Positions 1 through 51,462 of a stretch of 51,462 bases of DNA are shown piece after piece. A program made the position numbers and the translations under genes. Below the pieces are notes generated by a model. That model did not search any database and was not told the origin of the DNA. It saw only the letters and a program-made list of their open reading frames with translations. The stretch comes from a virus. The DNA lies in the UHGV virus genome UHGV-0127437; one strand, given 5' to 3'. The number at the start of each line of letters is the position of its first letter. Positions within the stretch are counted from its first letter, which is position 1.

Positions 1-49
1 ACATTGATGGGCTATGCCGGGCAGATACAATTCACGACAGACACTTTTT

Positions 50-1315
50 TCACTTCACACGCAAAAGGTCTTCATATCGAGTGGTGTATCGCGGTGAGAG
101 CATCTCCCGCTTCATCTGCCACTGCTGTTGTATGCCCTGTCCGGCGAAGTAGAGCGTACCTACGCCGTCTTTGGTGTTGAGATGATCCAGCACCTTCATC
201 AGTTTGTCGCTATTGCGCCGCGGCGCGTTATCATCAAAAAGGTTGAGTTGTGCCACCCCCTGGCTGAAGAAGTCGCCGAGCATAACGCCTGCCTTCTGGT
301 AACGGCGTCCATCTTTCCAGACAGCATCCAGGCATCGCGTGGCCGCGCCGATAATGTCCCGGCTGTCCTGCGTCGGGGTCAGAAGCTTCACAGAGGCGCT
401 GTTGCCGTAATACGGTTCGTTCAGTGCAAACGGGCTTGTCTTCACGAACGCGGAGATAAACCGGCAATATTGATGCTCGCCGCGCAGCTTCTCCGCCGCC
501 CGGCTGGCGTAACTGAAAATCGCCTGACGCATCTCTTCGTAATCAGTGATACGACCACTGAAGGAGCGTGAGCAGACGATTTCCTGCTTTACTGGTGCAA
601 ACTCTTCCAGTTCCAGACACGGCTCACCACGCAGCTCGCGTACCGTTCTTTCGAGCACAACATTGAAATGCTTCTTGATAAACCGGATATCTGTGTCAGC
701 CAGGTCAAGAGCAGTTTCGATGCCCATCCCCTCCAGCTTTTTAGAGATGCGTCGCCCTATACCCCACACCTCGCCAACTGGCAGCGCAGCTAACAGTTTA
801 CGCTGCCGGCCCACGTTCGATAAATCAACAACACCACCAGTCTGTCGTTGCCACTTCTTTGCCGCATAGTTAGCCAGTTTCGCGAGGGTTTTTGTCTGCG
901 CAATACCGACACCGACGGTGAGATGTGTACGCTGTAATACTGTAGTGCGGATCTCCCGGCCAAATTCAGTAAGATCACGGCAGTTTCGCACGCCAGTCAT
1001 GTCACAAAATGCCTCGTCTATGCTGTAAATTTCGACGCGGGGACTAATTTCTTCCAGCGTTGTCATTACGCGATTCGACATATCAGCGTAAAGCTCATAG
1101 TTACTGGAGAACGCGACGATGCCGTGACGGCGAAAAGTCTCTTTTTGTTTGAAATAGGGCTCCCCCATTTTAACAAAGGACTTCGCTGCTGCTGAACGGG
1201 CAATAACACAGCCATCATTGTTAGAGAGAACGACAACCGGCCTTCCTTTTAGGTCTGGCCTGAACACCGTTTCACAACTCGCATAGAAGCTGTTCACGTC
1301 TACGAGTGCAAACAT
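50..1315 (-). CDS. umuC: Error-prone DNA polymerase V catalytic subunit UmuC (Y-family polymerase)
   Basis: 421-aa ORF; N-terminus MFALVDVNSFYASCETVFRPDL...VVVLSNNDGCVIARS and overall colinear similarity to enterobacterial UmuC as recalled; ATG start; directly downstream of umuD in same operon. Confidence 0.9.
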   Translation of the reverse strand: MFALVDVNSFYASCETVFRPDLKGRPVVVLSNNDGCVIARSAAAKSFVKMGEPYFKQKETFRRHGIVAFSSNYELYADMSNRVMTTLEEISPRVEIYSIDEAFCDMTGVRNCRDLTEFGREIRTTVLQRTHLTVGVGIAQTKTLAKLANYAAKKWQRQTGGVVDLSNVGRQRKLLAALPVGEVWGIGRRISKKLEGMGIETALDLADTDIRFIKKHFNVVLERTVRELRGEPCLELEEFAPVKQEIVCSRSFSGRITDYEEMRQAIFSYASRAAEKLRGEHQYCRFISAFVKTSPFALNEPYYGNSASVKLLTPTQDSRDIIGAATRCLDAVWKDGRRYQKAGVMLGDFFSQGVAQLNLFDDNAPRRNSDKLMKVLDHLNTKDGVGTLYFAGQGIQQQWQMKREMLSPRYTTRYEDLLRVK

Positions 1316-1317
1316 AC

Positions 1318-1734
1318 TCAGCCAGCAGACTTCACGATGTAAGTTACGACGCCGAAAACCTCCAGATTGTCTTCACTTCCAATCATGATTGGTTTATACA
1401 CAGAGTTTTCAGGCTTGAGCATGACAGCAGGATGCAGCAACAGGCGCTTAACTGTGAACTCACCGTCGACCGCTGCAATGACAATGTCCCCATGCCCTGC
1501 TTTTCGTGAACTGTCGACTACCAACAAATCGCCTTCGCCGATTCCGGCATCACGCATAGAATCTCCTGTGGCCTTCACGAAATACGTCGCGCTTGGGTGC
1601 CTCACCAGCAATTCGTTAAGGTCTATACGCGACTCAACATAGTCCTGAGCAGGGGAAGGAAACCCGCATTGCACAAGGTCACTAAACATTGGGAGCGCCA
1701 CATGGCGTAGATCTGTAGGCGTGAAAAACTGCAT
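1318..1734 (-). CDS. umuD: UmuD, LexA-like S24 self-cleaving peptidase subunit of Pol V
   Basis: ORF with [12 protein letters not shown]...[12 protein letters not shown]...GDLLVVDS motifs typical of UmuD/LexA C-terminal domain; track start at 1743 is GTG, in-frame ATG at 1734 with AAGGTGA RBS preferred; stop overlaps/abuts umuC. Confidence 0.85.
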
Positions 1735-1752
1735 GATAATCACCTTAATTGA

Positions 1753-1772
1753 TACTGATTATATATACAGTA
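1753..1772 (-). promoter_or_regulatory. LexA box (SOS operator) upstream of umuDC
   Basis: tactgattatatatacagta = CTG-N10-CAG palindrome matching LexA consensus TACTGTATATATATACAGTA, 19 bp upstream of umuD ATG. Confidence 0.75.
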
Positions 1773-2034
1773 TTATTGTATCAATGGCAGCGATCAAGTC
1801 TCTTAGAAGTACAACACGGTAAGTAACTGGCGTGAGGTGAAATTTAGTTTTGTGGGACATCATCGGCGACCTGCACTATCGAACGATCGCCAACTGGCCG
1901 CATCAGTGTCTTGCATACGCTCTGGTGAGTAAACTTGACGACCCTTCGCCTTTAACGCCCCTCTATCATGTATGTCGATCAAGTACCGCGTTAGTGCTAC
2001 ACTTGCACTCTTTCAGAATTCACTGATTTTTCAC

Positions 2035-2397
2035 ATGTTAAAGCTATTTAGTCGATATGTTTCGGTTGGTGTTGTGAACACCGCGATTCATTGGTTATGC
2101 TTTGCTGGTTTGCTTCACTTCTTTGGCGCCAGCCAGGCCATTTCCAATGTTACGGCATTTTGCGTGGCTGTAACTTTTAGCTTCTTCGCTAATGCAAAGT
2201 TTACTTTCAACTCTCAGGCTACGACCGGGCGTTACATTGCGTTCGTCGTATTCATGGGGGTTATGGCTATGCTCACTGGGTTTATCGCAGATCAACTCAA
2301 GGCACCACCGATTTTAACGCTTGTGGCGTTCTCGGCTTTCAGCCTGATCGCGGGATTTATCTACTCAAAATTCATAGTATTTAGGGATGCTAAATGA
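2035..2397 (+). CDS. gtrA: GtrA, bactoprenol-linked glucose flippase (O-antigen modification)
   Basis: 120-aa membrane protein from ATG at 2035 ([20 protein letters not shown]...[11 protein letters not shown]...[11 protein letters not shown]) matching GtrA family signature; stop overlaps gtrB start (ATGA). Confidence 0.8.
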
Positions 2398-3314
2398 AAA
2401 TCTCTCTGATCGTTCCGGTCTTCAATGAAGAGGCCACGATACCGATTTTCTACAAAACGGTTCGGGAATTCGACGAATTAAAACAACATGAAGTTGAGAT
2501 AGTATTCATCAACGATGGCAGCAAAGACACAACGGAATCAATTATCAATGCGCTTGCTGTATCCGATCCGCTCGTCATGCCATTATCATTTACCCGTAAT
2601 TTTGGCAAGGAGCCAGCTTTGTTTGCCGGGCTTGATCACGCAACAGGTGATGCTGTTATCCCTATCGATGTCGATTTACAAGACCCCATTGAAGTTATCC
2701 CGCATCTGATAGAGAAATGGCAGGCTGGCGCTGATATGGTTCTGGCTAAACGCACCGATCGTTCAACGGATGGAAGGCTAAAACGAAAGACCGCAGAATG
2801 GTTCTACAAGTTACACAACAAAATCAGCAACCCACAGATCGAAGAGAATGTGGGTGATTTCCGTCTCATGTCCCGTGAGGTTGTGGAAAACATTAAGCTA
2901 ATGCCAGAACGTAACTTGTTCATGAAAGGCGTTCTTAGCTGGGTTGGCGGAAAGACTGACGTTGTGGAATATGCCCGCGGCGAGCGCGTAGCTGGTGACT
3001 CTAAATTCAATGGCTGGAAATTATGGAATCTGGCTCTTGAAGGGATCACCTCCTTCTCAACGTTTCCGCTACGCATGTGGACATACATTGGCCTTTTTGT
3101 CGCAGGTCTGTCATTCCTGTATGGGGCATGGATGATTGTTGATAAGTTATTTTTCGGCAACAGCGTCCCTGGCTATCCGTCGCTGCTTGTATCAATACTT
3201 TTCTTGGGGGGTATTCAACTTATTGGGATCGGTGTTCTTGGTGAGTATATAGGAAGAATTTATATAGAAACAAAGAAAAGACCAAAATATATTTTGGGGA
3301 AACGCAAAAAATGA
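2394..3314 (+). CDS. gtrB: GtrB, bactoprenol glucosyltransferase (GT2 family)
   Basis: 306-aa [16 protein letters not shown]...INDGSKD...DVDLQDP motifs of GT-A glycosyltransferase, C-terminal TM helices; operon position after gtrA. Confidence 0.85.
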
Positions 3315-4909
3315 GAATAACGAAGATTTTTATTGTCACTTTGACATTCATTGTTATAAGTCTGCCTTTATTTGGTCACTTCTGGACGTCAGGAGACCTG
3401 TCCGCCCATTATTATAGGCTCATATCTATAAAACATCAGTTGGAAACACATCAGTTTCCGATGTATTTCGATTTCGTAACTGATAACATGCAAGGGTATG
3501 GATATTCATGGAATTTATTTTACCCTCCACTGACAGCTTTTCTGTATACAATTATAGAGCTATTAAGCTTTAATAGCATTGATGCTGTTATACAGTTAAA
3601 AATAAGCATAGCAATAATCTCAGCAATAAATTTTTTTATTATGTATTTTTCTGTAAAGAGAATTTTCAACTCTTCACAAATTGCTTTTATCTCAGCGATA
3701 CTATCCGTTACATCATACTATTTTCTATACAATCAATACACTCGCTCTGCATTTCCTGAAGCTCTTGCTATGAGCTTTGTACCCTTGTTACTTTTGGGGC
3801 TATTTGGGTACATCAACAACAATAAAAATAAAATTTATTTACCATTGTCGTTTTCGTTAATACTGTTAACAAATATACCCGCAACCATTGTCACTCTTAT
3901 ATTTATAACTTTATTTGTAGTAATCTTTCATAAGAAATTCATAGAACAATATCGAGATGTAATTTTACATTCATTTATAGTTATTGGTATAACGTCATTT
4001 TTTATACTTCCGCTTTATTACACATCTAAAGGTGACATTTACGCCTTTACATCTATGAAATCAAGTTATGAATCAATGTGGAAGCTAACCATACCAGTTA
4101 TTAACTTAATCATACCGACAAGAACAACGGAGTACCCTTTCAGACTTATTACACCGGGATGGGTTATAATGGGGCTAATAATAGCCTTGTTCACCATGAA
4201 AAAAAATGGTGATAAATTATCTTCCATGCTTGATGGGCACCATAAGGTGGCTATTTCAATATCTTTATTATTCATAATAATGTGCTCACAAATGTTCCCA
4301 TGGAATCACATACCAAAACAGCTTCCGGTACTTAATTTCATTCAGTTCCCCTGGCGAATGATGCTTATATCATCGCCAATCCTGTGCATTTTCGCTGCTC
4401 TAACTCTTGTCAAAATCGCCCAAGAATCCCAAGGGAAGAAAGGTTTAATTTATATTGTCATATTTTCATCAATTATTCTTTCTATGTATGCGTCAACAAG
4501 TCCATTCGATAACAAGGCGAGACTGCCATGGTATCAAGTATATCTTGATTACATGCCTAACAACATGGCGAGAAAAATAAATGAAATTAAAAAAACCAAA
4601 AAAGAACCTATAGTGTTAAGTGGAAATGGAAGTATTGTAAGCGCTAGATTAACTGGCGGCTATCCAACATATAAATATATTTGCATGGATGATTGTACAA
4701 TTCAACTTCCTGTAATTCCTTATAGAGGATATGAGGTAGAAGGAGTTAAATCTTTTTCTGAAAACAACATGGGGTTGATGCAGGTTAACGTATCAAAAGG
4801 GAGTGGGCAAATAAATTTAAAATATAATCCAATTATTATCTACATATCATACGGAATTACGTTAATCACAATAATATTGTTGTTATATTTTACAAGAAGA
4901 AAATCATGA
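3311..4909 (+). CDS. GtrC-like serotype-specific O-antigen glucosyltransferase (polytopic membrane protein)
   Basis: 532-aa very AT-rich ORF with many predicted TM segments, third gene of gtr operon, start overlaps gtrB stop; followed by strong terminator. Confidence 0.6.
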
Positions 4910-4911
4910 TA

Positions 4912-4944
4912 GAAGGGGCCGCATAAAACGGCCCCTTCTTATTA
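4912..4944. terminator. Bidirectional rho-independent terminator between convergent gtrC and tailspike genes
   Basis: Perfect 10-bp stem gaaggggccg/cggccccttc with 8-nt loop, T-run on + strand after stem; lies between the two convergent stop codons. Confidence 0.7.
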
Positions 4945-6978
4945 AACTATATTACCCACACCATCTTTCCACGCACTTCCTGTCCATGTGATAGCATAAC
5001 CAAGAGTTGTATCCAGTATCTGCGCTCCTGCATCTGCTGCGTTTAATGAAGGGCGTAGTGCGGTCGTAAAGCTCGGTATCCGCACAGGTTTGTTAGCCTG
5101 TATGACGTTGTTCGGAGAAGTAATGTTACCAAAAGAACCAGATACTACGTGGATGACTGCGTAGCGATAACGTAACGCACCTACGCCAGTCCCTTCATCA
5201 GTGCCTAATGAAATAGTGCCGTCTCTGTGTGGCCGCAGGTACGCATGGCTACCTGACTCGTATACCGGGCCGAGGCGCATTGGGTTGGCGGTGCCGATAC
5301 AGATCCAGTTGGCAGAGAATAGCCGGTTATATGCTGTAGGGGCAGACCCATCAACATTATTGACTGTCAGGTCACTGACACCCAAGCCGTTGTGCCCACC
5401 AATAATACTCACTCGACCCGTAAGGTTAGTCATATAGTGGGTTCCAGCTTCACTATAGGTGTTTACCAAGTTAACGTTCGCTACCCGGTTCATGTAGAGA
5501 TTCCCTACACGAATGGTCGTGTTAACAAAGAATAGCTTGCTGCCGCGCCCATCCTGCCATTCTTTCGGATAACCGTTGACTGACGTTGTACCACTCCCAG
5601 ATCCGTCTGTAGCGTAATCGTTCATTCGGTTCGCGGGTTTCTCTGCGGTGTTTATCGCGGCATCGAGGTAAACCCCGCGAATGACGCTATTTGAGAAAAA
5701 CAGGTCGGACGTTCCTGTGCCGCCCCAAATCCAGTTAAGCGCGTAGCCGTTAGCCCCTTGCGGGTATTTAGTCCCGTCCCGGATATCCCGGTCAGTACCC
5801 TTTAGTTTCAACCCATACGAGCTAATCGCGCTTACCAACTGAGTGGGCTGTTTTGGGTCGAGAGGCCATGCAAAGAAATTATCGAATGACAAATCGCACA
5901 TGCTTTGACTGTTGATGCGCCCATTGATATTGAACGTATTGCCAGAACCGTTATTCTGGTCAGATCGGGAGCAGTCGAGGAGAACTGCATCATTCGCAAA
6001 GTAGCCGATAACCGCAGTACCAGACAAGGTTAACCCTGACACTGCCGGAACAAACAGGCCATATGAGAAGCACGCCGTTGCCCCGACGTCATCCACCCCG
6101 GTCAGCGATGGCGCTTCAAGAGTCCCGTCTGTCCGTTTGCGCCACCCCATCAGCACAACGTTGTTGATTGAGATTCCGTGGTCGCAAATACATAAGCCTG
6201 CACTGATCGCCGGGTCATCAGCGCCCTCTACAACGTCTGTCAGGACGTACGTTGCGGGGGTGCCTTTGAGGTTAAATCGGGTAAATCCCGGATCACTGAT
6301 AAGCGTCGCGAGTGTCGTCGCCTCATGACGCATACTATGTGAACGCACCGTGACGGCCTGCGCACCGGTAATGGTCGTGTTTCGTGGGATCATTCCCCAT
6401 TCAATATCAAAATCACCTGGGGGGAAGTGGCAGTTCCTACCAGCATTCTCATCTAAAAACGCCTGGATTTCTTCTTTTGTTGCGCCGCTTCCCCCCGTGA
6501 AATACACGTCATAAGACAGCCGTTCTGCAACCGTCACATCACCATAGCCGATCTGATCTGCACCGGTTGGCAGCGCCAGTTCGCGGCGCAGGACATCGCT
6601 GACATCTACGGCCAGCCATTTTCCGACACCTGTACCGCCGGATGAATCTGGAGTAGAGCCTGGCGGAACGGTTTTCGGTAGGGTCGTTAGATCATCCCAG
6701 CGATACCATGCGCCTGTTGTCTCATCCTGAATGATGTCACCGGCGGAATTAATAACCGCCCCGCCCTGAAATGTCCCGACTGGATTTAAGCCGAGGTTCG
6801 CGAGCGCTGTTTTATAACGCTCTTCCATTCCATGCCACGTAAGGCGCGGCACGCCAAAACGGTCATCCCATGTTTCATTAACCCGGTCATTCGAAAGGTG
6901 ATCAAAGTTCTGTGCGTTATCGTAAAGAACCTTGGCGGATGCAGAACCAAGAGGTTCATTGGTGTTATAGGTGGTCAT
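4942..6978 (-). CDS. Tailspike / tail fiber receptor-binding protein (likely O-antigen specific, beta-helix type)
   Basis: 678-aa ORF, ATG start; conserved phage-tail-attachment-like N-terminus, Gly/Asn/Thr-rich repetitive body typical of beta-helical tailspikes; P22-like position next to gtr operon at prophage end. Confidence 0.65.
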   Translation of the reverse strand: MTTYNTNEPLGSASAKVLYDNAQNFDHLSNDRVNETWDDRFGVPRLTWHGMEERYKTALANLGLNPVGTFQGGAVINSAGDIIQDETTGAWYRWDDLTTLPKTVPPGSTPDSSGGTGVGKWLAVDVSDVLRRELALPTGADQIGYGDVTVAERLSYDVYFTGGSGATKEEIQAFLDENAGRNCHFPPGDFDIEWGMIPRNTTITGAQAVTVRSHSMRHEATTLATLISDPGFTRFNLKGTPATYVLTDVVEGADDPAISAGLCICDHGISINNVVLMGWRKRTDGTLEAPSLTGVDDVGATACFSYGLFVPAVSGLTLSGTAVIGYFANDAVLLDCSRSDQNNGSGNTFNINGRINSQSMCDLSFDNFFAWPLDPKQPTQLVSAISSYGLKLKGTDRDIRDGTKYPQGANGYALNWIWGGTGTSDLFFSNSVIRGVYLDAAINTAEKPANRMNDYATDGSGSGTTSVNGYPKEWQDGRGSKLFFVNTTIRVGNLYMNRVANVNLVNTYSEAGTHYMTNLTGRVSIIGGHNGLGVSDLTVNNVDGSAPTAYNRLFSANWICIGTANPMRLGPVYESGSHAYLRPHRDGTISLGTDEGTGVGALRYRYAVIHVVSGSFGNITSPNNVIQANKPVRIPSFTTALRPSLNAADAGAQILDTTLGYAITWTGSAWKDGVGNIV

Positions 6979-6984
6979 GCTGGC

Positions 6985-7020
6985 CTCATAAAATAGAAAA
7001 CCCGCGATTATTCGCGGGTT
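6985..7020 (-). terminator. Rho-independent terminator upstream of tailspike gene (terminates upstream minus-strand transcript)
   Basis: Stem aacccgcga/tcgcgggtt with ttat loop; U-rich tract on minus strand immediately after. Confidence 0.6.
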
Positions 7021-7043
7021 CTGAATGTTATCTAGTGGAGTGA

Positions 7044-7565
7044 TTATTTGATGAAAGACAAGATCTCATTTTCTTGGAAAGTGTATTTTTTATCCTCTTC
7101 CTCAACAGAGAGACAAAGTGCATCTGATAATTTCCTTACTACTGAATAATTATCAGCTATCAGTGTTGCGGTTTCCTGATCTACTTGATGGTGCAGCGAT
7201 TCAAAACTGATACTATTGCCGTAAAGATTTTTCAATAGCAGCAAGTATTCATGCGCTTTTAACCAGTCAAGACGCCCTCCTCCACCTGCATTAAACTCTC
7301 TTCTCACGGTGGCTGCATTATATGCAATACCATTAAATGCCTGTGCATACACACCAGACCATAAAGTAATTATTCTGGATTTGGTGAATGTTATTACGTC
7401 ATTGACATCATAAATGTTCCAGTCAGGTATTATAGTGGTCGACCCTTTCGGCCCTGAAAGAGAATCATTAATTATCTCTATAGGGCCGACAATACCACCT
7501 TGTAATTTCCATGAGAGCCAATGCCCAACCTCGTGTAACACAACATCCTTTAACTGAACCGCCAT
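7044..7565 (-). CDS. Hypothetical protein with N-terminal HExxH motif (possible ImmA/IrrE-like or other zinc metallopeptidase); low-GC cargo
   Basis: ORF with ATG at 7565 preceded by GGGAGGGG RBS (track GTG at 7583); motif VLHEVGHWL; AT-rich relative to flanking tail genes. Confidence 0.45.
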   Translation of the reverse strand: MAVQLKDVVLHEVGHWLSWKLQGGIVGPIEIINDSLSGPKGSTTIIPDWNIYDVNDVITFTKSRIITLWSGVYAQAFNGIAYNAATVRREFNAGGGGRLDWLKAHEYLLLLKNLYGNSISFESLHHQVDQETATLIADNYSVVRKLSDALCLSVEEEDKKYTFQENEILSFIK

Positions 7566-7607
7566 ATCCCCTCCCGCATCCACAGTCGATATTACACTAC
7601 ATCACGA

Positions 7608-10325
7608 TCATCCTACATTGCCGGGATAAGTGGCATTGTCGTAATCGTAGAAGCTGGGTTTATACTGCTTCGCCGTTACCTGGCATGTGCCATCAGATTG
7701 AGGCGCGATCTCAGAGATAATGGCGTTATAGCCAACGCGCGAAGAGTCGCAAAAAATAAGGCGTGGTGGCTCAATAGCCGGATCATTGAGGACGATTTCA
7801 GCAAATTCATTCAGGTATCGCACTGTCACCTGATAATCATCAGCCCTGATTGCCGTAAGAAGAGATGATGCGGTCCCGTCCTGAAATCGGATGATCACTC
7901 GCGGGTTTTCATAACTCCAATCCAGTGGCTCGGTTACCGTGAATGTTGTCAGCGCATTTTCGGTTGTCATTTCATCAACCAGACAGGAAATAGTTTTATT
8001 GCCAGGAATATCGTCTGTCAGCACTATGCGGTCGCCGACGTTATAGCAAAGGGCGTCCAGTTCGGTTAATGTCGTATGCGTCAGCCGTTGCTGTAGGTAC
8101 TTAATCAGCCGCCGCATGCCGATCTGATATGCCCGGTCCCGGTCGAGCACACCGTCAAGCGTATAGTCTTCGATTTTTACGGGCGTTGGATTTCCCGGTA
8201 TCCGGCACTGTACCGTTTCCTCCGCCCAGGTGGTGCCGTTGATATACGTAACGTCCACGCCGTCATAGTCGTCGTAAGACGGAGCCACGAACGCGGTTTG
8301 CAAGTCTTCTGTCATCTCATGTGGACTGATAACCCCCGACCAGGGCTTAACGCCTTCGCGCGCAACCGAGGCAAGCCCGTCTGCCAGCAGAAAATAGCTT
8401 TTCCCGGCGTTGGCGATCTTCTGCAAAACCTCCAGCGCAGATGTGCTGTCAGTCGTCTCGAAGTCGAAAAACTCATTGTCAGGCGTCCAGTACGCACTTT
8501 CCAGCGCATCAATGGCGTCGGTGTCCATATCCAGCCCCAGCGAGTTACCAACATAGTACAGCGCGCCGGAGATGCTGCGCGCCGCGCCAGTGTCGTAAAT
8601 CCTTGTAGCTACCACGTTCACCCGGCGATCGGACTGCGCCGCCAGCTTACCGCCGGTTTCCACCGTGACGCCCATCGTCGTTACGCCAGCGTACGATGAC
8701 GGCCTGGTCAGCAGGCGGCCACGCAATGATTGCCAGTACATATTATCTCGGCTGTTATCCTGCCCCTGCTCGTTAGTGCGCCGACACCGCACTTCAACAA
8801 GACCGGGAGAATTCAGCGTGATGCGCTCAGTGAAACCAAGGCCATTAATATTTTTTGTGTTATACGAACCGGTTTTGCTCATCCATCCCGAACCAGAACC
8901 ATAAACGCGGTACTGAACTTCCCAGCGAACCGTTCTGTTTTGTTTTCTCCCTTTTTTGTCGTACCCGCAAATGCCATTCGGGAAGAAGAAATTCACTTCA
9001 AACATGTCGATGGTTTCATTATCCGGGCATGCCAGAAATGGCCCCATCCAGGAGTCATTCTGGTTAACGCCAGATGCCTCAAAATCAAGTACGGTACGCG
9101 CCACGAAACCCGGCCATGTGTTATCGACAACACCGTCAATCAAGCGTTGAAGAGTCACACTGGTGCCGTCCACGTCGAAAATTTTGAACTGATATCCAGC
9201 GTGAGAAACAGAAAGCCTGATATACCCCTCAGGAATACCCGTAAAAGGCGCGCCGGTTTCATTCTCATAAGCCAGCGTTATAGACGCGGTGACTTCCTCT
9301 TCTTCCTCTGTCGCGTCTGCATGCGGCGTATACGAAGCGATAAACAGGCTATAGTCGACGCTGTTGTACCAGAGCGTTACCGGCATTCCGACGTAAGGGG
9401 CGATTTCCGCCAGATTGTCACTGGTAATACGGCTGTATGCGCCATCGTTGGTAACAACAAACTGATCGGGTACGATTAGCTCAACCGTCGCACCAGCAAC
9501 CCAGGAATCAGGCAGCTCGTTTGTTGCAGTATCGTCGTCAGCGCTTAATCCGTTAAATGTGATTGTACTTCCCGACACCGTCAGCGACTGCGCCACAACA
9601 TCATCCGTATCCGGCGCGGTCTGGGCCATATCCAGCCCGGCACCCGATGACGTCCCGCCAACCTCGGTAGAGTTAAACCAGTTTTCGCTACGGCGATCAC
9701 CAGCCACATTCTGACCTGGCTGAAAAACGGTGTACGTGAAACCATCACCAAGCGATGAAACTGGTGTGGCACCAACACGCATATCCCCTTCGCCGAATGA
9801 AAATTGTCCGAATCCCAGAGCAACGAACATTTCAACGGTCATCACTGTCGGATCGTCCGGGCGGAACCGGGTTACCGGCTGCACTACATAATCGGGGTAA
9901 ATTCGGCGGCGTCCGAACAGCTCGCGGATTGGATCGCCCAGTTTTGCACGATTCGCTTTTGCCGGGTTAACGTCCAGTGAATCGCCTGTCGACGAAGAAA
10001 AACCACCGGGATCTGATGCGCCAGGCGCAAAGAACAGCGCATAAGCCACAGATGCGACCGAAACAGCAACGGCAATCCACGCCAGCGCAACGGCGCCATG
10101 AGGAACCGGATAAATGCGCACATCACTTGTCGGGCTGATCGCATAATCGAACCATGCCGCAGCCGGGATATTCACGCCGTCCACTTCAATGGCGATCGGA
10201 TGTTTCATATCAGCGCGATAATTATCAACGTTCCGCGTCATCCACTGATGGATCGTGATAGCACTATGTTCATGCGTTTCCAGCGGTTCGCCAGGTAATC
10301 GGGAAGGATAAATTCTAATGGTCAC
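7608..10325 (-). CDS. Tail tip / central tail fiber protein (lambda gpJ-like host specificity protein)
   Basis: 905-aa ORF following NlpC/P60 tail gene in M-L-K-J-like order; GTG start overlapping upstream stop (GTGA). Confidence 0.6.
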   Translation of the reverse strand: MTIRIYPSRLPGEPLETHEHSAITIHQWMTRNVDNYRADMKHPIAIEVDGVNIPAAAWFDYAISPTSDVRIYPVPHGAVALAWIAVAVSVASVAYALFFAPGASDPGGFSSSTGDSLDVNPAKANRAKLGDPIRELFGRRRIYPDYVVQPVTRFRPDDPTVMTVEMFVALGFGQFSFGEGDMRVGATPVSSLGDGFTYTVFQPGQNVAGDRRSENWFNSTEVGGTSSGAGLDMAQTAPDTDDVVAQSLTVSGSTITFNGLSADDDTATNELPDSWVAGATVELIVPDQFVVTNDGAYSRITSDNLAEIAPYVGMPVTLWYNSVDYSLFIASYTPHADATEEEEEVTASITLAYENETGAPFTGIPEGYIRLSVSHAGYQFKIFDVDGTSVTLQRLIDGVVDNTWPGFVARTVLDFEASGVNQNDSWMGPFLACPDNETIDMFEVNFFFPNGICGYDKKGRKQNRTVRWEVQYRVYGSGSGWMSKTGSYNTKNINGLGFTERITLNSPGLVEVRCRRTNEQGQDNSRDNMYWQSLRGRLLTRPSSYAGVTTMGVTVETGGKLAAQSDRRVNVVATRIYDTGAARSISGALYYVGNSLGLDMDTDAIDALESAYWTPDNEFFDFETTDSTSALEVLQKIANAGKSYFLLADGLASVAREGVKPWSGVISPHEMTEDLQTAFVAPSYDDYDGVDVTYINGTTWAEETVQCRIPGNPTPVKIEDYTLDGVLDRDRAYQIGMRRLIKYLQQRLTHTTLTELDALCYNVGDRIVLTDDIPGNKTISCLVDEMTTENALTTFTVTEPLDWSYENPRVIIRFQDGTASSLLTAIRADDYQVTVRYLNEFAEIVLNDPAIEPPRLIFCDSSRVGYNAIISEIAPQSDGTCQVTAKQYKPSFYDYDNATYPGNVG

Positions 10326-10702
10326 TTCCAGAACTCCACTTTAACGAAGCGGCGAACAAACTGTGCCACCGGCGTGAAAGAAACGTTGGATTTAGGGTTG
10401 CATTCGGCCACATGCAGACGGCCATTAAGCACCACGACAACGCCGACATGCGTAACAGTTGAGCCTGAATAGCAGGCAACACCCGCACCTTCACATGGCT
10501 CGCAGCGTTGTAGGGAAAGCATCAGTTTCCTCGCTTCTCGATTAAGCCCTCCACTATCTTTCGTCACTCCGGCGAAATCCGGCCACTCATGAAGCCCCAG
10601 ATCGCGACGCACCTCATTCACAATGCCGAAACAGTCAAGTTCAGGGTAAGCGCGACCGCCCTTCAGCCATCTGACCGAAAGGTATTTATCTTGATTGAAC
10701 AT
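10322..10702 (-). CDS. Tail assembly protein with NlpC/P60-type cysteine peptidase fold (lambda gpK-like)
   Basis: 126-aa ORF, ATG start; Cys...His arrangement (LDCFGIV...THVGVVV) reminiscent of NlpC/P60; position between minor tail genes and J-like gene. Confidence 0.55.
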   Translation of the reverse strand: MFNQDKYLSVRWLKGGRAYPELDCFGIVNEVRRDLGLHEWPDFAGVTKDSGGLNREARKLMLSLQRCEPCEGAGVACYSGSTVTHVGVVVVLNGRLHVAECNPKSNVSFTPVAQFVRRFVKVEFWK

Positions 10703-10711
10703 TGAAACTCC

Positions 10712-11200
10712 TTAGCTCATGTAACGAAGGCCAGGATAGAACGGGAGTGTGTAGCGATAGCGTGGCCAGGCAGTATCCAGCACATTCATGTATCCCGCGA
10801 TAATCTGCGCCTGTGTTGCAGTCCAGTACCCGTTTTTAACCGTCAGGGTATAAGGACGGTCTGCGGGCGCGGCTAAATCGTCAGATGTATATTGTCGGTA
10901 GGTCACCGTGGCGCCACGTAGATTTTCCAGCGCGCTACGCACGGATGTGGATGCTTCTCCTTTGATGTTTGAGACAGCAAACTGCAAGTCCTGCGTGCCG
11001 TCACTGTTCCGCGCCGGTAGCGCAACATCGATGGCGCTGGCGATGAATGTGACCTCTTCACCAGTTTCCGTCGTCGCTGTTATATTGTCGTAGCCATCGC
11101 AGAGATACATGACATCATCACCGATGTTGATCTGCAAAGTTTTGATAATGACCTCTTCACCGGAAGAGGCGTACAGTCGTTTTAAAGTCGGACTGGTCAT
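10712..11200 (-). CDS. Minor tail protein (gpL-like position)
   Basis: ORF with ATG at 11200 overlapping upstream stop (ATGA); located between tape measure-proximal gene and K-like gene. Confidence 0.5.
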   Translation of the reverse strand: MTSPTLKRLYASSGEEVIIKTLQINIGDDVMYLCDGYDNITATTETGEEVTFIASAIDVALPARNSDGTQDLQFAVSNIKGEASTSVRSALENLRGATVTYRQYTSDDLAAPADRPYTLTVKNGYWTATQAQIIAGYMNVLDTAWPRYRYTLPFYPGLRYMS

Positions 11201-11661
11201 GCTTCCGGCCACTCCCTGTTAAGTGCAATATCGATGATGCTGCTGTTGATGATGTAATCCGGGAACTCAGCCCAGCCATCGCCGAGGACGGGTCGAGTCC
11301 ACAGCTCAAGCGTCGCGGAGAACTGCCAGTAAATCGGGGCGACCAGCGTCGGCCCCTGATAGATGTCCGTAAACCGACATTTGTAGAGTTCAACGCCCAG
11401 CGGCGTTTGCAACCGCATAAAAAACCAGTCGGCGCCGTCAGTGATGGTTTCGTGATACCAGCCCTCAAAAAGCTGAGCCTGAGCATCGTTTTCGAAAAAC
11501 CACTGCACATTTGCCTGTGTCGGTGTCGAAATAAACGCGCGGCGCTGACGGGCGCGGCCGGTGGTCATTTCGGTGCGCTTTAACGGACTGACTGGCTGAA
11601 ATGCATAACCGTCCTGAAGCGGCATAGGGAGATAATCGTGAGGGTAGTATTTTTCAGCCAT
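11197..11661 (-). CDS. Minor tail protein (gpM-like position)
   Basis: 154-aa ORF, ATG overlapping tape measure stop (ATGA). Confidence 0.5.
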   Translation of the reverse strand: MAEKYYPHDYLPMPLQDGYAFQPVSPLKRTEMTTGRARQRRAFISTPTQANVQWFFENDAQAQLFEGWYHETITDGADWFFMRLQTPLGVELYKCRFTDIYQGPTLVAPIYWQFSATLELWTRPVLGDGWAEFPDYIINSSIIDIALNREWPEA

Positions 11662-14600
11662 CAGGTCGTTCTCCTTCCGGTGTACGTTCCTCGCATTGCG
11701 TTACCCACTTTCCCGTTACCCCGGACAATCTGGTTCGCCACCTGATCAACTGCGTCCGTCGTCGCCTTTTTGGCGGTGTTGGCGAGAGACATATCCATCT
11801 GCTCAGGCGTTACACCCTGCTGAATATGGAAGTCCTGCTGAATCTGGGGGCTGAATACAGTTGAATTACTGTTGTTATTGACGTTCTGCGCCCCCGTACC
11901 GAAACCGGGCTTGCTCAGCGTTGCATCCAGAGAACCACCATTGCGCAGCGCCTCAAGGTTCGAGACGCCTATCCGGTTGGTTGCAGCCTGGTCAAAAACA
12001 TACTCGCCTTTATGCACTATCCCGGCGGGCTGGTATTTCCCTCCTGGGCCAGTGTAACCACCATTAGCGAAGCCTGCGCCAGCAGTCATGGCTGATGAAG
12101 CAGCGGCAACTGCCGCAATTAAAGGAGTGGTTGCGGCCTCTGCTGCGGCCATCGCAGCTGGAGCTATTGCCCATCCCGTAATAGGGATCGCAGCCGCAGA
12201 AGCATATGCGTTAATTGCTGCAATCTGTGACATTGCGGTTGCTTGTCCGATCATTGATGCAGACGCGCCAGCCGCTGCCGTTTTTCCTACAAGCAATTGA
12301 ACAGCCTGATACACCAGCCACTGCGCCGCCATCTTCGTCAGCGCATCAATAACAGCTTCACCCATTCCTGTTGCCATGTTTTTAAATCCATCACTCAAAC
12401 TTTCCGTTCCATGCACCATCGCTGAAAGATTGGATGAAATGGCGGTTTCAGTGGAGTTTAGAATTGATGTTGCTGCTGTAGTAACTGATTCATAAAGTGT
12501 TGGGACACTGTTCAGATATGACTGCAACCCATTTTGAACACCTAACTGCCAGTTACCATTCAGTTGATCCAACTGAGTGTAATAGGATTGCTGCATGGCA
12601 AGGCGCTGATTGAGAGCCTGCTGTAGAGCGGCGGTTTCCTGGTCGTATAAGTTTTGCGAGATCTGCCCGGTCGTTCTCTGATTGGTTAATTCGACCTGCT
12701 TTTTTTGGTACTCACTGACGATTTTTGTCAGTTCCTGCTGACGTTTCTGCTCCTGAGAAAGCACCGTGTTGCTATTAAGGCTATTTTGTAGCCCTGTAGC
12801 ATCATTTTGCAGACCAGAAGAAAGCGTATTTTTATACGCTGTCAACTTATCAACATCTTTACGGAGCGCTATCTCCTTTTCGATAGCTGCGTTTTTCTGC
12901 AATTGAGCAGTAATAGCCTCCTGATTAGCCAGTAGGGATTTCTGATCAGCAGTCAAAGTTTTCTTCGATTTAATATCAGAAAGTTGTTGCTCCCATTTAA
13001 TAAGAGCTTGTTGCGCAGAACCTATTTTCTCTGTTGTGTCGAACTGTGAGGTTAAAGTAACGTACTGCTGGTTTAACTGATCCAGCATCCTCACGCCAGC
13101 ATTCTCGGTATATGCTTTACCTTTAGGTGTTTTTGGGGTTTTGGGATCCTTGTATCTATCGTTGATATTTTTCCGTAAACGAGCCTCTTCTTCCTTGCTG
13201 ATTACTGCACCATCTTTAATTGCTTTGGTTAGCTTGTCCTGTTCCTTTTTTCTTTTCTGCTCATTAGACAACGTCTGCTCAGTAAGTGAATTAATAACTT
13301 TCTGGGCCTCAATACTTTTTTGCTGGCGTTGGTTGTATCCATCAATTGTATTGTTAATTACGTCCTGCGCCGTTTTTTCACTTTGCAGTGTAGATAACCG
13401 CTGTTTAAGCAAAGTTACCGCTTTTCGCTGCCGATCTAAATCATCAGATTTCCATGCACCATAGGGACCTGCATTAGCGGCCTGTCCACGCTCCAAATCA
13501 GCAAGCGATTTCTGTGCGCGTTCAAGCTCGCTGCTGGCATCCTGAATTTTTTGCTCTACGGATGCTTCACGACCAACATCAAGCATGGCATCCCACGCCC
13601 ATCCAGCAGCTTTAGCCAGTGAGTTCCATGCGGTTTCCAGATACCCCAGATTTTCCTTAATCTGATTGGAGCGCTGAATCATCGACGAAGAATATGCTTC
13701 GCTGGCAACGCGCGCGGCTTCCTGCTGATTCCCTTCATCCTGAAGAGCTTTAATCTGGTTGTATGTTGCCAACGTAAGGAAGTGATACTGGTCGTTCAGT
13801 TTGGTGATGGCATCCAGAGGGTCCGCGGCGATTTTGTTGAAATCGTCCACCAGTTTATCTGTCGCAATACCTGTGGCTTCGCTCGTTTTAACAACGGCAG
13901 TTGTCACGCGCTCCAGCGAATCACCGACCACCTTTCCAGACTCCACCAGTAAATTTAACGTCGATGCCGCTTTGCCAGTGGTAGAGTTCGCCGCCATACC
14001 AGCGCGCGCAGCAATATCCGCCAGTTGCCCCGATGTTTTCCCTACCTGATTACCCGTCAGGATAAGTGATTTATTGAAAGCGTCCTGCTCCTGCGTGCCT
14101 TTGTAGTACGCCACGCCCAGCACGCCGACCGCGGCAGCCGCCAGCGTGAAAGGATTGATCAGGCCCATCACATAGGAGCCAACCCCTTTAATCGCCGGGC
14201 CGATACCGCCGAACATGTCCTTTAACTGGCCTCCCTGCTGCATCAGCACCATAAACGGACTTTGCCCGGTAGACAGACCCACGACGATATCGGTCATCTG
14301 AGCGGGCAGTATGCGCATCGCAAAAGCGGTTTGCTTTGCTGACATGCCAGTATTTTTCAGTTGCTCTGAAAACCCGGTGAGACGATTACGAGCCTCTTCG
14401 ATTTTTTTCGAATAGACATCAAAGGTCTCATCGTCCAGCATGCCTTTCGACTTGAATTTCGCGAGTTGTTGCTGTTGTTTATCCAGTTTATTCAGAGCCG
14501 CGTTAACTGGATCAATGCGGTCAAGCAGTTCCGATAATGCGGAAGATTCTTCCTCGGTGGCTTTAGTCACCTTCCCGGCACTGGCCGCTGCTTTCTGCCC

Positions 14601-14702
14601 CCACTCGGTAAGCCCGTGAAGGGCGCTGGTCAGGCTTTCAGCATTTTTTTCTGCGCCGGTGCTGTCAATAATGACGGCGAGGCGGGATGTCTGTTCTGCC
14701 AT
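11661..14702 (-). CDS. Tail tape measure protein
   Basis: 1013-aa ORF, long coiled-coil/Q- and A-rich regions, hydrophobic Gly/Ala-rich segment, located after G/T chaperone genes. Confidence 0.8.
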   Translation of the reverse strand: MAEQTSRLAVIIDSTGAEKNAESLTSALHGLTEWGQKAAASAGKVTKATEEESSALSELLDRIDPVNAALNKLDKQQQQLAKFKSKGMLDDETFDVYSKKIEEARNRLTGFSEQLKNTGMSAKQTAFAMRILPAQMTDIVVGLSTGQSPFMVLMQQGGQLKDMFGGIGPAIKGVGSYVMGLINPFTLAAAAVGVLGVAYYKGTQEQDAFNKSLILTGNQVGKTSGQLADIAARAGMAANSTTGKAASTLNLLVESGKVVGDSLERVTTAVVKTSEATGIATDKLVDDFNKIAADPLDAITKLNDQYHFLTLATYNQIKALQDEGNQQEAARVASEAYSSSMIQRSNQIKENLGYLETAWNSLAKAAGWAWDAMLDVGREASVEQKIQDASSELERAQKSLADLERGQAANAGPYGAWKSDDLDRQRKAVTLLKQRLSTLQSEKTAQDVINNTIDGYNQRQQKSIEAQKVINSLTEQTLSNEQKRKKEQDKLTKAIKDGAVISKEEEARLRKNINDRYKDPKTPKTPKGKAYTENAGVRMLDQLNQQYVTLTSQFDTTEKIGSAQQALIKWEQQLSDIKSKKTLTADQKSLLANQEAITAQLQKNAAIEKEIALRKDVDKLTAYKNTLSSGLQNDATGLQNSLNSNTVLSQEQKRQQELTKIVSEYQKKQVELTNQRTTGQISQNLYDQETAALQQALNQRLAMQQSYYTQLDQLNGNWQLGVQNGLQSYLNSVPTLYESVTTAATSILNSTETAISSNLSAMVHGTESLSDGFKNMATGMGEAVIDALTKMAAQWLVYQAVQLLVGKTAAAGASASMIGQATAMSQIAAINAYASAAAIPITGWAIAPAAMAAAEAATTPLIAAVAAASSAMTAGAGFANGGYTGPGGKYQPAGIVHKGEYVFDQAATNRIGVSNLEALRNGGSLDATLSKPGFGTGAQNVNNNSNSTVFSPQIQQDFHIQQGVTPEQMDMSLANTAKKATTDAVDQVANQIVRGNGKVGNAMRGTYTGRRTT

Positions 14703-14741
14703 TGCGGTCTCCGGGCATAAAAATACCCGGACATACCGGGC

Positions 14742-14972
14742 TTATTGTTTCTGTTTGCCGTGTTTTTTCTGTTCCTGCGCCCACTGCTCACGCCATGCGT
14801 CATCGAGGGCAAATATCGCCGCGTCAAATTCATCACGATCAATGAGGACGGGACGTGCAGAAAGAAAGCGCTCAATATCATGAAGCGATATCGGCAGCGG
14901 CGCGCCAGCCATCCCGGCATATAGCCGGGAGCGGGAAATAACGGAGTAAGCGTTGAGAATTTCCCCTGTCAC
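14742..14972 (-). CDS. Tail assembly chaperone, frameshift-extension segment (gpT-like)
   Basis: Small ORF in -1 frame relative to upstream chaperone; frame open upstream through candidate slippery sites; immediately precedes tape measure gene. Confidence 0.5.
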   Translation of the reverse strand: MTGEILNAYSVISRSRLYAGMAGAPLPISLHDIERFLSARPVLIDRDEFDAAIFALDDAWREQWAQEQKKHGKQKQ

Positions 14973-15061
14973 ACCATCAATTTCAGGCTCTGGGATTGGC
15001 GGGAGTTTTAATTTCTCCCTTCGCCACTTTGCCTTTTCGCCCTGCTCCCCGCCGAACTCGC

Positions 15062-15529
15062 TCAGCCACTTCTGCGCTTCGATGGCTTTTTTACGGTTTC
15101 CTGCTTTTGCTGCTCTTTTCCCTGGGCGATGCTGGCGGCTTCAGCCAGAATTTGCCAGTAAATCGCTGGTTCCTGTTTCATAAGTGCAGCACCGCGTTCC
15201 GGCGTGTATTCGATCGGCACCTCTTCGCCATCAACAAGCTCACCAACACCCTTCCAGTCTTTCAGCAGGTAACGCGCGCAGTTATCGATCAGCAGGTCAT
15301 CAGCAGAGTCAATTTCCCCAACCGCTGACAAGCTAAATTCACTGGTTCCAACCTGGTAACTGGCATCCATCTTTTCAATATGGCGGCGGATAAGGGCATT
15401 ACGTGAGCGGTACTGGTCGTTATCAATGCTGCTGACGAGCAATTTCAGCCCTTCAATGGGTTTAAGGTCTTTCAGCGGTGTAAACCAGCGCTCGCCGCCA
15501 ACATCAATTCGTGGGTTTAGGATAATCAT
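15062..15529 (-). CDS. Tail assembly chaperone (gpG-like)
   Basis: ORF between major tail and tape measure genes; ATG at 15529 with AGGAG RBS; 3' end contains G_GGA_AAA and A_AAA_AAG slippery heptamers. Confidence 0.55.
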   Translation of the reverse strand: MIILNPRIDVGGERWFTPLKDLKPIEGLKLLVSSIDNDQYRSRNALIRRHIEKMDASYQVGTSEFSLSAVGEIDSADDLLIDNCARYLLKDWKGVGELVDGEEVPIEYTPERGAALMKQEPAIYWQILAEAASIAQGKEQQKQETVKKPSKRRSG

Positions 15530-15591
15530 TCGAAACTCCTGCATGAAAAAAGCCCGCGCCGCCATGCAGAGCGGAACGGGCAAGGGAAATT

Positions 15592-16752
15592 TTATGGTTC
15601 AGTTACGGTAATGGTTGCCGTATCGGTAAAAGTGCGCGCCTTAGCGGTGATAGTTGCCGTTCCGGCCGCAACACCAGTAACGACGCCTGACGCACTAACT
15701 GTTGCCACTTCAGGATCGGATGACTCCCACGTAACAGTATCCGTTGCGCCTGCGGGAGCCAGCGTTGCAGTGAGGCTGGTTGTATCGCCCACATCAACGG
15801 AAGCTGTTTCCGGGGTTACCGTGATGCCGGTTGCTGGAATGGTAACGGCGCGGGTAATGGTCGGTGACTCGTCGGCCGCAGTGATATCCAGTTGAACCTG
15901 GATAATGTCGGTATTGCCCCCATCCGGCCAGTCGCCTGCGACCTGCACTTTCGGGAAGTTAAATGTGTATTGCCCTTCGTCATTCGCCAGCGTGAAACTG
16001 AATGGCACGGTTGCACCGGTAAGTGTTTTGCTCCAGACCTCCCACGCAGCTTTAGACCATGACAATGTGATCGAACCTGACGGCGTAAAGGTGGTTGGGA
16101 TATTAGCCCCGGCATAGGGTGAACCGGTGCCGATGCAACGCTGGGTCTGGACGTTGTTGTCGAACTGGATGTTGAAGGTATCAATACAGAAGCCATCACC
16201 ACCGTCGATTCCGTTCAGGTTTATCGCAGTGACCTCTTTGAACGAGTAACGCAGTTCTCCAGCATTATCTGCGGGAGTACCGGTGATGTAACTCGTATCA
16301 TCTGCTTTTGAGCCCCAGCCCAGCCCGGCGAATGTGACTGTCGCGGTAACGTCGCCATCATTCGGGACCTCTAACTGGAACACGCTTACCTGCGCGCCAC
16401 GAATAATAGAGGCAATGCCAACGTCCGAAGCGTATGTTGCGAGTGAGAAAGAGATACGGTCATTCCCCATCGTCAGCACGTTGCCCGCCCACTCCGCGCC
16501 AAAGCACGAAGCCAGGAAGTCATCATGCTGGCCGTAGCGGAACTTTGCCCCGACATCGCCACCTACATCGACCGTTCCCAGCGTAGCGCCCTGTGCCATT
16601 CGGGTACCGCCGATTTCGTCGTTGTCATTGGTATTCTGGGATGGACCAACGCCCCAGCTTGTACGCTTGAAAAGATTCCAGACGCCTGCAGGCGTAATTC
16701 CTGGAGTCGTCTCCCGGATAAAGGCCGAGAGTACCTTAGCGCCGCTCGACAT
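15592..16752 (-). CDS. Major tail protein with C-terminal Ig-like (Big_2-type) domain
   Basis: 386-aa ORF, ATG start; C-terminal segment TVTPETASVDVGDTTSLTATLAPAGATDTVTWESSDPEVATVS...TATITAKA typical of bacterial Ig-like domain decorations on siphovirus major tail proteins. Confidence 0.7.
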   Translation of the reverse strand: MSSGAKVLSAFIRETTPGITPAGVWNLFKRTSWGVGPSQNTNDNDEIGGTRMAQGATLGTVDVGGDVGAKFRYGQHDDFLASCFGAEWAGNVLTMGNDRISFSLATYASDVGIASIIRGAQVSVFQLEVPNDGDVTATVTFAGLGWGSKADDTSYITGTPADNAGELRYSFKEVTAINLNGIDGGDGFCIDTFNIQFDNNVQTQRCIGTGSPYAGANIPTTFTPSGSITLSWSKAAWEVWSKTLTGATVPFSFTLANDEGQYTFNFPKVQVAGDWPDGGNTDIIQVQLDITAADESPTITRAVTIPATGITVTPETASVDVGDTTSLTATLAPAGATDTVTWESSDPEVATVSASGVVTGVAAGTATITAKARTFTDTATITVTEP

Positions 16753-16778
16753 GCGGTCACCTCCATCGAAGTTAAGCG

Positions 16779-17171
16779 CTACAGAGCGCGGTAAGGGATT
16801 TGTAGATTGAACTGAGACCAGCCATCCGTTTCGCCAGCGGGAACAGCGGATACGGCGAAATAACTGAGTTTTCCGTCATCCTGGAATTCGAATAATTCAC
16901 GGAGTTTGTCTGCTGTTTGAGTGATAAGCAGAGAGCCAGAACCAACAGGGACGAAGATCTGAATGATGAGGACGCCGGTACGGTGAACAACCGGACCACC
17001 GCCGATTTCATTTGCTCCGGCCATGCCTGAAATGTTGGTGAAACGAGCCCAGATATCACGACCACTTGGATCAAATACGGGTCCGTTTGGATAATCCACG
17101 GCATCAGAGGCAATAGCCGTCTGCGCCGTCATGCGAGCAATGACAGCGTTACGAATTTCTGTGAGGGTCAT
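16779..17171 (-). CDS. Tail completion / tail terminator-like protein
   Basis: 130-aa ORF, ATG overlaps upstream stop; position between head-tail genes and major tail gene. Confidence 0.45.
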   Translation of the reverse strand: MTLTEIRNAVIARMTAQTAIASDAVDYPNGPVFDPSGRDIWARFTNISGMAGANEIGGGPVVHRTGVLIIQIFVPVGSGSLLITQTADKLRELFEFQDDGKLSYFAVSAVPAGETDGWSQFNLQIPYRAL

Positions 17172-17719
17172 TTGTAGGCCTGTGTTACACCATTAAATGA
17201 AACCGCATAAACGCCTGCCGGTGCCTGCTTTGAGTGCCCGTTTTCAAGCGGTACGGAATAAGGAAGGTTTGACTGGATGTAGATGACCGAATAACTTGGC
17301 GCCGCAAGAATTGTCGACGTCCCGTTATTTATGGTGTTTGCACCGTTCGGGTCTGGCTCGCTTGGCACGTAATTGCTTGGAGAGCCAATGCTAACAAAAT
17401 GCGATGCCCGAAAAGTTCCTGCTCGATATTCTGCGGGACGTTTTATATCCATGCTGTCATTGACGCGGGCTTTCCTTTTAAGCCGTCCTGTTTTTGTCAG
17501 ATTTTCGGGGTTAGAGAGCTGCGACTCATTCCACTCGCTTACCGCTTTGTTGTATTGAACTGCTGTCTGGTTTACAGCCCATATTTCAGGGTTACCGACC
17601 GGTGACCGAATAACGATCTCATTGAGCAACTGAATGGCTATAACGCGTTGCAGTTTTCCGACATCCTCTTCCACTTTGTCAGCGAACAATGCAGGGTCAA
17701 GACTCCAGGCCTTAGTCAT
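17168..17719 (-). CDS. Head-tail joining region protein (function unassigned)
   Basis: ORF with in-frame ATG at 17719 (MTKAWSL...); structural-module position. Confidence 0.4.
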   Translation of the reverse strand: MTKAWSLDPALFADKVEEDVGKLQRVIAIQLLNEIVIRSPVGNPEIWAVNQTAVQYNKAVSEWNESQLSNPENLTKTGRLKRKARVNDSMDIKRPAEYRAGTFRASHFVSIGSPSNYVPSEPDPNGANTINNGTSTILAAPSYSVIYIQSNLPYSVPLENGHSKQAPAGVYAVSFNGVTQAYK

Positions 17720-17918
17720 CCCATACTCTCCGCCACTTGCAAAGAATCCGTTCAGGCACGAACAGTACAGCAAAAATTAGCGGCCATAAAAGCACGGCGA
17801 TTACACCATAAGTAGCCTTAAGCCATACCGAGCCACCATCCCTGACGAGCAATACGGATACAAACTCGAAAAGACCGAGAGGCAGTCCGCAGATTAGATA
17901 AAGCAGAAGAAATTGCAT
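17712..17918 (-). CDS. Small hydrophobic protein (2 predicted TM helices) inside structural module
   Basis: 68-aa ORF; ATG overlaps upstream stop (TAATG) and is preceded by GGAGG; very hydrophobic sequence LLLYLICGLPLGLF...VIAVLLWPLIFAVLFV. Confidence 0.4.
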   Translation of the reverse strand: MQFLLLYLICGLPLGLFEFVSVLLVRDGGSVWLKATYGVIAVLLWPLIFAVLFVPERILCKWRRVWDD

Positions 17919-18313
17919 TACACCCTCCGCAACTGAATGGAATATGTTGCTTTCGCCGGATCGGTTCCTGCCGTAATGACTTTGTAGCGTTGCTGTTCGC
18001 CGGTAATCAGGTCTGGTGCAGTGATGATGTGATCGACTTTCGGTTCGTCGGTAACTTCATTCGTCAGCGCTGTTAATTTCAGGTCGCCGTGCAGGATATT
18101 GACGCCATCAATGCGGTTGAGGCTGTATTTCGACAGAACGCCACGCCCGGTGTAGGTCACTGTGGTTTCACCGCCTGTTTCCGTTACCGGGTCCCATCCG
18201 GTTTGGATGACGTAAGAGCCGGTAAAGTCGTTAACAGCGTCGGCAAGATCGTCATCGAACGCTGCGGCGATTTCGGTCTGAAGCTCGTCACGAATGCCCA
18301 TGATGGACACCAT
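17918..18313 (-). CDS. Head-tail connector/adaptor-like protein
   Basis: ORF in structural module; track start is TTG at 18331, internal ATG at 18313 or 18301 more plausible. Confidence 0.4.
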   Translation of the reverse strand: MVSIMGIRDELQTEIAAAFDDDLADAVNDFTGSYVIQTGWDPVTETGGETTVTYTGRGVLSKYSLNRIDGVNILHGDLKLTALTNEVTDEPKVDHIITAPDLITGEQQRYKVITAGTDPAKATYSIQLRRV

Positions 18314-18539
18314 TGCATTGCCGGAACTCAACAGTGACTACACCACGTAATTTTCGCGTATACACGTCGCCATTTCGTTTTGCCCGGAGTGGATGCGGAG
18401 CGAATTCGACAATCCCCTTTCTCTCATTCGCATAAACGACATGGTTTATTTGGTGCCCGTTCACGAATACATCGCGACGCCCACGGCCATCGCCGACGTA
18501 ATGAATGTGTGGATTGATTGGTTCGATGATGCTTATCAC
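18288..18539 (-). CDS. Hypothetical small structural-module protein
   Basis: 83-aa ORF with GTG start preceded by strong GAGGGGG RBS directly after upstream stop. Confidence 0.4.
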   Translation of the reverse strand: MISIIEPINPHIHYVGDGRGRRDVFVNGHQINHVVYANERKGIVEFAPHPLRAKRNGDVYTRKLRGVVTVEFRQCNGVHHGHS

Positions 18540-18540
18540 G

Positions 18541-18951
18541 TTACCCCCTCACCAGCCTGATTTGTGACTGATTGACGCCATATGGCTTGAGCATCGCCAT
18601 CGCCAGTTGCAGATCGGAATCAAGAAGCGCAGTGCTATTAACCGCAAGTTCAGCGAATGTCTTTGATACGCTCACGCCGTCAGCATCAACGGAATTGCTC
18701 AGCAAAGAACCAGAGTTTGTTTTCTGCTGATACAGCCCGCCATTTGCTGCCGCCTGCGCCGCATATGCGCCAGCCTGCTTCACGTCATCAGGGATAATGA
18801 TTTCGTGGGTATTTTTGTCACATGGTAATTTCAGGCCAAGACCATTCATCCAGGCGTTAGCCATCAGTACCGATTTTGATTTTTTACTGGCATCAGTCCA
18901 GTCAGCACCGAGTATCTGATCAACGTCCGCCACCGTGATGTAGGTGATCAT
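18541..18951 (-). CDS. Head-tail connector / head completion-like protein
   Basis: 136-aa ORF, ATG start, between capsid-associated gene and head-tail genes. Confidence 0.45.
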   Translation of the reverse strand: MITYITVADVDQILGADWTDASKKSKSVLMANAWMNGLGLKLPCDKNTHEIIIPDDVKQAGAYAAQAAANGGLYQQKTNSGSLLSNSVDADGVSVSKTFAELAVNSTALLDSDLQLAMAMLKPYGVNQSQIRLVRG

Positions 18952-18954
18952 GAA

Positions 18955-19218
<264 letters not shown>

Positions 19219-19265
19219 AAGCCCTCCAAAGGAAAAGGGGCCGAAGCCCCTTGTGTGTGATGGTG

Positions 19266-20402
19266 TTAGCCCAGAAGCATTACTGCGTGGGCTGGTTTGA
19301 TGGAAGCCACGCCCCACGCCAGGCCAACTTCATAACGCACCTGACGGTACTGACGATACAGCGCGATCTGGAAGGTGATACCGGAAACTGGGTCGGTGAC
19401 ATTCATCACGTCATCAGCGGTGTCACCACCTTCCGGCATCGCCGGGGTACGAGAAGCCAGCAGAAATGCGTTGCGGTCAAACGCCATATTTGCAGTGAAA
19501 CCACCGACTACAGTGATAGCAACGCCGTCTGCCAGGTCCTGACGCAGCCCCGGTGCTGCCAGGGTGATAGTGGTAGCGGTCGCAGCAGCAACGACATACT
19601 GGTTATCGTCACCAGCGAAAGTCACAAGCTGGCCCGCAGCAATAGCACCCGTGCCGGTATCAATGGCAATAAGGATATCGCCTTCGGACTTGGCGCCATT
19701 CACCAGGTAACCAGCAGCTGTAGCGGCAGCAGCGCGCTTAACTCCAGCAGAACTGTGGATATTGAAGCCCTGCAGACGCCCCAGAACACCCTCACGCAGC
19801 AATTGTTCAGTCCCGGCTTCATTGACTTTGAACAGAACCGATTGCTTACCACGCATGTTGGCAATGGCGTCAGAATCAAGAACCATCTGCAGGTTAGTCG
19901 TCGGAGAGCCATTTTGTTCCAGAACTTTTCGGGTGTTTGCCGCGTCGGAAAGATCATCTTTGATGCCAAACGGGGTAGTGCCAGCAGTACCAACAGCGCG
20001 TGATGTACCGTAATAAAGTGCCCCCAGATCGGAGTCAACTTCGTTAGACAACGCGCGGAATGCCTGGGTGAACTGGTCGGCTAGGATAGTGTTGTAAGTA
20101 CCTGCCGGGCCGAGAGCCAGTTGTTCTTCACCGTTCCATTTGACCGGTGCCATTTTGGATTTGGTAATTTTTACATCGACAGTGCCAATGTTCTGATCAC
20201 CAGTATTCGGCGCAGACGGCCCCGGTACGATATCCTCGGTAACTGCTTCCGGTGCGACCGGCGCAGTTACTGTCTGCCCCTTCGCCGCTGCGTCTGCTTT
20301 GGTATTGCGCGCGACGGCAGGAATAAACCCCACCTGCTCACGAGAAACGATATCCAGAGCGGTATAGATAGTCGGGATCAACCCGGTCAGTGTATTCGAC
20401 AT
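19266..20402 (-). CDS. Major capsid protein
   Basis: 378-aa ORF, ATG start, position downstream of scaffold-like gene and upstream of an attenuating hairpin; Ala/Gly/Thr-rich composition typical of coat proteins. Confidence 0.6.
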   Translation of the reverse strand: MSNTLTGLIPTIYTALDIVSREQVGFIPAVARNTKADAAAKGQTVTAPVAPEAVTEDIVPGPSAPNTGDQNIGTVDVKITKSKMAPVKWNGEEQLALGPAGTYNTILADQFTQAFRALSNEVDSDLGALYYGTSRAVGTAGTTPFGIKDDLSDAANTRKVLEQNGSPTTNLQMVLDSDAIANMRGKQSVLFKVNEAGTEQLLREGVLGRLQGFNIHSSAGVKRAAAATAAGYLVNGAKSEGDILIAIDTGTGAIAAGQLVTFAGDDNQYVVAAATATTITLAAPGLRQDLADGVAITVVGGFTANMAFDRNAFLLASRTPAMPEGGDTADDVMNVTDPVSGITFQIALYRQYRQVRYEVGLAWGVASIKPAHAVMLLG

Positions 20403-20488
20403 GATTCATTTTTCCTTAGAGATAGATTTGGGTTGGTTGAGCTATCCAGCTCTGGCGCCAGCCACCATCCGGAAGCTGGCAAATGCAG

Positions 20489-21253
20489 TTAGTCGACGAT
20501 GGTGATACCGTCTTTGAGGGCTGTCTGTTTCCCGGTCTGATCCAGAGAATCGAATGCTGAGCGTTTCATTGTTTTCTGCCCGGCATCGTGTTGAGTCGTT
20601 CGTGAACCACCGCCGTTATTGCCACTGGCTTTCAGGATGTGGTCTTTTTGCGGGTACTGCTCTACCAGGAACTCCAGCGCTTCATCGAATGAGGCCAGTT
20701 CGCCCGGTTTAGAGCGGGAATAAATTTTGTTGCCGGTGCCGTCATAGGCGACAACTTTACCCTCTTCGACTTTAAACGACTGCCCGAAGCGGGCCTGAAG
20801 CAGATCGGCAGGGATGGCGATTTTATCGGTGATAAATTTGGAGCCGGTAAAACTACCGCCGATCATCGAATCGTACAGTTGACCTTCCAGCGTTTTACTT
20901 TTGTTGTTGGCCTCATCCAGTTGCGCCTGGAATGATTTGGTGATTTCGGCTTTCACCTGGTCAACTGCGCCAGCATCGATCAGTTTTTTCTGGTCGATTT
21001 TGGTCATCATTTCGATTGCTTCGAGCGCCTTTTTAGGGTCTTCAATCCCTGAGAAAGCAGCAAGTTTTGTTTCAACGGCTTCTTTGGCTTCGCGATGGGA
21101 TTTAGCCTCGCCATTCAGCGCCGAGATTTTGCTGACAGCCTGAGCGGCATCGAAGCCAATTTCTTTCCCGTCGTCATGCACGTAAACCGGCAGACCATTA
21201 GCATCGACTTCTGCGTAGTGCTTACCATTTACTTCAACTGTCTTCAGTTTCAT
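20489..21253 (-). CDS. Scaffolding-like / head assembly protein
   Basis: ORF with ATG at 21253 (MKLKTVEVNG...), charged coiled-coil-like sequence, located between head morphogenesis and capsid genes. Confidence 0.45.
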   Translation of the reverse strand: MKLKTVEVNGKHYAEVDANGLPVYVHDDGKEIGFDAAQAVSKISALNGEAKSHREAKEAVETKLAAFSGIEDPKKALEAIEMMTKIDQKKLIDAGAVDQVKAEITKSFQAQLDEANNKSKTLEGQLYDSMIGGSFTGSKFITDKIAIPADLLQARFGQSFKVEEGKVVAYDGTGNKIYSRSKPGELASFDEALEFLVEQYPQKDHILKASGNNGGGSRTTQHDAGQKTMKRSAFDSLDQTGKQTALKDGITIVD

Positions 21254-21514
21254 GTTGTTACCTTTGATTTGGTCATCCGACCGTTGCACCGCTCACCATC
21301 CGGATTGCGGCCATAAAAAAGGCCGCCCGGAGGCAGCCTGTTGTGAATTTCAGATAATAAAAAAGGCCGCCTTAGCGACCTTTCTTTTTGTATTCCCGTT
21401 CGAATTTCCACATTTCATAAATTGAACGACTGGATATAACTATTGCAACCAGACCTAAGGCTATTGTGATTAACTGGATAATCATTATCACCTCCTGTTG
21501 GTCTAAATAAGATA

Positions 21515-22627
21515 TCACAACCCCGCCTCTTTAAACGCCTGTGCGTCACGTTCCCGCAACTGCGCCAGCGTCAGCCATTCGCCTTTATCGGTGTAGAACT
21601 CATCAGGAGACATACCACCATCACGAATCAACCGGGCGCGCTTCTCGCCAACGATTTGCTTCTGGCGATCGAACGACTGACGCGAGAACCATTCCTGATA
21701 GTTGGTATCGCCAGGCACAACACCATCCATACTGGCGCGTTCCGCTGGCGGGATATCGCGAACATCGATACCCAACTCTTTCGCTGATTTGAGGATGAAG
21801 GTTTCAGTGGAACGGCAGCAGAAATGAATTTTCCCTGGCCCCTGCAAATAAGGAATCTTATGACCGATTGGCTTATTTTCCAGCGTGTACTTAAGGCGGT
21901 CGCGAATCCTGCACATCTGCGTCGTTCGGTTGTCCAGGGTGGAAAGCCACTGCTTACCCTTCATCAGGTCGTTATTGGCGTCAGCAAAGCTGTTACGCGC
22001 CGTCGCCGCAAGGTGCCCCACTGCCGTTTTCGCGGTGCTGGCGGCATTGGCGCGACTCATCTGTAACGCGCCATCCTGATAGCCGCGATTAGCGTGACCG
22101 CGAACCTTGCGCGCTATCTGCTCGTTCGTATCTCCCAGCAAAAAACCCTGTCGAACTGCGTTACTGATGCGGTTGAGGCGATCCGCTTCGAGATTTGAGG
22201 CCCACTCACTGAGCAGTCGCCCCTGAAATGGCTGCGCCATTGCCGCAGCATAAACAGCGTCTGGAGAGATACCCACCAGCGGATGAACGTCGGTCACGAA
22301 CTCCGGCAACAGCGCGTCAAAGAGACTCAACTGATACCCCGCCTCATGTTGCGCCAGGTCATTCAGTTCAGTAGACAGGCTGGAAAACATGCCGTTTATC
22401 GCAGTGCGGTTAATTTCCCGCACGCTCGCCAGCAGCGCTTCAAGACGCGTGACCGTAAAGCTGTTCGGCTCTATGCCATCCATCGCCACCAGCAGGCGCG
22501 CTGTCAACTCAGCATCACTTTCGTTGAGCAGCTTCACCATCCTGTTGGCAACGCCGGTACTGTAACGACTAATCCAGATAGCGTGCGCTATGGACTCATC
22601 ACGCAGTTGTTCGTTAACCGTCGCCAT
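21515..22627 (-). CDS. Head morphogenesis protein (minor head protein, Mu gpF / SPP1 gp7-like family)
   Basis: 370-aa ORF following portal gene with overlapping start; conserved order portal - F-like protein. Confidence 0.55.
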   Translation of the reverse strand: MATVNEQLRDESIAHAIWISRYSTGVANRMVKLLNESDAELTARLLVAMDGIEPNSFTVTRLEALLASVREINRTAINGMFSSLSTELNDLAQHEAGYQLSLFDALLPEFVTDVHPLVGISPDAVYAAAMAQPFQGRLLSEWASNLEADRLNRISNAVRQGFLLGDTNEQIARKVRGHANRGYQDGALQMSRANAASTAKTAVGHLAATARNSFADANNDLMKGKQWLSTLDNRTTQMCRIRDRLKYTLENKPIGHKIPYLQGPGKIHFCCRSTETFILKSAKELGIDVRDIPPAERASMDGVVPGDTNYQEWFSRQSFDRQKQIVGEKRARLIRDGGMSPDEFYTDKGEWLTLAQLRERDAQAFKEAGL

Positions 22628-24017
22628 TGTTACCGCCCATCAACGTTACCTGCTGGTTTTTCAGCTCGTCGATAACCTCTTCCGGTTTCGCGTCAGGGTC
22701 GATGAATTTTAGCGCCTGAAGCACGCGAACGGCATCAACCTGGCGGATGTCGCCCCCCTGTCGCAGGGACTGAACGGCCATAGCAGCAGATGAATCGAAC
22801 GTCTGAGCAGTAACATCCAGTTCGGTGCGCACATCAACATTGCCGCCATCACTTTCACCAATCCACTGAGCCATGATTTGCAGAATGTTATCAAGTGCAT
22901 CCTCCAGAGAACTCGCCATGGTGTACAGTGGCGAGTTTTCCTGCATATGCTCTTCATGCGTCTGGTCGTCAGATTTTGTTGATGTGTTTTCTGCGCGCAG
23001 CAGTTTCGCACCCGCCTGGCGCATCTGATTTTCCAGATCATCCAGCGATGTTTTGCCGGATTCAATGGCAGCGCCGGTGTGCTCGGTGTATTCCATACCC
23101 TGCTTTGCGCGGTCGCTGAATTTAGTAGCGCTGGATGAGCCAATGACCAGTTCCTGATCGTCTTCCAGACCAAAAACTGACAGAAGCGGCACACGCACAA
23201 CATGAAGAATGTTGTCCTGCTCACTCTGGCTTTGCCAGTGCTTGATATTCAGCAATGCCAGATTCAACAGCGGCGGAGAACCGCGCATAAACCCGGTTTT
23301 CTTGGTGTAGAGCGTTACAAGGGTAATATCGTCGCGACTGGTTTCCCACTCTTCATAAAGAGTCCAGGTGGATTCCCCACCATCACCTTTGTTACGGCGC
23401 CAGATTTCCACTTTACGCGGCATGATGTGGCGGATCTGCTCAACTTTGGTTTGCCCGAAGTCGTCACCATCCACGACAATGACTTCTTTTACGCGTAACT
23501 CAGTGAGCACAACTTTTCCGCTGACAACCTTTGATTTCCAGCCGATCACCTGCCGAGGATTAAGCATCGTTACATACGGTCGACCACCAGCAGCCTGCTC
23601 GTCAGCTTTTGTGCGGATTTCTTCGGCGTTTGTGCGCGGGTAATCCACCAGTGCATGTGCGAGACCATACTGAAACGCCAGGCTAAAGAATTGCTGCGCC
23701 CAGACATCAAGGCGACTGCCTTCCATATCGATGTTTTCGGCATAATCTTTGATTTTTTCCGGCGTTTTTTCGCTTAACACTGTTGGCTCAGCAAATACGC
23801 GCCCGGTATTTTGCTTAATGCTTTCTTCGTAGGCCGGGAGCAGCGTCGCAACAGACAGGCGTTTCTTATAGTCCTCTTTGTCCTCGCGCGGCCAGCGAGG
23901 TAGGTAGGCTTCGCCCTGCCGGCGCATTTCCAGCGTGCCGCCCATCAGTGCATCGTTAATGTCCCACGCCTCAACCATGTCGTTATAGTCGAGGTTGGGT
24001 GTCGAAATATCTGGCAT
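22614..24017 (-). CDS. Portal protein
   Basis: 467-aa ORF immediately downstream of terminase large subunit; size and position. Confidence 0.7.
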   Translation of the reverse strand: MPDISTPNLDYNDMVEAWDINDALMGGTLEMRRQGEAYLPRWPREDKEDYKKRLSVATLLPAYEESIKQNTGRVFAEPTVLSEKTPEKIKDYAENIDMEGSRLDVWAQQFFSLAFQYGLAHALVDYPRTNAEEIRTKADEQAAGGRPYVTMLNPRQVIGWKSKVVSGKVVLTELRVKEVIVVDGDDFGQTKVEQIRHIMPRKVEIWRRNKGDGGESTWTLYEEWETSRDDITLVTLYTKKTGFMRGSPPLLNLALLNIKHWQSQSEQDNILHVVRVPLLSVFGLEDDQELVIGSSSATKFSDRAKQGMEYTEHTGAAIESGKTSLDDLENQMRQAGAKLLRAENTSTKSDDQTHEEHMQENSPLYTMASSLEDALDNILQIMAQWIGESDGGNVDVRTELDVTAQTFDSSAAMAVQSLRQGGDIRQVDAVRVLQALKFIDPDAKPEEVIDELKNQQVTLMGGNNGDG

Positions 24018-24020
24018 GGT

Positions 24021-25592
24021 TTACATCCGAAGTTTGGTGACTTTGCCGACTTTCTTCGGCGGTGAATGCAGAACTTCATAACGAGTTCCGTCCCAGTCGT
24101 GATCTTCCTGTTGCGTGTCAACGTCATCAGGGTTTTTGCTGTCGCGGACGAGTACAGGAATACGGCTTATCCAGCCACGGCAGTAATCAAAAACATAAAA
24201 CGCAGGTTTTTCTGGTATCCCGGATTCCAGTTTTTTACCTTCGACAACCGCCTCCAGCATGTCGGCAAACAATGCGGCGCCATTAACGCGAGAGCCGGGC
24301 TTTTTGTTGGCCTCAACCCATTTAACGCCCTGCACTTCCATTTTCTGAGCGATTGAAAGTTCATCATCGCCAGTGTTGTAGATCGCGCTGTCGGCCGGGC
24401 CGGGAACAACCTTTTTGCAGATACCCGGCATAATGTTGAGTTGTCCCTGAGTGACGCCATCGAGTTTTATCTCATCAGGTTCGTCAACTTCCTGGCCTGT
24501 TAGCCGCTTATCAATCCACGCAACGCCTTTTGCGACGTTGGTAGATGACATGTTCAGCCCTTTATTCAGTTCGTCAGGCGGGCAACCGTACCACTCGCCA
24601 ATCAGAATCAGAGACCCGGCGGGCGGGCAGAATTGACGCCCATCCGGCAGCGTCGCGACAGTGCCATCCGTGCGAGCCCACCAGAGATTAGAGAACGGCT
24701 TCGACTCACCCCAGTCATGGGAACGGTCAACGGTCCAGCTATCCGGTATGCGGAACGGCTTAATGACGTGAAGCGCCTCACTCCATAGATGGTCAAAGCG
24801 TCCGCCACTGGTAACATCCCACGAACCCTCTACCCATGCCTTGCGGCGGTTCGGGTCTTTGATGGACATCAGCGTTGCTATGTACTGCGGATCCAGATAC
24901 GGGTTCTCTTTGAAAGAACCGTGTATCGCGACGCGGGTTAACGTGATCTCTTCTTCCCGCTCGGTTTGAGGGTTGAACACTAATTGTTTGTGACGCTGTA
25001 CAGTTCCGCGCGGTGCCGGTTCGATAAATCGTTTTTTTACCCAGGTGTGACCGATGCCAAATGGGTTTGTCGTGCTGAATACTTCGAGTGGGATCGGTTT
25101 TAGCAACGATCCATCTTTTCGCGGATAGTCTTCAGGCCGGAACGATGAGCGGCGACACGAAAACATTGCTTCGTAGAAATCTGAGTTAGGTTGTTTGGTC
25201 AGCTCGTTAAAGCCGATAAACGGAAATTCCTGCCCGTGGAAGTTCCAGTAATCATCAGCTTCGCTTCCGAACCGGAACAGCAGTTCTTCACCAGTAGGCC
25301 ACACCCATCGCAATTCACTCGCGGACCGAAGAAAATTTGCCCCGTCGCCGAACAGGTTATACATACGCTTAGACTGCGTGATGATGTCTGCCAGGTTCTT
25401 ATACTCAGTGTCAAAAATGACACCGCGCCAGAATGAACCATAACCGACACCGACATTACGGCGAAAACGCGCCAACTGCGCAGCGGTTTTGCCTGGTCCG
25501 CGCGTTCCCTCGTAGAGGATCTCATTACATGGGCAACTCAGCGAAAGAGACTGTGATCCGGGCAGAGGCTTCCATACAGCCTTGTAATTCAT
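24021..25592 (-). CDS. Terminase large subunit
   Basis: 523-aa ORF with N-terminal ATPase-like region (TRGPGKT Walker A-like) and C-terminal nuclease-like region with acidic residues; overlaps small subunit stop (ATGA). Confidence 0.8.
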   Translation of the reverse strand: MNYKAVWKPLPGSQSLSLSCPCNEILYEGTRGPGKTAAQLARFRRNVGVGYGSFWRGVIFDTEYKNLADIITQSKRMYNLFGDGANFLRSASELRWVWPTGEELLFRFGSEADDYWNFHGQEFPFIGFNELTKQPNSDFYEAMFSCRRSSFRPEDYPRKDGSLLKPIPLEVFSTTNPFGIGHTWVKKRFIEPAPRGTVQRHKQLVFNPQTEREEEITLTRVAIHGSFKENPYLDPQYIATLMSIKDPNRRKAWVEGSWDVTSGGRFDHLWSEALHVIKPFRIPDSWTVDRSHDWGESKPFSNLWWARTDGTVATLPDGRQFCPPAGSLILIGEWYGCPPDELNKGLNMSSTNVAKGVAWIDKRLTGQEVDEPDEIKLDGVTQGQLNIMPGICKKVVPGPADSAIYNTGDDELSIAQKMEVQGVKWVEANKKPGSRVNGAALFADMLEAVVEGKKLESGIPEKPAFYVFDYCRGWISRIPVLVRDSKNPDDVDTQQEDHDWDGTRYEVLHSPPKKVGKVTKLRM

Positions 25593-26077
25593 CCACCAAG
25601 AACCTCATTTTGTTGTTTCTGCGCAGCAGCTTCCCAGTCGTCAACGTTGTCACAGGATGGAACGGGCATAACGTTGTGAGTCGATATAACGTTCTGTTCA
25701 ACCTTTTGCTTGTTGGTATAAACGTCACCGACCTCTTTCGCAGCCTGTTCGAGAAGCTGGGCCGTCATGCCGAGGTTTTTCATGTTCTCGGCGGTCACAG
25801 ACATTCGTTGCAGTACGCGAAGCCGATAAGCCTTATTAGCAATCGGGATTTCTGCAATTTCCGTCTGGAAGCGCTCGCGGGTTTCGTTGAACATCTCCAC
25901 CCATTTTTTCGCCAGGCCTTTGCCGTTAGCTTTTGTCGGGTCGTGGGATTCAACCTGCTGACGGGGGATCGTGATGCCGAATTCTTTTTTGACAGCCTCC
26001 ACAACCTGAGAAGGGGTGTCGAAGCACGCAAGCGATTGAACGATGAAGGCTTTGACCTCACCTTTTAATGCCGCCAT
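25589..26077 (-). CDS. Terminase small subunit-like protein
   Basis: 162-aa ORF directly upstream of and translationally coupled to large terminase. Confidence 0.5.
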   Translation of the reverse strand: MAALKGEVKAFIVQSLACFDTPSQVVEAVKKEFGITIPRQQVESHDPTKANGKGLAKKWVEMFNETRERFQTEIAEIPIANKAYRLRVLQRMSVTAENMKNLGMTAQLLEQAAKEVGDVYTNKQKVEQNVISTHNVMPVPSCDNVDDWEAAAQKQQNEVLGG

Positions 26078-26109
26078 AGCTTACCTGCCCGTCATAATCA
26101 GTCATAAAA

Positions 26110-26748
26110 TCAAGCCAGTTTCAGCATGCACGTCCCGCACGCTCTGGCAATGTTAAGATGTGCAACCTCCGCAGGCTTATTCGCCGCATCAACCATTTCC
26201 TGCACTTCATTACTGGCACCGTATCGGCGTACGACACCGACAAATTCTTCGACATCATGTCCGCGCAATGTCAGTACCGGCTGACCGGTCTCTTTATTGA
26301 ACTTCGGCGCGCCATAGTCGTCGGTAGACTGGGCAATATGGTAAAGCTCATGCTCTACCAGTGCGCAGAACTCAAGGTCACTGCATTGTGAGCAGTAATC
26401 GGCTGCCAGCGTGATGATGAACTTCGGAATGCGCCCGAACCATTCATACATCTGCTGTTCCATTCTGGCCTTCTGCCAGCCGCCGGCGCGGAGTATTACC
26501 TGTTCGGCCTGGCCGAGAACGTAGCGCCCTTTCTTCGCGAACGAATCGGACGCCCACATGAAGCAGAGATCGGCATCAATCAGGTGCGCGTGGTCAGGGT
26601 TATGGATGCTTCCTGTATCGCTCAGGATTTGCCTGTTTATCCACTCATGCACTTCATTGGCGGGGATCAGCCTGGTGTATGGCTGCCAGTTTTCAGCATT
26701 GATAAAGTTAACCGGCGGGAGTGGCCTGCGCTCGTCATCGTTAGCCAT
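26110..26748 (-). CDS. Phage protein with HExxH motif (putative metallopeptidase-like domain)
   Basis: 212-aa ORF, ATG start; motif VEHELYHIAQ; upstream of terminase genes. Confidence 0.5.
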   Translation of the reverse strand: MANDDERRPLPPVNFINAENWQPYTRLIPANEVHEWINRQILSDTGSIHNPDHAHLIDADLCFMWASDSFAKKGRYVLGQAEQVILRAGGWQKARMEQQMYEWFGRIPKFIITLAADYCSQCSDLEFCALVEHELYHIAQSTDDYGAPKFNKETGQPVLTLRGHDVEEFVGVVRRYGASNEVQEMVDAANKPAEVAHLNIARACGTCMLKLA

Positions 26749-27124
26749 GAGTTAATCCTGTTTGAAGAAAAGGTAAGTAACCAGATTCGCCCGCCACGGC
26801 TCCGGCTGGCCGCTATGAAGGTAAAAGCTCGCGTTACCATCGCGAGGAAAACCCGGCGTGACCCGTTTTTGAATAACCACGCTCACTCGCGCAGGGAGAA
26901 TCCTCCTCAAGGAGGCTGCGGTCTTAGTTCGGGCGTGGAGACTGCGACGAATCGGCGCTATGGGCATTCTTGTCGCAGCGGTCGCCACCATCTCACGATG
27001 TTGCTATGCCACTTCCGTCTGTTCCGGCTGCCAAGATATGGATCACCTCATTGGTTGATGCCAATCTATGCTTCTTGTCGGGTAAGCATCAGCAAAGCAC
27101 CTTGGAAAGTGATTTGGTGATGCC

Positions 27125-27161
27125 AACAAAAAACCGCCCGGAGGCGGCTATTTTATTTTTT
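27125..27161. terminator. Rho-independent terminator (bidirectional) after low-GC moron gene
   Basis: Stem ccgcc/ggcgg with cgga loop flanked by A-run (5') and T-run (3'); sits at stop codon of the 119-aa gene. Confidence 0.65.
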
Positions 27162-27512
27162 AGTAACTGTATATCGTATGGCCGTAGTCGTCATACGGCT
27201 GGCTGTGATGAATATTTTATATTTAATTTTTTCTGCATTAAAGAAATCTTTTAAGAGCTTATAGTAACGTTTAGTTATCTCTGCCCCTCTGTTTTTAATA
27301 TCTCCTTGAGTAAGCCCCTCACCTTCGTAAGTAATTTCAGCTTTTCTTTTCCCTAAGTAAACATTTTCGGGAAGCTCGTTACCATCGAAATCCTTCTTAA
27401 GTCCATTTTTTTCAAGTAGCTCGGAAACCTCACTATAGATGTTCGACTTATCACCGACCGTAATATCGAAGGTAACCATTACATAATATGAAATTGTGGC
27501 TTTTTTTGACAT
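27153..27512 (-). CDS. Hypothetical low-GC moron protein (unknown function)
   Basis: 119-aa ORF, ATG with GGAGAAA RBS, AT-rich codon usage unlike flanking phage genes, own terminator; between Rz/Rz1 and head genes. Confidence 0.5.
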   Translation of the reverse strand: MSKKATISYYVMVTFDITVGDKSNIYSEVSELLEKNGLKKDFDGNELPENVYLGKRKAEITYEGEGLTQGDIKNRGAEITKRYYKLLKDFFNAEKIKYKIFITASRMTTTAIRYTVTKK

Positions 27513-27623
27513 TCACTATTTCTCCATTGAAGCGAAGAAATAGTATCGGCAAGTCTAAAAAAAATTTTATTAACTAAGATCAGACATACTACATTCGACT
27601 TGATGCTTCTCTCGCCAGAAGAC

Positions 27624-28193
27624 TTAATCTGCACTATTTGCGGAACTCCTGTTGTTTGAGCTTCTAACTGACTCATAAATCTTCTCGCATGTCATTCCAG
27701 CTCGGTAGCTTTCGTCAGATCGCTCAGCATAATATCGAGCCTCTTCTGCAAGGCGTCCGAGCATGTCGGCGAGCATTCCGGCGTCGACTCCGGCTGTTTT
27801 GCTTCTGACGGAAGCGGCAAGATTTGCGGTGTGCTTTGCGGCGTCCAGGCGGGTAGCGAGTTTTTTTGCTTCGGTGCGCAGCTGGTTAACAGTGGCAGAC
27901 AGGCCAGCAGCAGTGGCAGCAGATTTAGCGGCTTGTGCTTGTGCATCTTTTACAGCCTCATCACGGGCAATTATGCGCCCTTGTTCAATCCAGCGGGCGG
28001 CGGCCTGTGCGTTCACTGTCTGTGACGACTCCGCACTGTCGCGCTCTGCCCATTTTTTTTGCCAGTCCCTGTCGCTCCAGACATTTCCGGTGATAAACGC
28101 GCCAGCCACCAGAAGTAAAACGACAACGGGTTTCCACCAGGCTTTTATGCCAGCAATTAACAGCGCCGGGTTCACTGGTCTATCCCCCAGCAC
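27624..28193 (-). CDS. Rz-like i-spanin (inner membrane spanin subunit)
   Basis: ORF after endolysin with N-terminal TM ([16 protein letters not shown]) and coiled-coil Ala/Gln-rich periplasmic domain; contains embedded Rz1 ORF in alternate frame; start is GTG. Confidence 0.6.
27692..27946 (-). CDS. Rz1-like o-spanin lipoprotein (embedded in Rz)
   Basis: ATG-start ORF wholly inside Rz in another frame; signal peptide with lipobox LLTSC and proline-rich mature region. Confidence 0.55.
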
Positions 28194-28702
28194 GTAAGCG
28201 CGCTTTCCTGGTCGCGACGGGAAACCTGCCCAAAGCAGTTATTGGAGCGAATGCGGCAATCTTTTCCGCCGTCGAATATCCAACGCCTGATTTCAGCACA
28301 GGCCCCTTTGCGGTCTCCTGCGTTCAGCTTACGAAAAAATCCAGATGGCAGGCATTTACCAGAGCCGATGTTGTACGGGCAGAACGACGCGATCCCCGCT
28401 TTCTGTGGTTCTGTCAGTGGTACTTTGATATTTCGCTCTACCCAGGCCAGCGCTTTATCGCGCTCAATGGCGTTTACCTGGTCACATTTCGCCTGCGTCA
28501 GCTTCATGCCCTGCACCACCGGTTTACCATCAACCATTGTGGCGCCACGGCAAATCGTCCAGATCCCGCCACCATCTTTGTACGCTGTCAGACTGTTACC
28601 CTCTTTCTCATTCAGGAACTGATCGAGAATAACCGACGCTGGCGCACCGGCGAGAACCAGTGCCAGAACGGCGGCACTAAGTTTTGCTCTCCACCCCATC
28701 AT
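28172..28702 (-). CDS. Endolysin, phage lysozyme (GH24-like) with N-terminal SAR-type signal anchor
   Basis: 176-aa ORF; catalytic-region motifs [20 protein letters not shown]...LTQAKCDQ; weakly hydrophobic Ala/Gly-rich N-terminus; overlaps holin stop. Confidence 0.8.
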
Positions 28703-29004
28703 TCACCAGCCTTAGTAAGCGCGTCGGCAACAACACTTACAGCCGCCGGACGCTCAGCAATGGGTTTATCACTGATTCCATCCAGGTAATCGCGGATCAT
28801 GGCTGTGCGCTTCTCGTCTTCTTTACGTTTACGACGGGCATCAATTCGGCCATTTACGTAAGAGATCAGAGAAATAAGCAGGCCGACAGCACCAAAGAAC
28901 ATGTAGACCATGTCCTGTGTGGTAAAACCTAATGCTGCCGCGAGGGTTCCAACCCACGCGAAAAACTGCGTGAAAATGTTCCCTGAGTGATCGTTCATTC
29001 TCAT
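28699..29004 (-). CDS. Holin (two-TM class, possibly pinholin partner of SAR endolysin)
   Basis: 101-aa ORF with two hydrophobic helices and charged C-terminus, immediately upstream of endolysin. Confidence 0.65.
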   Translation of the reverse strand: MRMNDHSGNIFTQFFAWVGTLAAALGFTTQDMVYMFFGAVGLLISLISYVNGRIDARRKRKEDEKRTAMIRDYLDGISDKPIAERPAAVSVVADALTKAGE

Positions 29005-29100
29005 GGTCTCTTACCTCGCGTTTTTCGGAGGCTGTGTGTAAGGGAAAGGCCGCCCGGTGGATTAACGACAAAACACAGAGGAATCGTTCCGAACGGCACA

Positions 29101-29124
29101 AATAAAAAACCCGCCAGAAGCGGG
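29101..29124 (-). terminator. Hairpin terminator upstream of lysis genes (candidate Q-antiterminated late terminator)
   Basis: Stem cccgc/gcggg with U-run on minus strand; located between the ORF downstream of Q and the holin start. Confidence 0.45.
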
Positions 29125-29192
29125 AATAGAAGATAAGCGCACGGCTTTAATCGCCCACAATGCGCGGGATAATTGTCCCAAGGTAGAGGGAT

Positions 29193-29513
29193 TCAGTTTT
29201 TTGCTACCCATTCTCGCCAGCGGGCCTCTCTAATCTCAGGGCTCAGTCGCTGATCTTCAAAATGGTTTGCCAAATTTATCGAATCTGGCAGCAATGCCCA
29301 GGCGACATAGAAATCATGTGGCTCAAACTCTCCACCAGCAAATTCGTATGCACCAACATGGTAAACCTCGCCGTCTTCTTCGAGTGCCAGCACCTGAGCA
29401 ATATGCCAACCATCACAGGGGTTAAGAAGGATAACCCAACGCCCATTAAATTCTTTGGTTGGTTTTTCACTTGCGGGTCTGAAATGAAGCTGTTCGGTAA
29501 TTGGTTGCGACAT
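29193..29513 (-). CDS. Hypothetical protein between Q and holin
   Basis: ORF with ATG at 29513 and GGAG RBS; no recognisable motif. Confidence 0.45.
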   Translation of the reverse strand: MSQPITEQLHFRPASEKPTKEFNGRWVILLNPCDGWHIAQVLALEEDGEVYHVGAYEFAGGEFEPHDFYVAWALLPDSINLANHFEDQRLSPEIREARWREWVAKN

Positions 29514-29617
29514 ACTGGCTCCAGAAACGACAAAGCCCCGCACGATGGCGAGGCTTTAAGTTCGTCGACAATCAAAGCTATGGCGACAATATCAGATTTA
29601 CATGAAATATAGCCGTT

Positions 29618-30301
29618 TTAATCTACTTTTGCAATACTTTGCTCACAATTTGTCGCTTTTTGCTGCGAACGTGTTTTGGTTAATGATAGTAATGATTCCC
29701 TGTCCAGTTCAGCAAACAGTCGGAGCATACCCAACCAGTGCGCTGTAAAGGTCTTGGACCAGTTTTTATCCTCTACCCCCACCAGCGCCGCGAGATCGGC
29801 ATATTGATACTGCTCACGCCCTGCCAGCGCTGATTTCATATCCTGCGCCGCCAGCCAGATAAGCTGCCGCAGACGCTCTATTGTCTTTTTCGCCACGCGC
29901 TTCCCCCCCATTTGCTTACTGAACTGCTCCCACGCCCAGCGAGTAATGATTACCTGGTGATCCCAGCATGTGCTTTCGCTGTAATTCCAGAGCAACCAGG
30001 CTTTTTGATGCTCGTCGAGTGACATTAGCGCCCGACGCCATGAAGCAGTGGAGTATTCGACCGGCTGCACCAGCGGGATATGCGATCCTTTGGCGTGTGA
30101 TTGTTTTCCGGGGATCGGAGGGTTGTTCAGCGTTATCAGTTTTCCCGTAACTTCATCGCGTACACGCAACCTCTTGCGGGGATAAGTATTCGTATCGAAC
30201 TGCGCGTTCTCCAGCCAGGCCATTAACTGTCCCTTTGTCGCTCCGCTCAGATCTACCGTGGCCGCAATCAGTTGCTGACGAATATAGGATAAATTTTTCA
30301 C
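29618..30301 (-). CDS. Late gene antiterminator (Q-like)
   Basis: 227-aa ORF directly upstream of lysis cassette and downstream of nin-like/rusA genes, the canonical Q position; GTG start with AGGGG RBS. Confidence 0.5.
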   Translation of the reverse strand: MKNLSYIRQQLIAATVDLSGATKGQLMAWLENAQFDTNTYPRKRLRVRDEVTGKLITLNNPPIPGKQSHAKGSHIPLVQPVEYSTASWRRALMSLDEHQKAWLLWNYSESTCWDHQVIITRWAWEQFSKQMGGKRVAKKTIERLRQLIWLAAQDMKSALAGREQYQYADLAALVGVEDKNWSKTFTAHWLGMLRLFAELDRESLLSLTKTRSQQKATNCEQSIAKVD

Positions 30302-30434
30302 TGATTTTCCCCTGCTTTCTGCTGAATACGGATGTAATTGCGAAGGATGCGGTATGCCACAGGAAAAGATCCCCGGTAGCGATAAATACGGAGACGCAGC
30401 CAGCGCCAGCGAAGAGACTCAATAACTTCAGGCT

Positions 30435-30821
30435 TCACTTGTCCACCCTCTCGTTTTGCCATAGCGGCAACATCCCTTTATGTCCTGCTCGCCTGATCCT
30501 TGATTTAGCATTACGCTCAATCTGGATCAGCTTTTCGATGTTCTGTCGGCGCTGCTTTTCTTCCCGACGCAGATATTTCACATTCTCGACATATCTGTTT
30601 TCGGTATCACATAGGTGCAGGATGTAGTTGAAAGGGTCCACCAGCGCATCGCAGCGACGACAGCGCAATGTTCGCTCCTTTTCATCCACCCAGACGGAAT
30701 CGTGATGACAATAAATTTTGCCGCCTTCTTCCCGTCGCATCGCCAGTTCGTCGCGCAGATCCTCTTTCCTCTCGGGGAACGCAACGACATTGCTCAGTTC
30801 TTTTTCCGTTTCGGTTGTCAT
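30435..30821 (-). CDS. Hypothetical Cys-rich (zinc-binding-like) protein
   Basis: ATG at 30821 overlapping rusA stop with GGAGGG RBS; C-x-H...CRRC arrangement. Confidence 0.45.
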   Translation of the reverse strand: MTTETEKELSNVVAFPERKEDLRDELAMRREEGGKIYCHHDSVWVDEKERTLRCRRCDALVDPFNYILHLCDTENRYVENVKYLRREEKQRRQNIEKLIQIERNAKSRIRRAGHKGMLPLWQNERVDK

Positions 30822-31174
30822 ACGCCCTCCTCGATGATGATCTGACCTTTCTCGCCCCATAGCTTCGTGATGCGACAATCCCAGACGCTGGAATCATCAT
30901 CAAACAGGGCATCCATCAGTGCTTTAAGCATGTTGTCGCAGTCTGGTTTTGACTGGTGCGGCTTGCCGTTGAACTGCTCTCGCTTCTTTTTGCTCCAACT
31001 CGCTGGCATCGGCATAACGAACGTGACGTGGGCGCCGGACTCCGGCAGATGAATTTTGCGCAGGCGTGCTTCATCGCAGAATGCCCGGTAACGCATGACC
31101 GCTGGTCGAGTTTTCCATTTGTCGGCCCGGGTCATTCTGGGCTTGCCGATCGGCGTGATGTCGTAAATTTTCAT
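30818..31174 (-). CDS. rusA: RusA-family Holliday junction resolvase
   Basis: 118-aa ORF MKIYDITPIGKPRMTRADKW...DCDNMLKALMDAL, typical RusA endodeoxyribonuclease signature and nin-region position. Confidence 0.8.
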   Translation of the reverse strand: MKIYDITPIGKPRMTRADKWKTRPAVMRYRAFCDEARLRKIHLPESGAHVTFVMPMPASWSKKKREQFNGKPHQSKPDCDNMLKALMDALFDDDSSVWDCRITKLWGEKGQIIIEEGV

Positions 31175-31452
31175 ACAGGCACCACCAGCCCACGGCGGAC
31201 TATCTCAATGACAGTAAGCACGATAGCGCGGTCCATTAACTGCCGACGCTCATCGCGAGAGAGGTTTTTTCCGTTGTCTATTTCTGTATGGCAGTGCACA
31301 CAAATTGCAGCAGTTGCACAGTCATCTGCTTTCAACCCCATGCCCTTGCCTTCGTTTCGGTGAGCAACTTGCGTCCCCCACTCCCCACACAGGACACAGC
31401 GCTCAATCTGACCAACGGCAGCGAGCCATTTCCTATTTCGATAAATAGCCAT
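31171..31452 (-). CDS. Hypothetical nin-region protein with Cys/His cluster
   Basis: ATG at 31452 with GGGGGTGA RBS; CVLCGEW...CVHCH motif. Confidence 0.5.
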   Translation of the reverse strand: MAIYRNRKWLAAVGQIERCVLCGEWGTQVAHRNEGKGMGLKADDCATAAICVHCHTEIDNGKNLSRDERRQLMDRAIVLTVIEIVRRGLVVPV

Positions 31453-31454
31453 GC

Positions 31455-31661
31455 TCACCCCCAGCCTTTTTGTCGGAAGGTTCTCGGCGTCCGCGCCGGA
31501 CGTTCGCACTCTTGTAATTTCGCGCTGACTGTCCAGGTCAGGAAATCAGGATTGAGGCTCTTTTTGGCTCTGACGCCGCGAGACTGATAATCGGCAATCA
31601 GGCGCTCTGCCTGCTCGGTGGTGCATTCCGTGTGGTGAAAATATGAATACTTCATCGCCAT
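31455..31661 (-). CDS. Hypothetical small nin-region protein
   Basis: ATG at 31661 overlapping upstream stop (ATGA); track start further upstream would overlap neighbouring gene. Confidence 0.4.
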   Translation of the reverse strand: MAMKYSYFHHTECTTEQAERLIADYQSRGVRAKKSLNPDFLTWTVSAKLQECERPARTPRTFRQKGWG

Positions 31662-32260
31662 CACCCCGCAAAGCTCATAAGCTGGGCGGCGGCGTTCTCG
31701 GCCTCTTCCCTGCTGTTGAAGGTACGGGACAAGATCCAGCGCCACAGGACATCGAGTGCGGCCTTATACAGGTGCTGGAATTCGGTTTCGTCCATACTGG
31801 CGAACGCGATGCTGCGAGGGTGTTTGCGGAGCGTGCCATCTGGTAACTGTATGGCGTCAAAGTGACCGGCCTCGACAGTTACCCAGGCGCGGTAAGCGTC
31901 AAAGGATTTGCACAGGCTTATGCCGTTCGTGATACGGCGACTGGCGATCTGCTCCAGATACTGCTCGGCAGCGTCCAGCAGAGCGCTTTCATTGCCGCCG
32001 TATGAGGCAAGGAATCTGGCATAACCGTTAACGAGTTTGCGTTCATTCGAAGAAATAGCGCCGCCGGTTGGTTCCCAGTATTCGAACCCGAGATTCAGGA
32101 GCGCAAAGAAACGGCGATGAAACGCAGGATTGCGTACAAGTTTAAAGTCGGCAACCAGAACGGAGCCGAGCTTGCATTTTGATTGCAGAAAATCACTGGT
32201 CTCCGGCGTCGCGGGGATCAGGATTCCTGTTGACTGCTTAATGAGTTGTAATTGCGCCAT
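31661..32260 (-). CDS. Hypothetical nin-region protein
   Basis: 199-aa ORF, ATG start. Confidence 0.5.
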   Translation of the reverse strand: MAQLQLIKQSTGILIPATPETSDFLQSKCKLGSVLVADFKLVRNPAFHRRFFALLNLGFEYWEPTGGAISSNERKLVNGYARFLASYGGNESALLDAAEQYLEQIASRRITNGISLCKSFDAYRAWVTVEAGHFDAIQLPDGTLRKHPRSIAFASMDETEFQHLYKAALDVLWRWILSRTFNSREEAENAAAQLMSFAG

Positions 32261-32297
32261 GGTTGTTCACTCCGTGGCGCAGCAGGTTAACGGCTGT

Positions 32298-32546
32298 TCA
32301 GACCGTTGATTTCATATTATCAGAAGGTGGCGTTACCCGGTAGCCGAGACGGCGAATAAATTGCATAAAGCCATTGGGAGTAAAGACTTCTTCATCATCC
32401 AGCAAAGGCCGCATAGAAACCATGCCATTGACGCGATAGATAAGATGCCTGCCCGACGAAGGAAAGCTAAACACCACGCAGCCGTCAGACCGTCTTACAA
32501 TGTCATACCAGTTATCTTCTGACGTTTGCAAAGCTGAATTACTCAC
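32298..32546 (-). CDS. Small protein downstream of dinI-like gene (candidate antirepressor)
   Basis: 82-aa ORF, GTG start with AAGGGAG RBS; same strand and 117 bp downstream of LexA-controlled dinI-like gene. Confidence 0.4.
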   Translation of the reverse strand: MSNSALQTSEDNWYDIVRRSDGCVVFSFPSSGRHLIYRVNGMVSMRPLLDDEEVFTPNGFMQFIRRLGYRVTPPSDNMKSTV

Positions 32547-32663
32547 ATTCTGTTCTCCCTTCGAGCGACATACAGACGCGGTTAAAAATTGTCGGCAGCA
32601 GCATCAAAGGGATACGCAAATTGCGGTATTCTGAAAAAATGCGCGCCAGCCCCAAGCGCAATG

Positions 32664-32897
32664 TTAGTAAAACCAGTCGTCGGCGCTTTCCCAGGTCTCC
32701 TGAAGAATCTCCTCAATGCGCTGCTTGTCCCCTTTTTCACCCCCCAGAATACTCAGGCCATCAGCCCCGGCGCGGCGAATTGTAAGTTTGACCCCTTCAT
32801 AGTTCTGGCTGAGCCTGCGTAACAGTTCGGCTTCTAATGCTGGCACTGCGCCATCAGGAAGTTTCTTTGTTCGATCAATAGTTAACTCAACTTTCAT
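32664..32897 (-). CDS. dinI: DinI-family protein (SOS-regulated RecA modulator homolog)
   Basis: ORF from ATG at 32897 (MKVELTIDRTKKLPDGAVPALEAELLRRL...KQRIEEILQETWESADDWFY), C-terminal DinI signature; GGAGG RBS; LexA box immediately upstream. Confidence 0.8.
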   Translation of the reverse strand: MKVELTIDRTKKLPDGAVPALEAELLRRLSQNYEGVKLTIRRAGADGLSILGGEKGDKQRIEEILQETWESADDWFY

Positions 32898-32915
32898 AGT
32901 GGCCTCCATTGCGTA

Positions 32916-32935
32916 TACTGTATTTTTATACAGTA
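32916..32935 (-). promoter_or_regulatory. LexA box upstream of prophage dinI-like gene
   Basis: tactgtatttttatacagta, perfect CTGT-N8-ACAG SOS box. Confidence 0.8.
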
Positions 32936-33004
32936 TACCTATAAAACGAAATGATCAACGTTTTAAGAGCACGAATTGTTAACCCATAGACACAAATTTC
33001 AGGC

Positions 33005-33030
33005 GTAAAAAAACCCGCCGAAGCGGGTTT
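33005..33030 (-). terminator. Rho-independent terminator
   Basis: Stem aaacccgc/gcgggttt with cgaa loop, U-run on minus strand; between upstream small ORFs and dinI promoter. Confidence 0.6.
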
Positions 33031-33173
33031 AATCATTAAGAGCATTTGCATCTGTGGCAGGTGAGGAGTTCATATTGTGCTCGCATTTAAGTCCCCTTAA
33101 ATGCGCAGAAGCCGCAATCGGGTGTTCAGTCCGACTGCGATTTAATTATTGCTGGTTGATTATTAAAAATCGA

Positions 33174-33437
33174 TCAACACTGATATGGAGGAATTTGGTA
33201 CCTTGCGATCGCGTCTTGAGGATTTTCAGGGAAAACACCATCTCGAGTTGCGATTAAGTATGTTGCCCCACCAAAAAAATGTCTAACAACAAAATAATCT
33301 TTCATAATCGGCGTTTGTGTCTGGTCTGAAGCAAGAGGCTCAGTTGGCAACTGAATTATGGACTCTCCGTTATAGTTCTCAAGTGTTGCAATCTTATATT
33401 TACGGACTTTATCGCAAGCTAAAAAATGAGTGCTCAC
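33174..33437 (-). CDS. Hypothetical protein
   Basis: 87-aa ORF, GTG start preceded by GGAGGAGGAG; coupled to upstream small ORF. Confidence 0.35.
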   Translation of the reverse strand: MSTHFLACDKVRKYKIATLENYNGESIIQLPTEPLASDQTQTPIMKDYFVVRHFFGGATYLIATRDGVFPENPQDAIARYQIPPYQC

Positions 33438-33664
33438 TTCTCCTCCTCCTGTTTTAAGTATACCGAATCGCTACCTTGAAGTAAGGTTATCGGTTGCTCG
33501 GAGGAAATCTTTACCCTCCACTGGGTAATTTCGAAAATGCTCTTGCTTCTTAGTGATGACAAACATGCTCTTGCAACCGTTTTACGTGATACTTGGACGG
33601 CAAGGCCAGTGTTAACCTTGCCTCGCTCATTCTGTGACTTTGCCGCACTGTTAAAATCACTCAT
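33434..33664 (-). CDS. Hypothetical protein
   Basis: 76-aa ORF, ATG start with GAGG RBS; stop overlaps start of next ORF. Confidence 0.35.
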   Translation of the reverse strand: MSDFNSAAKSQNERGKVNTGLAVQVSRKTVARACLSSLRSKSIFEITQWRVKISSEQPITLLQGSDSVYLKQEEEK

Positions 33665-33826
33665 TGGCTACCTCGCAATCGTTCAGTATACGTCCCAATA
33701 CAACCCTAGGTGTTTGTTTTGTCTAGAAACGAAACCCGTAGTAAACTTTATTAAGTTGCAAACAAAATTCACCGCCTTAATCTAAAAACTTAAAACCAAT
33801 TTAATTACAAAGGTTCATTACAGTAA

Positions 33827-34393
33827 CTATATGCTCAAGATAATAATATCACGCCCCAATAACACACTTACAATTGCGGGCCAATGACTAAAAATGAATA
33901 CAACCAAAGAGATGAGACATATTACAAAGATAATAATGCATAACCACTTCATTGAAAGGTATAATAACTCACCTCTTTTCACTCGCTTCCACTCTTTTTT
34001 TAATACATTATGGCTTGCCATGGTGAAATCATCGATATCTTCTTTTAAATCTGAAGAAGGTGTTCCAGAAGATACTTTAACATTAAGTAATTTAATGGCA
34101 TCTCTTAGAACAGTTTCTTCTCTTGAAGGTTTACTATGATTGAGCCTGAGATAAATTTCTGATTGAACTACTGTGATCCCTTTGTATGCAGATTTTCGTT
34201 CTTCATCTGAAACTTCCGAGTCTCTTCTCAATACATCATAAAATCCAAGCAGGTTTGAAAGAGCTTGCCTTAATTCAGAGATCCATGCCTGACGGAACTC
34301 AGATGTTTTTAGTTCCTTAGTAATAACAAGACTAATCATCGCGCCAATTGCGGCTAAAAATGCTATAATTACAGCAATGACAGGTTCATTCAC
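33827..34393 (-). CDS. Hypothetical membrane protein (N- and C-terminal TM helices), low-GC cargo
   Basis: 188-aa AT-rich ORF; hydrophobic termini flanking a charged central domain. Confidence 0.5.
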   Translation of the reverse strand: MNEPVIAVIIAFLAAIGAMISLVITKELKTSEFRQAWISELRQALSNLLGFYDVLRRDSEVSDEERKSAYKGITVVQSEIYLRLNHSKPSREETVLRDAIKLLNVKVSSGTPSSDLKEDIDDFTMASHNVLKKEWKRVKRGELLYLSMKWLCIIIFVICLISLVVFIFSHWPAIVSVLLGRDIIILSI

Positions 34394-34554
34394 TTTTCTT
34401 ACCCCTAAAATAATTAGCCTAAAAGCTCCTGAAATCAGAATATCTAATCTTACTGGATATAAATTTAAAGATAGACTTTAAAGCCAAACCTAGTATGTTA
34501 GAATAACCTTTTAACAAGAAGTTTGTCGACATTTTAACGTAACCGAGAAGTAAA

Positions 34555-35136
34555 ATGAACGCTAACTCACAGCCAACGCCAGATCAAGAAATCAAGATCG
34601 AGGTCATCCGCTGGCATCAAAAACTCCAGGAAATCACCTACATCGAAGCTGGTCAACACATGCGTGCTTTGAACCAACTGATGTGGCAGATTCCAAGTCT
34701 GGTAATCGCCATTAATGGTGGGCTCTGGTATGCTGCTACACTAGTTAATGAAGCCTCACTTTGGATGATTTTTGCTTTTTTAACAGTTTTCGACCTGCTC
34801 ACTATTTGCACGCTTTTTCGACTTAGGGTTCTGATAGGAAAAAAAATAACCAAACAAAATGATATTGAAGAACTATCGAAAAATAGCATACTTCAAGACC
34901 TTAGTAATAAATCCGGCATAATAATCTCACCTACCCCAGCTCCTAAAAAAGAGAGCAAGTTCATTGTAGTTGGATGCTGGACCATATGCTTATTGCTCTG
35001 CGCTATTATTAATTTTCATGGCTCATTTAATCCGTCGATATTTTCAAAACCTAGCGAAAACAATAAGTCCGAACAAAACACAACTCACCTCATCTGTGTT
35101 TCTAAGACAGCACCCACAAATGGAGAAATAAAATGA
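34555..35136 (+). CDS. Hypothetical polytopic membrane protein, low-GC cargo
   Basis: 193-aa ORF, ATG start; at least three hydrophobic helices; stop overlaps downstream methyltransferase start. Confidence 0.5.
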   Translation: MNANSQPTPDQEIKIEVIRWHQKLQEITYIEAGQHMRALNQLMWQIPSLVIAINGGLWYAATLVNEASLWMIFAFLTVFDLLTICTLFRLRVLIGKKITKQNDIEELSKNSILQDLSNKSGIIISPTPAPKKESKFIVVGCWTICLLLCAIINFHGSFNPSIFSKPSENNKSEQNTTHLICVSKTAPTNGEIK

Positions 35137-35738
35137 CCACATGGAAATTTTATGATGACAATGCCTTACGTTTATTTAATGACTATCAATCCCTAAATTT
35201 TAAAGATATATTTTCTGACGTTGAATCCTACTTCCTTGCTTCCCGCGGAGATGCTCTGGACGTAGGTGCTGGTTCTGGAAGGGATTCTGCTGCTTTATTT
35301 AAAATGGGCTACAATGTAACAGCTGTAGAGCCAAGCGATAACATGCGAAATCTTGCGGCCGAAAATCATAAGCACTGTGATATTACTTGGGTCAATGATT
35401 CATTGCCTGAACTAAGAAAGATCACTCAATCACTAAAGACCTTTGACCTTATAATTGTTAGTGCAGTCTGGATGCACCTAAATGAAAACCAGCAGGAGAG
35501 GTCGTTATTTACTCTATTCAATCTTCTATCCGCCAATGGAGTTATGATCATTACATTGCGATTAGGGCCAGCCGAACCCGATAGACAAATCAGTGTGATT
35601 TACACAGAAGATTTAATTGCTCTTTCAAAAAAATTAGGGCTAACGGTTGAATATATTAGCCCTGTCAATACGGATAGTTTTAATAGACCATCCGTTACTT
35701 GGCAAAAAGTGGTTTTATCTAAAAAAACCACTTCATAG
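35133..35738 (+). CDS. Class I SAM-dependent methyltransferase (substrate unknown)
   Basis: 201-aa ORF with motif I DVGAGSGRDSAAL and downstream acidic/hydrophobic motifs of Rossmann-fold MTases; no DPPY/NPPY DNA-MTase motif seen. Confidence 0.65.
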   Translation: MTTWKFYDDNALRLFNDYQSLNFKDIFSDVESYFLASRGDALDVGAGSGRDSAALFKMGYNVTAVEPSDNMRNLAAENHKHCDITWVNDSLPELRKITQSLKTFDLIIVSAVWMHLNENQQERSLFTLFNLLSANGVMIITLRLGPAEPDRQISVIYTEDLIALSKKLGLTVEYISPVNTDSFNRPSVTWQKVVLSKKTTS

Positions 35739-35744
35739 ATGCCA

Positions 35745-36989
35745 TTACTCACAAAGCCCATAACGTGATGAACAGACCTCGGTATTCAGGCTTGATTTGA
35801 CCAAGTCGTAGACTTTCCCCCCGCGACCTGTTTTGGCCCACTCCACAACTTCATCAACACTTGGCGAGTTCAGGTTTGCGCGAGGTCCATAGAACCCAGA
35901 CCAATCAATATGCTGCACCTCAGGTTCTAACCCATAGAGCTGCACATTTCTACCAAGGGGCAGGTCAAACGACTTCATCCAGCGCTGGTTTATCTCGCCA
36001 ACACTCATCCAGTGAACCCAGCGAGACGTTAGACGAACCTTCAGCTCCCACTCTTTGTGCTTCTCAATATGCTCCGGCCAGCGCGAAAATGTCTCAGCAA
36101 TTTCTTCTTTGTTACACAGCACGCAATTCATACAACCGACACGTGAGGCTCCCTGCGTGTAAAGCGGGTTTGGCGATATCCCGAAGTATTTGTGGAGCGC
36201 GAATACATCTGTGGCCGTCCACTGGTGAATGGGAAGGAAGTTATACAAAAAATCCGGGTCACGCTTGTCAGTGGAGAAGCGCTCATAGCTGGCTCTCTTT
36301 GATGACTCATCTGCCCGTACACCAGACCACTGGACGACCACGTCGCCATCATCCAGCATTGGTTGCAGAGCTTTATCAAAGGCGATCTGAATTTTGAGCT
36401 CATCGGTACAGAATCGGTCGCGAAGCATCGGAAATTTACCATGCAACAGTGCGCAGTCTAGAAAGCTATTTCCGCTTGGATGCATAACAGACAGAGCAGC
36501 ATCCAGCGCAGTTTCGAATTCAATTCCCCAACGCTCAGCAGTACGCAGCCAGGCCTGCCCAAACGCTGTATCGGAGCGGCCGAGTGAAGGCATAACAACA
36601 CCCCTATATGCCCCCATACGAATGGCCTGACGCTTAACCCAGTTCTTCTGGATGTATCCTCGGCGGCGTTCAAAATCAACCTCGGTATATATCCGCTTAA
36701 CAACCTGAACTGGCGCGCATCCAATCTGTTCATGGATAGTTTTTGCGAACTGTACGGTAAGCTCGTGTTCATTATCTGTATCAGCCATAACAGCCTGAAC
36801 TCTACCGCCAAACAATGCATGGGCAACTGCCAGAGTGGCCGTGCTGTCCTTTCCTGCTGAATAATTGACGACGATTTTGTGATCATCAGGGATGCGGAAT
36901 TCAGTGAGGTAGCGATTATAGGCCAATCCAATTTCGCGAATTTTTTCGCTGATGTCGGTCGGTGCAATAATCATTGCTGCGTTGCTCAT
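35745..36989 (-). CDS. Phosphoadenosine phosphosulfate (PAPS) reductase-family PP-loop protein (IbrA-like phage protein)
   Basis: 414-aa ORF with PP-loop motif NYSAGKDST and extended C-terminal domain; resembles phage/prophage PAPS reductase-like proteins as recalled. Confidence 0.7.
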   Translation of the reverse strand: MSNAAMIIAPTDISEKIREIGLAYNRYLTEFRIPDDHKIVVNYSAGKDSTATLAVAHALFGGRVQAVMADTDNEHELTVQFAKTIHEQIGCAPVQVVKRIYTEVDFERRRGYIQKNWVKRQAIRMGAYRGVVMPSLGRSDTAFGQAWLRTAERWGIEFETALDAALSVMHPSGNSFLDCALLHGKFPMLRDRFCTDELKIQIAFDKALQPMLDDGDVVVQWSGVRADESSKRASYERFSTDKRDPDFLYNFLPIHQWTATDVFALHKYFGISPNPLYTQGASRVGCMNCVLCNKEEIAETFSRWPEHIEKHKEWELKVRLTSRWVHWMSVGEINQRWMKSFDLPLGRNVQLYGLEPEVQHIDWSGFYGPRANLNSPSVDEVVEWAKTGRGGKVYDLVKSSLNTEVCSSRYGLCE

Positions 36990-37399
36990 AGCTTCACTCC
37001 ATGACGTAGTTGGGCGGTAAACTCTTTAGCCACCGTTGAATATGGATGTTCATGACAATCAAGGACTTTCAAACTGTCAGCAAACATCTCCACACCCTGA
37101 GCCCGAACTTCTGCCAGGTACGCGTCGGTTGCCGGGGTGATCATAGCTGCCACCGCGTCATCGATATGACAATCATCAATACCGCAAAAATTCGCCTCTT
37201 CACGGTTCGCGTTCAGGTGGCGAATGATCTTTTTGGCAGCCTTAAGCCCCGCATTCTCGGCAGCCAGCGCCGCGAGCTTGGCTTCCGATTCGGCAAGTTT
37301 CTTACGCAAACCAGTTTCACAGGTATGCGCGCCGCTGCGCCCCCTCTCAAAGGAGAATCCGCAGTCACAATAAAAAACGTTGTCTTTCTCGGTGATCAT
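36986..37399 (-). CDS. Hypothetical protein with coiled-coil (Ead/Ea22-like)
   Basis: 137-aa ORF, ATG start; LAESEAKLAALAAENAGLKAA coiled-coil and Cys/His-containing ends. Confidence 0.4.
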   Translation of the reverse strand: MITEKDNVFYCDCGFSFERGRSGAHTCETGLRKKLAESEAKLAALAAENAGLKAAKKIIRHLNANREEANFCGIDDCHIDDAVAAMITPATDAYLAEVRAQGVEMFADSLKVLDCHEHPYSTVAKEFTAQLRHGVKL

Positions 37400-37656
37400 G
37401 CAGCCGCCTTGTTGTGTGAAAAACGTTTCAGGTCAAAGTCGATAGTTGCCCGCAGGTCACGGAAGATTCCGCAGCGCCCGTGACGAACCAGGCCACCCTG
37501 CTCTACCGCTACGCGGAGATATTTCTCCGCTGTGGTCCGGTGCAGGCCGAACATCGCAACGACGTCATTCGTGGTGATGCGTCCCTGCTCCTTCACAAGT
37601 TCGATAATCCGGTTGATGATCAGGGTGCGTTCTTTGTCGGTTTTCTTTCTGGCCAT
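37396..37656 (-). CDS. Hypothetical small DNA-binding-like protein
   Basis: 86-aa ORF, ATG with GGGAGGG RBS; basic, helix-rich. Confidence 0.4.
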   Translation of the reverse strand: MARKKTDKERTLIINRIIELVKEQGRITTNDVVAMFGLHRTTAEKYLRVAVEQGGLVRHGRCGIFRDLRATIDFDLKRFSHNKAAA

Positions 37657-37659
37657 CGG

Positions 37660-38346
37660 TTATTCCCTCCCTGTCAGCTGCTGAACGAGATTTCTGTGGC
37701 GACCAATAACACGAACCGCGTCACGCAGTTTGGTCAGTTGCTCCAGCTTGTTTCTGGTGCGGCGGATTTCGCGAGAAATGTCCCGCACCGCTGGTACCGC
37801 TTCGACTGCGGCGCGCCCTTCAGTGAACGAGGGGATTTCACTCACGATCTGTTCGACCGGTTTTGCTTCTTCCGGCGCGGCAGGTGCCTCCGGTACCGGT
37901 TCTTGCTTAACGGGTTCTGTCACAACAGCAAGGGACCAGGTAACGCCTTTGCCCTTCCCGTTCTTCACCACAACGCCCTGGCGCTCCAGCGCGCGAAGAA
38001 CAGAGACCATTCCGCGGGCATTGCGATTGACGGCCGCGGCCAGCGAAACGGTCGTCATTGCCCCCTGCTCACGCAGCTGCTGTCGGACGACATCAGGATC
38101 TACGGGTTCCGGCTCCTCACCTTTCAGGCGCGGCGCCGGATGAACAGGTGCATTAGGCGTTGACTGCTGAGACTGACCTTTCACGGTACCGAGGAACCAG
38201 CCGCCGTCTCCAAAATCGCATAACCCCTGATCACGCTGCTCACGTAACATGGTGAGCGCATCAACCGGGTCGATTTCAAGACGGTCAGCAACTTCGCGGT
38301 ATGTCGCCCGCCCCATTTTTTCCAGTACCTGAATTACGGTTTCCAT
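37660..38346 (-). CDS. Hypothetical protein (winged-helix-like N-terminus, Pro/Glu-rich linker)
   Basis: ORF with ATG at 38346 and GAGG RBS (track start is TTG at 38361). Confidence 0.45.
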   Translation of the reverse strand: METVIQVLEKMGRATYREVADRLEIDPVDALTMLREQRDQGLCDFGDGGWFLGTVKGQSQQSTPNAPVHPAPRLKGEEPEPVDPDVVRQQLREQGAMTTVSLAAAVNRNARGMVSVLRALERQGVVVKNGKGKGVTWSLAVVTEPVKQEPVPEAPAAPEEAKPVEQIVSEIPSFTEGRAAVEAVPAVRDISREIRRTRNKLEQLTKLRDAVRVIGRHRNLVQQLTGRE

Positions 38347-38357
38347 GTGATTTCCTC

Positions 38358-39047
38358 TCAAATCAGTCCAGCGTCTTTTCGCTGTTTGTATTTCGCCATC
38401 AGCATCTGCGCCGGAGTCGGGCCTCGATCCTGATCTGGTGCGGTAAGTGCCCGACGTACTGGTGGAACTGGTTTCCCATCGAGAACACGCATTTCCCAGT
38501 CGTGGAGTAAATCGCCAGCAACGCGAACAAGCTCTTTCTCGCTGAGCTGGCCGTCAGTACCGCGTCTGCGCAGTTCAAGGCAAATGTGATAGAGCACGGG
38601 CTGGCTCCACGGGTATTGCTCACTGGTCGGGTAGCGAAAAACCAGCTTTCGCCAGCGCCAGTATTCGCTCATGATGTCGTCCACACTGACCCCCAGCGCG
38701 CCACTCCCCTCACGGCACCACGAAATAAACTGACCCGGCGACGGCCAGAACGGTGACTGACTGGATCGGGCTTTCTGCATTCCGGCTGAAAGCTGCTCAC
38801 GGGAGGTGATGCCTGACTCAGCAAAAGCGGCGATCCATTGCTGCTTTGCAACGCGAATATCATCGCCAGTACGTAGGTTCGTCTGAGTGGATGCCGGAAA
38901 TACCTGCATGAGATTTTCAAAAAGCATATCCACCAGCTTTTCAGCGTCACTGTTAACAACCTTACGGCCGTCGTAAGAATCTCCAGCCATGCGCGATAGC
39001 ATTTCGCTGTCGCGATTCTGAATTGCACGATAAAGATCCGGGGTCAT
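38358..39047 (-). CDS. Replication protein P-like helicase loader
   Basis: ORF with segment FPAS...SPFWPSPGQFISWCRE closely resembling lambda P (PFLPSPGQFVAWCRE) as recalled; ATG overlaps O stop (ATGA). Confidence 0.7.
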   Translation of the reverse strand: MTPDLYRAIQNRDSEMLSRMAGDSYDGRKVVNSDAEKLVDMLFENLMQVFPASTQTNLRTGDDIRVAKQQWIAAFAESGITSREQLSAGMQKARSSQSPFWPSPGQFISWCREGSGALGVSVDDIMSEYWRWRKLVFRYPTSEQYPWSQPVLYHICLELRRRGTDGQLSEKELVRVAGDLLHDWEMRVLDGKPVPPVRRALTAPDQDRGPTPAQMLMAKYKQRKDAGLI

Positions 39048-40042
39048 AAAAATTTCTCCCATGCTTCAGCACTGTTCCAGTGCGGGCCGGTTTCGGATTT
39101 GCTTGCGCTGACATCTGCGCGTGGCTTGCGGGTAGTGTCTTCACGGTGAAGGGTTAACGTGTCCCACTTGGCGCGGAGCTTTGCGGGGGAGAGAATATTT
39201 TTGTACCAGAACGAGTCTTTGCAGGCCCATCTGAACAACTCACAAATCTCTTTGTGGGTGCGTCCGTCCAGCTGGCGCATCAGGCGTATGTCATTCGCCC
39301 AGCCAGCCATGTTTGGTTTTTTCAGGGATGGTTTGGTGATGTCACGCAGCGCCAGCATCCACTCTGCGCAGCGGAGATCGTCAGATGTCCCCCACTTGTC
39401 ACCTTTCGGAGTCTGGACTGCTGCATCAGGAACAACTTTGGAAATTCTCTGACGTACATTAAATACGTTAGTATTTAATATATATTGTTCATGATGTGCG
39501 CTTGTTTGTGCGGATGTATGTGCGCTTTCATGTGCGCTACCTACCGCCAAACCCGCGCCGTTACTGGCTTCGCCATGTGCGGGCATATGTGCGCTGGTAT
39601 GTGCGGAAGTTTGTGCGGGCAAATTGTCCATTTTTTGAGCATATTCGGCATAATTTGAGATCGTGATCACACGCCCTCTTTGCCGCTCCCCTTCAATGGA
39701 AATCATCCCTTCACGCACAAAAAACGTCAGCATTCTCTCAACAGCATCACGGCTTGTTGGGTTGCCTTTTCTGTCACGTAGTTTCAGGCCCAGATCGGCC
39801 GCCGTGGTCACCAGTTGTCCGGTTTGTAGCGGCCATTGGCGACCTTTAAAGCTCGCTGTGTATGGCTGGCTGGCAGCGCCCAAAAGCAGGTTATCCCACA
39901 ACGTACGCAGGTAAACATCTTCTGACCAGGGCTGCTTGAGTACACTCCGGTACAACGGGATGAATCCGGTCTTCTGGTTTTCCATCCGGTTGCTCCTGAC
40001 GGCGGTACGCGCCGCAAAATCGGCGTAGGCGACATTCGACAT
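39044..40042 (-). CDS. Replication initiator O-like origin-binding protein
   Basis: 332-aa ORF upstream of P; internal repetitive AHTSAH/SAHxSAH linker encoded by iteron array; ATG start. Confidence 0.7.
   Translation of the reverse strand: MSNVAYADFAARTAVRSNRMENQKTGFIPLYRSVLKQPWSEDVYLRTLWDNLLLGAASQPYTASFKGRQWPLQTGQLVTTAADLGLKLRDRKGNPTSRDAVERMLTFFVREGMISIEGERQRGRVITISNYAEYAQKMDNLPAQTSAHTSAHMPAHGEASNGAGLAVGSAHESAHTSAQTSAHHEQYILNTNVFNVRQRISKVVPDAAVQTPKGDKWGTSDDLRCAEWMLALRDITKPSLKKPNMAGWANDIRLMRQLDGRTHKEICELFRWACKDSFWYKNILSPAKLRAKWDTLTLHREDTTRKPRADVSASKSETGPHWNSAEAWEKFL
39495..39662. repeat. Origin of replication: two clusters of four 12-bp iterons (core tgtgcg) followed by AT-rich region, inside O gene
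   Basis: tgtgcg cores at 39495, 39507, 39519, 39531, 39576, 39588, 39600, 39613 with 12-bp periodicity; AT-rich stretch 39620-39662. Confidence 0.65.
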
Positions 40043-40157
40043 AGCTATGCCTCCCTTGCCTGGTGTTTTGAAAAACTCTTTGTCATAATGACCTCGTGAT
40101 TTCGCCTGGAATTACACCGAAGGCCGTCTGTGTTGGCGCACAGCGGTCTTCACCCTT

Positions 40158-40412
40158 TCAGAACAAGCCCTGTTGCCTGCCCCGTTTAGCCCGTTTTGAA
40201 TCAAACCGATCAGCCGGTAATGTTTGCTTTTCTGCCCACAATTTCGCGTGGCGTAAAACATCATCAAAAATCCTCCCCTTTCTGCTTGCCTGACTCATTC
40301 GCTTGTACATATCGACGGCCTGAAATGCCCCCCCCTGAGCCACCGCTACGGTGAAGCCCTGGCGGATCAACTCTTCCCGGACGTGCTTTTCTATGAACTC
40401 CAAATGATTCAT
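40158..40412 (-). CDS. Hypothetical protein
   Basis: 84-aa ORF, ATG start, between cII-position gene and O. Confidence 0.4.
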   Translation of the reverse strand: MNHLEFIEKHVREELIRQGFTVAVAQGGAFQAVDMYKRMSQASRKGRIFDDVLRHAKLWAEKQTLPADRFDSKRAKRGRQQGLF

Positions 40413-40421
40413 CTGGTAACC

Positions 40422-40964
40422 TCACATGACACCCGGCGCTATGGCCGCGATACCACTCAGAACCTGAACGACAGCATCACCCGGCAACATATTCAGCAGA
40501 TGCTCAATCCCTTCCCTGACCTCTTTCACCAGCTGATGCTTTGGCGCATTCAGCATTACGGCCTGTTTCGCCTCGCTGATTTCCTTCTCCATCGCTGCAA
40601 AACGCGTCATGAAACAATCCTGTCCGATAAGACGCCCACGAAATTCCATCGGCAAAACAGCCAGGATTGCAGGAGTCAGCTGGCGGATGTTTTCGCGCGC
40701 ATATCCGGTATCACTGTCCAGCCAGCGGAAAAGCTTCTGCCGCTTACGGCTCAAGTCATCAGGAAAATCCAACCCGGCGCCGCCCTGCCGTTCCCATTCT
40801 TCAACGATGATCCCGGCGACTACGTCCTGGTTGTCCAGCGATGCCGACCACGCACGAACGGCAGCACGAATCTGGTCATGCTTATCCGCCGGATCAGGCT
40901 GATTGCGATTTATCATCGTGGCCGGAGGAAACCCGGTATTTTGTTGAAATGAAATTGAATGCAC
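40422..40964 (-). CDS. YdaT-like protein at cII position (regulator/toxin-like family)
   Basis: 180-aa ORF immediately downstream of cro; segments EEWERQGG...LTPAILAVLPMEFRGRL resemble Rac prophage YdaT as recalled; GTG start with GAGGG RBS. Confidence 0.45.
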   Translation of the reverse strand: MHSISFQQNTGFPPATMINRNQPDPADKHDQIRAAVRAWSASLDNQDVVAGIIVEEWERQGGAGLDFPDDLSRKRQKLFRWLDSDTGYARENIRQLTPAILAVLPMEFRGRLIGQDCFMTRFAAMEKEISEAKQAVMLNAPKHQLVKEVREGIEHLLNMLPGDAVVQVLSGIAAIAPGVM

Positions 40965-40966
40965 GG

Positions 40967-41200
40967 TTACGCCCTCGCTTCCTGCGCCGGTAATCCATCC
41001 GTTGGGTTCGGATACAGATCAGGGCGCAATTCGTGAGGGGTAACACCGGTTATGCTGTGAATTTTTAATATGTAATCTGGCGGCACAATGCCTCTGTCGC
41101 GATGTTTCCAATGGCTAATTGACATACTGGTTACACCAAGTGCCATGCTTAACTTTCTCGCTGAACCAGCAGCCTTAATTGCTTTATCAAGTGCTGTCAT
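40967..41200 (-). CDS. Cro-like HTH transcriptional regulator
   Basis: 77-aa ORF divergent from cI-like gene; HTH segment ARKLSMALGVTSMSISHW; AGGAG RBS. Confidence 0.6.
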   Translation of the reverse strand: MTALDKAIKAAGSARKLSMALGVTSMSISHWKHRDRGIVPPDYILKIHSITGVTPHELRPDLYPNPTDGLPAQEARA

Positions 41201-41301
41201 TTTCTTCTCCTAACTATCAACGAAGAAAGTAAACCACAGATTTATATTTCAAGCAATATTCAATTTATTGAGTGTGTAAACTAACCATTTACAATGAGAG
41301 A

Positions 41302-41685
41302 ATGAGAAAAGAAGAACCCAACAAAGCATTGATAGCGCGACTCAATGAGGTCTATGCCAGAGGCATTACCAAAGCAGATATGGCGCGAATAGCCGGAGTC
41401 TCGCCTCAGGCGGTCAATAGCTGGTTTAAAAAAGGCGTTATTAGCAAAAAATCAGCACTGGCTATAGCCGATGCTGTTGGCGTTTCGATCGCCTGGCTAC
41501 TCGGGGAAGATGTCGGCGAGAAAGATGGTATGAAGCCCGACGAGCAGCGCCTGCTGGAACTCTATCGCCAGTTGCCGGAAGAAGAGCAGCAGAACATGTT
41601 GCGGATCGTGTCTCTGCGCCTTAAGGAACTCGACGAGCTGTACGCCAAGTACATGGGACGGCGGATTAAGGGTGATGCGGAATAA
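41302..41685 (+). CDS. CI-like prophage repressor, HTH (XRE family) without S24 peptidase domain
   Basis: 127-aa from ATG at 41302 (track GTG at 41272); HTH ITKADMARIAGVSPQAVNSWFK; too short to contain LexA-like autocleavage domain. Confidence 0.65.
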   Translation: MRKEEPNKALIARLNEVYARGITKADMARIAGVSPQAVNSWFKKGVISKKSALAIADAVGVSIAWLLGEDVGEKDGMKPDEQRLLELYRQLPEEEQQNMLRIVSLRLKELDELYAKYMGRRIKGDAE

Positions 41686-41777
41686 CTCCCCACGGAGAGC
41701 TTATGAGGCTGGGTATTGCACATAGGCCATACGAACCACCTCTGGGTAGAAAACTTAAATAAAATTTAATAGTGGGA

Positions 41778-42692
41778 ATGGTAATGGAAGCACCTTATCA
41801 ATTAGAATTCACTGAAAACATTTATTATTCAATAGGTAATAACCCCAGCATTAAAGAAATCATTGAGTCTCTTCAAGGCTGGGAAGCTATTATCAAACAA
41901 TCTAAAGGAGTCCTTGCAGAGCTAACTGGAAGTGATATCCTGGATATTGAAGTTAGGGTTCAAAAGTTAGAAGTCGGGAGCCTAACTGAAAAAATTCTTA
42001 TCAAGTTAGGTTTTGGCAACGAAGAGAATTTTGATAAATTTCTCGAAAATGCGCATGAAAGGTACATCGGAGAAGGAAAAATGCGTAGCGCCTTAGTTTG
42101 GACGGTTATAGCAGGTGTACTCGCCACGGGTATGTATTTAGCCGTCAAAAACATGGCACCCAATAATGCCTCCCACTTCGAAGCAAATAATAATATAATC
42201 ATTAACATAGGTGCTGGCGAAACTAACATTTCACCTGAAAGAATACAGTCGGTGCTCAATAGTACATTAGTTGATAAAAAAACCGCTGCCAAAGGTGCTG
42301 TCAAAATTTTATCTCCAGCGCGAAATGACGAAAATGCAACATTAATGATAGGTAGCGATAACACTTCCGTAACAATACCTTCAGATTTAATCTCTAAAAC
42401 ACCAACCGAGGTTAGTTTTGAAGCTGATACATATACTCGAGACCATTACGATGTTGACCTTGAGATAAGAGCTCTTGATCTCGACAATCCGACAAAGGGA
42501 TGGGCTGCCGTGATTCCTGGCTTAGTTGATCGAAGGGTAAAACTAGTTTTGGCACCCGGGATTAAACCAGAAGACCTATCCCATAAATTCGCCTTCCGCG
42601 CTGATGTAACCATTACTTATAAACTTACGTCATCTAAAGGCGAAGCATACAAGCCAACAGAAATATTTTTAAGCAAATTAATCGCGGAATGA
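41778..42692 (+). CDS. Hypothetical single-TM protein downstream of repressor (rexAB-position cargo; candidate exclusion/abortive-infection gene)
   Basis: ~305-aa AT-rich ORF co-oriented with cI, one central hydrophobic helix (LVWTVIAGVLATGMYLAV), followed by strong terminator. Confidence 0.5.
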   Translation: MVMEAPYQLEFTENIYYSIGNNPSIKEIIESLQGWEAIIKQSKGVLAELTGSDILDIEVRVQKLEVGSLTEKILIKLGFGNEENFDKFLENAHERYIGEGKMRSALVWTVIAGVLATGMYLAVKNMAPNNASHFEANNNIIINIGAGETNISPERIQSVLNSTLVDKKTAAKGAVKILSPARNDENATLMIGSDNTSVTIPSDLISKTPTEVSFEADTYTRDHYDVDLEIRALDLDNPTKGWAAVIPGLVDRRVKLVLAPGIKPEDLSHKFAFRADVTITYKLTSSKGEAYKPTEIFLSKLIAE

Positions 42693-42696
42693 AATT

Positions 42697-42722
42697 AACC
42701 CGGCCACCGCGCCGGGTTTTTA
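42697..42722 (+). terminator. Rho-independent terminator ending immunity-region transcript
   Basis: Stem cccggc/gccggg, 6-nt loop, T5 run immediately after stop codon of 306-aa gene. Confidence 0.7.
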
Positions 42723-43037
42723 TTGCCCTTTCCTCACAAACTCCGCAGCATCCCTCTTTGCGCCCTTGACTGTTTAGCAGCTATACACGCTACATCTACT
42801 TAATCAGGCTATCCTTGTTGATATATGATGCAAATAATCAGTTGGGAAATAATAAGAGAGTATCTGATAGTATGCCTGGTAACTGTTGTTATGGTCGCCG
42901 CGATTTCACTGGTTATGCTGGCCTGGTGAATTTTGCAGGGGTCTTTTCCCTGAAACATGCGCGACAACACACTCTGGTAAGACAAGCTCTGTTATGGTGC
43001 ATGAACAAGAAATAACAGCACCATATATCCGACTTAC

Positions 43038-43072
43038 AGCCCGGATTACGACACGTTCCGGGCTTTTTTTTT
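43038..43072 (+). terminator. Strong rho-independent terminator
   Basis: Stem gcccgga/tccgggc with 11-nt loop followed by T9. Confidence 0.75.
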
Positions 43073-43075
43073 GCC

Positions 43076-43285
43076 CTATTCTTCCAGCAACTTCACCGCC
43101 AGTTCCATCGCCTGAATCTGGTCAGCATCCCACTTATCCAGCCCCTTCGATATCTCCGTTCGTATCACGTCAGCTATAGCCACTCTTTTGGTTTCATGCC
43201 CTTCAGCCACCATCGCAAACACAACATCACCCACAATCCGGCACATTTCCTGATAGCGCAACTGCGCCAGTTCCTCGTAATCCAT
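43076..43285 (-). CDS. Hypothetical small acidic protein
   Basis: 69-aa ORF from ATG at 43285 with GAGGG RBS (track start is GTG at 43327). Confidence 0.4.
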   Translation of the reverse strand: MDYEELAQLRYQEMCRIVGDVVFAMVAEGHETKRVAIADVIRTEISKGLDKWDADQIQAMELAVKLLEE

Positions 43286-43558
43286 CACTAACCCTCGGCA
43301 ATTGATGTTTTTGTGAGCATAACACACGCTCCCTCTCCCAACATATAAACCTAAAATTTACACCAAACATTAATTGAAAGTTGACACAACTATAAACCAG
43401 TGATTTAATCAATATCACAGCAACACGACCACCCAGGCAGGACGCCCACGAAGTAGCCGTCCGGGGCATACGAAGACCGGAATGAGGTGGATGAGTTAAC
43501 GCGCAGCAGGTATCAAACGTTCCGCCAGCCGGGCGACAACGGCAAGCAGAGGGTGAAA

Positions 43559-43831
43559 ATGAAAATTGATTTAGATCTCAAGGCGCAGGGAGTTGACGTT
43601 TCAACCAGCGGTTATCGCGATTTTGTTAACGCCGAAATTCGCGGCGTTGAAGTGGATGATGTGCTGGAAGAAATCGAAAGCGATGTACTGTTCGCTGCCA
43701 TCGACCTGCCGGATTACATCGACTGGGCTGACAACAACAGCAAGTTACCGGAAATTCTGGATCGTCTTTCTCCTGACGAGGTCATTAGCTGGCTTCGCGA
43801 TAACGGGCATCTGGAGGATAACGATGATTAA
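43559..43831 (+). CDS. Hypothetical acidic protein, first gene of early-left operon
   Basis: ATG at 43559 with GAGGGTG RBS (track start is GTG at 43487). Confidence 0.45.
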   Translation: MKIDLDLKAQGVDVSTSGYRDFVNAEIRGVEVDDVLEEIESDVLFAAIDLPDYIDWADNNSKLPEILDRLSPDEVISWLRDNGHLEDNDD

Positions 43832-43951
43832 CCAGCAGCAAGTCCGGGAGGCTCAACGCCTTGCATGGTTCGCCGTTCGGCATCGCAATATCCAGGTATG
43901 GGAAGAAGCCAAACGTATTTACGCACTTGCTATCGGGAGGACTCTTCACTG

Positions 43952-44137
43952 ATGGAGACGCTATTCGCACTGGTATTAACGGTCGCAATGACCAACGGTG
44001 ACTTTCAGGATGTGATTCTCGGTGTATATGACAACCAGCAGGAATGCCAGGCCGCAGCTGTCGAGCAAAAGGTTAATGGTGAGTGCTGGCCTGTTGAGGG
44101 AATTATTCGCAACGGAGAGCTGCCAGCAAGCATCTGA
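43952..44137 (+). CDS. Hypothetical small protein with hydrophobic N-terminus
   Basis: 61-aa ORF from in-frame ATG at 43952 overlapping upstream small ORF stop. Confidence 0.35.
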   Translation: METLFALVLTVAMTNGDFQDVILGVYDNQQECQAAAVEQKVNGECWPVEGIIRNGELPASI

Positions 44138-44146
44138 GGAGGGGTA

Positions 44147-44305
44147 ATGCAGAAAGAATGCGGTTACTGCCGCAAACCCGTTGAAGAAGGCAAAGAAGTA
44201 AAGAGCATCCTTTTCTATCGCAATGGCAACCGGCTTGCCAACAAAGAAAAAGAATACTGCTCAAAGCAATGCGCTGAATACGATCAGATGGCGCACGAAA
44301 GTTAA
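44147..44305 (+). CDS. Hypothetical 52-aa Cys-rich (zinc-ribbon-like) protein
   Basis: ATG preceded by GAGGAGGGG RBS; CGYC...CSKQC pattern; below the track length cutoff, translated by hand. Confidence 0.35.
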   Translation: MQKECGYCRKPVEEGKEVKSILFYRNGNRLANKEKEYCSKQCAEYDQMAHES

Positions 44306-44392
44306 CCAGCAGTCCTGAAATATGAAACAAAAAATTCGCCATTAATTTGGCGCGGCTTCTTACACCCTGAATTTAACAACCGGAGAAGTTTT

Positions 44393-44680
44393 ATGGAAAT
44401 CGTAAAAATCGAAATGAACCTGAAAGCAGTGAATAAAGAATTGGCTGTATTCAACTGCGAGAAGAAAGTATCAGGCGTTATTCATTCAGCCGAAACGGGC
44501 GCGGTCACGGTCATTCTTGACGGTGGCTATGTATTCGGCAAGTTCGACTGTCCTCTTTGTGCTGTAGAGGCAATTTCAATGCTGTCCGTAAAAGTAAGTG
44601 ATGGCGATAACGCCGGGTTTGGCAACTACCGCAGCTACAAACTCGATTACTCAGAAAAGGTTTTCAGCACCGTTCATTAA
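44393..44680 (+). CDS. Hypothetical protein
   Basis: 95-aa ORF, ATG start, early-left operon. Confidence 0.4.
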   Translation: MEIVKIEMNLKAVNKELAVFNCEKKVSGVIHSAETGAVTVILDGGYVFGKFDCPLCAVEAISMLSVKVSDGDNAGFGNYRSYKLDYSEKVFSTVH

Positions 44681-44807
44681 GCAAAAGCCCACACGAAGTG
44701 GGCCTGCCCGTCCGGCGTCACCGACCAAAGCGAACCGGACATTTCTACCTGGTAAAACCGAGGTGCCATTAAGGCGCCTCCATTCTACACGAATTGAGGA
44801 TAAAATA

Positions 44808-47720
44808 ATGAGTGGAACTAATCCTGTATTTTTAGTCCGCAAAGCAAAGAAATCATCAGGCCAGAAAGATGCAGTTCTCTGGTGCAGCGATGATCTTGAA
44901 GCGGCAAATGCCACACTGGATTATCTCCTGATTAAATCCGGCGCAAAGCTGAAAGATTATTTTAAAGCTGTTGCCACTAATTTCCCCGTCGTTAACGAGC
45001 TTCCGCCAGAAGGCGAACTCAGCTTAACGTTCTGCGATTTCTACCAGCTTGGAAGCGACAACATGACCTGGGCGCAGATCCCCGGTGTTACGTTGCCCTC
45101 TTCTGATGCTGCCGCCGAAGCACGTCAGCATATCGTTAACGGTGTTGATACCGAAACAGGTGAAGTGCTGGAAGATCACACAGAAGAAGTTGTTGATACC
45201 GAAACTGGCGAAATTACCCAGCACGAACAGCCGTCAACTGAAGACAATGGCGATCGACCTGAACACCCTCAGTTAACTGTTGTGGCAACGATGCCCTTCC
45301 GTCATCGCGTTCTGGCTCAACATATTGGCGATGGCGAGTATCTCTATCATGTCGATGAAGAGCAGAAAAAAGCAATTCTCGCTCTGGAAATGGACACTGA
45401 TAACTCATATGTCCAGAACCTTTTACTTGCGTCTGAGAATGTTGAACCATTCAAAAAGGCCATTGAACACGATATCCATAAAGCGGTAAATGCTGTTAAG
45501 AACGTGTTTCCTGCCGATGGCAAAATCCCTGAGCTGGCAAGCGTTATCCAGTTTCTGAAAACATGGTTCGATACCCCTCATATTGATCGCGGGCTGCTCG
45601 TTAAAGAGTGGTGCAAAGGTAATCGTGTATCAGCTATTCAGCGTACTGAAAGCGGCGCGAACGCTGGCGGCGGAATTGCATCCGATCGCAAAATGCCCCA
45701 GACCACTCTCGGTCTTGAATTTGAAATAGCCTTAGGCCTGCTGGCGCGTCAGTATGAATTTGATATTTATTCTCTGCCATTGCAGATCGAACTAAAGGCT
45801 AATTCAATCATGAACGCAGTTGACGACCCTGAGTGGCTGGCAACGCGCGAACTGTTCGTGTCAATGCCTGGTGGTCTGGACTATTCCCGCGCATGCATCG
45901 TTGCAACGGTAAAAACCACACCAGATGAACTGTACAAATCCCCATTTCGCCACCGCGAGTACCTGAATAAGGTGCTGACAGAAACTGACCATGCCAATCC
46001 CGATCCGCTTGTCGTTGATATTGCCTGCGGACGTTCGTCCATGCCTATGCCAACGCCAGTAAGACAGGATGAACCATCCGTTGAAGAAGTAAACCGACAA
46101 CTCGCAGCTGCGCGCGGTGATTACGTTGAAGGTATCAGTGACCCTAACGATCCGAAGTGGGTTCATGAAGACTACAACGCCGCCTCAAATGAGGGAGAAA
46201 AAACGGAAAATGAGGACGTCGCCGATGTGCAGGTTCAAGAAACTGACGGTAATGAAGAACAGGCTGGTGATGCGCTGCGTACAAGCGAAAGCGATCTGGG
46301 GAATGGTGAAGAAGCAGATACCGGCGAACAAGCCGATGTAGACCACAATCAACCGGAAGTGAGCCAGAACAACGATTCTGCAAGCCATTCTGAGCCAGAA
46401 GCGCAACAGGAAGAACCAATGCCAGTGTGGCCGGAATACTTCGAGCCGGGGCGTTATGAAGGCGTACCGAACGAGGTATATCACGCGGCGAATGGCACCA
46501 GTTCGACGATGGTAAAAGATGCCCGGGTATCGCTGATGTATTTCGAGGCGCGCCACGTATCCAAAACCATCCAGAAAGAACGCACCAAAGTCCTGGATAT
46601 GGGGAATCTGGTGCACGCGCTGGCATTACAGCCTGAACAACTGGAAAAAGAGTTCAGCATCGAGCCGGAAATCCCGGAAGGTGCGCTCACGACGACAGCG
46701 ACGATCCGCGCGGTTATCGACGAACACAACGCCAGCCTGCCGGCATTACTCACCGCAGACGATATCAAAGCGTTGCTGGAAGAATACAACGCCACCCTGC
46801 CCGCGCCATTACCGCTTGGGGCATCCGTTGACGAAGCGTATGCGTCATATGAGCAACTCCCGGAAGAGTTCCAGCGCATCGAAAACGGGACTAAGCATAC
46901 AGCAGCGGCAATGAAGGCCTGCATCAAAGAATACAACGCCACCCTGCCGCCGCAGGTGAAAACCAGCGGAAGCCGTGACGCGCTGCTTGAGCAACTGGCG
47001 ATCATCAACCCTGACCTGGTCGCACAGGAAGCACAGAAGCCACAGCCGTTGAAAGTATCCGGCACCAAAGCGGATCTGATTCAGGCAGTGAAATCCGTCA
47101 AACCTGAAACAGTGTTTGCCGACGAGCTGCTTGACGCATGGCGCGAAAACCCCGGCGATAAAATTCTGGTTACCCGCCAGCAGTTGAGCACCGCGCAGGC
47201 CATCCAGAAAGCGCTGCTGAATCACCCGACCGCCGGGAAGCTGCTGACGCATCCGAACCGCGCCGTAGAGGTGAGCTATTTCGGTATTGATGAGGAAACC
47301 GGGCTGGAAATCCGCGTGCGCCCAGACCTTGAAATCGACATGGGCGGCCTGCGCATCGGTGCGGACCTGAAAACCATCAGCATGTGGAATATCAAGCAGG
47401 AAGGCCTGCGCGCCAAACTGCACCGGGAAATCATCGAGCGCGATTATCACCTGAGCGCTGCCATGTACTGCGAAACCGCAGCGCTGGACCAGTTTTTCTG
47501 GATATTCGTCAACAAAGACGAGAACTACCACTGGATCGCCATCGTCGAGGTATCCGAAGAGTTGCTGGAACTCGGCATGCTGGAATACCGCAAAGCAATG
47601 CGCGCCATAGCGAACGGGTTCGACACTGGCGAATGGCCAGCGCCGATTACCGAAGATTACGCCGAAGAACTCAACGATTTTGATGTGCGCCGCCTTGAAG
47701 CGCTGCGCGTACAGGCATAA
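44808..47720 (+). CDS. RecE-like exonuclease VIII (large early recombination protein)
   Basis: ~970-aa ORF from ATG at 44808 with GAGGA RBS, immediately upstream of RecT-like gene as in Rac recET; contains internal EYNATLP repeats. Confidence 0.55.
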   Translation: MSGTNPVFLVRKAKKSSGQKDAVLWCSDDLEAANATLDYLLIKSGAKLKDYFKAVATNFPVVNELPPEGELSLTFCDFYQLGSDNMTWAQIPGVTLPSSDAAAEARQHIVNGVDTETGEVLEDHTEEVVDTETGEITQHEQPSTEDNGDRPEHPQLTVVATMPFRHRVLAQHIGDGEYLYHVDEEQKKAILALEMDTDNSYVQNLLLASENVEPFKKAIEHDIHKAVNAVKNVFPADGKIPELASVIQFLKTWFDTPHIDRGLLVKEWCKGNRVSAIQRTESGANAGGGIASDRKMPQTTLGLEFEIALGLLARQYEFDIYSLPLQIELKANSIMNAVDDPEWLATRELFVSMPGGLDYSRACIVATVKTTPDELYKSPFRHREYLNKVLTETDHANPDPLVVDIACGRSSMPMPTPVRQDEPSVEEVNRQLAAARGDYVEGISDPNDPKWVHEDYNAASNEGEKTENEDVADVQVQETDGNEEQAGDALRTSESDLGNGEEADTGEQADVDHNQPEVSQNNDSASHSEPEAQQEEPMPVWPEYFEPGRYEGVPNEVYHAANGTSSTMVKDARVSLMYFEARHVSKTIQKERTKVLDMGNLVHALALQPEQLEKEFSIEPEIPEGALTTTATIRAVIDEHNASLPALLTADDIKALLEEYNATLPAPLPLGASVDEAYASYEQLPEEFQRIENGTKHTAAAMKACIKEYNATLPPQVKTSGSRDALLEQLAIINPDLVAQEAQKPQPLKVSGTKADLIQAVKSVKPETVFADELLDAWRENPGDKILVTRQQLSTAQAIQKALLNHPTAGKLLTHPNRAVEVSYFGIDEETGLEIRVRPDLEIDMGGLRIGADLKTISMWNIKQEGLRAKLHREIIERDYHLSAAMYCETAALDQFFWIFVNKDENYHWIAIVEVSEELLELGMLEYRKAMRAIANGFDTGEWPAPITEDYAEELNDFDVRRLEALRVQA

Positions 47721-47732
47721 GGGGGAATAACA

Positions 47733-48821
47733 ATGTCCAATTTAGTCGCCACCACTGAAAACCAAACTCAGAAAATCGACAACGTTTCTATCCTGACGAA
47801 CGGGGAACTGTTCAACCGCCTGCGCACGCTTTCGGAGGTAATGGCCAACAGTGGAAACTTCGTCCCAGATCATTACCGGGGGAAACCGGACGCCTGCATG
47901 GCTGTTGTGATGCAGGCTGCGCGCTGGGGCATGGATCCTTTCGCTGTAGCGCAAAAGACTTTCATCGTCGGGAATTCCGGTGTGCTTGGTTATGAAGCGC
48001 AGCTGGTTAATGCGGTGATCAACACTATGGCCCCCACTAAGGATCGTATCCACTTTGAATGGTTCGGCGAATGGGAAAATATCGTTGGACGGTTCGTGGA
48101 GAAGACAAGCAGCCAGAATAAAAAGTACATCGCGCCGGGCTGGAATTTGAAAGACGAAGCTGGCGTGGGCGTTCGCGCCTGGGCAACGCTTAAAGGTGAA
48201 TCTGAACCGCGCGAGCTGGTCCTGATGCTTTCGCAAGCACAGGTACGCAATTCAACATTGTGGGCAACCGACCCACGCCAGCAGTTAGCCTATCTCGCCG
48301 TTAAACGTTGGGCGCGTCTCTACTGCCCCGACGTGATTCTCGGGGTTTATACCGCCGATGAGATTGACGAGCGTGAGGAGAAGGTAATCAACCCCTCGTC
48401 TGTTGAAAGGGTCACCATTGATGAGATTGCCAGCAGTGCGCGCACGACAGCCAGCGCGCAGGAATCAACTAAAAACATCGATCAGTTAGCCGACGATCTG
48501 CGTGACCGCATTGAAAAAGCAATGACGGTCGACCAGGCAAGCGCTATCCGCGGTGAAATCGAGACCGAAAAACCAATACTTGGCACAGCTCTATACACGG
48601 AACTGAAAAATAAGGCCGTTCGTCGTTATTACCTGGTCGATCACCGCAACCGGGTGGAAGCGGCTATCAATGCCCTGCCTAACCCGGGCGAACCAGAAGC
48701 GGCAGAACTGTTTGCTAAAGCTGAAGGCGTTCTCAATGCCGCCAAACGTCACTTGGGCGATGAACTGTACGACCAGTTCCGCATCACCCTGGACGACATG
48801 AAACCGGAATACGTGGGCTAA
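47733..48821 (+). CDS. RecT/Redbeta-family single-strand annealing protein
   Basis: 362-aa ORF; conserved-core-like segment AVVMQAARWGMDPFAVAQKTFIVG...GYEAQLVNAVIN similar in pattern to Bet/RecT core as recalled; position after exonuclease gene. Confidence 0.6.
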   Translation: MSNLVATTENQTQKIDNVSILTNGELFNRLRTLSEVMANSGNFVPDHYRGKPDACMAVVMQAARWGMDPFAVAQKTFIVGNSGVLGYEAQLVNAVINTMAPTKDRIHFEWFGEWENIVGRFVEKTSSQNKKYIAPGWNLKDEAGVGVRAWATLKGESEPRELVLMLSQAQVRNSTLWATDPRQQLAYLAVKRWARLYCPDVILGVYTADEIDEREEKVINPSSVERVTIDEIASSARTTASAQESTKNIDQLADDLRDRIEKAMTVDQASAIRGEIETEKPILGTALYTELKNKAVRRYYLVDHRNRVEAAINALPNPGEPEAAELFAKAEGVLNAAKRHLGDELYDQFRITLDDMKPEYVG

Positions 48822-48861
48822 GGGAGGCGGGAGGGCGGCCCCTCCCGTCACAGGGGGTTAT

Positions 48862-49101
48862 ATGCGCCTTATCAATCGCAGTAAGCAATCTCCGTTAGGT
48901 CGTCGGGCATGCGATGCAGCACTGGCAAAGCATGTTGAGCTTTACGGGGAGTTTGGCCGACAGAAAACAAAGACCACTTATACCGTGGCGGTCGACGGCG
49001 TGAAGGTGACAGTAGAAGTTGTTAACCGACATAAGAGCTATGTCGCCACCGCAATGACAGGTATGCGCCGACTGCGCGCACTGCCAGGGCAGATTGCCTG
49101 A
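48862..49101 (+). CDS. Hypothetical protein
   Basis: 79-aa ORF between recT-like gene and excisionase. Confidence 0.35.
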   Translation: MRLINRSKQSPLGRRACDAALAKHVELYGEFGRQKTKTTYTVAVDGVKVTVEVVNRHKSYVATAMTGMRRLRALPGQIA

Positions 49102-49165
49102 TAACGAATTATCAATGTCACAACACCGGCGCATCTATACTGGCGCCGGTTACCTGAGGTGAACC

Positions 49166-49381
49166 ATGTCACAGGTAATTTTTAACGAAGAGTGGGTTGT
49201 TGAGTCCAGACTTACCGAAAGAACAGGACTTACTGAAGGACAGATTAAAAATTATCGCCAGAAACTATGGGTTGAAGGTGTTCACTTCAAGCGCCTTACT
49301 GCGCTTGGACAGACTGACAACTCTAAAGGTCTGCTTTGGTACAACTACCCGAAGATTAATCAGTTAGTTCAGGATGCTTAA
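49166..49381 (+). CDS. xis: Excisionase-like protein
   Basis: 71-aa ORF immediately upstream of and overlapping integrase start; size/position typical of Xis. Confidence 0.6.
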   Translation: MSQVIFNEEWVVESRLTERTGLTEGQIKNYRQKLWVEGVHFKRLTALGQTDNSKGLLWYNYPKINQLVQDA

Positions 49382-50667
49382 TGAAATACCCGACTGGTGT
49401 TGAACTGCATAACGGAAAAATCAGGATCACATTTATCTATCGCGGCATTCGTTGCCGCGAAGTTCTCCAGGGTTGGGTTGTCAACAGTAGCAATATTAAA
49501 AAAGCGGGCAATCTGCGCGCGGCAATTGTGAGTGAGATACAACTCGGTAAGTTCGACTACGCAGATCGTTTCCCGGAATCAAAGGCTCTTAAGAAATTTT
49601 CGTCCACAAAACGGATCTCCACATTCAAAGAACTGAGTGATTTTTTTACAGATACAAAGTCACTGGAGGTATCTGAAGCCACTTTGCTATCCATCACATC
49701 AGTCGTTAACACCCTGAAACGAGTCGTGGGCGAGAACACACGGCTGGTTGATATTCAGCACGCAGATATTCTGAATTACCGCAAAGAACTCCTGACCGGG
49801 GAGGTTTTCAACCCTTCAATGCCAAACCGCATCAAAAATGGGCGCGCGCCCTCAACAGTCAATAAACAGATGGCTGTTTTATCAGAAATGCTGAAGCTTG
49901 CAAACCGAAGCCAGTTTATATTGCATGCTCCTTATGAAGGAGTGTCGAGACTCAAGTTATCTAAAAATGATCCCGATCCACTTTTACTTCATGAGTACCA
50001 GGCACTGATAGCCGCCCTTCCCCGTAGCCAGGCATTAATCATCATTATTGCAGTGCATACGGGGATGAGGCCGGGCGAGATATGCGCACTGGCATGGGAA
50101 GATATTGATTTGGTAAAAGGTGAAATCCACGTATCCAGAAATTTGACGAACAAGCGAGTATTTGTACCCCCTAAAACAGATGCCGGGATAAGGACGATAA
50201 CGTTGCTGAAACCTGCTCATGATGCTCTGCTGGAGCAATACGAAATCACCGGGAACAGTCCAAAACAGGAAATTAAGTTTCATCATCGTGAGATCGGAAA
50301 AACTGAGCAGCAATATCTTCGCTTCGTTTTTTCACCGACATCATACTCGTCAACGAAAGGCGGTTACTTTTCCAAGGACTCGATTTCCTATGGCTGGAGG
50401 CGTGGAACTAAACTTTCAGGTATACGTGAGCGCAATCCATATCAGTCGCGTCACACATATGCCTGCTGGACGCTGATGGCCGGAGCGAACCCGTCGTTCA
50501 TTGCCAGCCAGATGGGGCATGAAGATGCGCGTATGGTGTACGAGGTTTACTCCAAGTGGATTGGTGACATGAACCAGGATCAGGTCAACATGCTGAACAA
50601 TCAGATGCCGACAGCACTGCCCCCAGGACGCCCCCACGGGCGAGGGAGTATGAAAAAAGTCATTTAA
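49381..50667 (+). CDS. int: Tyrosine site-specific integrase
   Basis: 428-aa ORF; catalytic-region motifs HTGMRPGE...(R) and SRHTYACWTLMAGANPSFIASQMGH...Y typical of lambda-family tyrosine recombinases. Confidence 0.85.
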   Translation: MKYPTGVELHNGKIRITFIYRGIRCREVLQGWVVNSSNIKKAGNLRAAIVSEIQLGKFDYADRFPESKALKKFSSTKRISTFKELSDFFTDTKSLEVSEATLLSITSVVNTLKRVVGENTRLVDIQHADILNYRKELLTGEVFNPSMPNRIKNGRAPSTVNKQMAVLSEMLKLANRSQFILHAPYEGVSRLKLSKNDPDPLLLHEYQALIAALPRSQALIIIIAVHTGMRPGEICALAWEDIDLVKGEIHVSRNLTNKRVFVPPKTDAGIRTITLLKPAHDALLEQYEITGNSPKQEIKFHHREIGKTEQQYLRFVFSPTSYSSTKGGYFSKDSISYGWRRGTKLSGIRERNPYQSRHTYACWTLMAGANPSFIASQMGHEDARMVYEVYSKWIGDMNQDQVNMLNNQMPTALPPGRPHGRGSMKKVI

Positions 50668-50737
50668 TTTCATAGCGCTGGTTTCAATCCACACAATCAG
50701 CGTTAAACTACTAATACCGTTAATTTAGGGAGAAAAG

Positions 50738-51412
50738 ATGATGCGCGTACTGGTTGTCGAAGATAATGCCTTATTACGCCACCACCTGAAGGTTCAATTA
50801 CAGGATTTGGGGCACCAGGTTGATGACGCAGAAGATGCAAAGGAAGCCGATTATTATCTTAACGAGCATCTGCCGGACATCGCCATCGTCGATTTAGGCC
50901 TCCCGGATGAAGACGGGCTTTCGCTGATCCGCCGCTGGCGCAGCAATGACGTTTCCCTTCCTGTTCTGGTATTAACCGCCCGTGAGGGCTGGCAGGATAA
51001 AGTGGAAGTGCTGAGCGCCGGCGCCGACGACTACGTGACAAAACCATTTCATATTGAAGAAGTGGTCGCGCGTATGCAGGCGTTAATGCGCCGCAACAGC
51101 GGCCTGGCCTCGCAGGTTATCTCTATTCCGCCTTTTCAGGTGGATCTCTCCCGCCGTGAATTGTCCGTAAATGATGAAGTGATAAAACTGACGGCGTTTG
51201 AATACACCATTATGGAAACGCTGATCCGCAATAATGGCAAAGTCGTCAGCAAAGATTCGTTGATGCTACAGCTCTACCCGGATGCGGAACTGCGTGAAAG
51301 CCATACCATTGATGTATTAATGGGGCGCTTACGCAAAAAAATTCAGGCGCGATATCCTGATGATGTGATTACCACCGTCCGTGGTCAGGGATACCTGTTC
51401 GAACTGCGCTAA
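50738..51412 (+). CDS. phoP: Response regulator PhoP (OmpR family)
   Basis: 224-aa [26 protein letters not shown]...[12 protein letters not shown] essentially colinear with enterobacterial PhoP as recalled; receiver Asp and winged-helix domain. Confidence 0.9.
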
Positions 51413-51462
51413 TGAATAAATTACTGCGTCATCTTTTTCCTTTATCGCTGCGCCTGCGCTTT
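51412..51462 (+). CDS. phoQ: Sensor kinase PhoQ, 5' fragment (continues beyond window)
   Basis: ATG overlapping phoP stop (TAATG); [17 protein letters not shown] resembles PhoQ N-terminus. Confidence 0.7.
   Translation, partial: MNKLLRHLFPLSLRLRF

Follow-up and report, generated by a model that had tools for sequence, protein, structure and literature searches.

In SPN9CC and other P22-like phages (Lederbergvirus), the tailspike gene converges on an operon read as gtrA, gtrB, gtrC; behind gtrA follow attP and int, the latter pointing the same way as the gtr genes. A hairpin occupies the short convergent gap. The switch of P22 requires the sites GATC1–4 at −110, −97, −46 and −33 and three OxyR half-sites, and gtr(LT2_II), which has a single GATC and lacks OxyR sites, was predicted to be a non-phase-varying case (PMC2909390). 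In Citrobacter, the glucosylated serotypes O26 and O7 are due to phage gtr operons (PMC6240886). In Enterobacter phage BUCT554 (Uetakevirus), which has another backbone, gtrABC converges on the gene of a tail protein with a right-handed beta-helix, the gap being 30 nt, and its GtrC is of the classical GtrII family (PF14264, E = 4e-24). A comparable division of labour is found in the Gram-positive teichoic-acid system (CsbB/GtlA, GtcA, YfhO), where a GT2 enzyme loads undecaprenyl phosphate (Und-P), a GtrA-family protein acts as the flippase, and a YfhO-type GT-C transferase attaches the sugar outside the membrane.

Here we describe a related locus in a stretch of 51,462 nucleotides (UHGV-0127437), referred to below as the window. 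It comes from a Citrobacter koseri prophage that occupies the site between purB and phoP. With a probability of about three in four, the gtr/tailspike module is a lysogenic-conversion unit of this lambda-like prophage, in which gtrABC would glucosylate the O-antigen and the convergent spike would target the same O-antigen. The module is of an ordinary lysogenic-conversion type, and the arrangement is already well known; GtrC and the binding domain of the tailspike are its only new variants. The features of the locus are as follows.

50..1743, minus strand: umuDC cassette (umuC 50–1315, umuD 1318–1743; Pfam IMS and Peptidase_S24)
1753–1772: LexA box, TACTG-N10-CAGTA, belonging with the umuDC cassette
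1974..2034, plus strand: gtr core promoter and 5' leader (GATC4 equivalent 1977–1980, −10 box TACACT 1998–2003, inferred transcription start about 2010)
2035..2397, plus strand: gtrA, 120 aa, putative Und-P-glucose flippase (PF04138, phrog_2224)
2394..3314, plus strand: gtrB, 306 aa, GT2 undecaprenyl-phosphate glucosyltransferase (PF00535, phrog_34335, phrog_841)
3311..4909, plus strand: gtrC, 532 aa, predicted GT-C-fold membrane glycosyltransferase, PTPS_related/YfhO-like type
4911..4939, no strand assigned: hairpin (arms 4911–4921 and 4929–4939), putative bidirectional terminator
4942..6978, minus strand: tailspike, 678 aa
6580..6978, minus strand: N-terminal particle-attachment module of the tailspike (about aa 1–133; PF18668)
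4942..6579, minus strand: receptor-binding and probable depolymerase module of the tailspike (about aa 134–678; predicted right-handed beta-helix)
6997..7022, minus strand: terminator-like hairpin with a T-run directly upstream of the tailspike (by the scan, 11 pairs, 6 of them GC)
49381–50667: integrase
50691..50705, plus strand: attR core ACACAATCAGCGTTA, from the comparison with locus L007

The element is apparently an intact lambda-like siphovirus prophage. Its tail genes encode a tape measure, a tube and a J-like tip, together with a side spike of the Tail_spike_N type, and this content rules out a P22-like podovirus. The earlier note had spoken of a P22-like arrangement. This holds for how the genes are arranged with respect to attP and int, as the order after circularisation (tailspike, gtrCBA, attP, int) matches that of the P22-like phages, but it does not extend to the morphology of the virion.

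Within the window, no att repeat of 11 nt or longer is shared between 1–2100 and 48800–51462. The left attachment site was placed using L007, a C. koseri locus with 100% identity to window positions 1–7000: attL, the second copy of the core, lies about 206 bp to the left of position 1, outside the window. The umuDC cassette is an insertion of about 2 kb relative to loci L016 and L013, and is cargo placed between the gtr promoter and attL; the P22-like phages have no such cassette between gtrA and attP. Since this cassette intervenes, the gtr operon is situated near the end of the prophage, and not at the very end where it had been placed: umuD, umuC and about 250 bp more separate gtrA from attL. 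A low-GC ORF of 179 aa also lies in this region; PADLOC and NCBIfam gave nothing for it.

The gtrA, gtrB and gtrC genes are tail-to-tail with the tailspike gene, and the gap between them is 32 nt; the annotated loci of SPN9CC and BUCT554 have the genes in the same order. Thus the convergence of a gtrABC-type operon with a tailspike, proposed initially from the letters and ORFs, is borne out, all four ORFs being where they had been reported. The gtr genes are coupled, as they are joined by ATGA overlaps at 2394–2397 (gtrA/gtrB) and 3311–3314 (gtrB/gtrC). The longest gtrA ORF is 1972..2397, but its start, adopted at first, is spurious, because the −10 box lies at 1998–2003 and the homology with other gtr loci runs from 1974 on. 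The true start is the ATG at 2035.

GtrA matches PF04138 (E = 1e-15, 58 bits at a cut-off of 26) and, over residues 1–120 of 120, phrog_2224 (E = 5e-54), and is 58% identical, from Met1, to GtrA of SPN9CC; an NCBIfam search gave nothing for it. GtrB matches PF00535 (E = 1e-30, 107 bits), phrog_34335 (E = 2e-177) and phrog_841 (E = 6e-167). It is 91% identical at the amino-acid level to its SPN9CC counterpart, and the gtrB DNA is about 78% identical to that of BUCT554. A megablast search with the region, run on E. coli genomes and on phages, matched gtrAB alone.

All eight aligned C. koseri loci have the proteins of the module intact and with 100% conservation. The gtrA gene is called with 120 aa in six of the eight, whereas in the remaining two it is either 141 aa long or not called, and some loci have a short gtrC (473 or 482 aa). 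Pseudogenisation and slippage were rejected as causes, since the DNA is 100% identical; the calls differ because of the gene caller.

The gtr promoter aligns with that of SPN9CC, its core and leader being homologous and TAGTGCTACACT identical in both; positions were assigned after the P22 map (PMC2909390). Locus L013, which has an otherwise unrelated gtrA, shares the 77 bp at 1974–2050 at 98.7% identity. Homology to loci lacking umuDC begins at 1974, and the sequence upstream of that point is a part of the umuDC insertion. A check for Dam/OxyR sites upstream of gtrA had been suggested, and of the P22 switch one GATC out of four is kept, the GATC4 equivalent at 1977, overlapping the −35 region. 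The full set of two pairs spaced by 13 bp (−110/−97 and −46/−33) is absent: the GATC3 position reads TATC, the upstream pair is missing, and the GATCs at 1792 and 1885 are single and unpaired. No OxyR half-site (ATAGnTnnnAnCTAT, spacing of 32 bp) scores as high as 8/10 in the interval 1744–2040, whereas the SPN9CC control yields four GATC sites and, at the expected spacing, half-sites at 2567 (8/10), 2599 (9/10) and 2631 (8/10). The Dam/OxyR sites are missing from the relatives L011, L013 and L016 as well. Although the homologous core promoter and the retained GATC4 are what a phase-variable operon with a P22-type epigenetic switch would have, the lost sites and the precedent of gtr(LT2_II) make such a switch highly improbable here. 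Judging by the promoter sequence, the expression of gtr is probably constitutive.

The gtrC gene has a GC content of 0.328 against 0.505 for the remainder of the prophage, and its product contains about 11–13 hydrophobic segments, in agreement with its initial description as AT-rich and membrane-embedded. The best Pfam family is PF10131 (PTPS_related, E = 1.5e-8), with weak matches to YfhO and Alg9. The YfhO match (E = 0.001, 18 bits) is under the gathering threshold of 28.5 bits, and P0003, a GtrC relative of 30% identity, matches YfhO at E = 1e-10. Searches of GtrC against PF14264 (Glucos_trans_II), NCBIfam and, by its profile, PDB sequences gave no match. The AlphaFold model (pLDDT 83, pTM 0.88) finds its best PDB folds in STT3, AftA, AglB, ArnT and PglB, so that the fold matches exclusively transferases of the GT-C type using lipid-linked sugars. 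Residues D29, H33 and R36, directly after TM1, are near-invariant. On the strength of this model we are confident in the predicted GT-C fold. The protein belongs to a PTPS_related/YfhO-like family. The acceptor, linkage and sugar are putative, as GtrC is not of PF14264 and has no characterised close relative. The likeness to the teichoic-acid system is thus one of components; the host here is Gram-negative, the acceptor is presumably the O-antigen, and the best family is PF10131.

GtrC sets the locus apart from the P22-like phages: of the 50,697 phage records searched, just two match its sequence, both from Enterococcus phages and 24% identical. No relatives were found among the GTDB species representatives or in IMG/VR. 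Such a protein could act on the LPS core, the enterobacterial common antigen (ECA) or a protein of the periplasm or the cell surface, or use a lipid-linked sugar other than glucose. Its family and its distant phage matches are compatible with this, as is the fact that YfhO members of known function glycosylate teichoic acids (PMC5836110). However, GtrB is 91% identical to a protein annotated for O-antigen conversion, and the gene sits exactly in the gtrC slot, coupled to gtrB. Moreover, sister phages exchange the content of this slot, the breakpoint being near 3290, and have other gtrC types in it, including one with a Salmonella STM0557-type N-terminal domain (L021), and the neighbouring spike family is always found beside genes of the O-antigen-modification type. 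These observations make another acceptor or sugar quite improbable, and favour glucosylation of the O-antigen.

The gap between the stop codons of gtrC and the tailspike is filled by a hairpin with arms AGAAGGGGCCG and CGGCCCCTTCT and a loop of 7 nt. It folds with −22.8 kcal/mol on one strand and −24.7 kcal/mol on the other (z = −6.2 and −5.5), and none of 200 shuffles folds as well. It had been described as a perfect terminator with a 10-bp stem. The hairpin is indeed strong, perfect and GC-rich and separates the two units, but the stem has 11 bp, and no U-run follows directly 3' of it on either strand, the tails being UAUUAAAC (plus) and AUCAUGAUUUUC (minus). Hence the terminator scan, which demands five T in eight, leaves the hairpin out, and the label of a classical intrinsic terminator is unsupported. 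All eight variant loci have a hairpin at the same position with a different sequence.

The tailspike is composed of two modules. Its anchor matches PF18668 (Tail_spike_N) with E = 4e-13 and gp13 of PDB entry 9occ with E = 5e-10, whereas the spike of P22 has the P22 head-binding domain. The first 167 residues share 51% identity with the tail fibre of Salmonella phage Vi II-E1, a siphovirus, and of related Salmonella phages; for the C-terminal 510 aa, in contrast, the phage collection gave no match. Of 21 relatives, 11 carry PF12708, all of them at 53% identity or less; the tailspike itself does not reach this family, and NCBIfam gives only a chance-level match. The structural model is poor (pLDDT 57), and its top folds, at TM 0.2–0.4, are all beta-helix polysaccharide enzymes or tailspikes. 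The binding module alone recurs in other phages, P22-like ones among them, and its breakpoints lie at about 4930 and about 6570–6582. In L017, the same binding domain is mounted on the P22 head-binding anchor. The hairpin at 6997..7022 adjoins another mosaic breakpoint, at 6989.

An identical tailspike is indexed in 124 blocks of the collection, and in all eight loci shown gtr is beside it. This proximity might arise merely from a landing site for morons between the last tail gene and attP, the spike recognising some other surface glycan, such as capsule, colanic acid or ECA. The region is a cargo hot-spot, since both umuDC and the 179-aa ORF landed there. Further, Tail_spike_N spikes of related bacteria carry varied enzymes (SGNH esterases, GH43, phosphodiesterases), and Vi II-E1, the N-terminal relative, is recorded on a Vi strain of serovar Typhi, its spike presumably being an acetyl esterase that targets the Vi capsule. 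Nor is there a strict one-to-one pairing of spike and transferase: in L011 the binding domain is 93% identical and the paired GtrC just 54%, whereas in L016 the values are 82% and 97%.

On the other hand, for each of the nine examined binding-domain relatives, from at least four phage backbones and several integration sites, the convergent gene is of the O-antigen-modification type, that is, gtrABC with four different GtrC types or acetyltransferases of the AT3 or AT3-SGNH type. Two of the nine partners are AT3-SGNH fusions, a known architecture of O-antigen acetyltransferases. A shared hot-spot alone explains this poorly. We thus consider another glycan target unlikely, and the genomic context strongly favours the O-antigen as the predicted receptor of the tailspike.

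In a lysogen, the sigma-70 promoter homologous to that of P22 gtr would drive gtrA-gtrB-gtrC. GtrB would transfer glucose from UDP-glucose to undecaprenyl phosphate, GtrA would flip the product to the periplasmic face, and GtrC would attach the glucose to a specific sugar of the O-antigen repeat, thereby changing the O-serotype. The convergent gene would supply the side spike of the virion, in which an anchor of the Vi II-E1 type bears an interchangeable beta-helix domain; this domain most likely binds the same O-antigen and cleaves it. To this phage and related ones, the modified O-antigen of the lysogen would then offer a poorer receptor. The hairpin would stop the lysogenic gtr transcript and the late lytic tailspike transcript from colliding. 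What the analysis shows directly are the identities of the genes, their predicted folds and order, the homology of the promoter, the hairpin and the exchange of modules; the glucose, the role of the O-antigen as acceptor and receptor, and the superinfection exclusion are inferred.

A broader description is possible, though we hold it tentatively and find it rather less probable than not. The binding domain and the glycan-modifying gene may form a plug-in receptor/anti-receptor cassette, swapped among unrelated Citrobacter phages at fixed junctions. These may be the 77-bp gtr promoter linker, the gtrB/gtrC boundary, the hairpin, and the boundary between the anchor and the binding domain. The gtrC slot would here hold a low-GC PTPS_related/YfhO-like GT-C clade unseen in other sequenced Gram-negative phages, which might make an undescribed glucosyl linkage or serotype in C. 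koseri.

The findings leave the current understanding of gtr/tailspike systems unaltered. If functional, the operon would alter the O-serotype in many C. koseri isolates, and would bear on serotyping, on the host range in phage therapy and on immune recognition. GtrC, with no characterised relative, is a candidate serotype-specific marker. Finally, the comparative data map the points at which spike and modification modules are exchanged, which helps to predict the receptor specificity of phages from sequence.

By gene content, the left end of this Citrobacter koseri prophage is a predicted lysogenic-conversion operon of the gtrABC type, situated beside a putatively polysaccharide-specific tailspike. 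Salmonella and Shigella phages provide well-described examples of this arrangement. The ORF listing shows gtr genes that overlap and have the same direction; they converge with the tailspike gene, as proposed in the earlier note, and Pfam and PHROGs identify gtrA and gtrB:

1972 or 2035 to 2397, plus strand, gtrA (PF04138; phrog_2224, E 5e-54)
2394–3314, plus strand, gtrB (PF00535; phrog_34335, E 2e-177)
3311–4909, plus strand, gtrC (532 aa, polytopic membrane protein)
4911–4921 and 4929–4939, arms of a perfect 11-bp hairpin stem
4942–6978, minus strand, tailspike (678 aa)

GtrB and GtrA are 91% and 58% identical, respectively, to the proteins of the Salmonella P22-like phage SPN9CC. The description of gtrC as AT-rich and membrane-embedded also holds, its GC content being 0.328 versus 0.505 for the remaining prophage. 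The two convergent stop codons are 32 nt apart, and the hairpin fills this interval, with folding energies of -22.8 and -24.7 kcal/mol and z-scores of -6.2 and -5.5 on the two strands. Since it has no 3' U-run on either strand, it is absent from the consensus terminator scan listing. Hence the perfect-stem terminator suggested earlier is present as a perfect hairpin, but the stem is 11 rather than 10 bp long and the U-run is missing.

The P22-like gtr promoter can be aligned with the 60 bp upstream of the ATG at 2035, TAGTGCTACACT being identical. The P22 map, with GATC1–4 at -110, -97, -46 and -33 (PMC2909390), places two elements in the window:

1998–2003, gtr -10 element
near 2010, gtr transcription start

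As both are downstream of the ATG at 1972, previously taken as the start of gtrA, the gene starts at 2035 and encodes 120 aa; this type of start is called in six of eight fetched loci. A check for Dam/OxyR phase variation had been proposed. This promoter very probably lacks the P22-type switch, and expression is likelier to be constitutive, since only the GATC4 equivalent (1977–1980) is kept and no OxyR half-site of at least 8/10 was found in 1744–2040. At the GATC3 position, which falls within the umuDC insertion described below, the sequence is TATC, and there is no upstream GATC pair at the window gtr promoter. In SPN9CC, used as a control, the same half-site scan picked up three sites scoring 8/10, 9/10 and 8/10, spaced by 32 bp as expected. 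The stripped-down promoter is common to the related loci L011, L013 and L016; gtr(LT2_II), which has a single GATC and lacks a recognisable OxyR site, is the predicted non-phase-varying case (PMC2909390).

Many C. koseri assemblies encode a protein 100% identical to the tailspike. When window 1–7000 was aligned with eight fetched C. koseri loci, four were 100% identical throughout, a fifth was identical over 1754–7000 and had an insertion, and three were about 98% identical. The prophage is inserted between purB and phoP.

49381–50667, integrase gene
50691–50705, 15-bp att core ACACAATCAGCGTTA, directly past the integrase gene

A second copy of the core lies about 206 bp left of the window start, thus the window holds nearly the whole prophage. 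From left to right, the prophage carries attL (outside the window), umuC and umuD (minus), gtrA, gtrB and gtrC (plus), tailspike (minus), then J-like tip, tape measure, tube, head, lysis and replication genes, recET, int and attR. The tail genes are of the lambda-like siphovirus type (1013-aa tape measure with the lambda C-terminal domain, Phage_tube_2, FNIII-A_GpJ), which rules out a P22-like podovirus despite the P22-type coat protein. In the circularised order, the tailspike gene faces gtrC, gtrB and gtrA, followed by umuD and umuC, attP, and int in the gtr direction. The same order, from an annotated tailspike (38064–40067) through gtrCBA to int, is seen in SPN9CC, and gtrABC is convergent with a beta-helix tail protein in the Enterobacter phage BUCT554, so the gene order is a known one. 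Hence the P22-like reading stands for gene order, but not for the lambda-like siphovirus backbone. The gtr genes are near the prophage end rather than at it, since an extra cassette of about 2 kb separates att-proximal DNA from the gtr promoter:

50–1315, minus strand, umuC
1318–1743, minus strand, umuD
1753–1772, perfect LexA box of the cassette

Compared with sister loci L016 and L013, with which homology picks up again at 1974, this cassette, a LexA-regulated error-prone polymerase V carried as cargo, is an insertion. Two alleles, about 92–93% identical, circulate among otherwise identical prophages, and in L021 a different phage, integrated elsewhere in the chromosome, carries the same umuDC-gtrAB block (92%). 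One C. koseri strain has an insertion between gtrA and umuD, at a point corresponding to about 1753: a gene for a reverse transcriptase (L008, 15589–17076; PF00078, 495 aa), probably that of a group II intron.

GtrC matches PF10131 (PTPS_related, E 1.5e-8), with weak YfhO and Alg9-like matches; unlike BUCT554 GtrC, it has no Pfam match to the classical GtrII family PF14264. The confident AlphaFold model (pLDDT 83, pTM 0.88) comprises a multi-helix membrane domain, a periplasmic beta-sandwich (about 434–505) and a C-terminal transmembrane helix. The high-probability Foldseek matches in the PDB are exclusively GT-C enzymes using lipid-linked sugars (STT3, AftA, AglB, ArnT, PglB, AftD, DPY19, EmbA/B). 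The catalytic acid of such enzymes sits just after TM1; in GtrC, Asp29, His33 and Arg36, directly past TM1, are near-invariant among 25 relatives. The family is large (3721 representative clusters at E <= 1e-3), close relatives are rare (22 clusters at E <= 1e-30, the closest 54% identical), and searches of GTDB species representatives and IMG/VR found nothing. Among 50,697 phage records, tblastn matched no more than two, both of Enterococcus phages, at 24% identity. GtrC thus belongs to a PTPS_related/YfhO-like GT-C clade for which these searches give no other example among sequenced Gram-negative phages.

Tailspike residues 1–167 match PF18668 and share 51% identity with the Salmonella phage Vi II-E1 tail fibre/tailspike. 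For the remaining 510 or so residues, an uncharacterised, new binding domain, the phage collection gave no match, but Citrobacter prophages contain many relatives. Of 21 relatives aligned, 11 contain the pectate-lyase-like beta-helix domain PF12708. The structural model is poor (pLDDT 57) and its top fold matches have TM of only 0.2–0.4; all are polysaccharide enzymes or tailspikes of the right-handed beta-helix fold (YbhC, AlgE4, CBA120 TSP3, RbmB, Kp32gp38). The binding domain occurs on three kinds of anchor (Tail_spike_N, P22 head-binding domain, T7 tail-fibre N-terminus), such swapping being normal modular behaviour of tailspikes.

Neighbourhoods were fetched for eight more binding-domain relatives; in each, the spike converges with a gene of the O-antigen-modification type.

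Neighbourhoods of spike relatives (identity to the window; convergent genes; context)
L016: spike 82%; gtrABC, GtrC 97% identical; same backbone
L011: binding domain 93%; gtrABC, GtrC 54% identical; short contig
L013–L015: spike 61%; gtrABC with unrelated 566-aa GtrC; prophage remnant, same purB–phoP site
L021: spike 78%; gtrAB and GtrC with Salmonella STM0557-type N-terminal domain; umuDC present, different phage and site
L017: spike 75%; AT3-SGNH acetyltransferase beside int; P22-like head-binding anchor
L020: spike 82%; AT3-SGNH acetyltransferase; different backbone
L019: spike 42%; AT3 acyltransferase; different backbone
L018: spike 53%; unknown 456-aa gene, then AT3; same backbone

Each convergent gap contains a GC-rich hairpin of unrelated sequence (-15 to -27 kcal/mol). 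That such neighbours recur so consistently on several backbones is good, though indirect, evidence for O-antigen recognition by the spike family. At that, the pairing of spikes and modification genes is combinatorial, not one-to-one, hence the association does not establish that the window GtrC blocks the window spike.

Blastn of window 1–11000 against these loci places breakpoints at 1974, about 3290 (gtrB/gtrC junction), about 4930 (hairpin), about 6510–6582 (anchor/binding-domain junction) and 6989. The 77-bp promoter and leader (1974–2050) are 98.7% identical in L013, whose GtrA is only 32% identical, and in L021 the umuDC-gtrA-gtrB block (81–3290, 92% identical) is joined to a different gtrC and a different phage.

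Other features of the prophage were noted as well:

7044–7583, minus strand, low-GC (0.40) ORF of 173–179 aa, between the J-like tip gene and the tailspike
29532–29602, minus strand, isrJ (69.2 bits)
35133–35738, plus strand, 201-aa ORF matching the 'mad2' model
35745–36989, minus strand, 414-aa PAPS-reductase-domain protein (PADLOC similarity to SspD, BrxP, DndC)
44598–47720, plus strand, unusually long (1040 aa) RecE-like exonuclease VIII (PF06630 N-terminus, PDDEXK-like DUF3799 C-terminus)
44682–44770, minus strand, isrB (99.9 bits)
47733–48821, RecT

The first of these looks like a moron: it has an HEVGH motif (HExxH metalloprotease-like), its sole match is phrog_36675 (unknown function), with none in Pfam, NCBIfam or PADLOC, it is missing from sister phage L016, and a terminator-like hairpin (6997–7022) follows. 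Both isr hits are to Rfam families of Salmonella Hfq-binding sRNAs and score above gathering. The adjoining pair at 35133–36989 may be DNA-modification or defence-related cargo of the early region.

Other C. koseri strains (L013–L015) have a prophage remnant at the same purB–phoP att site, reduced to an integrase fragment, a xis-like gene, a different gtrABC and a tailspike that is still intact (672 aa, indexed in 47 collection blocks), which suggests that the spike and gtr end is kept while the rest of the phage decays. Phage gtr operons have been proposed as the cause of glucosylation in Citrobacter serotypes O26 and O7 (PMC6240886). What the present locus adds is modest: the GtrC clade, the spike binding domain, the siphovirus backbone, the probable loss of the Dam/OxyR switch and the adjacent umuDC.

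Follow-up and report, generated by a model that had tools for sequence, protein, structure and literature searches.

The window analysed here is a stretch of viral DNA of 51,462 nucleotides (UHGV virus genome UHGV-0127437). On its minus strand, directly upstream of the tape measure gene, a short ORF for a tail assembly chaperone is followed by a second ORF in another frame. The question raised by this locus is whether the two ORFs are translated separately or are joined by a change of reading frame, and, if they are joined, at which sequence the frame is changed. An earlier note on the same DNA had proposed that a -1 shift fuses them, as in the G/GT pair of phage lambda. The analysis described below indicates that the locus very probably carries a lambda G/GT-type programmed -1 ribosomal frameshift in a tail assembly chaperone gene of the YdaY family, borne by a Citrobacter-type siphovirus prophage.

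Gene order and reading frames at the chaperone locus

The G-like tail assembly chaperone ORF was located at 15062-15529 on the minus strand, and its zero-frame product comprises 155 aa, from ATG 15529 to the TGA at 15064-15062. The mechanical ORF list places the start of this ORF at TTG 15583. The start is most plausibly ATG 15529, and an AGGAG Shine-Dalgarno sequence, read from the sequence at 15536-15540 on the same strand, stands 6 nt 5' of it. The translated ORF matches phrog_313, annotated as 'tail assembly chaperone', with an E value of 6e-45 and 155 bits over profile positions 22-154 of 258.

The neighbours on both sides are tail genes. Upstream lies the gene of the tail tube (major tail) protein (15592-16752, minus strand), which matches Pfam Phage_tube_2 at 5.6e-30 and ends in a C-terminal Ig-like domain (Big_2, 1.5e-17). 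Downstream lies the gene of a lambda-type tape measure protein of 1013 aa (11661-14702, minus strand), with matches to Pfam TMP_2 (5.4e-82), TMP_4 and Tape_meas_lam_C as well as to phrog_24. The space between the tail tube gene and the tape measure gene thus contains two overlapping ORFs, and all four lie on the minus strand. The downstream ORF of the pair is frame-shifted, runs over the 3' end of the upstream one and has no credible start of its own.

The -1 frame is interrupted by 16 stops in the first 387 nt of the chaperone ORF, the last of which is the TGA at 15145-15143; after this stop it is open for 133 codons, until the TAA at 14744-14742. The overlap in which a -1 shift gives a fusion extends over 15062-15142 on the minus strand, from behind that TGA up to the G stop. 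Two slippery heptamers, both pointed out in the earlier note, lie within it: G_GGA_AAA at 15122-15116, spanning codons for Q-G-K, and A_AAA_AAG at 15092-15086, where the zero-frame codons GTA AAA AAG encode V146, K147 and K148. Both were confirmed to be present and in the X_XXY_YYZ register relative to ATG 15529, and the -1 frame was found open from both of them through the downstream ORF, as the note had read it by hand, from 15142 to the stop at 14744-14742. The statement that the downstream ORF (14742-14972) otherwise begins with GTG is also correct, as the first possible start in this frame is GTG 14972 and the mechanical ORF list holds no ATG, GTG or TTG in the open -1 frame ahead of it.

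Read from GCC 15086, immediately behind A_AAA_AAG, the T-like extension in the -1 frame (14742-15086, minus strand) contains 114 codons and the TAA at 14744-14742. It matches phrog_1189, a family of unknown function, at an E value of 1.6e-33. The first 38 codons after the proposed slip site (14973-15086, minus strand) form a conserved stretch free of ATG, GTG and TTG, which by translation encodes the peptides AIEAQK, WLSEFGGEQGEK and LPPIPEPEIDGVTGEILNAYSVISR.

From this anatomy a mechanism can be proposed. The majority of ribosomes would remain in the zero frame up to the G stop and produce the 155-aa chaperone G of 17 kDa, while a minority would slip on A_AAA_AAG, where the lysyl-tRNAs on AAA in the P site and on AAG in the A site would each move back by one base and pair with AAA AAA. 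Translation would then resume with GCC (15086-15084), ATC and GAA and continue for 114 codons in the -1 frame to the TAA, yielding a 262-aa GT fusion of ~29 kDa with the junction ...QETVKK/AIEAQKW..., in which the slash marks the point of fusion. On the lambda model, coating of the tape measure protein would fall to G and the G portion of GT, and the T portion would bring in the tail tube protein; neither G nor GT would stay in the virion. The frequency of the slip, if fixed as in lambda, would set the ratio of G to GT.

The proposed slip site and its conservation among relatives

The presence of a slippery heptamer is weakly significant by itself. The window, with 52 putative genes and ~14,700 codons, contains 44 canonical heptamers in register, or about one per 335 codons, and ~0.08 would be expected in the 27-codon overlap. 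A_AAA_AAG occurs in register three times; the other two occurrences, at 13251 and 12705, are within the tape measure gene. Their -1 frames end after 9 and 48 codons, and both are presumably without function. Only the two sites of the chaperone ORF give a product longer than that of the zero frame, with 114-124 further codons vs 8-18 remaining. A heptamer count is insufficient evidence, and since the heptamers alone are not beyond chance, the case rests on gene context and on conservation in relatives.

A first collection of 88 related loci was assembled from viral and genome contigs, with Citrobacter-type members at 93-100% aa identity and members from E. coli, Shigella and E. ruysiae at ~78%. 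Megablast against the phage collection returned no match, and relatives surfaced only with blastn and tblastn. A_AAA_AAG was found at the identical offset and in the identical register in 88/88 loci, a count that overstates the number of independent observations, since many of these loci are near-identical prophages; the unique sequences number ~46-54 and fall into roughly seven clades. Alignment with relatives had been put forward in the earlier note as a check on the conservation of its heptamers, and this was borne out for A_AAA_AAG; G_GGA_AAA, on the other hand, was recovered in only about a dozen loci.

At the homologous position, A_AAA_AAG is found in Citrobacter, E. coli and Shigella, and also in Providencia rettgeri, at ~50% aa identity and with a frame overlap of 16 nt. 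Klebsiella phages, Salmonella phage SPF_0923 and E. coli phages carry A_AAA_AAG followed by CCA TAG. Pantoea agglomerans carries G_GGA_AAG, the heptamer of lambda, while the sequences GCA_AAG_TAA of Erwinia phage Gungnir39 and G_GAA_AAG GCC of Pseudomonas syringae phages (33% identity) are non-canonical and are presumed here to be slippery. With these alternatives in Pantoea, Erwinia and Pseudomonas, an A_AAG lysine slip core is universal in the relatives, the next codon of the -1 frame always being one for Ala or Val, and the upstream half of the slip sequence is swapped between forms across clades. Codon 148 is AAG in 46/46 unique G ORFs, in which third positions are invariant at 12/155 codons overall, and codon 147 is AAA in 44/46, the two exceptions being the Pantoea and Erwinia alternatives.

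Synonymous variation is lowered in a zone around the slip site (15078-15136, minus strand), corresponding to fusion codons 132-151. The fraction of synonymous differences was 0.127 within this zone vs 0.378 outside for 2-fold codons, and 0.32 vs 0.62 for 4/6-fold codons. The column-level Mann-Whitney test gave p = 7.6e-6, on sequences that are related and with the dip driven mainly by the comparisons among Citrobacter, E. coli and Klebsiella. An in-register slippery sequence conserved among relatives is therefore present inside the overlap, and A_AAA_AAG, judged by these comparisons, is almost certainly the functional slip site.

The earlier note had taken both heptamers as candidate sites, and G_GGA_AAA could in principle serve as the slip site or as a second contributing site, in which case the fusion would have the junction ...IAQGK/RAAKAGNRKKAIEAQKW and yield AQGKRAAKAGNR-type peptides. 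Its register is correct, the -1 frame is open at its position in the window, and its shifting can be measured in E. coli once a stimulator is supplied. The comparison with relatives speaks against this candidacy, as G_GGA_AAA appears there as a Gly-codon variant that is not conserved: among the 46 unique ORFs the codon of Gly137, which forms part of this heptamer, is GGA in 9, GGT in 16, GGC in 16 and GGG in 3. Furthermore, no open -1 frame exists at this position in the clades of E. coli, Klebsiella and Providencia, where the overlaps are 34 nt or 16 nt. In the commonest E. coli arrangement the -1 frame becomes open with just 34 nt left to the G stop, past the position of G_GGA_AAA, and since this position lies upstream of the -1-frame stop in many relatives, a fusion from it is impossible there. 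A fusion made in silico at G_GGA_AAA also scores lower against phrog_313 than one made at A_AAA_AAG, with 147 vs 161 bits.

Published reporter data bear on the same choice. In E. coli the highest efficiencies among heptamers belonged to C_CCA_AAG, G_GGA_AAG and A_AAA_AAG, and among tetramers A_AAG was the best by far (Sharma et al. 2014, PMC4066793). The shifting measured without a stimulator, with the IS911 stimulators and with the IS3 pseudoknot was 0.29%, 4.3% and 39% for A_AAA_AAG, 0.28%, 3.8% and 43% for G_GGA_AAG, and 0.12%, 0.51% and 17% for G_GGA_AAA, with in-phase z values of -10.1, -2.0 and +5.6, respectively (PMC4066793 Table S3). G_GGA_AAA is thus 2.5 to 8 times less shift-prone than A_AAA_AAG and, unlike A_AAA_AAG, is not avoided in phase in E. 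coli genes (PMC4066793). These data fit the comparative result, with A_AAA_AAG as the designed site and G_GGA_AAA as a tolerated, weakly shifty variant. Slippage at G_GGA_AAA as the basis of the fusion, alone or in part, is accordingly considered improbable; this heptamer is probably an incidental or minor site, from which at most a minor second product would arise in this phage.

Conservation also bears on whether the locus makes a fusion at all. In-register heptamers are common in the window, as described above, and the T frames are truncated in some related loci (L067, L069 and L082), so that the heptamers could be chance occurrences in a decaying prophage and the -1 ORF a relic without a product. 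Such decay is extremely unlikely, since the site, its register and the coding constraint on the -1 frame are kept over about seven clades, down to 33% aa identity, and the relatives that conserve them include isolated, propagating phages, namely Erwinia phage Gungnir39 and Klebsiella and Pseudomonas phages.

Probable translation of the start-less stretch and the search for stimulators

The 38 start-less codons behind the slip site vary in the pattern of a coding sequence read in the -1 frame. Variable columns at codon positions 1, 2 and 3 number 19, 21 and 37 of 38, and the synonymous to nonsynonymous codon differences relative to the window are 20:7 in the E. coli clade, 15:4 and 16:4 in Klebsiella and 14:13 in Erwinia. 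These comparisons point to purifying selection on the stretch in the -1 frame, with a constraint at least as strong as that on the rest of T. By these measures, the part of the shifted frame that lacks a start codes for protein.

This finding bears on the possibility that no frameshift takes place and that the ORF 14972-14742 is translated independently, from GTG 14972, as a 76-aa protein. An ORF with this GTG start does exist, and short separate ORFs are annotated at this position in public records. Strong purifying selection on 38 codons that precede the GTG in the same frame and hold no start codon is difficult to reconcile with such an initiation. Moreover, both annotated and possible starts vary among the relatives, and the start given to the downstream ORF is inconsistent across public annotations. 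The first possible start falls 27, 32, 38, 40, 43, 48, 58 or 80 codons after the slip, a scatter which indicates that no initiation site is conserved, and no AGGAGG-like sequence is seen by eye upstream of GTG 14972. In addition, a single protein profile, phrog_313, covers G and T together: when fused in silico at A_AAA_AAG, they align without a break over positions 22-254 of 258, at an E value of 7.5e-47. That this profile is 258 positions long suggests that fused proteins have been deposited for some members elsewhere. Independent translation from the GTG is therefore regarded as highly unlikely, and a fused product remains the favoured reading.

The change of frame might also be made by RNA polymerase, through transcriptional slippage on the run of six A residues, and not by the ribosome. 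The slip site does contain a homopolymeric A run, and one genome with an extra A encodes an in-frame fusion: in Providencia stuartii CP114582 the lengthened run gives a protein with the junction ETIKK/VIEAQKW, which corresponds to the predicted ETVKK/AIEAQKW. The extra A of CP114582 may be a real mutation or a homopolymer sequencing error. The known bacterial sites of transcriptional slippage are runs of about 9 or more identical bases. The two-frame layout is kept with far shorter A runs, in GGGAAAG of Pantoea, GCAAAG of Erwinia and GGAAAAG of the Pseudomonas phages, and such short runs at the homologous site fit re-pairing of tRNA-Lys rather than polymerase slippage. Transcriptional slippage is accordingly considered very improbable. 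When the fusion was searched by tblastn against 50,697 phage records, 27/28 matching records had it split over two frames.

Elements that might stimulate the ribosomal slip were sought on both sides of the heptamer. The 103 nt from the heptamer fold no better than shuffled sequences (z = -0.62), and an eight-clade alignment fold gave 4 non-covarying pairs at -1.2 kcal/mol, with no conserved downstream structure; a downstream stimulator was rejected on the basis of the single-sequence z value and the lack of covarying pairs in the alignment. The lambda slip site is not known to need a downstream RNA structure either.

On the 5' side, an AGGA at 15099-15102 on the minus strand, 6 nt from A_AAA_AAG, is a candidate Shine-Dalgarno-like stimulator and is unproven. 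The Citrobacter, E. coli, Klebsiella and Pantoea clades have it (as GAGGA in Pantoea), and the Providencia and Erwinia clades lack it. Since the AGGA also encodes a conserved Gln-Glu/Asp, its candidate role as a stimulator is confounded with the coding sequence. The suppression of synonymous differences reaches ~15 codons upstream of the heptamer (15136-15093), and this reach, together with the lack of a downstream structure, leaves room for a 5' stimulatory element. Such an element may be the internal Shine-Dalgarno-like AGGA at its unusually short spacing of 6 nt, or another signal in the mRNA or the nascent chain that tunes the ratio of G to GT. As a separate observation, A_AAA_AAG without a stimulator shifts at just ~0.3% in one E. 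coli reporter context (PMC4066793), a figure that counts against the site.

Known frameshifting systems and the YdaY family

The claim of the earlier note that a shift would fuse the two ORFs in the manner of lambda G/GT, next to the tape measure gene, is in agreement with the gene order, the conserved start-less extension and the conserved slip site. As in lambda, the pair sits between the major tail and tape measure genes and the product sizes are similar, and the Pantoea relative has the lambda heptamer G_GGA_AAG at the homologous position. The present locus differs from lambda in its heptamer, which is A_AAA_AAG, and in having no detectable sequence homology to gpG or gpT, as no match to Pfam TAC or tail_T was obtained. 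In lambda the programmed -1 frameshift yields G and GT at about 30:1; the tape measure protein is the partner of G, and the tail tube protein that of T (Levin, Hendrix & Casjens 1993; Xu, Hendrix & Duda 2004, 2013, 2014, as summarised in PMC5009743). In this functional class the fusion arises at a low, fixed ratio to G, and tail assembly requires it (Xu, Hendrix & Duda 2004). Conservation of the G/GT frameshift is broad among long-tailed phages (PMC5009743).

The heptamer itself is identical to that of the E. coli dnaX gene for gamma and tau, in which tRNA-Lys likewise re-pairs on A_AAA_AAG. The dnaX site is stimulated by a Shine-Dalgarno-like element ~10 nt upstream and by a strong downstream stem-loop, shifts at about 50% and thereby yields the shorter product. 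The present locus differs in that no downstream structure was found, the AGGA at 6 nt upstream is doubtful and the shifted product is the longer one; the combination of a downstream stem-loop and an upstream Shine-Dalgarno-like stimulator around the heptamer, which marks a stimulated site of the dnaX type, was not observed. A further parallel is ECs_1801 of E. coli O157 Sakai, a lambdoid prophage chaperone of the Phage_TAC_1 family, to which HK97 gp10 also belongs. It has A_AAA_AAG at the very end of the chaperone ORF (AGA AAA AAG TAG), and the tape measure gene follows immediately. It belongs to the cluster A_AAA_AAG_25, marked 'true' by Sharma et al. 2014 (PMC4066793 Table S4). Membership of the G protein in the Phage_TAC_1 family of ECs_1801 is not supported by sequence, with a BLASTP E value of 1.5.

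The G protein and the fusion belong, by sequence, to the phrog_313 / PF27119 (Phage_YdaY) family, separate from the gpG and gpT families of lambda. All of the homologues (91/91) carry PF27119 as an assignment precomputed in the database, the model being absent from the Pfam copy scanned here. The Pfam-A scan (E <= 0.01) found no family for G, the T part or the fusion, the NCBIfam scan likewise returned none for G, T or the fusion, and the PDB sequence search produced only a spurious proteasome match at an E value of 0.21. The AlphaFold (AF2) model of G alone has a pLDDT of 78 and matches predicted phage tail assembly and tape measure chaperones, with Foldseek E values of 5e-5 to 1e-2 and a TM of ~0.5.

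Nearest to this locus are viral contigs and genomes of Citrobacter (C. amalonaticus, C. youngae, C. pasteurii and C. sedlakii), which are identical to it or 93-99% identical, and on this sequence evidence the window most likely represents a siphovirus prophage of Citrobacter. Relatives of the chaperone pair were found in 1071/5426 complete E. coli genomes, including ydaY of the Rac prophage of K-12, and also in Citrobacter, Klebsiella, Salmonella, Providencia, Pantoea, Erwinia and Pseudomonas phages. The K-12 Rac ydaY is a homologue at ~70% DNA identity, with ATA_AAA_AAG_CCA_TAG and an intact -1-frame extension of 113 codons; a slip there would give the junction QDTIKK/AIAAQR. It differs in that ydaY of MG1655 survives as a remnant, cut short at its N terminus, within a defective prophage and beside a truncated tape measure gene (ynaA). 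The K-12 record annotates only 'protein YdaY', leaving the -1 ORF unannotated. We offer, as a tentative and rather doubtful proposal, that the site in the YdaY family relies on an unrecognised 5' stimulator and, separately, that the K-12 Rac ydaY would still work as a frameshift cassette, whose -1 product is unannotated.

A joined CDS or ribosomal slippage was annotated in none of the public records inspected, in which the pair appears as two unrelated ORFs called 'hypothetical' or 'YdaY', and a literature search for YdaY gave nothing relevant. In conclusion, the mechanism is a known one and the member is new and apparently unannotated, in a YdaY-like family. The finding leaves knowledge of tail assembly and of the frameshifting mechanism unchanged and is of modest interest. 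Its main value lies in annotation, by which the YdaY family obtains a function, that of the tail assembly chaperone G, and phrog_1189 becomes its T extension. The relatives also form a clean set for comparison, in which slip sites replace one another at a single homologous position.

The 3' end of G and the annotation of ydaY

Most relatives have a zero-frame stop just past the slippery heptamer (CCA TAG), but in the Citrobacter lineage to which the window belongs this stop is replaced by TCG. Because of this replacement, G, the tail assembly chaperone, carries six additional residues at its end (…KKPSKRRSG; 15062-15085, minus strand), and its overlap with the -1 frame past the slip site is 24 nt, compared with 6 nt in most relatives.

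In the Rac prophage of E. coli K-12 MG1655 (NZ_CP169634.1, locus L100, 2496-3163), ydaY is a truncated homologue that has kept the slip site, and its 113-codon -1 ORF is intact and carries no annotation; a further ydaY-related locus, L101, lies at 2461-3230. In full-length prophages, the RefSeq start of 'YdaY' sits at a K-12-like internal position (119 aa) while the ORF is open for about 30 more codons upstream (149 aa); the RefSeq start there looks like an artefact of annotation propagation.

Terminator-like hairpins and a repeat-bearing ORF

A terminator-like hairpin followed by a T run (GCCCGGTATGTCCGGGT+ATTTTTAT; 14725-14741, minus strand) was found between the stop of T, the -1-frame extension, and the tape measure start, and a weaker one (15553-15570, minus strand) in the gap that separates the tail tube gene from the start of the chaperone ORF. 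The region 14500-15800 contains 6 terminator-like sites against 1.9 expected, and these may be attenuators in the late operon. Elsewhere on the minus strand, between head-tail connector-like genes and a major capsid-like gene, a GAGCAG hexamer repeat in a 120-aa ORF (18955-19317) codes for an uninterrupted (EQ)n stretch, QEQEQEQEQEQEQEQEQEQ, which may serve as a length-variable linker.

Other heptamers and one-frame fusions

Two more A_AAA_AAG heptamers in zero-frame register lie inside the tape measure gene (11661-14702, minus strand), at 13245-13251 and 12699-12705, with the -1 frame ending 9 and 48 codons on, respectively. Both are probably incidental to Lys-rich sequence; if shifty, they would yield a truncated tape measure protein.

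GT, the predicted frameshift fusion, is encoded in one frame in two relatives: in Providencia stuartii (L097, CP114582.1, ~1347-2115) through an additional A in the slip-site run, and in a 240-aa E. coli protein (P0001) through an in-frame deletion joining ILAEA of the zero frame to GYDKK of the -1 frame. These constitutive fusions are either natural or artefactual; if real, such prophages would make GT only and would presumably be tail-defective.

Follow-up and report, generated by a model that had tools for sequence, protein, structure and literature searches.

Between the lysis cassette and the packaging genes of a temperate phage lies a short, AT-rich ORF that databases annotate as nothing past "hypothetical protein", and the locus raises the questions of whether this ORF is a real gene, whether it is foreign to the late operon in which it sits, and what its product might do there. 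The junction matters because cargo carried between the lysis and packaging modules of temperate phages includes virulence, immunity, and counter-defence factors. The analysis presented here covers the whole 51,462-nt stretch of the virus genome UHGV-0127437 (hereafter, the window), a Citrobacter koseri prophage of the lambdoid, Q-dependent kind. The ORF and its immediate surroundings constitute a real, rare, and horizontally shuffled cargo cassette that brings along a terminator of its own; the reading favoured for its function, with a probability of roughly 0.4, is that this moron-type cargo encodes a translationally gated, divergent, stand-alone small nuclease akin to Cas2, VapD, and GhoS.

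All the neighbours share the strand of the ORF (Table 1). The Q antiterminator, holin, lysozyme, and spanin genes are located upstream, and the ORF is followed, in this order, by a 383-bp gene-free gap, the PhageMetallopep gene, a DUF2280 small terminase, the large terminase, and the portal. Hence, the placement of the gene after Rz/Rz1 and before terminase-proximal genes, which the initial annotation had proposed from the sequence, is confirmed by the neighbours on both sides.

Table 1. Features of the cassette and of its surroundings, in window coordinates.
Feature	Position	Strand	Remarks
Q antiterminator (PF06323)	29618-30301	minus	upstream, 2 kb from the ORF
Holin	28699-29004	minus	upstream of the ORF
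Lysozyme	28172-28702	minus	upstream of the ORF
DUF2514 Rz-like spanin	27624-28193	minus	upstream of the ORF
Rz1-like ORF	27692-27946	minus	embedded in the DUF2514 spanin gene
Conserved AT-rich 5' leader	27546..27582	minus	TGATCTnnGTTAATAA box and TTGCCGATA box
GATACT, -10-like hexamer	27542-27547	minus	
Shine-Dalgarno (SD)-sequestering hairpin	27514..27545	minus	arms 27533-27545 and 27514-27526; 13 bp, 6-nt loop (minimum-free-energy folds)
SD sequence GGAGA	27521..27525	minus	8 nt before the ATG; invariant in 8 close homologues
ORF, 119 aa including M1	27153..27512	minus	ATG start; dN/dS ~0.10 over 8 homologous loci
Intrinsic terminator	27128..27149	minus	stem 27132-27149, U6 run 27128-27133
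PhageMetallopep	26110-26748	minus	downstream of the ORF

The ORF stands out from its surroundings in base composition, with a GC content of 0.347 and a GC3 of 0.333, against 0.50-0.55 and 0.49-0.63, respectively, for the six genes that flank it, about 0.52 for the flanks around it, and 0.497 for the whole window, which bears out the low GC content and the AT-rich codon usage noticed at the outset. The encoded protein is soluble, has a pI of 9.4, and is rich in Lys, Thr, Ile, Glu, and Tyr (K17, T12, I10, E10, Y9); it contains no hydrophobic stretch (the maximal Kyte-Doolittle mean over 19 residues is 0.65), in agreement with its earlier description as a Lys/Tyr/Glu-rich protein devoid of a transmembrane helix. 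An identical protein is present in Citrobacter koseri, where the RefSeq version (CKO_01874, strain ATCC BAA-895) counts 108 aa and starts at M12. The 119-aa start is favoured over the shorter one because residues 1-11, M1, and the SD sequence are kept family-wide; residues 1-11 are modelled within strand 1 of the protein.

The ORF is a real gene. Among eight homologous loci, the differences pile up at third codon positions, with a mean dN of 0.13 versus a mean dS of 1.29 (ratio 0.10), and the length of the protein is held at 106-120 aa in 24 diverse family members. The bare annotation and the lack of matches in family libraries could suggest a spurious or decaying reading frame in AT-rich junk DNA, but such a low dN/dS at saturated synonymous divergence effectively refutes this explanation, whose residual probability is negligible; the constant length, a confident AlphaFold model (pLDDT 92), and the conservation of the SD sequence, of the leader structure, and of the terminator all speak against it.

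The family to which the gene belongs is rare and confined to prophages of Enterobacterales. A word-indexed search of 5.8 billion proteins retrieved 17 close relatives (61-96% identity), and HMMER, run exhaustively against 1.84 billion cluster representatives, retrieved 19 proteins at E <= 0.001, 17 of which are 106-120 aa long. The named sources are all Enterobacterales: Citrobacter species, including clinical ones, Leclercia, Pectobacterium, Pantoea, and Morganella, together with Serratia fonticola, Enterobacter, Pseudescherichia, and one E. coli. Neither the 50,697 phage records and 72,556 plasmids searched by tblastn nor the 5,426 complete E. coli genomes searched by blastn gave a match; megablast against phages, plasmids, and E. 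coli genomes returned nothing, and two peptide patterns run against the GTDB species-representative genomes confirmed no locus. Conversely, five IMG/VR proviral contigs have the gene, and in one of these the protein is 100% identical. Phages whose lysis cassettes are 70-77% identical to that of the window, such as N15 (76%), Fraca, and Eeyore, are without the gene, and in N15 the DUF2514 gene is followed by a terminator and then by unrelated genes. Presence/absence polymorphism among related prophages, proposed earlier as a check, is therefore what is observed: few prophages carry the gene, and phages with related lysis cassettes lack it.

The shared unit spans about 455 bp (27128-27582, GC 0.349) and consists of the leader, a single ORF, and the terminator. 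In the alignment of eight loci, homology sets in some 70 nt before the ATG, with a "TGATCT" box (27582), and ends just past the T-run of the terminator (27128), also when the window is compared with loci L006 and L008, and beyond these ends the loci are unrelated except where the whole lysis cassette is common. The unit thus reaches upstream to about 27582, past the interval 27125-27512 delimited at first. In 15 of 15 loci, the family members are AT-rich with respect to their flanks (GC 0.32-0.40 versus 0.47-0.53). Wherever a locus shows enough context, the gene is oriented like the late operon and placed between the spanin and the HNH/terminase genes, and this holds also for the divergent members P0031 and P0029, which are 25% and 28% identical to the window protein. 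The modules around it vary, with at least four types of lysis cassette and several types of terminase; specifically, the holins are of the 2_1, 2_3, 3_1, and phrog_1350 types, the spanins of the DUF2514, Phage_lysis, and DUF2570/LysC types, and the small terminases of the Terminase_4, DUF2280, Terminase_2, and Hendrixvirinae types. Moreover, one intact copy is found in a decayed prophage remnant beside icd, where the lysis genes are gone.

Relatives carry other cargo at this junction. Directly upstream of the gene lies a PF01320 colicin/pyocin immunity gene in loci L009 and L017 and an Acb2/Tad1-hairpin gene (39.5 bits versus a Pfam gathering cut-off of 27) in Pantoea, and several further genes at this place have no Pfam or PADLOC match. 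These occupants support the earlier view of the junction as prone to the insertion of morons. Co-evolution with the upstream colicin-immunity gene was considered and rejected: the immunity genes are 71% identical, and the members downstream of them are 70% and 25% identical to the window protein.

When compared with the morons of lambdoid phages, in the Juhala/Hendrix sense of the term as quoted in PMC2629481, the cassette shares with them the status of an extra gene at a module boundary of the late operon, the atypical base composition, its own intrinsic terminator, and its patchy occurrence at a junction open to alternative cargo. Unlike lambdoid morons, it has no recognisable private sigma-70 promoter, its conserved upstream block is an anti-SD arm and not a promoter, and it occupies an unusually constant insertion site amid flanks that are otherwise unrelated. 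The initial classification as a moron consequently stands for composition, polymorphism, and terminator; no consensus private promoter was found at a conserved place, so that the strict definition does not apply in full. Moron-type prophage cargo is the best reading of the cassette, which displays two mildly unusual traits, namely an RNA-gated SD sequence and a strictly conserved insertion site.

At the downstream end, the terminator begins 3 nt past the TAA stop codon and has a GC-rich stem, with a folding energy of -16.5 kcal/mol on the strand of the gene (z = -3.5 versus shuffles). On the plus strand, the same site yields -8.9 kcal/mol (z = -0.3), and no plus-strand gene converges on it. 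A bidirectional terminator had been described at this stop codon; the A-run/hairpin/T-run sequence is indeed there, but the hairpin is convincing on the gene's strand only. Its description as private to the gene fares better, since a similar hairpin with a T-run is located 3' of the stop codon in most family loci and, in the window as elsewhere, marks the right boundary of the shared cassette; locus L017 has a nearly identical GCCGCC..GGGCGG stem although its protein is 25% identical to that of the window. In phage lambda, the Q-modified RNA polymerase passes intrinsic terminators, and for this reason the terminator would be relevant only to transcripts made without Q modification.

At the upstream end, the leader is under selection, since in 27 of the 28 pairs of loci the 80 nt preceding the gene diverge less (5-34% differences) than the third codon positions do (20-57% in the same 27 pairs). 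The block of the leader that is kept best, GATACTATTTCTTCG (27533-27545), is the anti-SD arm, which pairs over 13 bp with the segment containing the SD sequence (27514-27526). Opening the SD sequence costs 13.0 kcal/mol, against 6.5 +/- 2.2 in shuffles and 2.4-7.2 kcal/mol for 8 of the 10 other window genes, while the remaining two require 8.9 and 14.6, one of them being a doubtful GTG start. Across the family, 11 of 12 leaders require 8.6-16.7 kcal/mol for opening, and the observed value is reached by at most 5% of shuffles in 9 of 12. Opening energies replaced the SD pairing probability as the test statistic, because T-rich leaders pair with purine-rich SD sequences by chance and the pairing-probability test is consequently low in power. 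Within the close subfamily the stem is nearly invariant, and RNAalifold accordingly detects one compensatory change only, from A-U to G-C in locus L010, as a stem that hardly varies offers little else; the structural conservation of the hairpin is carried by the diverged loci L016, L017, and L020, in which an SD-occluding stem of 8-11 bp is built from unrelated sequence. Such a paired SD sequence, kept in structure among diverged sequences, matches the SD-sequestering translational control elements known from RNA thermometers and type I toxin leaders. It follows that the strong ribosome-binding site first attributed to the gene exists as a sequence, 8 nt before the ATG, but is base-paired within the hairpin, i.e. 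occluded. The two conserved boxes further upstream (Table 1) have a putative function. Neither a consensus sigma-70 -35/-10 pair nor an extended -10 element was found in the window's leader, no sigma-70 promoter occupies a conserved place across 12 family leaders, and Rfam, searched with the region and with the whole window, gave no match in the cassette. Nevertheless, a -10-like hexamer (GATACT, GATAAT, GGTACT, or GATAAA) recurs at or just before the anti-SD arm; this arrangement suggests that a transcript started from the hexamer would lack the arm and be translatable, and that the read-through late mRNA would be self-repressed.

The nature of the protein was addressed through profile searches and fold prediction. 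Neither the window protein nor any of the 24 members matches Pfam, NCBIfam, PHROG, or PADLOC even at E = 10; a PDB sequence search with two profiles gave no Cas2/VapD match and chance hits to eS17 and eIF5B only, and a literature search for the family's accessions and for Cas2-like prophage genes found no mention of the family in the library searched. AlphaFold models built from 18 aligned sequences (pLDDT 83, pTM 0.72) and from 24 (pLDDT 91.9, pTM 0.81) agree with each other and predict a ferredoxin-like fold, with the order strand (3-17), helix (25-35), short strands (39-46), strand (51-62), helix (69-93), strand (98-106), and a S/T-rich tail. The closest folds of the model, at modest scores, are those of GhoS, Cas2, and VapD: the top Foldseek match in the PDB is the Cas2 protein SSO1404 (PDB 2ivy; probability 0.90, E 0.09, 22% identity), the other high-probability matches are Cas2 5zyf (0.80) and VapD (0.75), and no PDB match falls at E <= 0.001. 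The BFVD comparison returned nothing informative. The sensitive homology searches and fold prediction once suggested as a check have thus yielded a confident model along with weak profile statistics, and the impression of a protein with no placeable motif survives as regards the family libraries, but not as regards the predicted fold and an invariant Asp at the Cas2 catalytic position.

In hhalign, the family profile aligns with that of the Sulfolobales Cas2 proteins (SSO1404 homologues) along strand 1 and helix 1 at P = 0.004, with a probability of only 8.5%, and under relaxed settings the alignment is co-linear through "ENVYLG"/"YSVFMG" to the last strand (strand 1, helix 1, strands 3 and 4). 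D16, invariant in the 24 diverse members, is aligned to SSO1404 D10 by both BLASTP and hhalign, and the family has an invariant turn, P48-x-N50-x-Y52. In SSO1404 numbering, F15 corresponds to Y9, D16 to D10, L33 to L24, P48 to Q33, N50 to S35, Y52 to F37, and G54 to G39, so that 7 of 7 conserved columns match, with a hypergeometric P of about 0.004 (17 of 34 aligned Cas2 positions are conserved) that is optimistic, as the alignment was optimised to the top structural match. In Sso Cas2, D10 is the catalytic Asp, a role of Asp described for Cas2 and VapD, while Q33-Y34-S35 lies at the strand 2-3 turn beside D10 and the SST motif of the Cas2/VapD-like nuclease BPSL1038 is likewise beside the catalytic Asp (PMC10491678). 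The family therefore resembles Cas2 in a hydrophobic strand 1 that ends in an invariant Asp and in conserved residues at the predicted strand 2-3 turn. Conversely, it differs from Cas2 in that no member of the 24 matches PF09827 (E <= 10), in the longer strand 1, the longer helix 2, and the S/T-rich C-terminal tail, in the motif spacing, D(x31)PxNxY versus D(x22)QYS, and in a charge that varies across members, with a family pI of 4.8-9.4 that is unexpected for a general nucleic-acid binder. Cas2 proper was rejected as an identity, given that no cas1, CRISPR array, or other cas gene is nearby and that lysis and packaging genes are the neighbours in all loci.

The resemblance extends to VapD, another Cas2-like small protein found on mobile elements, whose genes can be stand-alone (PMC11980593) or paired with VapX, VapY, or VapW (PMC11980593, PMC3351183). 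In comparison to VapD, the family has no detectable sequence similarity and no adjacent antitoxin gene, and its apparent control is an RNA hairpin over the SD sequence and not a protein antitoxin; still, tight expression control of the cassette would suit a toxic nuclease. A VapD-antitoxin pair was rejected because no vapX, vapY, or vapW is adjacent and the flanks vary between loci, which excludes the pair and not the fold family. The E. coli endoribonuclease GhoS, a type V antitoxin (PDB 2llz), is of similar size, and both proteins share a first strand of the form Y-V-x-V-[ST]-F-D ("YVV-SFD" in GhoS, "YVMVTFD" in the family), whereas the prophage late-operon context sets the family apart and hhalign yields no significant similarity to E. 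coli GhoS (P 0.44). A GhoS/GhoT system was rejected as well: in E. coli, ghoT follows 27 nt after ghoS, and behind the family gene there is no ghoT-like ORF, but a terminator. Overall, the family is unannotated and cannot be filed as a Cas2/VapD member on present statistics; that it may be a true relative of Cas2 and VapD comes close to an even chance, and the further prediction that the protein is an active nuclease is a possible but rather doubtful extension of these likenesses.

According to the favoured reading, i.e. a translationally gated small nuclease carried as cargo, the protein would dimerise and attack RNA or DNA, with a putative active site formed by Asp16 at the end of strand 1 and by the P48-x-N50-x-Y52 turn. 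The hairpin burying the SD sequence would keep translation low or limit a harmful protein to one transcript form, and the terminator would stop transcripts made without Q-modified polymerase. The benefit would likely lie in phage-host or phage-phage conflict, through exclusion or counter-defence, and not in lysis or packaging.

The main rival to a nuclease is a non-catalytic binder whose ferredoxin/ACT-like fold would take up a small signalling molecule or attach to a protein. Such a binder may counter host defence as a sponge or inhibitor, or serve as an orphan immunity protein that protects from a bacteriocin or a polymorphic toxin. The neighbours recall this possibility, as the Pantoea copy lies directly behind the Acb2/Tad1-hairpin gene and the copies in L009 and L017 directly behind the colicin/pyocin immunity gene, and such immunity proteins and Acb2/Tad1-type sponges bind rather than catalyse, although a shared cargo hot-spot is weak evidence of a common function. 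Likewise, the unconserved charge favours a binder, the divergence to 21-25% identity alongside the near-identical terminator stem of L017 fits an arms-race protein, and the PII-like SbtB, MTH1187/YkoF-like, and ACT ligand-binding folds score about like Cas2. However, no member matches an Imm, Acr, Acb, Tad, or sponge family in PADLOC or Pfam (E <= 10), the few invariant polar residues (D16, N50, Y52) sit at the Cas2 catalytic site, and the close subfamily is under purifying and not diversifying selection (omega ~0.1). Taken together, a binder is a serious candidate, albeit an unlikely one; if the protein merely binds an unknown ligand, the cassette would be an ordinary orphan moron.

The constancy of the insertion site might instead point to an accessory of lysis or packaging, such as a cytoplasmic regulator of holin or spanin timing, given that the gene is always found right behind the spanin genes, in the orientation of the late operon, with several unrelated types of lysis cassette, and that its position holds even for the 25-28% identical members. 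This proposal is very improbable in light of the foreign base composition of the gene and of its absence from all 50,697 sequenced phages, even from those whose lysis cassettes are closely related; moreover, the gene and the spanin genes are set apart by 100 nt or more, or by unrelated cargo genes, some of them on the opposite strand, an intact copy persists near icd without lysis genes, and the lysis genes with which it would have to cooperate come from different families, which makes a specific protein partner unlikely. A gene so rare, so separable from the spanins, and able to survive without lysis genes is hardly the conserved lysis accessory protein that the initial annotation had set against its own proposal. 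The holin-containing cassettes that always flank the gene, together with the shared first-strand motif, could also evoke a GhoS-like type V antitoxin RNase that cuts the mRNA of a small membrane-damaging protein, possibly a leaky holin, and thereby protects the lysogen. The odds of this scenario are slim indeed, considering the hhalign result, the terminator that leaves no room for a ghoT-like small ORF behind the gene, the diversity of the neighbouring holins, all of which one sequence-specific RNase would hardly hit, and the copy that persists in the remnant without a holin gene.

For the cassette read as a gated nuclease, its wider meaning would be that a Cas2/VapD-like core combined with an RNA-gated ribosome-binding site adds a compact, testable effector to the cargo of the lysis-packaging junction, and that phages may carry a possibly toxic protein with no antitoxin beside it. 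A bolder and improbable version of this reading regards the product as a solitary Cas2/VapD-like conflict nuclease that has no protein antitoxin and is gated by an SD-occluding RNA switch. For instance, the long late transcript made under Q antitermination could leave the gene silent, and translation could be confined to a short or processed mRNA devoid of the anti-SD arm; the protein would function in the lysogen as an exclusion or abortive-infection toxin or, alternatively, as a Cas2 decoy that poisons spacer acquisition by the host Cas1-Cas2. The short transcript is hinted at by the recurrent -10-like hexamer, which abuts the anti-SD arm.

The junction between the spanin genes and the packaging genes is a cargo hot-spot that hosts immunity and counter-defence genes, as deduced from what lies next to homologues of the 119-aa ORF with a predicted Cas2/VapD/GhoS-like fold (hereafter family members) in other prophages. 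Specifically, in the L009 and L017 prophages a PF01320 colicin/pyocin (DNase) immunity gene is directly followed by the family member, the two immunity genes sharing 71% identity, and in a Pantoea locus the same place is taken by an Acb2/Tad1-hairpin gene (see table). Two Citrobacter prophages (L006 and L007), whose family homologue is 96% identical, also carry a gene for a 408-aa protein with a pore-forming colicin domain (PF01024); in addition, their Q and holin genes are separated by a DNA methylase paired with an AAA_15/AAA_21 ATPase on the opposite strand, possibly as defence cargo. An intact family member is also found in a short prophage remnant of L010, where it is preceded by an NYN-domain gene and followed by a 99-aa ORF and then an HNH gene. 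The remnant has integrated downstream of icd and is surrounded by core metabolic genes, which suggests that the family member is kept after prophage decay.

Features of the window and of the loci carrying family members or related sequence
Feature	Location	Strand	Remark
Second low-GC island	window 2394-4909	+	GC 0.34-0.35
Tailspike gene	window 4942-6978	-	adjoins second island
Gene-free gap	window 26749-27131		
Non-coding stretch (~180 nt)	window 26778-26963		within the gap
Counterpart in PhiR12_3	L019 2501-2679		
116-aa ORF	window 29193-29543	-	GTG start; between isrJ-like RNA and holin gene
isrJ	window 29532-29602	-	Rfam, 69 bits, above gathering score
Third low-GC island	window 33827-35738		GC 0.37-0.41
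isrB	window 44682-44770	-	Rfam, 100 bits, above gathering score
PF01320 immunity gene, 83 aa	L009 7649-7900		
PF01320 immunity gene, 83 aa	L017 6645-6896		
Acb2/Tad1-hairpin gene	L003 (Pantoea) 7492-7914		family member directly after
Prophage remnant	L010 6761-9991		intact family member

Downstream of the cassette, the non-coding stretch has no annotated feature and no match in Rfam, and it is 68-69% identical to sequence of the Stx-like phage PhiR12_3, unannotated and immediately downstream of Rz, and of 26 E. coli chromosomes. A pac/cos-related site, an RNA and the remains of a gene are possible explanations for it.

The isrJ match falls in the interval separating the Q antiterminator and holin genes, the expected site of the late promoter and its leader. 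The adjacent 116-aa ORF has no match in Pfam, and its called start may be wrong because the putative SD region is very inaccessible (opening energy of 14.6 kcal/mol).

Two further low-GC islands are present in the window. The second, beside the tailspike gene, holds genes for a large PTPS_related membrane protein and a glycosyltransferase of family 2, and it resembles a gtr-type module for O-antigen modification (serotype conversion). The third comprises two ORFs of 188 and 193 aa without family match as well as a SAM methyltransferase of 201 aa, for which PADLOC gives a match to its model mad2 (E 2e-17); a PAPS_reduct-domain gene adjoins it.

Follow-up and report, generated by a model that had tools for sequence, protein, structure and literature searches.

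We found that the open reading frame (ORF) at positions 29193–29513 on the minus strand of UHGV virus genome UHGV-0127437 is a conserved gene of 106 codons, which is enclosed between two intrinsic terminators downstream of a Q antiterminator gene and upstream of the holin gene. The window analyzed is the whole stretch of 51,462 nucleotides. We propose that a lambdoid prophage has here a late operon under Q control, with this ORF as its first protein-coding gene. In this scheme the late promoter PR', whose −35 hexamer lies in the 3' end of a Q gene of the Q82 family, would fire constitutively. Without Q the transcript would stop at the terminator tR' as an IsrJ-type leader of about 75–80 nt; with Q the modified RNA polymerase would pass tR', the ORF and the second terminator and continue into the holin, endolysin and putative Rz genes. 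The ORF protein would then appear as the late lytic phase begins, at the same time as the lysis and structural proteins or slightly earlier, and would most likely act as a non-enzymatic late-phase accessory factor that binds a macromolecule of host or phage. Taken as a whole, a first late gene gated by Q and encoding a cytoplasmic accessory binding protein is an explanation we consider moderately probable. The regulatory layout itself is very probably correct. The assignment of the product as a binding or adaptor accessory factor acting in the cytoplasm during late lytic growth is tentative, the binding or adaptor role being largely guessed.

Q, the ORF and the lysis genes are all encoded on the minus strand, in the order Q, promoter, first hairpin, Shine-Dalgarno sequence and ORF, second hairpin, holin. 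The Q gene (29618–30301) matches PF06323 over the full profile (E=2.4e-118, positions 1–220 of 220) as well as phrog_304; PF06323 is the Q82 family, one among three unrelated families of Q proteins (PMC9388147). On the other side of the ORF follow an N15 gp53-like holin gene (28699–29004; phrog_1350, E=5.5e-24), which aligns with the first part of the N15 holin gene, an endolysin gene (28172–28702; PF00959, E=6e-25; phrog_7) and a nested ORF pair (27624–28193 and 27692–27946) regarded as putative Rz/Rz1 by position only. Directly 3' of this pair lies a 119-aa ORF on the minus strand (27153–27512) without Pfam or PHROG match; it is situated in an AT-rich patch (GC 0.35–0.38 compared to about 0.54 around it) and, judged by its sequence, looks like a horizontally acquired accessory gene.

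The first-pass annotation had placed a terminator hairpin at 29101–29124 before the holin gene, and both terminator scan and folding confirmed it (29100–29124, minus strand). The stem CCCGCU-UCU-GGCGGG at 29124–29110 is followed by T6-A-T3 in the consensus scan, and folding yielded −9.3 kcal/mol with z = −2.85. From this terminator through to the first part of the holin gene (about 29124–28990) the DNA is 81% identical to phage N15, whose annotation gives this element as a rho-independent terminator ahead of holin gene 53. On the opposite strand a weak terminator-like hairpin of 5 pairs (29175–29192, plus strand), followed by TCAGTTTTTT, is found just beyond the stop codon of the ORF and is probably due to chance.

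A late promoter directly downstream of Q had been supposed conditionally in the first-pass annotation, and a matching site is predicted there. PR' (29606–29634, minus strand) consists of a −35 hexamer TTGCAA (29634–29629), which overlaps the last Q codons, a 17-nt spacer and a −10 hexamer TATATT (29611–29606). It is the sole sigma-70-like site that a consensus scan detected between 28600 and 30500, the evidence for it being computational only. Both hexamers are kept in 22 distinct loci with a Q82-type gene, while the flanking bases vary. Aligning the interval from the Q stop codon to the ORF separately for each Q family, we found the conserved blocks TTGCAAAA, (T/C)ATATTT and T.TGATAT amid variable sequence in these 22 distinct Q82-type loci. 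T.TGATAT is at least 90% conserved across the group. In the window the motif TGATAT (29589–29594, minus strand) lies at about +9 to +14 and is a candidate sigma-dependent pause element, as its position would suit that element of the canonical Q cassette (PMC9388147). The Q21-type and Q-lambda-type groups show other conserved blocks and the same hairpin, U-tract and Shine-Dalgarno sequence before the ORF.

An Rfam scan assigned the RNA downstream of PR' to the isrJ family (RF01393) with a score of 69.2 bits against a gathering score of 37 (E about 1e-12). The match comprises 71 bases (29602–29532, minus strand), covers model positions 1–75 of 75 including both helices, and with the U-tract the RNA would end near 29523. 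IsrJ is known as a 74-nt RNA of the Salmonella Gifsy-1 prophage with mapped ends (PMC2330248), has been described as terminating at a rho-independent terminator (PMC4825925) and is strongly transcribed in lysogens in every condition tested (PMC7067206). RNAs of this family also occur directly 3' of a Q82-type Q gene in Enterobacter phage CobraSix and in the prophage locus L044. Since the same arrangement is seen in the window, in CobraSix and in L044, we read the IsrJ-type RNA from its sequence and position as the PR'-to-tR' leader of the Q82-type cassette; no prior statement to this effect was found in the literature searched. The homology to IsrJ lends experimental support to a transcription start near 29602 and to an end at the first hairpin when Q is absent. 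In CobraSix (1574–1990) the Q82 gene, the isrJ-type leader and the terminator are the same as in the window, and shortly past the start of the U-tract the similarity ends, CobraSix continuing with a basic, unrelated ORF of 80 aa and a tRNA-Arg.

The terminator tR' (29523–29558, minus strand) is composed of a hairpin at 29558–29531, located between PR' and the start codon of the ORF, and an interrupted U-tract TTTGTCGTTTCT (29534–29523), whose first bases are shared with the foot of the stem and which runs into the Shine-Dalgarno sequence. The hairpin contains 11 pairs, 6 of them G-C, in the terminator scan, folds with −16.9 kcal/mol (z = −2.93) and is thus stronger than that of the second terminator. 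Because the tract that follows it, UUUGUCGUUUCU, is interrupted, tR' may leak. From the stem to the start codon there are 17 nt, and neither in these nor elsewhere between 28600 and 30500 was a promoter-like site of the ORF's own found. This hairpin had been overlooked in the first-pass annotation, by which the ORF would sit between the late promoter and its terminator if that promoter lay directly downstream of Q. With a first terminator at 29558–29531, 17 nt ahead of it, the ORF instead comes after a terminator, and the hairpin at 29124–29110 is the second one. Located behind leader and tR', the ORF should need Q for full expression, as we infer by analogy with the canonical Q cassette and the Salmonella IsrJ data. 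The earlier suggestion that it could be transcribed without antitermination is likewise not supported, given the position of tR', apart from what may leak through this terminator.

The ORF that we describe differs from that in the mechanical ORF list, where the frame of greatest length (29193–29543, 116 aa) starts with a GTG at 29543. This GTG falls within the hairpin 29558–29531. A Shine-Dalgarno sequence GGAG (29522–29519) is situated 5 nt 5' of the ATG at 29513, and an alignment of 43 homologues shows a near-invariant methionine at this position. The family alignment and the location of the upstream GTG inside the hairpin therefore identify ATG 29513 as the first codon and 106 aa as the correct length, in agreement with the first-pass annotation. 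The same annotation had seen no recognizable motif in the product. This holds for Pfam, NCBIfam and PADLOC, in which profile scans gave no match, and does not hold for PHROG, in which phrog_17248, a family without assigned function, matches the full length (E=1.2e-62, positions 1–105 of 106). The median dN/dS of the family is 0.11 (398 pairs), and 16 columns are invariant over 43 sequences from more than 10 genera; the ORF is a real gene, far beyond what a chance frame would show. Its GC content (0.47–0.50, neighbors 0.49–0.55) is not atypical.

A search of 5.8 billion proteins returned 82 homologous clusters at 90% identity, all labeled 'hypothetical'. The named sources include Citrobacter koseri (95% identity), Klebsiella, Raoultella, Kosakonia, Serratia, Erwinia, Pantoea, Hafnia, Xenorhabdus, Providencia, Proteus, Yersinia, Sodalis and Symbiopectobacterium; neither Escherichia nor Salmonella is among the named sources of these 82 clusters. 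Nor did complete E. coli genomes contain a near-identical copy of the Q-to-holin DNA (28990–29640). One IMG/VR contig carries an ORF 100% identical to that of the window, by which the latter would apparently be a Citrobacter koseri prophage, and the one plasmid match to the family, on a Pantoea megaplasmid, is annotated 'hypothetical'. Two protein queries against 50,697 phage records did not retrieve the family, and a role in productive lytic growth is for this reason unproven.

In the Pfam-annotated contexts of 8 homologous clusters from at least 6 named genera the gene is located between Q and the lysis genes. We then fetched 98 further loci and analyzed the position of the ORF in 86 distinct prophage loci of Enterobacterales other than E. 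coli. A Q gene of the Q21, Q82 or Q-lambda family was recognized upstream in 75 of them. The nearest recognized upstream gene is Q in 67 loci (Q21 in 30, Q82 in 27, Q-lambda in 10) and a DNA methyltransferase gene in 10, with 9 lacking an upstream assignment. Downstream, a holin or endolysin gene was recognized in 66 loci and none in the other 20, in about half of these because less than 400 nt of downstream sequence was at hand. The recurrent flanking families were Q genes, lysis genes, a few upstream nin-region or replication genes and spurious antisense ORFs; a dedicated partner gene was not among them. What had been taken for unassigned cargo thus belongs to a positionally conserved family under purifying selection.

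The same comparison of Q-to-lysis intervals revealed a terminator-like hairpin ending 15–25 nt before the ORF start in 81 of the 86 loci, while 0.93 would be expected from the hairpin density of the same DNA. The stems differ by locus, with CCTCGC/GCGGGG, CCCGCC/GGCGGG, CCCTGCC/GGCGGGG, TGCCTGA/TCAGGCA and GGCTGCGC/GCGTGGCC among them. RNAalifold on a MAFFT alignment recovered only a 5-bp hairpin core with some compensatory changes, owing to loop-length indels, and the per-sequence scan is the stronger evidence. The hairpin before the ORF is kept even where other cargo separates it from PR': these loci usually contain two terminators, one of them 30–120 nt after Q and the other immediately 5' of the ORF. 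Its near-universal presence could nevertheless stem from recombination at terminators as module boundaries, instead of selection for tight gating; the point at which CobraSix departs from the window, early in the U-tract, is an example. Within 300 nt 3' of the ORF a terminator-like hairpin is present in 57 of 84 loci, about 25 being expected.

Several relatives contain additional elements in the interval between Q and holin. One to three tRNA genes follow the ORF in some of them, as in Stx phages and Gifsy-1 (L015, 4409–4641; L044, 3843–3914; L056, 4636–4942; L067, 3839–4066; L024, 4194–4266). A Klebsiella oxytoca prophage (L010) carries a match to the Rfam sRNA STnc100 (4397–4581, 73.8 bits) between ORF and holin. 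In Providencia prophages (L006–L009, L105–L107) an N6/N4 DNA methyltransferase gene shares the slot with the ORF, while in N15 (L001) a methyltransferase gene occupies it alone. As each methyltransferase or ORF unit is bounded by a terminator hairpin of its own, this suggests that terminators act as module junctions. In the genome of Xenorhabdus hominickii DSM 17903 (L024–L030) at least six copies of the ORF family were found on different contigs and in different prophages.

The 106-aa protein has a pI of 4.86 and a net charge of −9, and all 86 family members are acidic (pI 4.2–5.6, net charge −4 to −15). Its maximum 19-residue hydropathy of 1.1 is below the level of a transmembrane segment. 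From these sequence properties the product is predicted to be cytoplasmic, small and acidic. The first-pass annotation had compared the locus with a slot for Stx-like cargo; since transmembrane segment and family match are both missing, there is nothing Stx-like about the product, which in the scheme proposed here would be neither a secreted toxin nor a lysogenic-conversion factor. The structure prediction which that annotation had suggested was carried out with AlphaFold2 on an alignment and gave a small beta-barrel with two C-terminal helices at a pLDDT of 93.6 (strands at residues 26–31, 35–46, 49–56 and 71–74); a single-sequence run with a pLDDT of 51 was set aside in favor of this model. 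No significant structural neighbor of the modeled barrel was found. Some of its hits were Sm-like, and an Hfq-like RNA-binding function was rejected given that the whole family is acidic. Invariant motifs comprise FRPASE (11–16), an NPCDGWH turn (31–37) and Y69, W72-A73 and L75 within FYVAWALLP.

Pfam, NCBIfam and PADLOC contain no family for the ORF, for 43 close members or for 75 distant members, and the PDB, searched with a sequence profile, yielded no match up to E=1. When 1.84 billion cluster representatives were searched exhaustively with an HMM, 108 relatives were detected at E below 1e-3, some of them from Burkholderiales and metagenomes. In distant relatives (P0096, P0107, P0134, P0136, P0146) the domain is C-terminal, and their N-termini appear by eye to be coiled-coil, Cys-rich zinc-finger-like or membrane-anchor segments, an architecture suggesting a portable binding module. 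Acidity, small-barrel fold, portability, missing enzyme signatures and independence of Q and holin type together point to the binding or adaptor role that we tentatively propose; the invariant Asn-Pro-Cys-Asp-Gly-Trp-His turn could equally be a metal or catalytic site.

The best surviving alternative is that the gene is cargo expressed in the lysogen, which is possible but doubtful. The ORF would be transcribed by leak through tR' from a promoter constitutive in lysogens, the second terminator would shield the holin gene, and the product, made at a low level, would serve for instance as an exclusion or fitness factor without causing lysis. This is a version of the first-pass idea in which leak replaces position. 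The abundance of IsrJ in lysogens (PMC7067206) agrees with this, as does Gifsy-1, in which the homologous isrK terminator is read through by a subset of transcripts, giving a long mRNA (PMC4825925). The interrupted U-tract of tR', compared to the T6-A-T3 tract of the second terminator, and the excess of hairpins within 300 nt 3' of the ORF (57 of 84 loci) point in the same direction, and so does the restriction of the family to prophages, with no isolated phage among 50,697 records. Against it stand the strength of the tR' hairpin (−16.9 kcal/mol) and the discrete 74-nt RNA that its homologue yields in vivo, as well as the lack of an independent promoter between 28600 and 30500 and a GC content not distinct from that of the neighbors. 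In addition, we judge six or more copies in Xenorhabdus hominickii to be easier to understand as a function of each phage than as a shared benefit to the host, and the protein is devoid of the envelope-targeting features that many exclusion factors carry.

It is unlikely, yet conceivable, that the product is a dedicated late effector, for example a counter-defense or host-factor-binding protein needed at the same time as the structural proteins, under a terminator gating common to the three Q systems and with the start of the ORF mRNA perhaps coupled to leader and terminator. If this were true, the 'virulence sRNA' IsrJ would have originated as the leader of such a late operon, and DUF551-like portable domains would gain a new functional class with this protein.

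A role in lysis timing is improbable. In this reading the product would act in the cytoplasm like an antiholin, from a gene transcribed together with the holin gene and immediately before it, with a logic comparable to that of T4 RIII and P1 LydB. The protein is indeed small and cytoplasmic, and in most loci where a downstream gene could be assigned, the ORF directly precedes the lysis cassette. But the holins that accompany the ORF belong to at least four unrelated families (Phage_holin_3_1, 2_1, 3_3 and the N15/phrog_1350 type), which makes an antiholin unlikely; the holin gene is often 1–2 kb away with tRNAs or other genes in between, and co-variation with any lysis gene was not seen in the survey of flanking families.

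Still less probable is riboregulation, by which translation of the ORF would be controlled by the IsrJ-type leader, acting either in cis or, once terminated and released, in trans. Gifsy-1 offers a precedent, as short IsrK activates translation of the read-through isrK-orf45-anrP mRNA (PMC4825925). The distance from hairpin to start codon is fixed at 17–23 nt, and the Shine-Dalgarno sequence is predicted to be mostly paired in the read-through RNA, P(unpaired) being 0.1–0.5. Its predicted partners vary by locus, however, and a conserved anti-Shine-Dalgarno segment was not found among them. Moreover, the same hairpin arrangement occurs behind all three Q-type leaders and behind methyltransferase genes, which argues against a leader-specific mechanism. 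Finally, a chance frame without a gene, favored by the missing Pfam family and by 'hypothetical' as the sole annotation, is refuted by the dN/dS of 0.11, the 16 invariant columns, the 108 cluster representatives and the pLDDT of 93.6.

In summary, slot, layout and leader family were already known, and the ORF that we propose as first late gene is an ordinary accessory gene of the late operon. What is new is modest: an uncharacterized protein family whose position is unusually strict in all three Q systems, and the reading of IsrJ as a PR' leader. The strict address after tR' and before the lysis genes, irrespective of Q type, makes the family a tractable target for learning which functions temperate phages of Klebsiella, Serratia, Citrobacter, Xenorhabdus, Providencia and related bacteria require as late transcription begins. 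Reading IsrJ as the PR'-to-tR' leader of a Q82-type cassette would also bear on how its reported virulence phenotypes are interpreted.

Among known domains DUF551 (PF04448; e.g. YfdS and Ea22 variants), a portable phage domain with no function assigned (PMC10834534, PMC4776307), resembles the product in several respects. Size is similar, and the motifs fall into the same register: WIPVSERMP...THWMPLP in DUF551 and FxPASExP (FRPASEKPT)...VAWALLP in the ORF family. Both are C-terminal domains behind variable N-termini (for DUF551, PMC10834534; for the ORF family, by eye), and the ORF family shares its acidic character with the C-terminal domains of Ea22 (PMC10834534). A Foldseek search of BFVD gave weak matches (E about 0.03) with several DUF551 proteins among the top. 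On the other hand, the NPCDGWH turn lacks a counterpart in DUF551, whose genes, in the examples considered, lie further upstream before the nin genes, in contrast to the position of the ORF family after Q. Neither PF04448 nor any other Pfam family matched in the 118 members scanned, and hhalign against a 44-sequence DUF551 alignment reached E=0.11–0.13 with a probability below 1%, in the expected register and not significant. The relationship is therefore suggestive but unproven.

With regard to gene order, the canonical Q cassette consists of the Q gene, PR', a pause element, a terminator and the late genes (PMC9388147). The window shares with the Q82-type cassette the PF06323 Q gene, the adjoining promoter, a −10-like element in the initially transcribed region and an intrinsic terminator about 50–80 nt downstream with late genes next. 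It differs in that the first gene after tR' is the 106-aa ORF instead of the holin gene, that the Shine-Dalgarno sequence of this ORF abuts the U-tract and that a second terminator precedes the holin gene.

Gifsy-1 is similar to the window from the −35 hexamer to the hairpin, promoter included, with 86% DNA identity, the same promoter elements 5' of isrJ and a two-hairpin structure ending in a terminator. The homologous Q gene of Gifsy-1 is annotated as similar to phage 82 Q. Between it and the isrJ promoter, however, a cassette is inserted which carries anrP and whose RNA region matches isrK and C4 antisense RNA, so isrJ follows anrP, with tRNA-Arg and gogA next, whereas here it comes directly after Q. 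The isrK region directly after Q in Gifsy-1 (985–1183) contains matches to the C4 antisense RNA and c4-a1b1 target families, and by its sequence the isrK-orf45-anrP unit looks like a c4-icd-ant-type cassette (P1/P7 immI type) inserted between Q and PR'/isrJ. The roles of IsrJ in invasion and effector translocation, reported for Salmonella (PMC2330248), are not transferable to the present host; Hfq association, the effect on SPI-1 translocation and a discrete RNA of about 74 nt are known from Salmonella alone.

In N15 the layout promoter, terminator, gene, terminator, holin is annotated as such, the gene being the gene 52 methyltransferase. A moron is an autonomous promoter-gene-terminator unit expressed from the prophage; the ORF has the downstream terminator of such a unit, but neither a promoter of its own nor an atypical base composition. 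The interval between Q and the lysis genes is a cargo slot, as had been stated in the first-pass annotation: it holds Stx in Stx phages, AnrP, tRNA-Arg and GogA in Gifsy-1, the gene 52 methyltransferase in N15, and tRNAs or methyltransferases in the relatives surveyed here. Typical cargo of this slot is sporadic, whereas the ORF family, without any feature of a toxin, signal peptide or enzyme, is found at one and the same position in 86 loci behind three unrelated Q families.

Follow-up and report, generated by a model that had tools for sequence, protein, structure and literature searches.

A mobile membrane protein-methyltransferase gene pair in a Citrobacter koseri prophage that tracks DNA phosphorothioation and PAPS-reductase genes

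Is an AT-rich block of small genes in a lambdoid prophage a single acquired system or an assembly of unrelated pieces, and with what chemistry is the methyltransferase that it encodes associated? The questions are raised by a prophage of Citrobacter koseri ATCC BAA-895, which was analysed here as a 51-kb stretch of DNA (the window, meaning this whole stretch). A preliminary description had reported an abrupt drop in GC content between a dinI module and a PAPS-reductase gene, and had interpreted the genes in between as one horizontally acquired five-gene system. The drop is real: between about 33650 and 35750 the GC content is 0.32-0.43, compared with 0.50-0.58 in both flanks, and it rises sharply at 35750. 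Profile searches identified the flanking genes as those of DinI (32664-32909) and a PAPS reductase (35745-36989). The block is real but it is a patchwork of three unrelated pieces, namely a membrane protein-methyltransferase pair, tm188 and two small ORFs. The features referred to in the text are the following, the ORFs of 188, 193 and 201 amino acids being present as previously described.

33174-33437, minus strand: orf87, 87 aa, conserved phage ORF
33434-33664, minus strand: orf76, 76 aa, probably a decayed DNA polymerase III theta (HolE/Hot-like) homologue
33827-34393, minus strand: tm188, 188 aa, independent single-gene moron with two TM helices
34394-34554: spacer, 161 nt, AT-rich, between the divergent tm188 and tm193 genes
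34555-35136, plus strand: tm193, 193 aa, predicted membrane-anchor subunit of the cassette
35133-35738, plus strand: mt201, 201 aa, class I SAM-dependent methyltransferase
35745-36989, minus strand: PAPS414, 414 aa, phage-type member of the PP-loop PAPS-reductase family

The tm193 and mt201 genes overlap by the sequence ATGA at 35133-35136, as the preliminary description had noted. In other genomes the junction is a 4-nt overlap (phi458 and Microvirgula), a 13-nt overlap (Burkholderia) or a 14-nt gap (K. aerogenes). The two families occur on common contigs, with 66 clusters of tm193 homologues sharing contigs with methyltransferase homologues, and across loci the two proteins diverge in parallel from their copies in the window. 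In several cases the two domains are parts of one polypeptide of 331-391 amino acids (P0369, P0401, P0403, P0412, P0439 and P0379). Since the two families are fused into one protein in other organisms, we infer that tm193 and mt201 form one membrane-anchored enzyme.

Assignment of mt201 to the class I SAM-dependent methyltransferases (Pfam Methyltransf_25/11/12/23) is secure, the match to Methyltransf_25 having an E-value of 3.8e-12 and a score of 47.2 bits where 27 are required. Neither [DNS]PP[YFW] nor PCQ/ENV turned up when the 201 amino acids were searched for patterns, which agrees with the earlier claim that the DNA-methyltransferase motifs are lacking. The class is marked by a Rossmann-fold domain with a glycine-rich motif I and an acidic residue following strand 2; LDVGAGSGRD (motif I) and E66 do not vary in alignment A1, nor do W113-M114-H115, R143, R151, D181, R185 and W190; outside the SAM site the invariant residues are rich in arginine and tryptophan (R50, W86, W113, H115, R143, R151, R185 and W190). 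Of its characterised relatives the nearest, TehB and UbiG, methylate small molecules, and a sequence search of solved structures returned only generic methyltransferases, the best of which also act on small molecules. In hundreds of species members of the family are partnerless and chromosomal. Because most of the family lacks a partner, it is presumably catalytic, and mt201 keeps every one of its invariant residues. Within it, mt201 falls inside the clade of pair-linked methyltransferases. Family members are also found fused to an HNH nuclease or coupled to a PLD-helicase-DUF3427 enzyme.

No family in Pfam, NCBIfam, PHROG or PADLOC was found for tm193. A profile search among 1.84 billion proteins recovered 232 representative clusters. 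In the AF2 model (pLDDT 77) a long N-terminal helix is predicted to run into a TM1-TM2 hairpin, which is followed by a third hydrophobic helix, and the conserved motifs in alignment A3 are LEAGQHMRALNQLMWQIP and GGLWY. The predicted topology has both ends in the cytoplasm. tm193 is the predicted membrane-anchor subunit of a two-gene cassette. In P0364 a tm193-type domain is joined to a different enzyme, an RNase_T exonuclease.

With a GC content of 0.35-0.40 the pair stands out from a background of about 0.50. Of 5426 complete E. coli genomes only 29 carry it, and it follows the PAPS414 gene in 17 of the 74 viral loci carrying that gene. The pair is thus facultative cargo, and for this mobile core of the block the earlier proposal of horizontally acquired accessory genes holds. 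Our preferred explanation, which taken as a whole we consider somewhat probable, regards tm193 and mt201 as the split form of a small, mobile family of membrane-anchored class I SAM-dependent methyltransferases.

The most informative property of the pair is its neighbourhood. After grouping of the pair loci at 70% identity, 19 of the 23 groups were near dndBCDE, sspBCD, sspFGH or a PAPS-reductase gene, compared with 2 of 76 loci carrying a partnerless relative of mt201 near a gene of DNA phosphorothioation (PT) or a PAPS-reductase gene. Dnd or Ssp genes were present in 17 of the 29 pair loci of at least 6 kb, and a PAPS reductase in seven more. The difference between pair loci and methyltransferase-only loci corresponds to Fisher p values of 1e-16 when both kinds of neighbour are counted and 4e-10 when Dnd/Ssp genes alone are, values to be read with the facts that the flanks scanned were 6 kb for the controls and up to 10 kb for the pair loci, and that not every locus counts as an independent case. 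For the detection of PT genes a small query set was run in tblastn, and PADLOC confirmed only part of the matches.

The arrangements are varied. In Microvirgula the pair is divergent from dndBCDE, whereas in a Moraxellaceae MAG the order dndB-C-D-E-tm-MT fills a single low-GC island. In Methylotenera the pair adjoins sspB and sspC, in Burkholderia it is followed by sspFGH, and metagenome loci place it beside dndBCDE, sspBCD or sspFGH. In one case a tm-MT fusion is encoded by an ORF that shares bases with a dndB/dpdB-like gene and faces genes of the DndC-like, DndD-like and HerA-like types. Pairs at least 70% identical to each other can stand beside different systems: Ssp in L018 and Dnd in L203, or a PAPS414-type gene in L190 and, in L187 and L188, a PAPS reductase 32% identical to it. 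Among the 15 clusters that have no PAPS414-type neighbour, 11 are near Dnd or Ssp genes, often in the same operon. These observations, which span Beta-, Gamma- and Alphaproteobacteria, indicate that the pair cassette tracks Dnd, Ssp and phage PAPS-reductase genes. For the present purpose we define a PT-associated cassette as a tm193-type gene that immediately precedes a methyltransferase gene of the pair clade or is fused to one, provided that a PAPS-reductase, Dnd or Ssp gene lies no more than 10 kb away; this is a definition of ours rather than a named family, and the window carries such a cassette. A membrane protein with a class I methyltransferase is not among the components in surveys of Dnd/Ssp neighbourhoods (PMC10853773, PMC12914056, PMC8092258). 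The literature searched, including by locus tags, yielded no description of the tm193/mt201 module or of a PT-linked membrane/methyltransferase connection.

In the enterobacterial prophages the neighbour is PAPS414. Its gene is tail-to-tail with mt201, with 6 nt between the stop codons; phi458 has the same arrangement with an 84% identical PAPS414 copy, and in all 16 further enterobacterial-type viral, genome and metagenome loci the pair was likewise tail-to-tail with PAPS414. A constant association of PAPS414 with the pair was considered and rejected, 57 of the 74 viral PAPS414 loci being without the pair. PAPS414 has domain-level similarity to the PP-loop PAPS-reductase proteins SspD, BrxP and DndC. 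The match to the SspD profile (E = 1.3e-17) covers residues 183-329 only, and that to DndC is at the domain level (E = 1.8e-8), with 25-26% identity by tblastn. A PAPS-reductase protein is not known to make PT alone, and PMC12914056 regards a P-loop NTPase as a second requirement. The bounds originally given to the island left this gene out, yet in the comparative data it is the most informative neighbour of the pair. Taking into account the non-random PT and PAPS-reductase neighbourhood of the pair loci, we suggest that the functional unit probably consists of tm193, mt201 and PAPS414 (34555-36989).

How might such a unit work? The cassette has the same orientation as the cI-like repressor gene and is opposite to the lytic operons, which suggests that it is expressed in the lysogen. 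The ATGA overlap suggests translational coupling. Judging from the overlap and the fusions, tm193 would tether the methyltransferase to the inner membrane on its cytoplasmic side, where the enzyme would methylate an anionic, probably sulfur- or nucleotide-containing substrate tied to the DNA sulfur chemistry of PAPS-reductase, Dnd and Ssp proteins. Such methylation would modulate PT-based immunity, or counter-immunity, on behalf of the prophage. On balance we lean towards this reading, in which the pair and PAPS414 would make up a PT-linked, membrane-anchored methyltransferase unit, tm188 is separate and orf76 and orf87 are phage-type genes. Against it stand the lack of DndB, DndD, DndE, SspB and SspC in the window, the 57 viral PAPS414 loci without the pair, the pair loci with no PT or PAPS-reductase gene in reach, and the small-molecule specificity of the nearest characterised relatives; nor does an enzyme that works on DNA have an evident need of a membrane anchor.

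A more specific version can be formulated, although we regard it as quite unlikely: the cassette could be a membrane-anchored, TehB/TPMT-like S-methyltransferase that acts on the PT sulfur of DNA, or on the nuclease-resistant PT di- and oligonucleotides or thiophosphate released from it. The arginine- and tryptophan-rich invariant residues, the HNH fusion and the tm193-RNase_T fusion would fit such an activity. To our knowledge, PT is the only known modification of the DNA backbone. If the reading were true, the cassette would supply this modification with its first 'eraser' or first disposal step, or with a PT-dependent weapon, and prophages would possess it alongside a DndC-like sulfurtransferase of their own, as a means of manipulating PT-based immunity.

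The company that the pair keeps could also be explained by shared defence islands. In that case the pair would be a stand-alone abortive-infection or exclusion module, with tm193 as a membrane-disrupting effector and the methyltransferase-like domain as a sensor, for example of the SAM level or of a phage product. Some neighbours of pair loci, among them toxin-antitoxin genes, NACHT, PDDEXK, Mokosh MkoA and integrases, are of the kind expected from this explanation, and the fusion of a tm193-type domain to RNase_T resembles an effector combined with different enzymatic heads. Moreover, the pair occurs without PT genes in K. aerogenes, L191 and L193; in the K. aerogenes prophage and four other loci neither a PT nor a PAPS-reductase gene is in reach. 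However, PT systems are rare, being carried by 6.3% of gut genomes (PMC12914056), yet they account for the neighbourhood of most clusters lacking a PAPS414-type gene (see above). The retention in mt201 of all invariant residues of a presumably catalytic family also argues against this explanation, and none of the PADLOC models of known membrane effectors matched tm193. We consider this alternative unlikely.

Even more doubtful is a lysogenic-conversion or detoxification cassette similar to tehAB, in which the methylated substrate would be a thiol, a toxic chalcogen or some small molecule bound to the membrane, with no link to DNA. In tehAB the gene of the membrane protein is followed by that of the class I methyltransferase, the same order as in the pair. 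The Pfam TehB domain scores 31.5 bits on mt201, above its cut-off of 20.4, and relatives of mt201 give TPMT matches, in keeping with the small-molecule enzymes found among the solved structures. In contrast, the NCBIfam TehB equivalogs score only 21.7-31.3 bits against cut-offs of 218-303, and the absence of any Pfam or NCBIfam match for tm193 leaves nothing to link it to TehA. Methylation of this type would leave unexplained both the PT and PAPS-reductase neighbourhood and the association with an HNH nuclease and with the PLD-helicase-DUF3427 enzyme.

In other prophages the position after PAPS414 is occupied by MT-A70 or C5 DNA methylases, and mt201 has weak matches to a PHROG annotated 'tRNA methyltransferase' and to Pfam RrnaAD. 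One could imagine mt201 as an unconventional methyltransferase of DNA or RNA bases, used by the phage against restriction. This is very improbable, since the 201 amino acids contain neither DPPY nor PCQ/ENV nor a target-recognition domain, the gene is oriented against the phage early genes, its product is predicted to be membrane-anchored, and the family is one of partnerless chromosomal genes in hundreds of species.

The preferred reading, a PT-linked methyltransferase unit, leaves tm188, orf76 and orf87 outside. As had been claimed, tm188 has hydrophobic helices near both ends (residues 6-24 and 151-169). In the AF2 model (pLDDT 88) they are predicted to enclose a cytoplasmic four-helix bundle, and the invariant motifs are KTSEFRQxWI and LKKEWKRVKRGE; fold matches were weak, to NarQ and MCP sensors. 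Searches of Pfam, NCBIfam, PHROGs and PADLOC found no family for tm188. UniRef names the C. koseri protein a SLATT-domain protein, with which two TM helices around a bundle are compatible as a layout, but no SLATT family of Pfam-A or NCBIfam was matched by tm188 or by 27 homologues. A homologue is alone at the same prophage site in Kosakonia, and in Rhodanobacter it is chromosomal. A place for tm188 in the methyltransferase cassette was rejected, because it occurs alone in other contexts and is absent from phi458-type and other pair loci. It is best classed as an independent single-gene moron, and is a candidate exclusion or abortive-infection effector.

The two small ORFs of the preliminary description both exist and are coupled, the GTG start of orf87 overlapping the stop codon of orf76 (GTGA), but the start of the island at 33434 excluded the fifth gene (33174-33437). 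orf76 matches phrog_1105 (E = 6e-14). It has no PF06440 match, whereas its intact Klebsiella counterpart does; relative to the latter it has 1-nt indels and a 39-nt deletion, with the middle shifted out of frame, and annotation misses it in four of the six C. koseri loci shown. It is probably a decayed, non-functional phage theta homologue. orf87 (phrog_37071, E = 2e-56) is called in all six C. koseri loci, has cluster members in Kosakonia and can be classed as a conserved phage ORF. The finding that had been named as speaking against an island, conserved core phage genes with known roles, is partly borne out by these two, which are phage-type genes and not low-GC cargo.

It is extremely improbable that one horizontally acquired accessory system comprises all five ORFs between 33434 (more correctly 33174) and 35738: a block PAPS414/mt201/tm193/tm188/theta does recur with 81-92% identity in two Klebsiella lambdoid prophages that have different backbones, but tm188, orf76 and orf87 are missing from every phi458-type and other pair locus, tm188 homologues occur alone, orf76 is probably a decayed theta gene, and the small-ORF segment has an intermediate GC content (0.41-0.43, above that of the low-GC core).

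The spacer at 34394-34554 is kept in the Klebsiella block. It contains one sigma-70-like candidate promoter per strand, at 34477-34504 on the plus strand (with an extended -10) and at 34529-34500 on the minus strand; a consensus scan found five promoter-like sites against 7.9 in shuffled sequence, thus no excess, and terminator-like sites in the block were not in excess either. Flanking direct repeats that would mark an insertion were looked for and not found, there were no tRNAs, and Rfam gave no match above threshold. Searched by megablast, the segment 33100-35800 had no match in E. coli genomes or GenBank phages; at the protein level, the search recovered phi458 only. At the same cargo site Kosakonia and K. 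aerogenes prophages carry AAA_21+RloB, NACHT and PDDEXK genes. As part of the explanation taken as a whole, we favour an origin of the block as a mosaic, put together where this lambdoid prophage has a hot spot for cargo.

'PAPS reductase' genes are common in temperate phages, where they are classed among the morons or auxiliary genes and their role has gone untested. Three genes from the C. koseri, Klebsiella or E. coli phi458 prophage would suffice to ask what that role is. PT is an active field, and the PT papers searched mention no membrane component and no SAM-dependent enzyme. Here the cassette offers a definite candidate for an accessory step that is missing, be it regulation, erasure, by-product disposal or an effector function. 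The annotation of the region can be corrected to include a putative split membrane-anchored enzyme and a probable decayed theta gene, and a marker is added for cargo hot spots of prophages.

Comparison with known systems places the unit as follows. In position it resembles the morons of the lambdoid nin region, AT-rich cargo between P/DUF977 and DUF1367/NinB that is oriented against the lytic operons; it differs in that tm193, mt201 and tm188 belong to no named moron or defence family in Pfam, PADLOC, NCBIfam or PHROGs. The earlier statement that no recognised defence system is matched was borne out, as PADLOC gave only a domain-level match of mt201 to the C-terminal 157 positions of the mad2 profile (E = 2e-17) of MADS, the methylation-associated defence system. 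MADS is an eight-gene locus (mad1-mad8), and the six proteins scanned (33174-36989) gave mad2 alone; tm193 has no mad counterpart, and an approximately 500-aa HerA/FtsK ATPase that neighbours the pair in several loci matches mad8. With TehA/TehB the pair shares its gene order and the Pfam domain, but mt201 is not a TehB equivalog and the context of tm193 is one of mobile elements and PT systems instead of a housekeeping operon. The PT systems proper are DndABCDE-FGH, SspABCD-E/FGH and BREX type 4 with BrxP. A Dnd system requires DndC, the DndD ATPase and DndE, usually with DndB, and an Ssp system the SspB nickase, the SspC ATPase and the PAPS-reductase-like SspD. The window differs from both, as tblastn with two queries each found no DndB, DndD or DndE in its 51 kb, and SspB and SspC were also absent. 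The likeness to the PT systems lies in the PP-loop/PAPS-reductase domain that PAPS414 shares with DndC, SspD and BrxP, and in the position of the pair, which in most non-prophage loci is beside or inside the PT gene clusters.

Many assemblies of Citrobacter koseri encode the 201-aa class I SAM methyltransferase (mt201) in identical form, among them that of ATCC BAA-895 (CP000822.1), and the genes around it match those of the window. This part of the genome forms the early-right arm of a lambdoid prophage in minus-strand reading, with the gene order O, P, DUF1627, DUF977, orf137, PAPS reductase, the block (low-GC region plus small ORFs), DinI, DUF1367, RusA, Q and lysis genes. The drop in GC content claimed in the preliminary description is real: a GC scan gave 0.32-0.43 across approximately 33650-35750 and 0.50-0.58 outside, with a sharp rise at 35750 and intermediate values (0.41-0.43) in the orf76/orf87 segment. 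The genes are as follows (the first five are ORF calls):

33174-33437, minus strand: orf87, small ORF, GTGA overlap with orf76
33434-33664, minus strand: orf76, small ORF, GTGA overlap with orf87
33827-34393, minus strand: tm188, 188-aa 2TM protein
34555-35136, plus strand: tm193, 193-aa membrane protein
35133-35738, plus strand: mt201, methyltransferase, ATGA overlap with tm193
35745-36989, minus strand: PAPS414, 414-aa phage-type PAPS-reductase family protein with PP-loop and domain-level similarity to SspD, BrxP and DndC
36986-37399, minus strand: orf137, phrog_492 (function unknown), 4-nt overlap with the PAPS414 start

The preliminary description had placed a five-gene cargo island at 33434-35738; the reading frames that it listed (tm188, tm193, mt201 and the coupled small ORFs) are present, but its start coordinate omits orf87. 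Promoter-like and terminator-like sites were not more frequent in the block than in shuffled sequence, no flanking repeats were found around it, and no RNA family matched within it above threshold. In the DinI-orf87 spacer (33008-33109, minus strand) there was a sub-threshold rsmX-like Rfam match (28 bits, gathering score 56, E = 0.02), which is probably due to chance.

Comparative genomics did not uphold the proposal that the five genes constitute a single system, and divided the block into three separate things: the tm193-mt201 pair, tm188 and the small ORFs. The pair is also present in Escherichia phage phi458, nine IMG/VR contigs and Enterobacter soli, with 56-62% identity for tm193 and mt201 and 78-87% for the PAPS reductase, and these loci carry no tm188, orf76 or orf87. 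tm188 has solitary homologues in a Rhodanobacter chromosome (30% identity) and in a Kosakonia prophage (41%); the latter occupies the same P/DUF977...DUF1367 site, beside an AAA_21+RloB pair. The motifs KTSEFRQxWI and LKKEWKRVKRGE are invariant in the family and lie between the two TM helices; the structure, predicted with confidence (pLDDT 88), consists of TM1, a four-helix bundle and TM2, and its fold resembles those of NarQ and chemoreceptor sensors only weakly. In UniRef tm188 is labelled as a SLATT-domain protein, an assignment for which Pfam and NCBIfam searches gave no support. By its gene context tm188 is a 2TM moron separate from the pair. Two Klebsiella prophages contain PAPS414, mt201, tm193, tm188 and theta as a block at 81-92% identity, and their theta gene (L105:8795-9052) is intact (85 aa, PF06440). 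orf76, which matches a PHROG family annotated as pol III theta, aligns with the intact gene at both ends, single-base indels and a 39-nt deletion putting the middle out of frame; it can thus be described as a putative decayed gene of DNA polymerase III theta (HolE/Hot-like). orf87 is a member of phrog_37071.

As had been claimed, mt201 is a class I SAM methyltransferase without DNA-methyltransferase motifs; its SAM-binding motifs are intact. Its relatives are found in about 555 species, and at 76 of the best 80 methyltransferase loci the tm193 partner is absent; the pair-linked methyltransferases form a clade of their own in a neighbour-joining tree. Proteins of the tm193 type are rare (232 in 1.84 billion representative proteins by profile search). 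A set of 66 clusters of tm193 homologues shares its contigs with homologues of mt201. In Enterobacteriaceae, Burkholderia, Microvirgula and Klebsiella aerogenes there is an overlap or almost no gap between the two genes, and several fusions of 331-391 aa join an N-terminal tm193 domain to a C-terminal methyltransferase of the mt201 family. These arrangements indicate that tm193 and mt201 make up a predicted membrane-anchored enzyme, either coupled or fused. In another protein (P0364, 334 aa, representative library) an N-terminal RNase_T (DEDD) exonuclease precedes a C-terminal tm193-type domain, and the anchor would therefore be a portable module serving different enzymes, which probably act on nucleic acids. 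Should both enzymatic heads lie in the cytoplasm, both ends of the membrane domain would face it as well, and on the basis of the fusions and the predicted structure tm193 would consist of a TM1-TM2 hairpin and a third, non-spanning hydrophobic helix.

PAPS414, which adjoins mt201 tail-to-tail, is common in prophages (74 IMG/VR loci); the pair follows it in 17 of these, invariably tail-to-tail and AT-rich. Copies of PAPS414 that are 85-92% identical stand with the window-type pair, with a 59%-identical allele of the pair, or with no pair, and only 29 of 5426 complete E. coli genomes contain the pair. The pair is therefore facultative cargo, and cargo with a specific address. The functional unit is likely to be tm193, mt201 and PAPS414. 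In other phages the PAPS414-type gene is followed by a P2-type replication gene A, an MT-A70 methylase (L133) or a C5 DNA methylase (L150:4986-6020), which suggests that PAPS414 belongs to a module of DNA modification and replication initiation. The replication gene A, of P2/186 type in loci L122, L125 and L150, mostly overlaps or directly abuts PAPS414. Because of their 4-nt overlap, orf137 and PAPS414 are probably translated together; orf137 is not conserved beside PAPS414 in other phages.

Outside enterobacterial prophages, all pair loci first examined adjoined genes of DNA phosphorothioation (PT). The pair is divergent from dndBCDE in Microvirgula and from sspB and sspC in Methylotenera, is followed by sspF-G-H in Burkholderia, and in a Moraxellaceae MAG dndB-C-D-E-tm-MT lie inside one low-GC island. 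A metagenome scan with the tm193 profile added 40 loci. Of the 29 pair loci that spanned 6 kb or more, 17 had Dnd or Ssp genes no more than 10 kb away and a further seven had a tail-to-tail PAPS-reductase gene, while PT genes, detected by tblastn with a small query set, accompanied only 2 of the 76 partnerless methyltransferases. The difference was significant in Fisher's test (p = 1e-16 for either kind of neighbour, 4e-10 for Dnd/Ssp alone), for loci that are not all independent and with control flanks shorter than those of the pair loci. With the loci reduced to 23 clusters at 70% identity, 19 of these retained a PT or PAPS-reductase neighbour. The link cannot be explained by vertical co-inheritance with one gene cluster, since closely related pairs stand beside different systems: Ssp in L018 and Dnd in L203, or PAPS414 in L190 and, in L187/L188, a PAPS reductase that shares only 32% identity with it. 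The PT and PAPS-reductase neighbourhood of the pair, the principal result of the analysis, is statistically strong.

PADLOC confirmed SspD, DndB-E, SspB/C and SspF-H in pair loci, and revealed, by the pair or fusion, a recurrent DndD/PbeC-like ABC ATPase with a HerA/FtsK ATPase of ~500 aa (L203:5855-9417, L218:4440-8032, L050:3614-5071, L099:1-1932), the latter matching the SspH C-terminus and MADS mad8. L218 has tm and MT fused in a single ORF, which overlaps a dndB/dpdB-like gene at the stop codon of the latter; it faces genes of HerA-like, DndD-like and DndC-like type. The genes immediately upstream of the pair in L193 (421-2374) encode an HTH protein and a HipA-like kinase; at the corresponding position L194 (8062-9916), whose pair belongs to the same lineage, has ORFs of comparable length (193 and 422 aa). 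Five pair loci had no PT genes in reach. The clearest exception to the link is a Klebsiella aerogenes prophage (L100-L102) with the pair and no PAPS reductase, in which the same P-DUF1367 site holds, besides the pair, NACHT, DUF6998/PDDEXK and HATPase_c_3 proteins. These contents mark the site as a cargo hot spot; the block occupies a known kind of place.

The cassette is mobile, AT-rich and oriented against the lytic operons. The pair would be expressed in the lysogen and may have a role in DNA sulfur chemistry of the PT type or in PT-based conflict. The closest characterised relatives of mt201 (TehB, TPMT, UbiG) methylate small nucleophiles, many of the family's invariant residues beyond the SAM site are Arg or Trp, and members of the family also occur as a fusion with an HNH nuclease or coupled to a PLD-helicase-DUF3427 enzyme. 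Taken together, these features allow a sulfur- or nucleotide-containing anionic substrate, the PT sulfur itself included. The nuclease fusion is a 601-aa protein with HNH_4 (L050:1683-3488, minus strand). In Marinobacter (upstream ORFs of L039, L060, L072 and L090) the methyltransferase gene directly follows, with an overlap or gap within about 10 nt, that of a ~1040-aa PLD nuclease/SF2 helicase/DUF3427 protein, which resembles the restriction enzyme SauUSI.

A module of a membrane protein and a class I methyltransferase is not described in two surveys of Dnd/Ssp neighbourhoods (PMC10853773, PMC12914056), in the SspFGH paper (PMC8092258) or in the abstract of the DndI paper (PMC11662687); on methyltransferases near PT genes, PMC12914056 remarks only that they may act independently. 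A literature search found no mention of the C. koseri locus tags, and in the phi458 GenBank record both proteins are annotated as hypothetical. The judgement that the content was unrecognised was justified, although the limits of the unit had been wrongly drawn. The window was not classified as a Dnd or Ssp system because it contains no DndB, DndD, DndE, SspB or SspC. The block combines a putative accessory cassette of PT-type systems, not described in the papers searched, with an independent 2TM moron and a probable gene relic. With the mad8-matching ATPase and a mad2-like methyltransferase, the loci with the recurrent ATPases have two MADS-like components.
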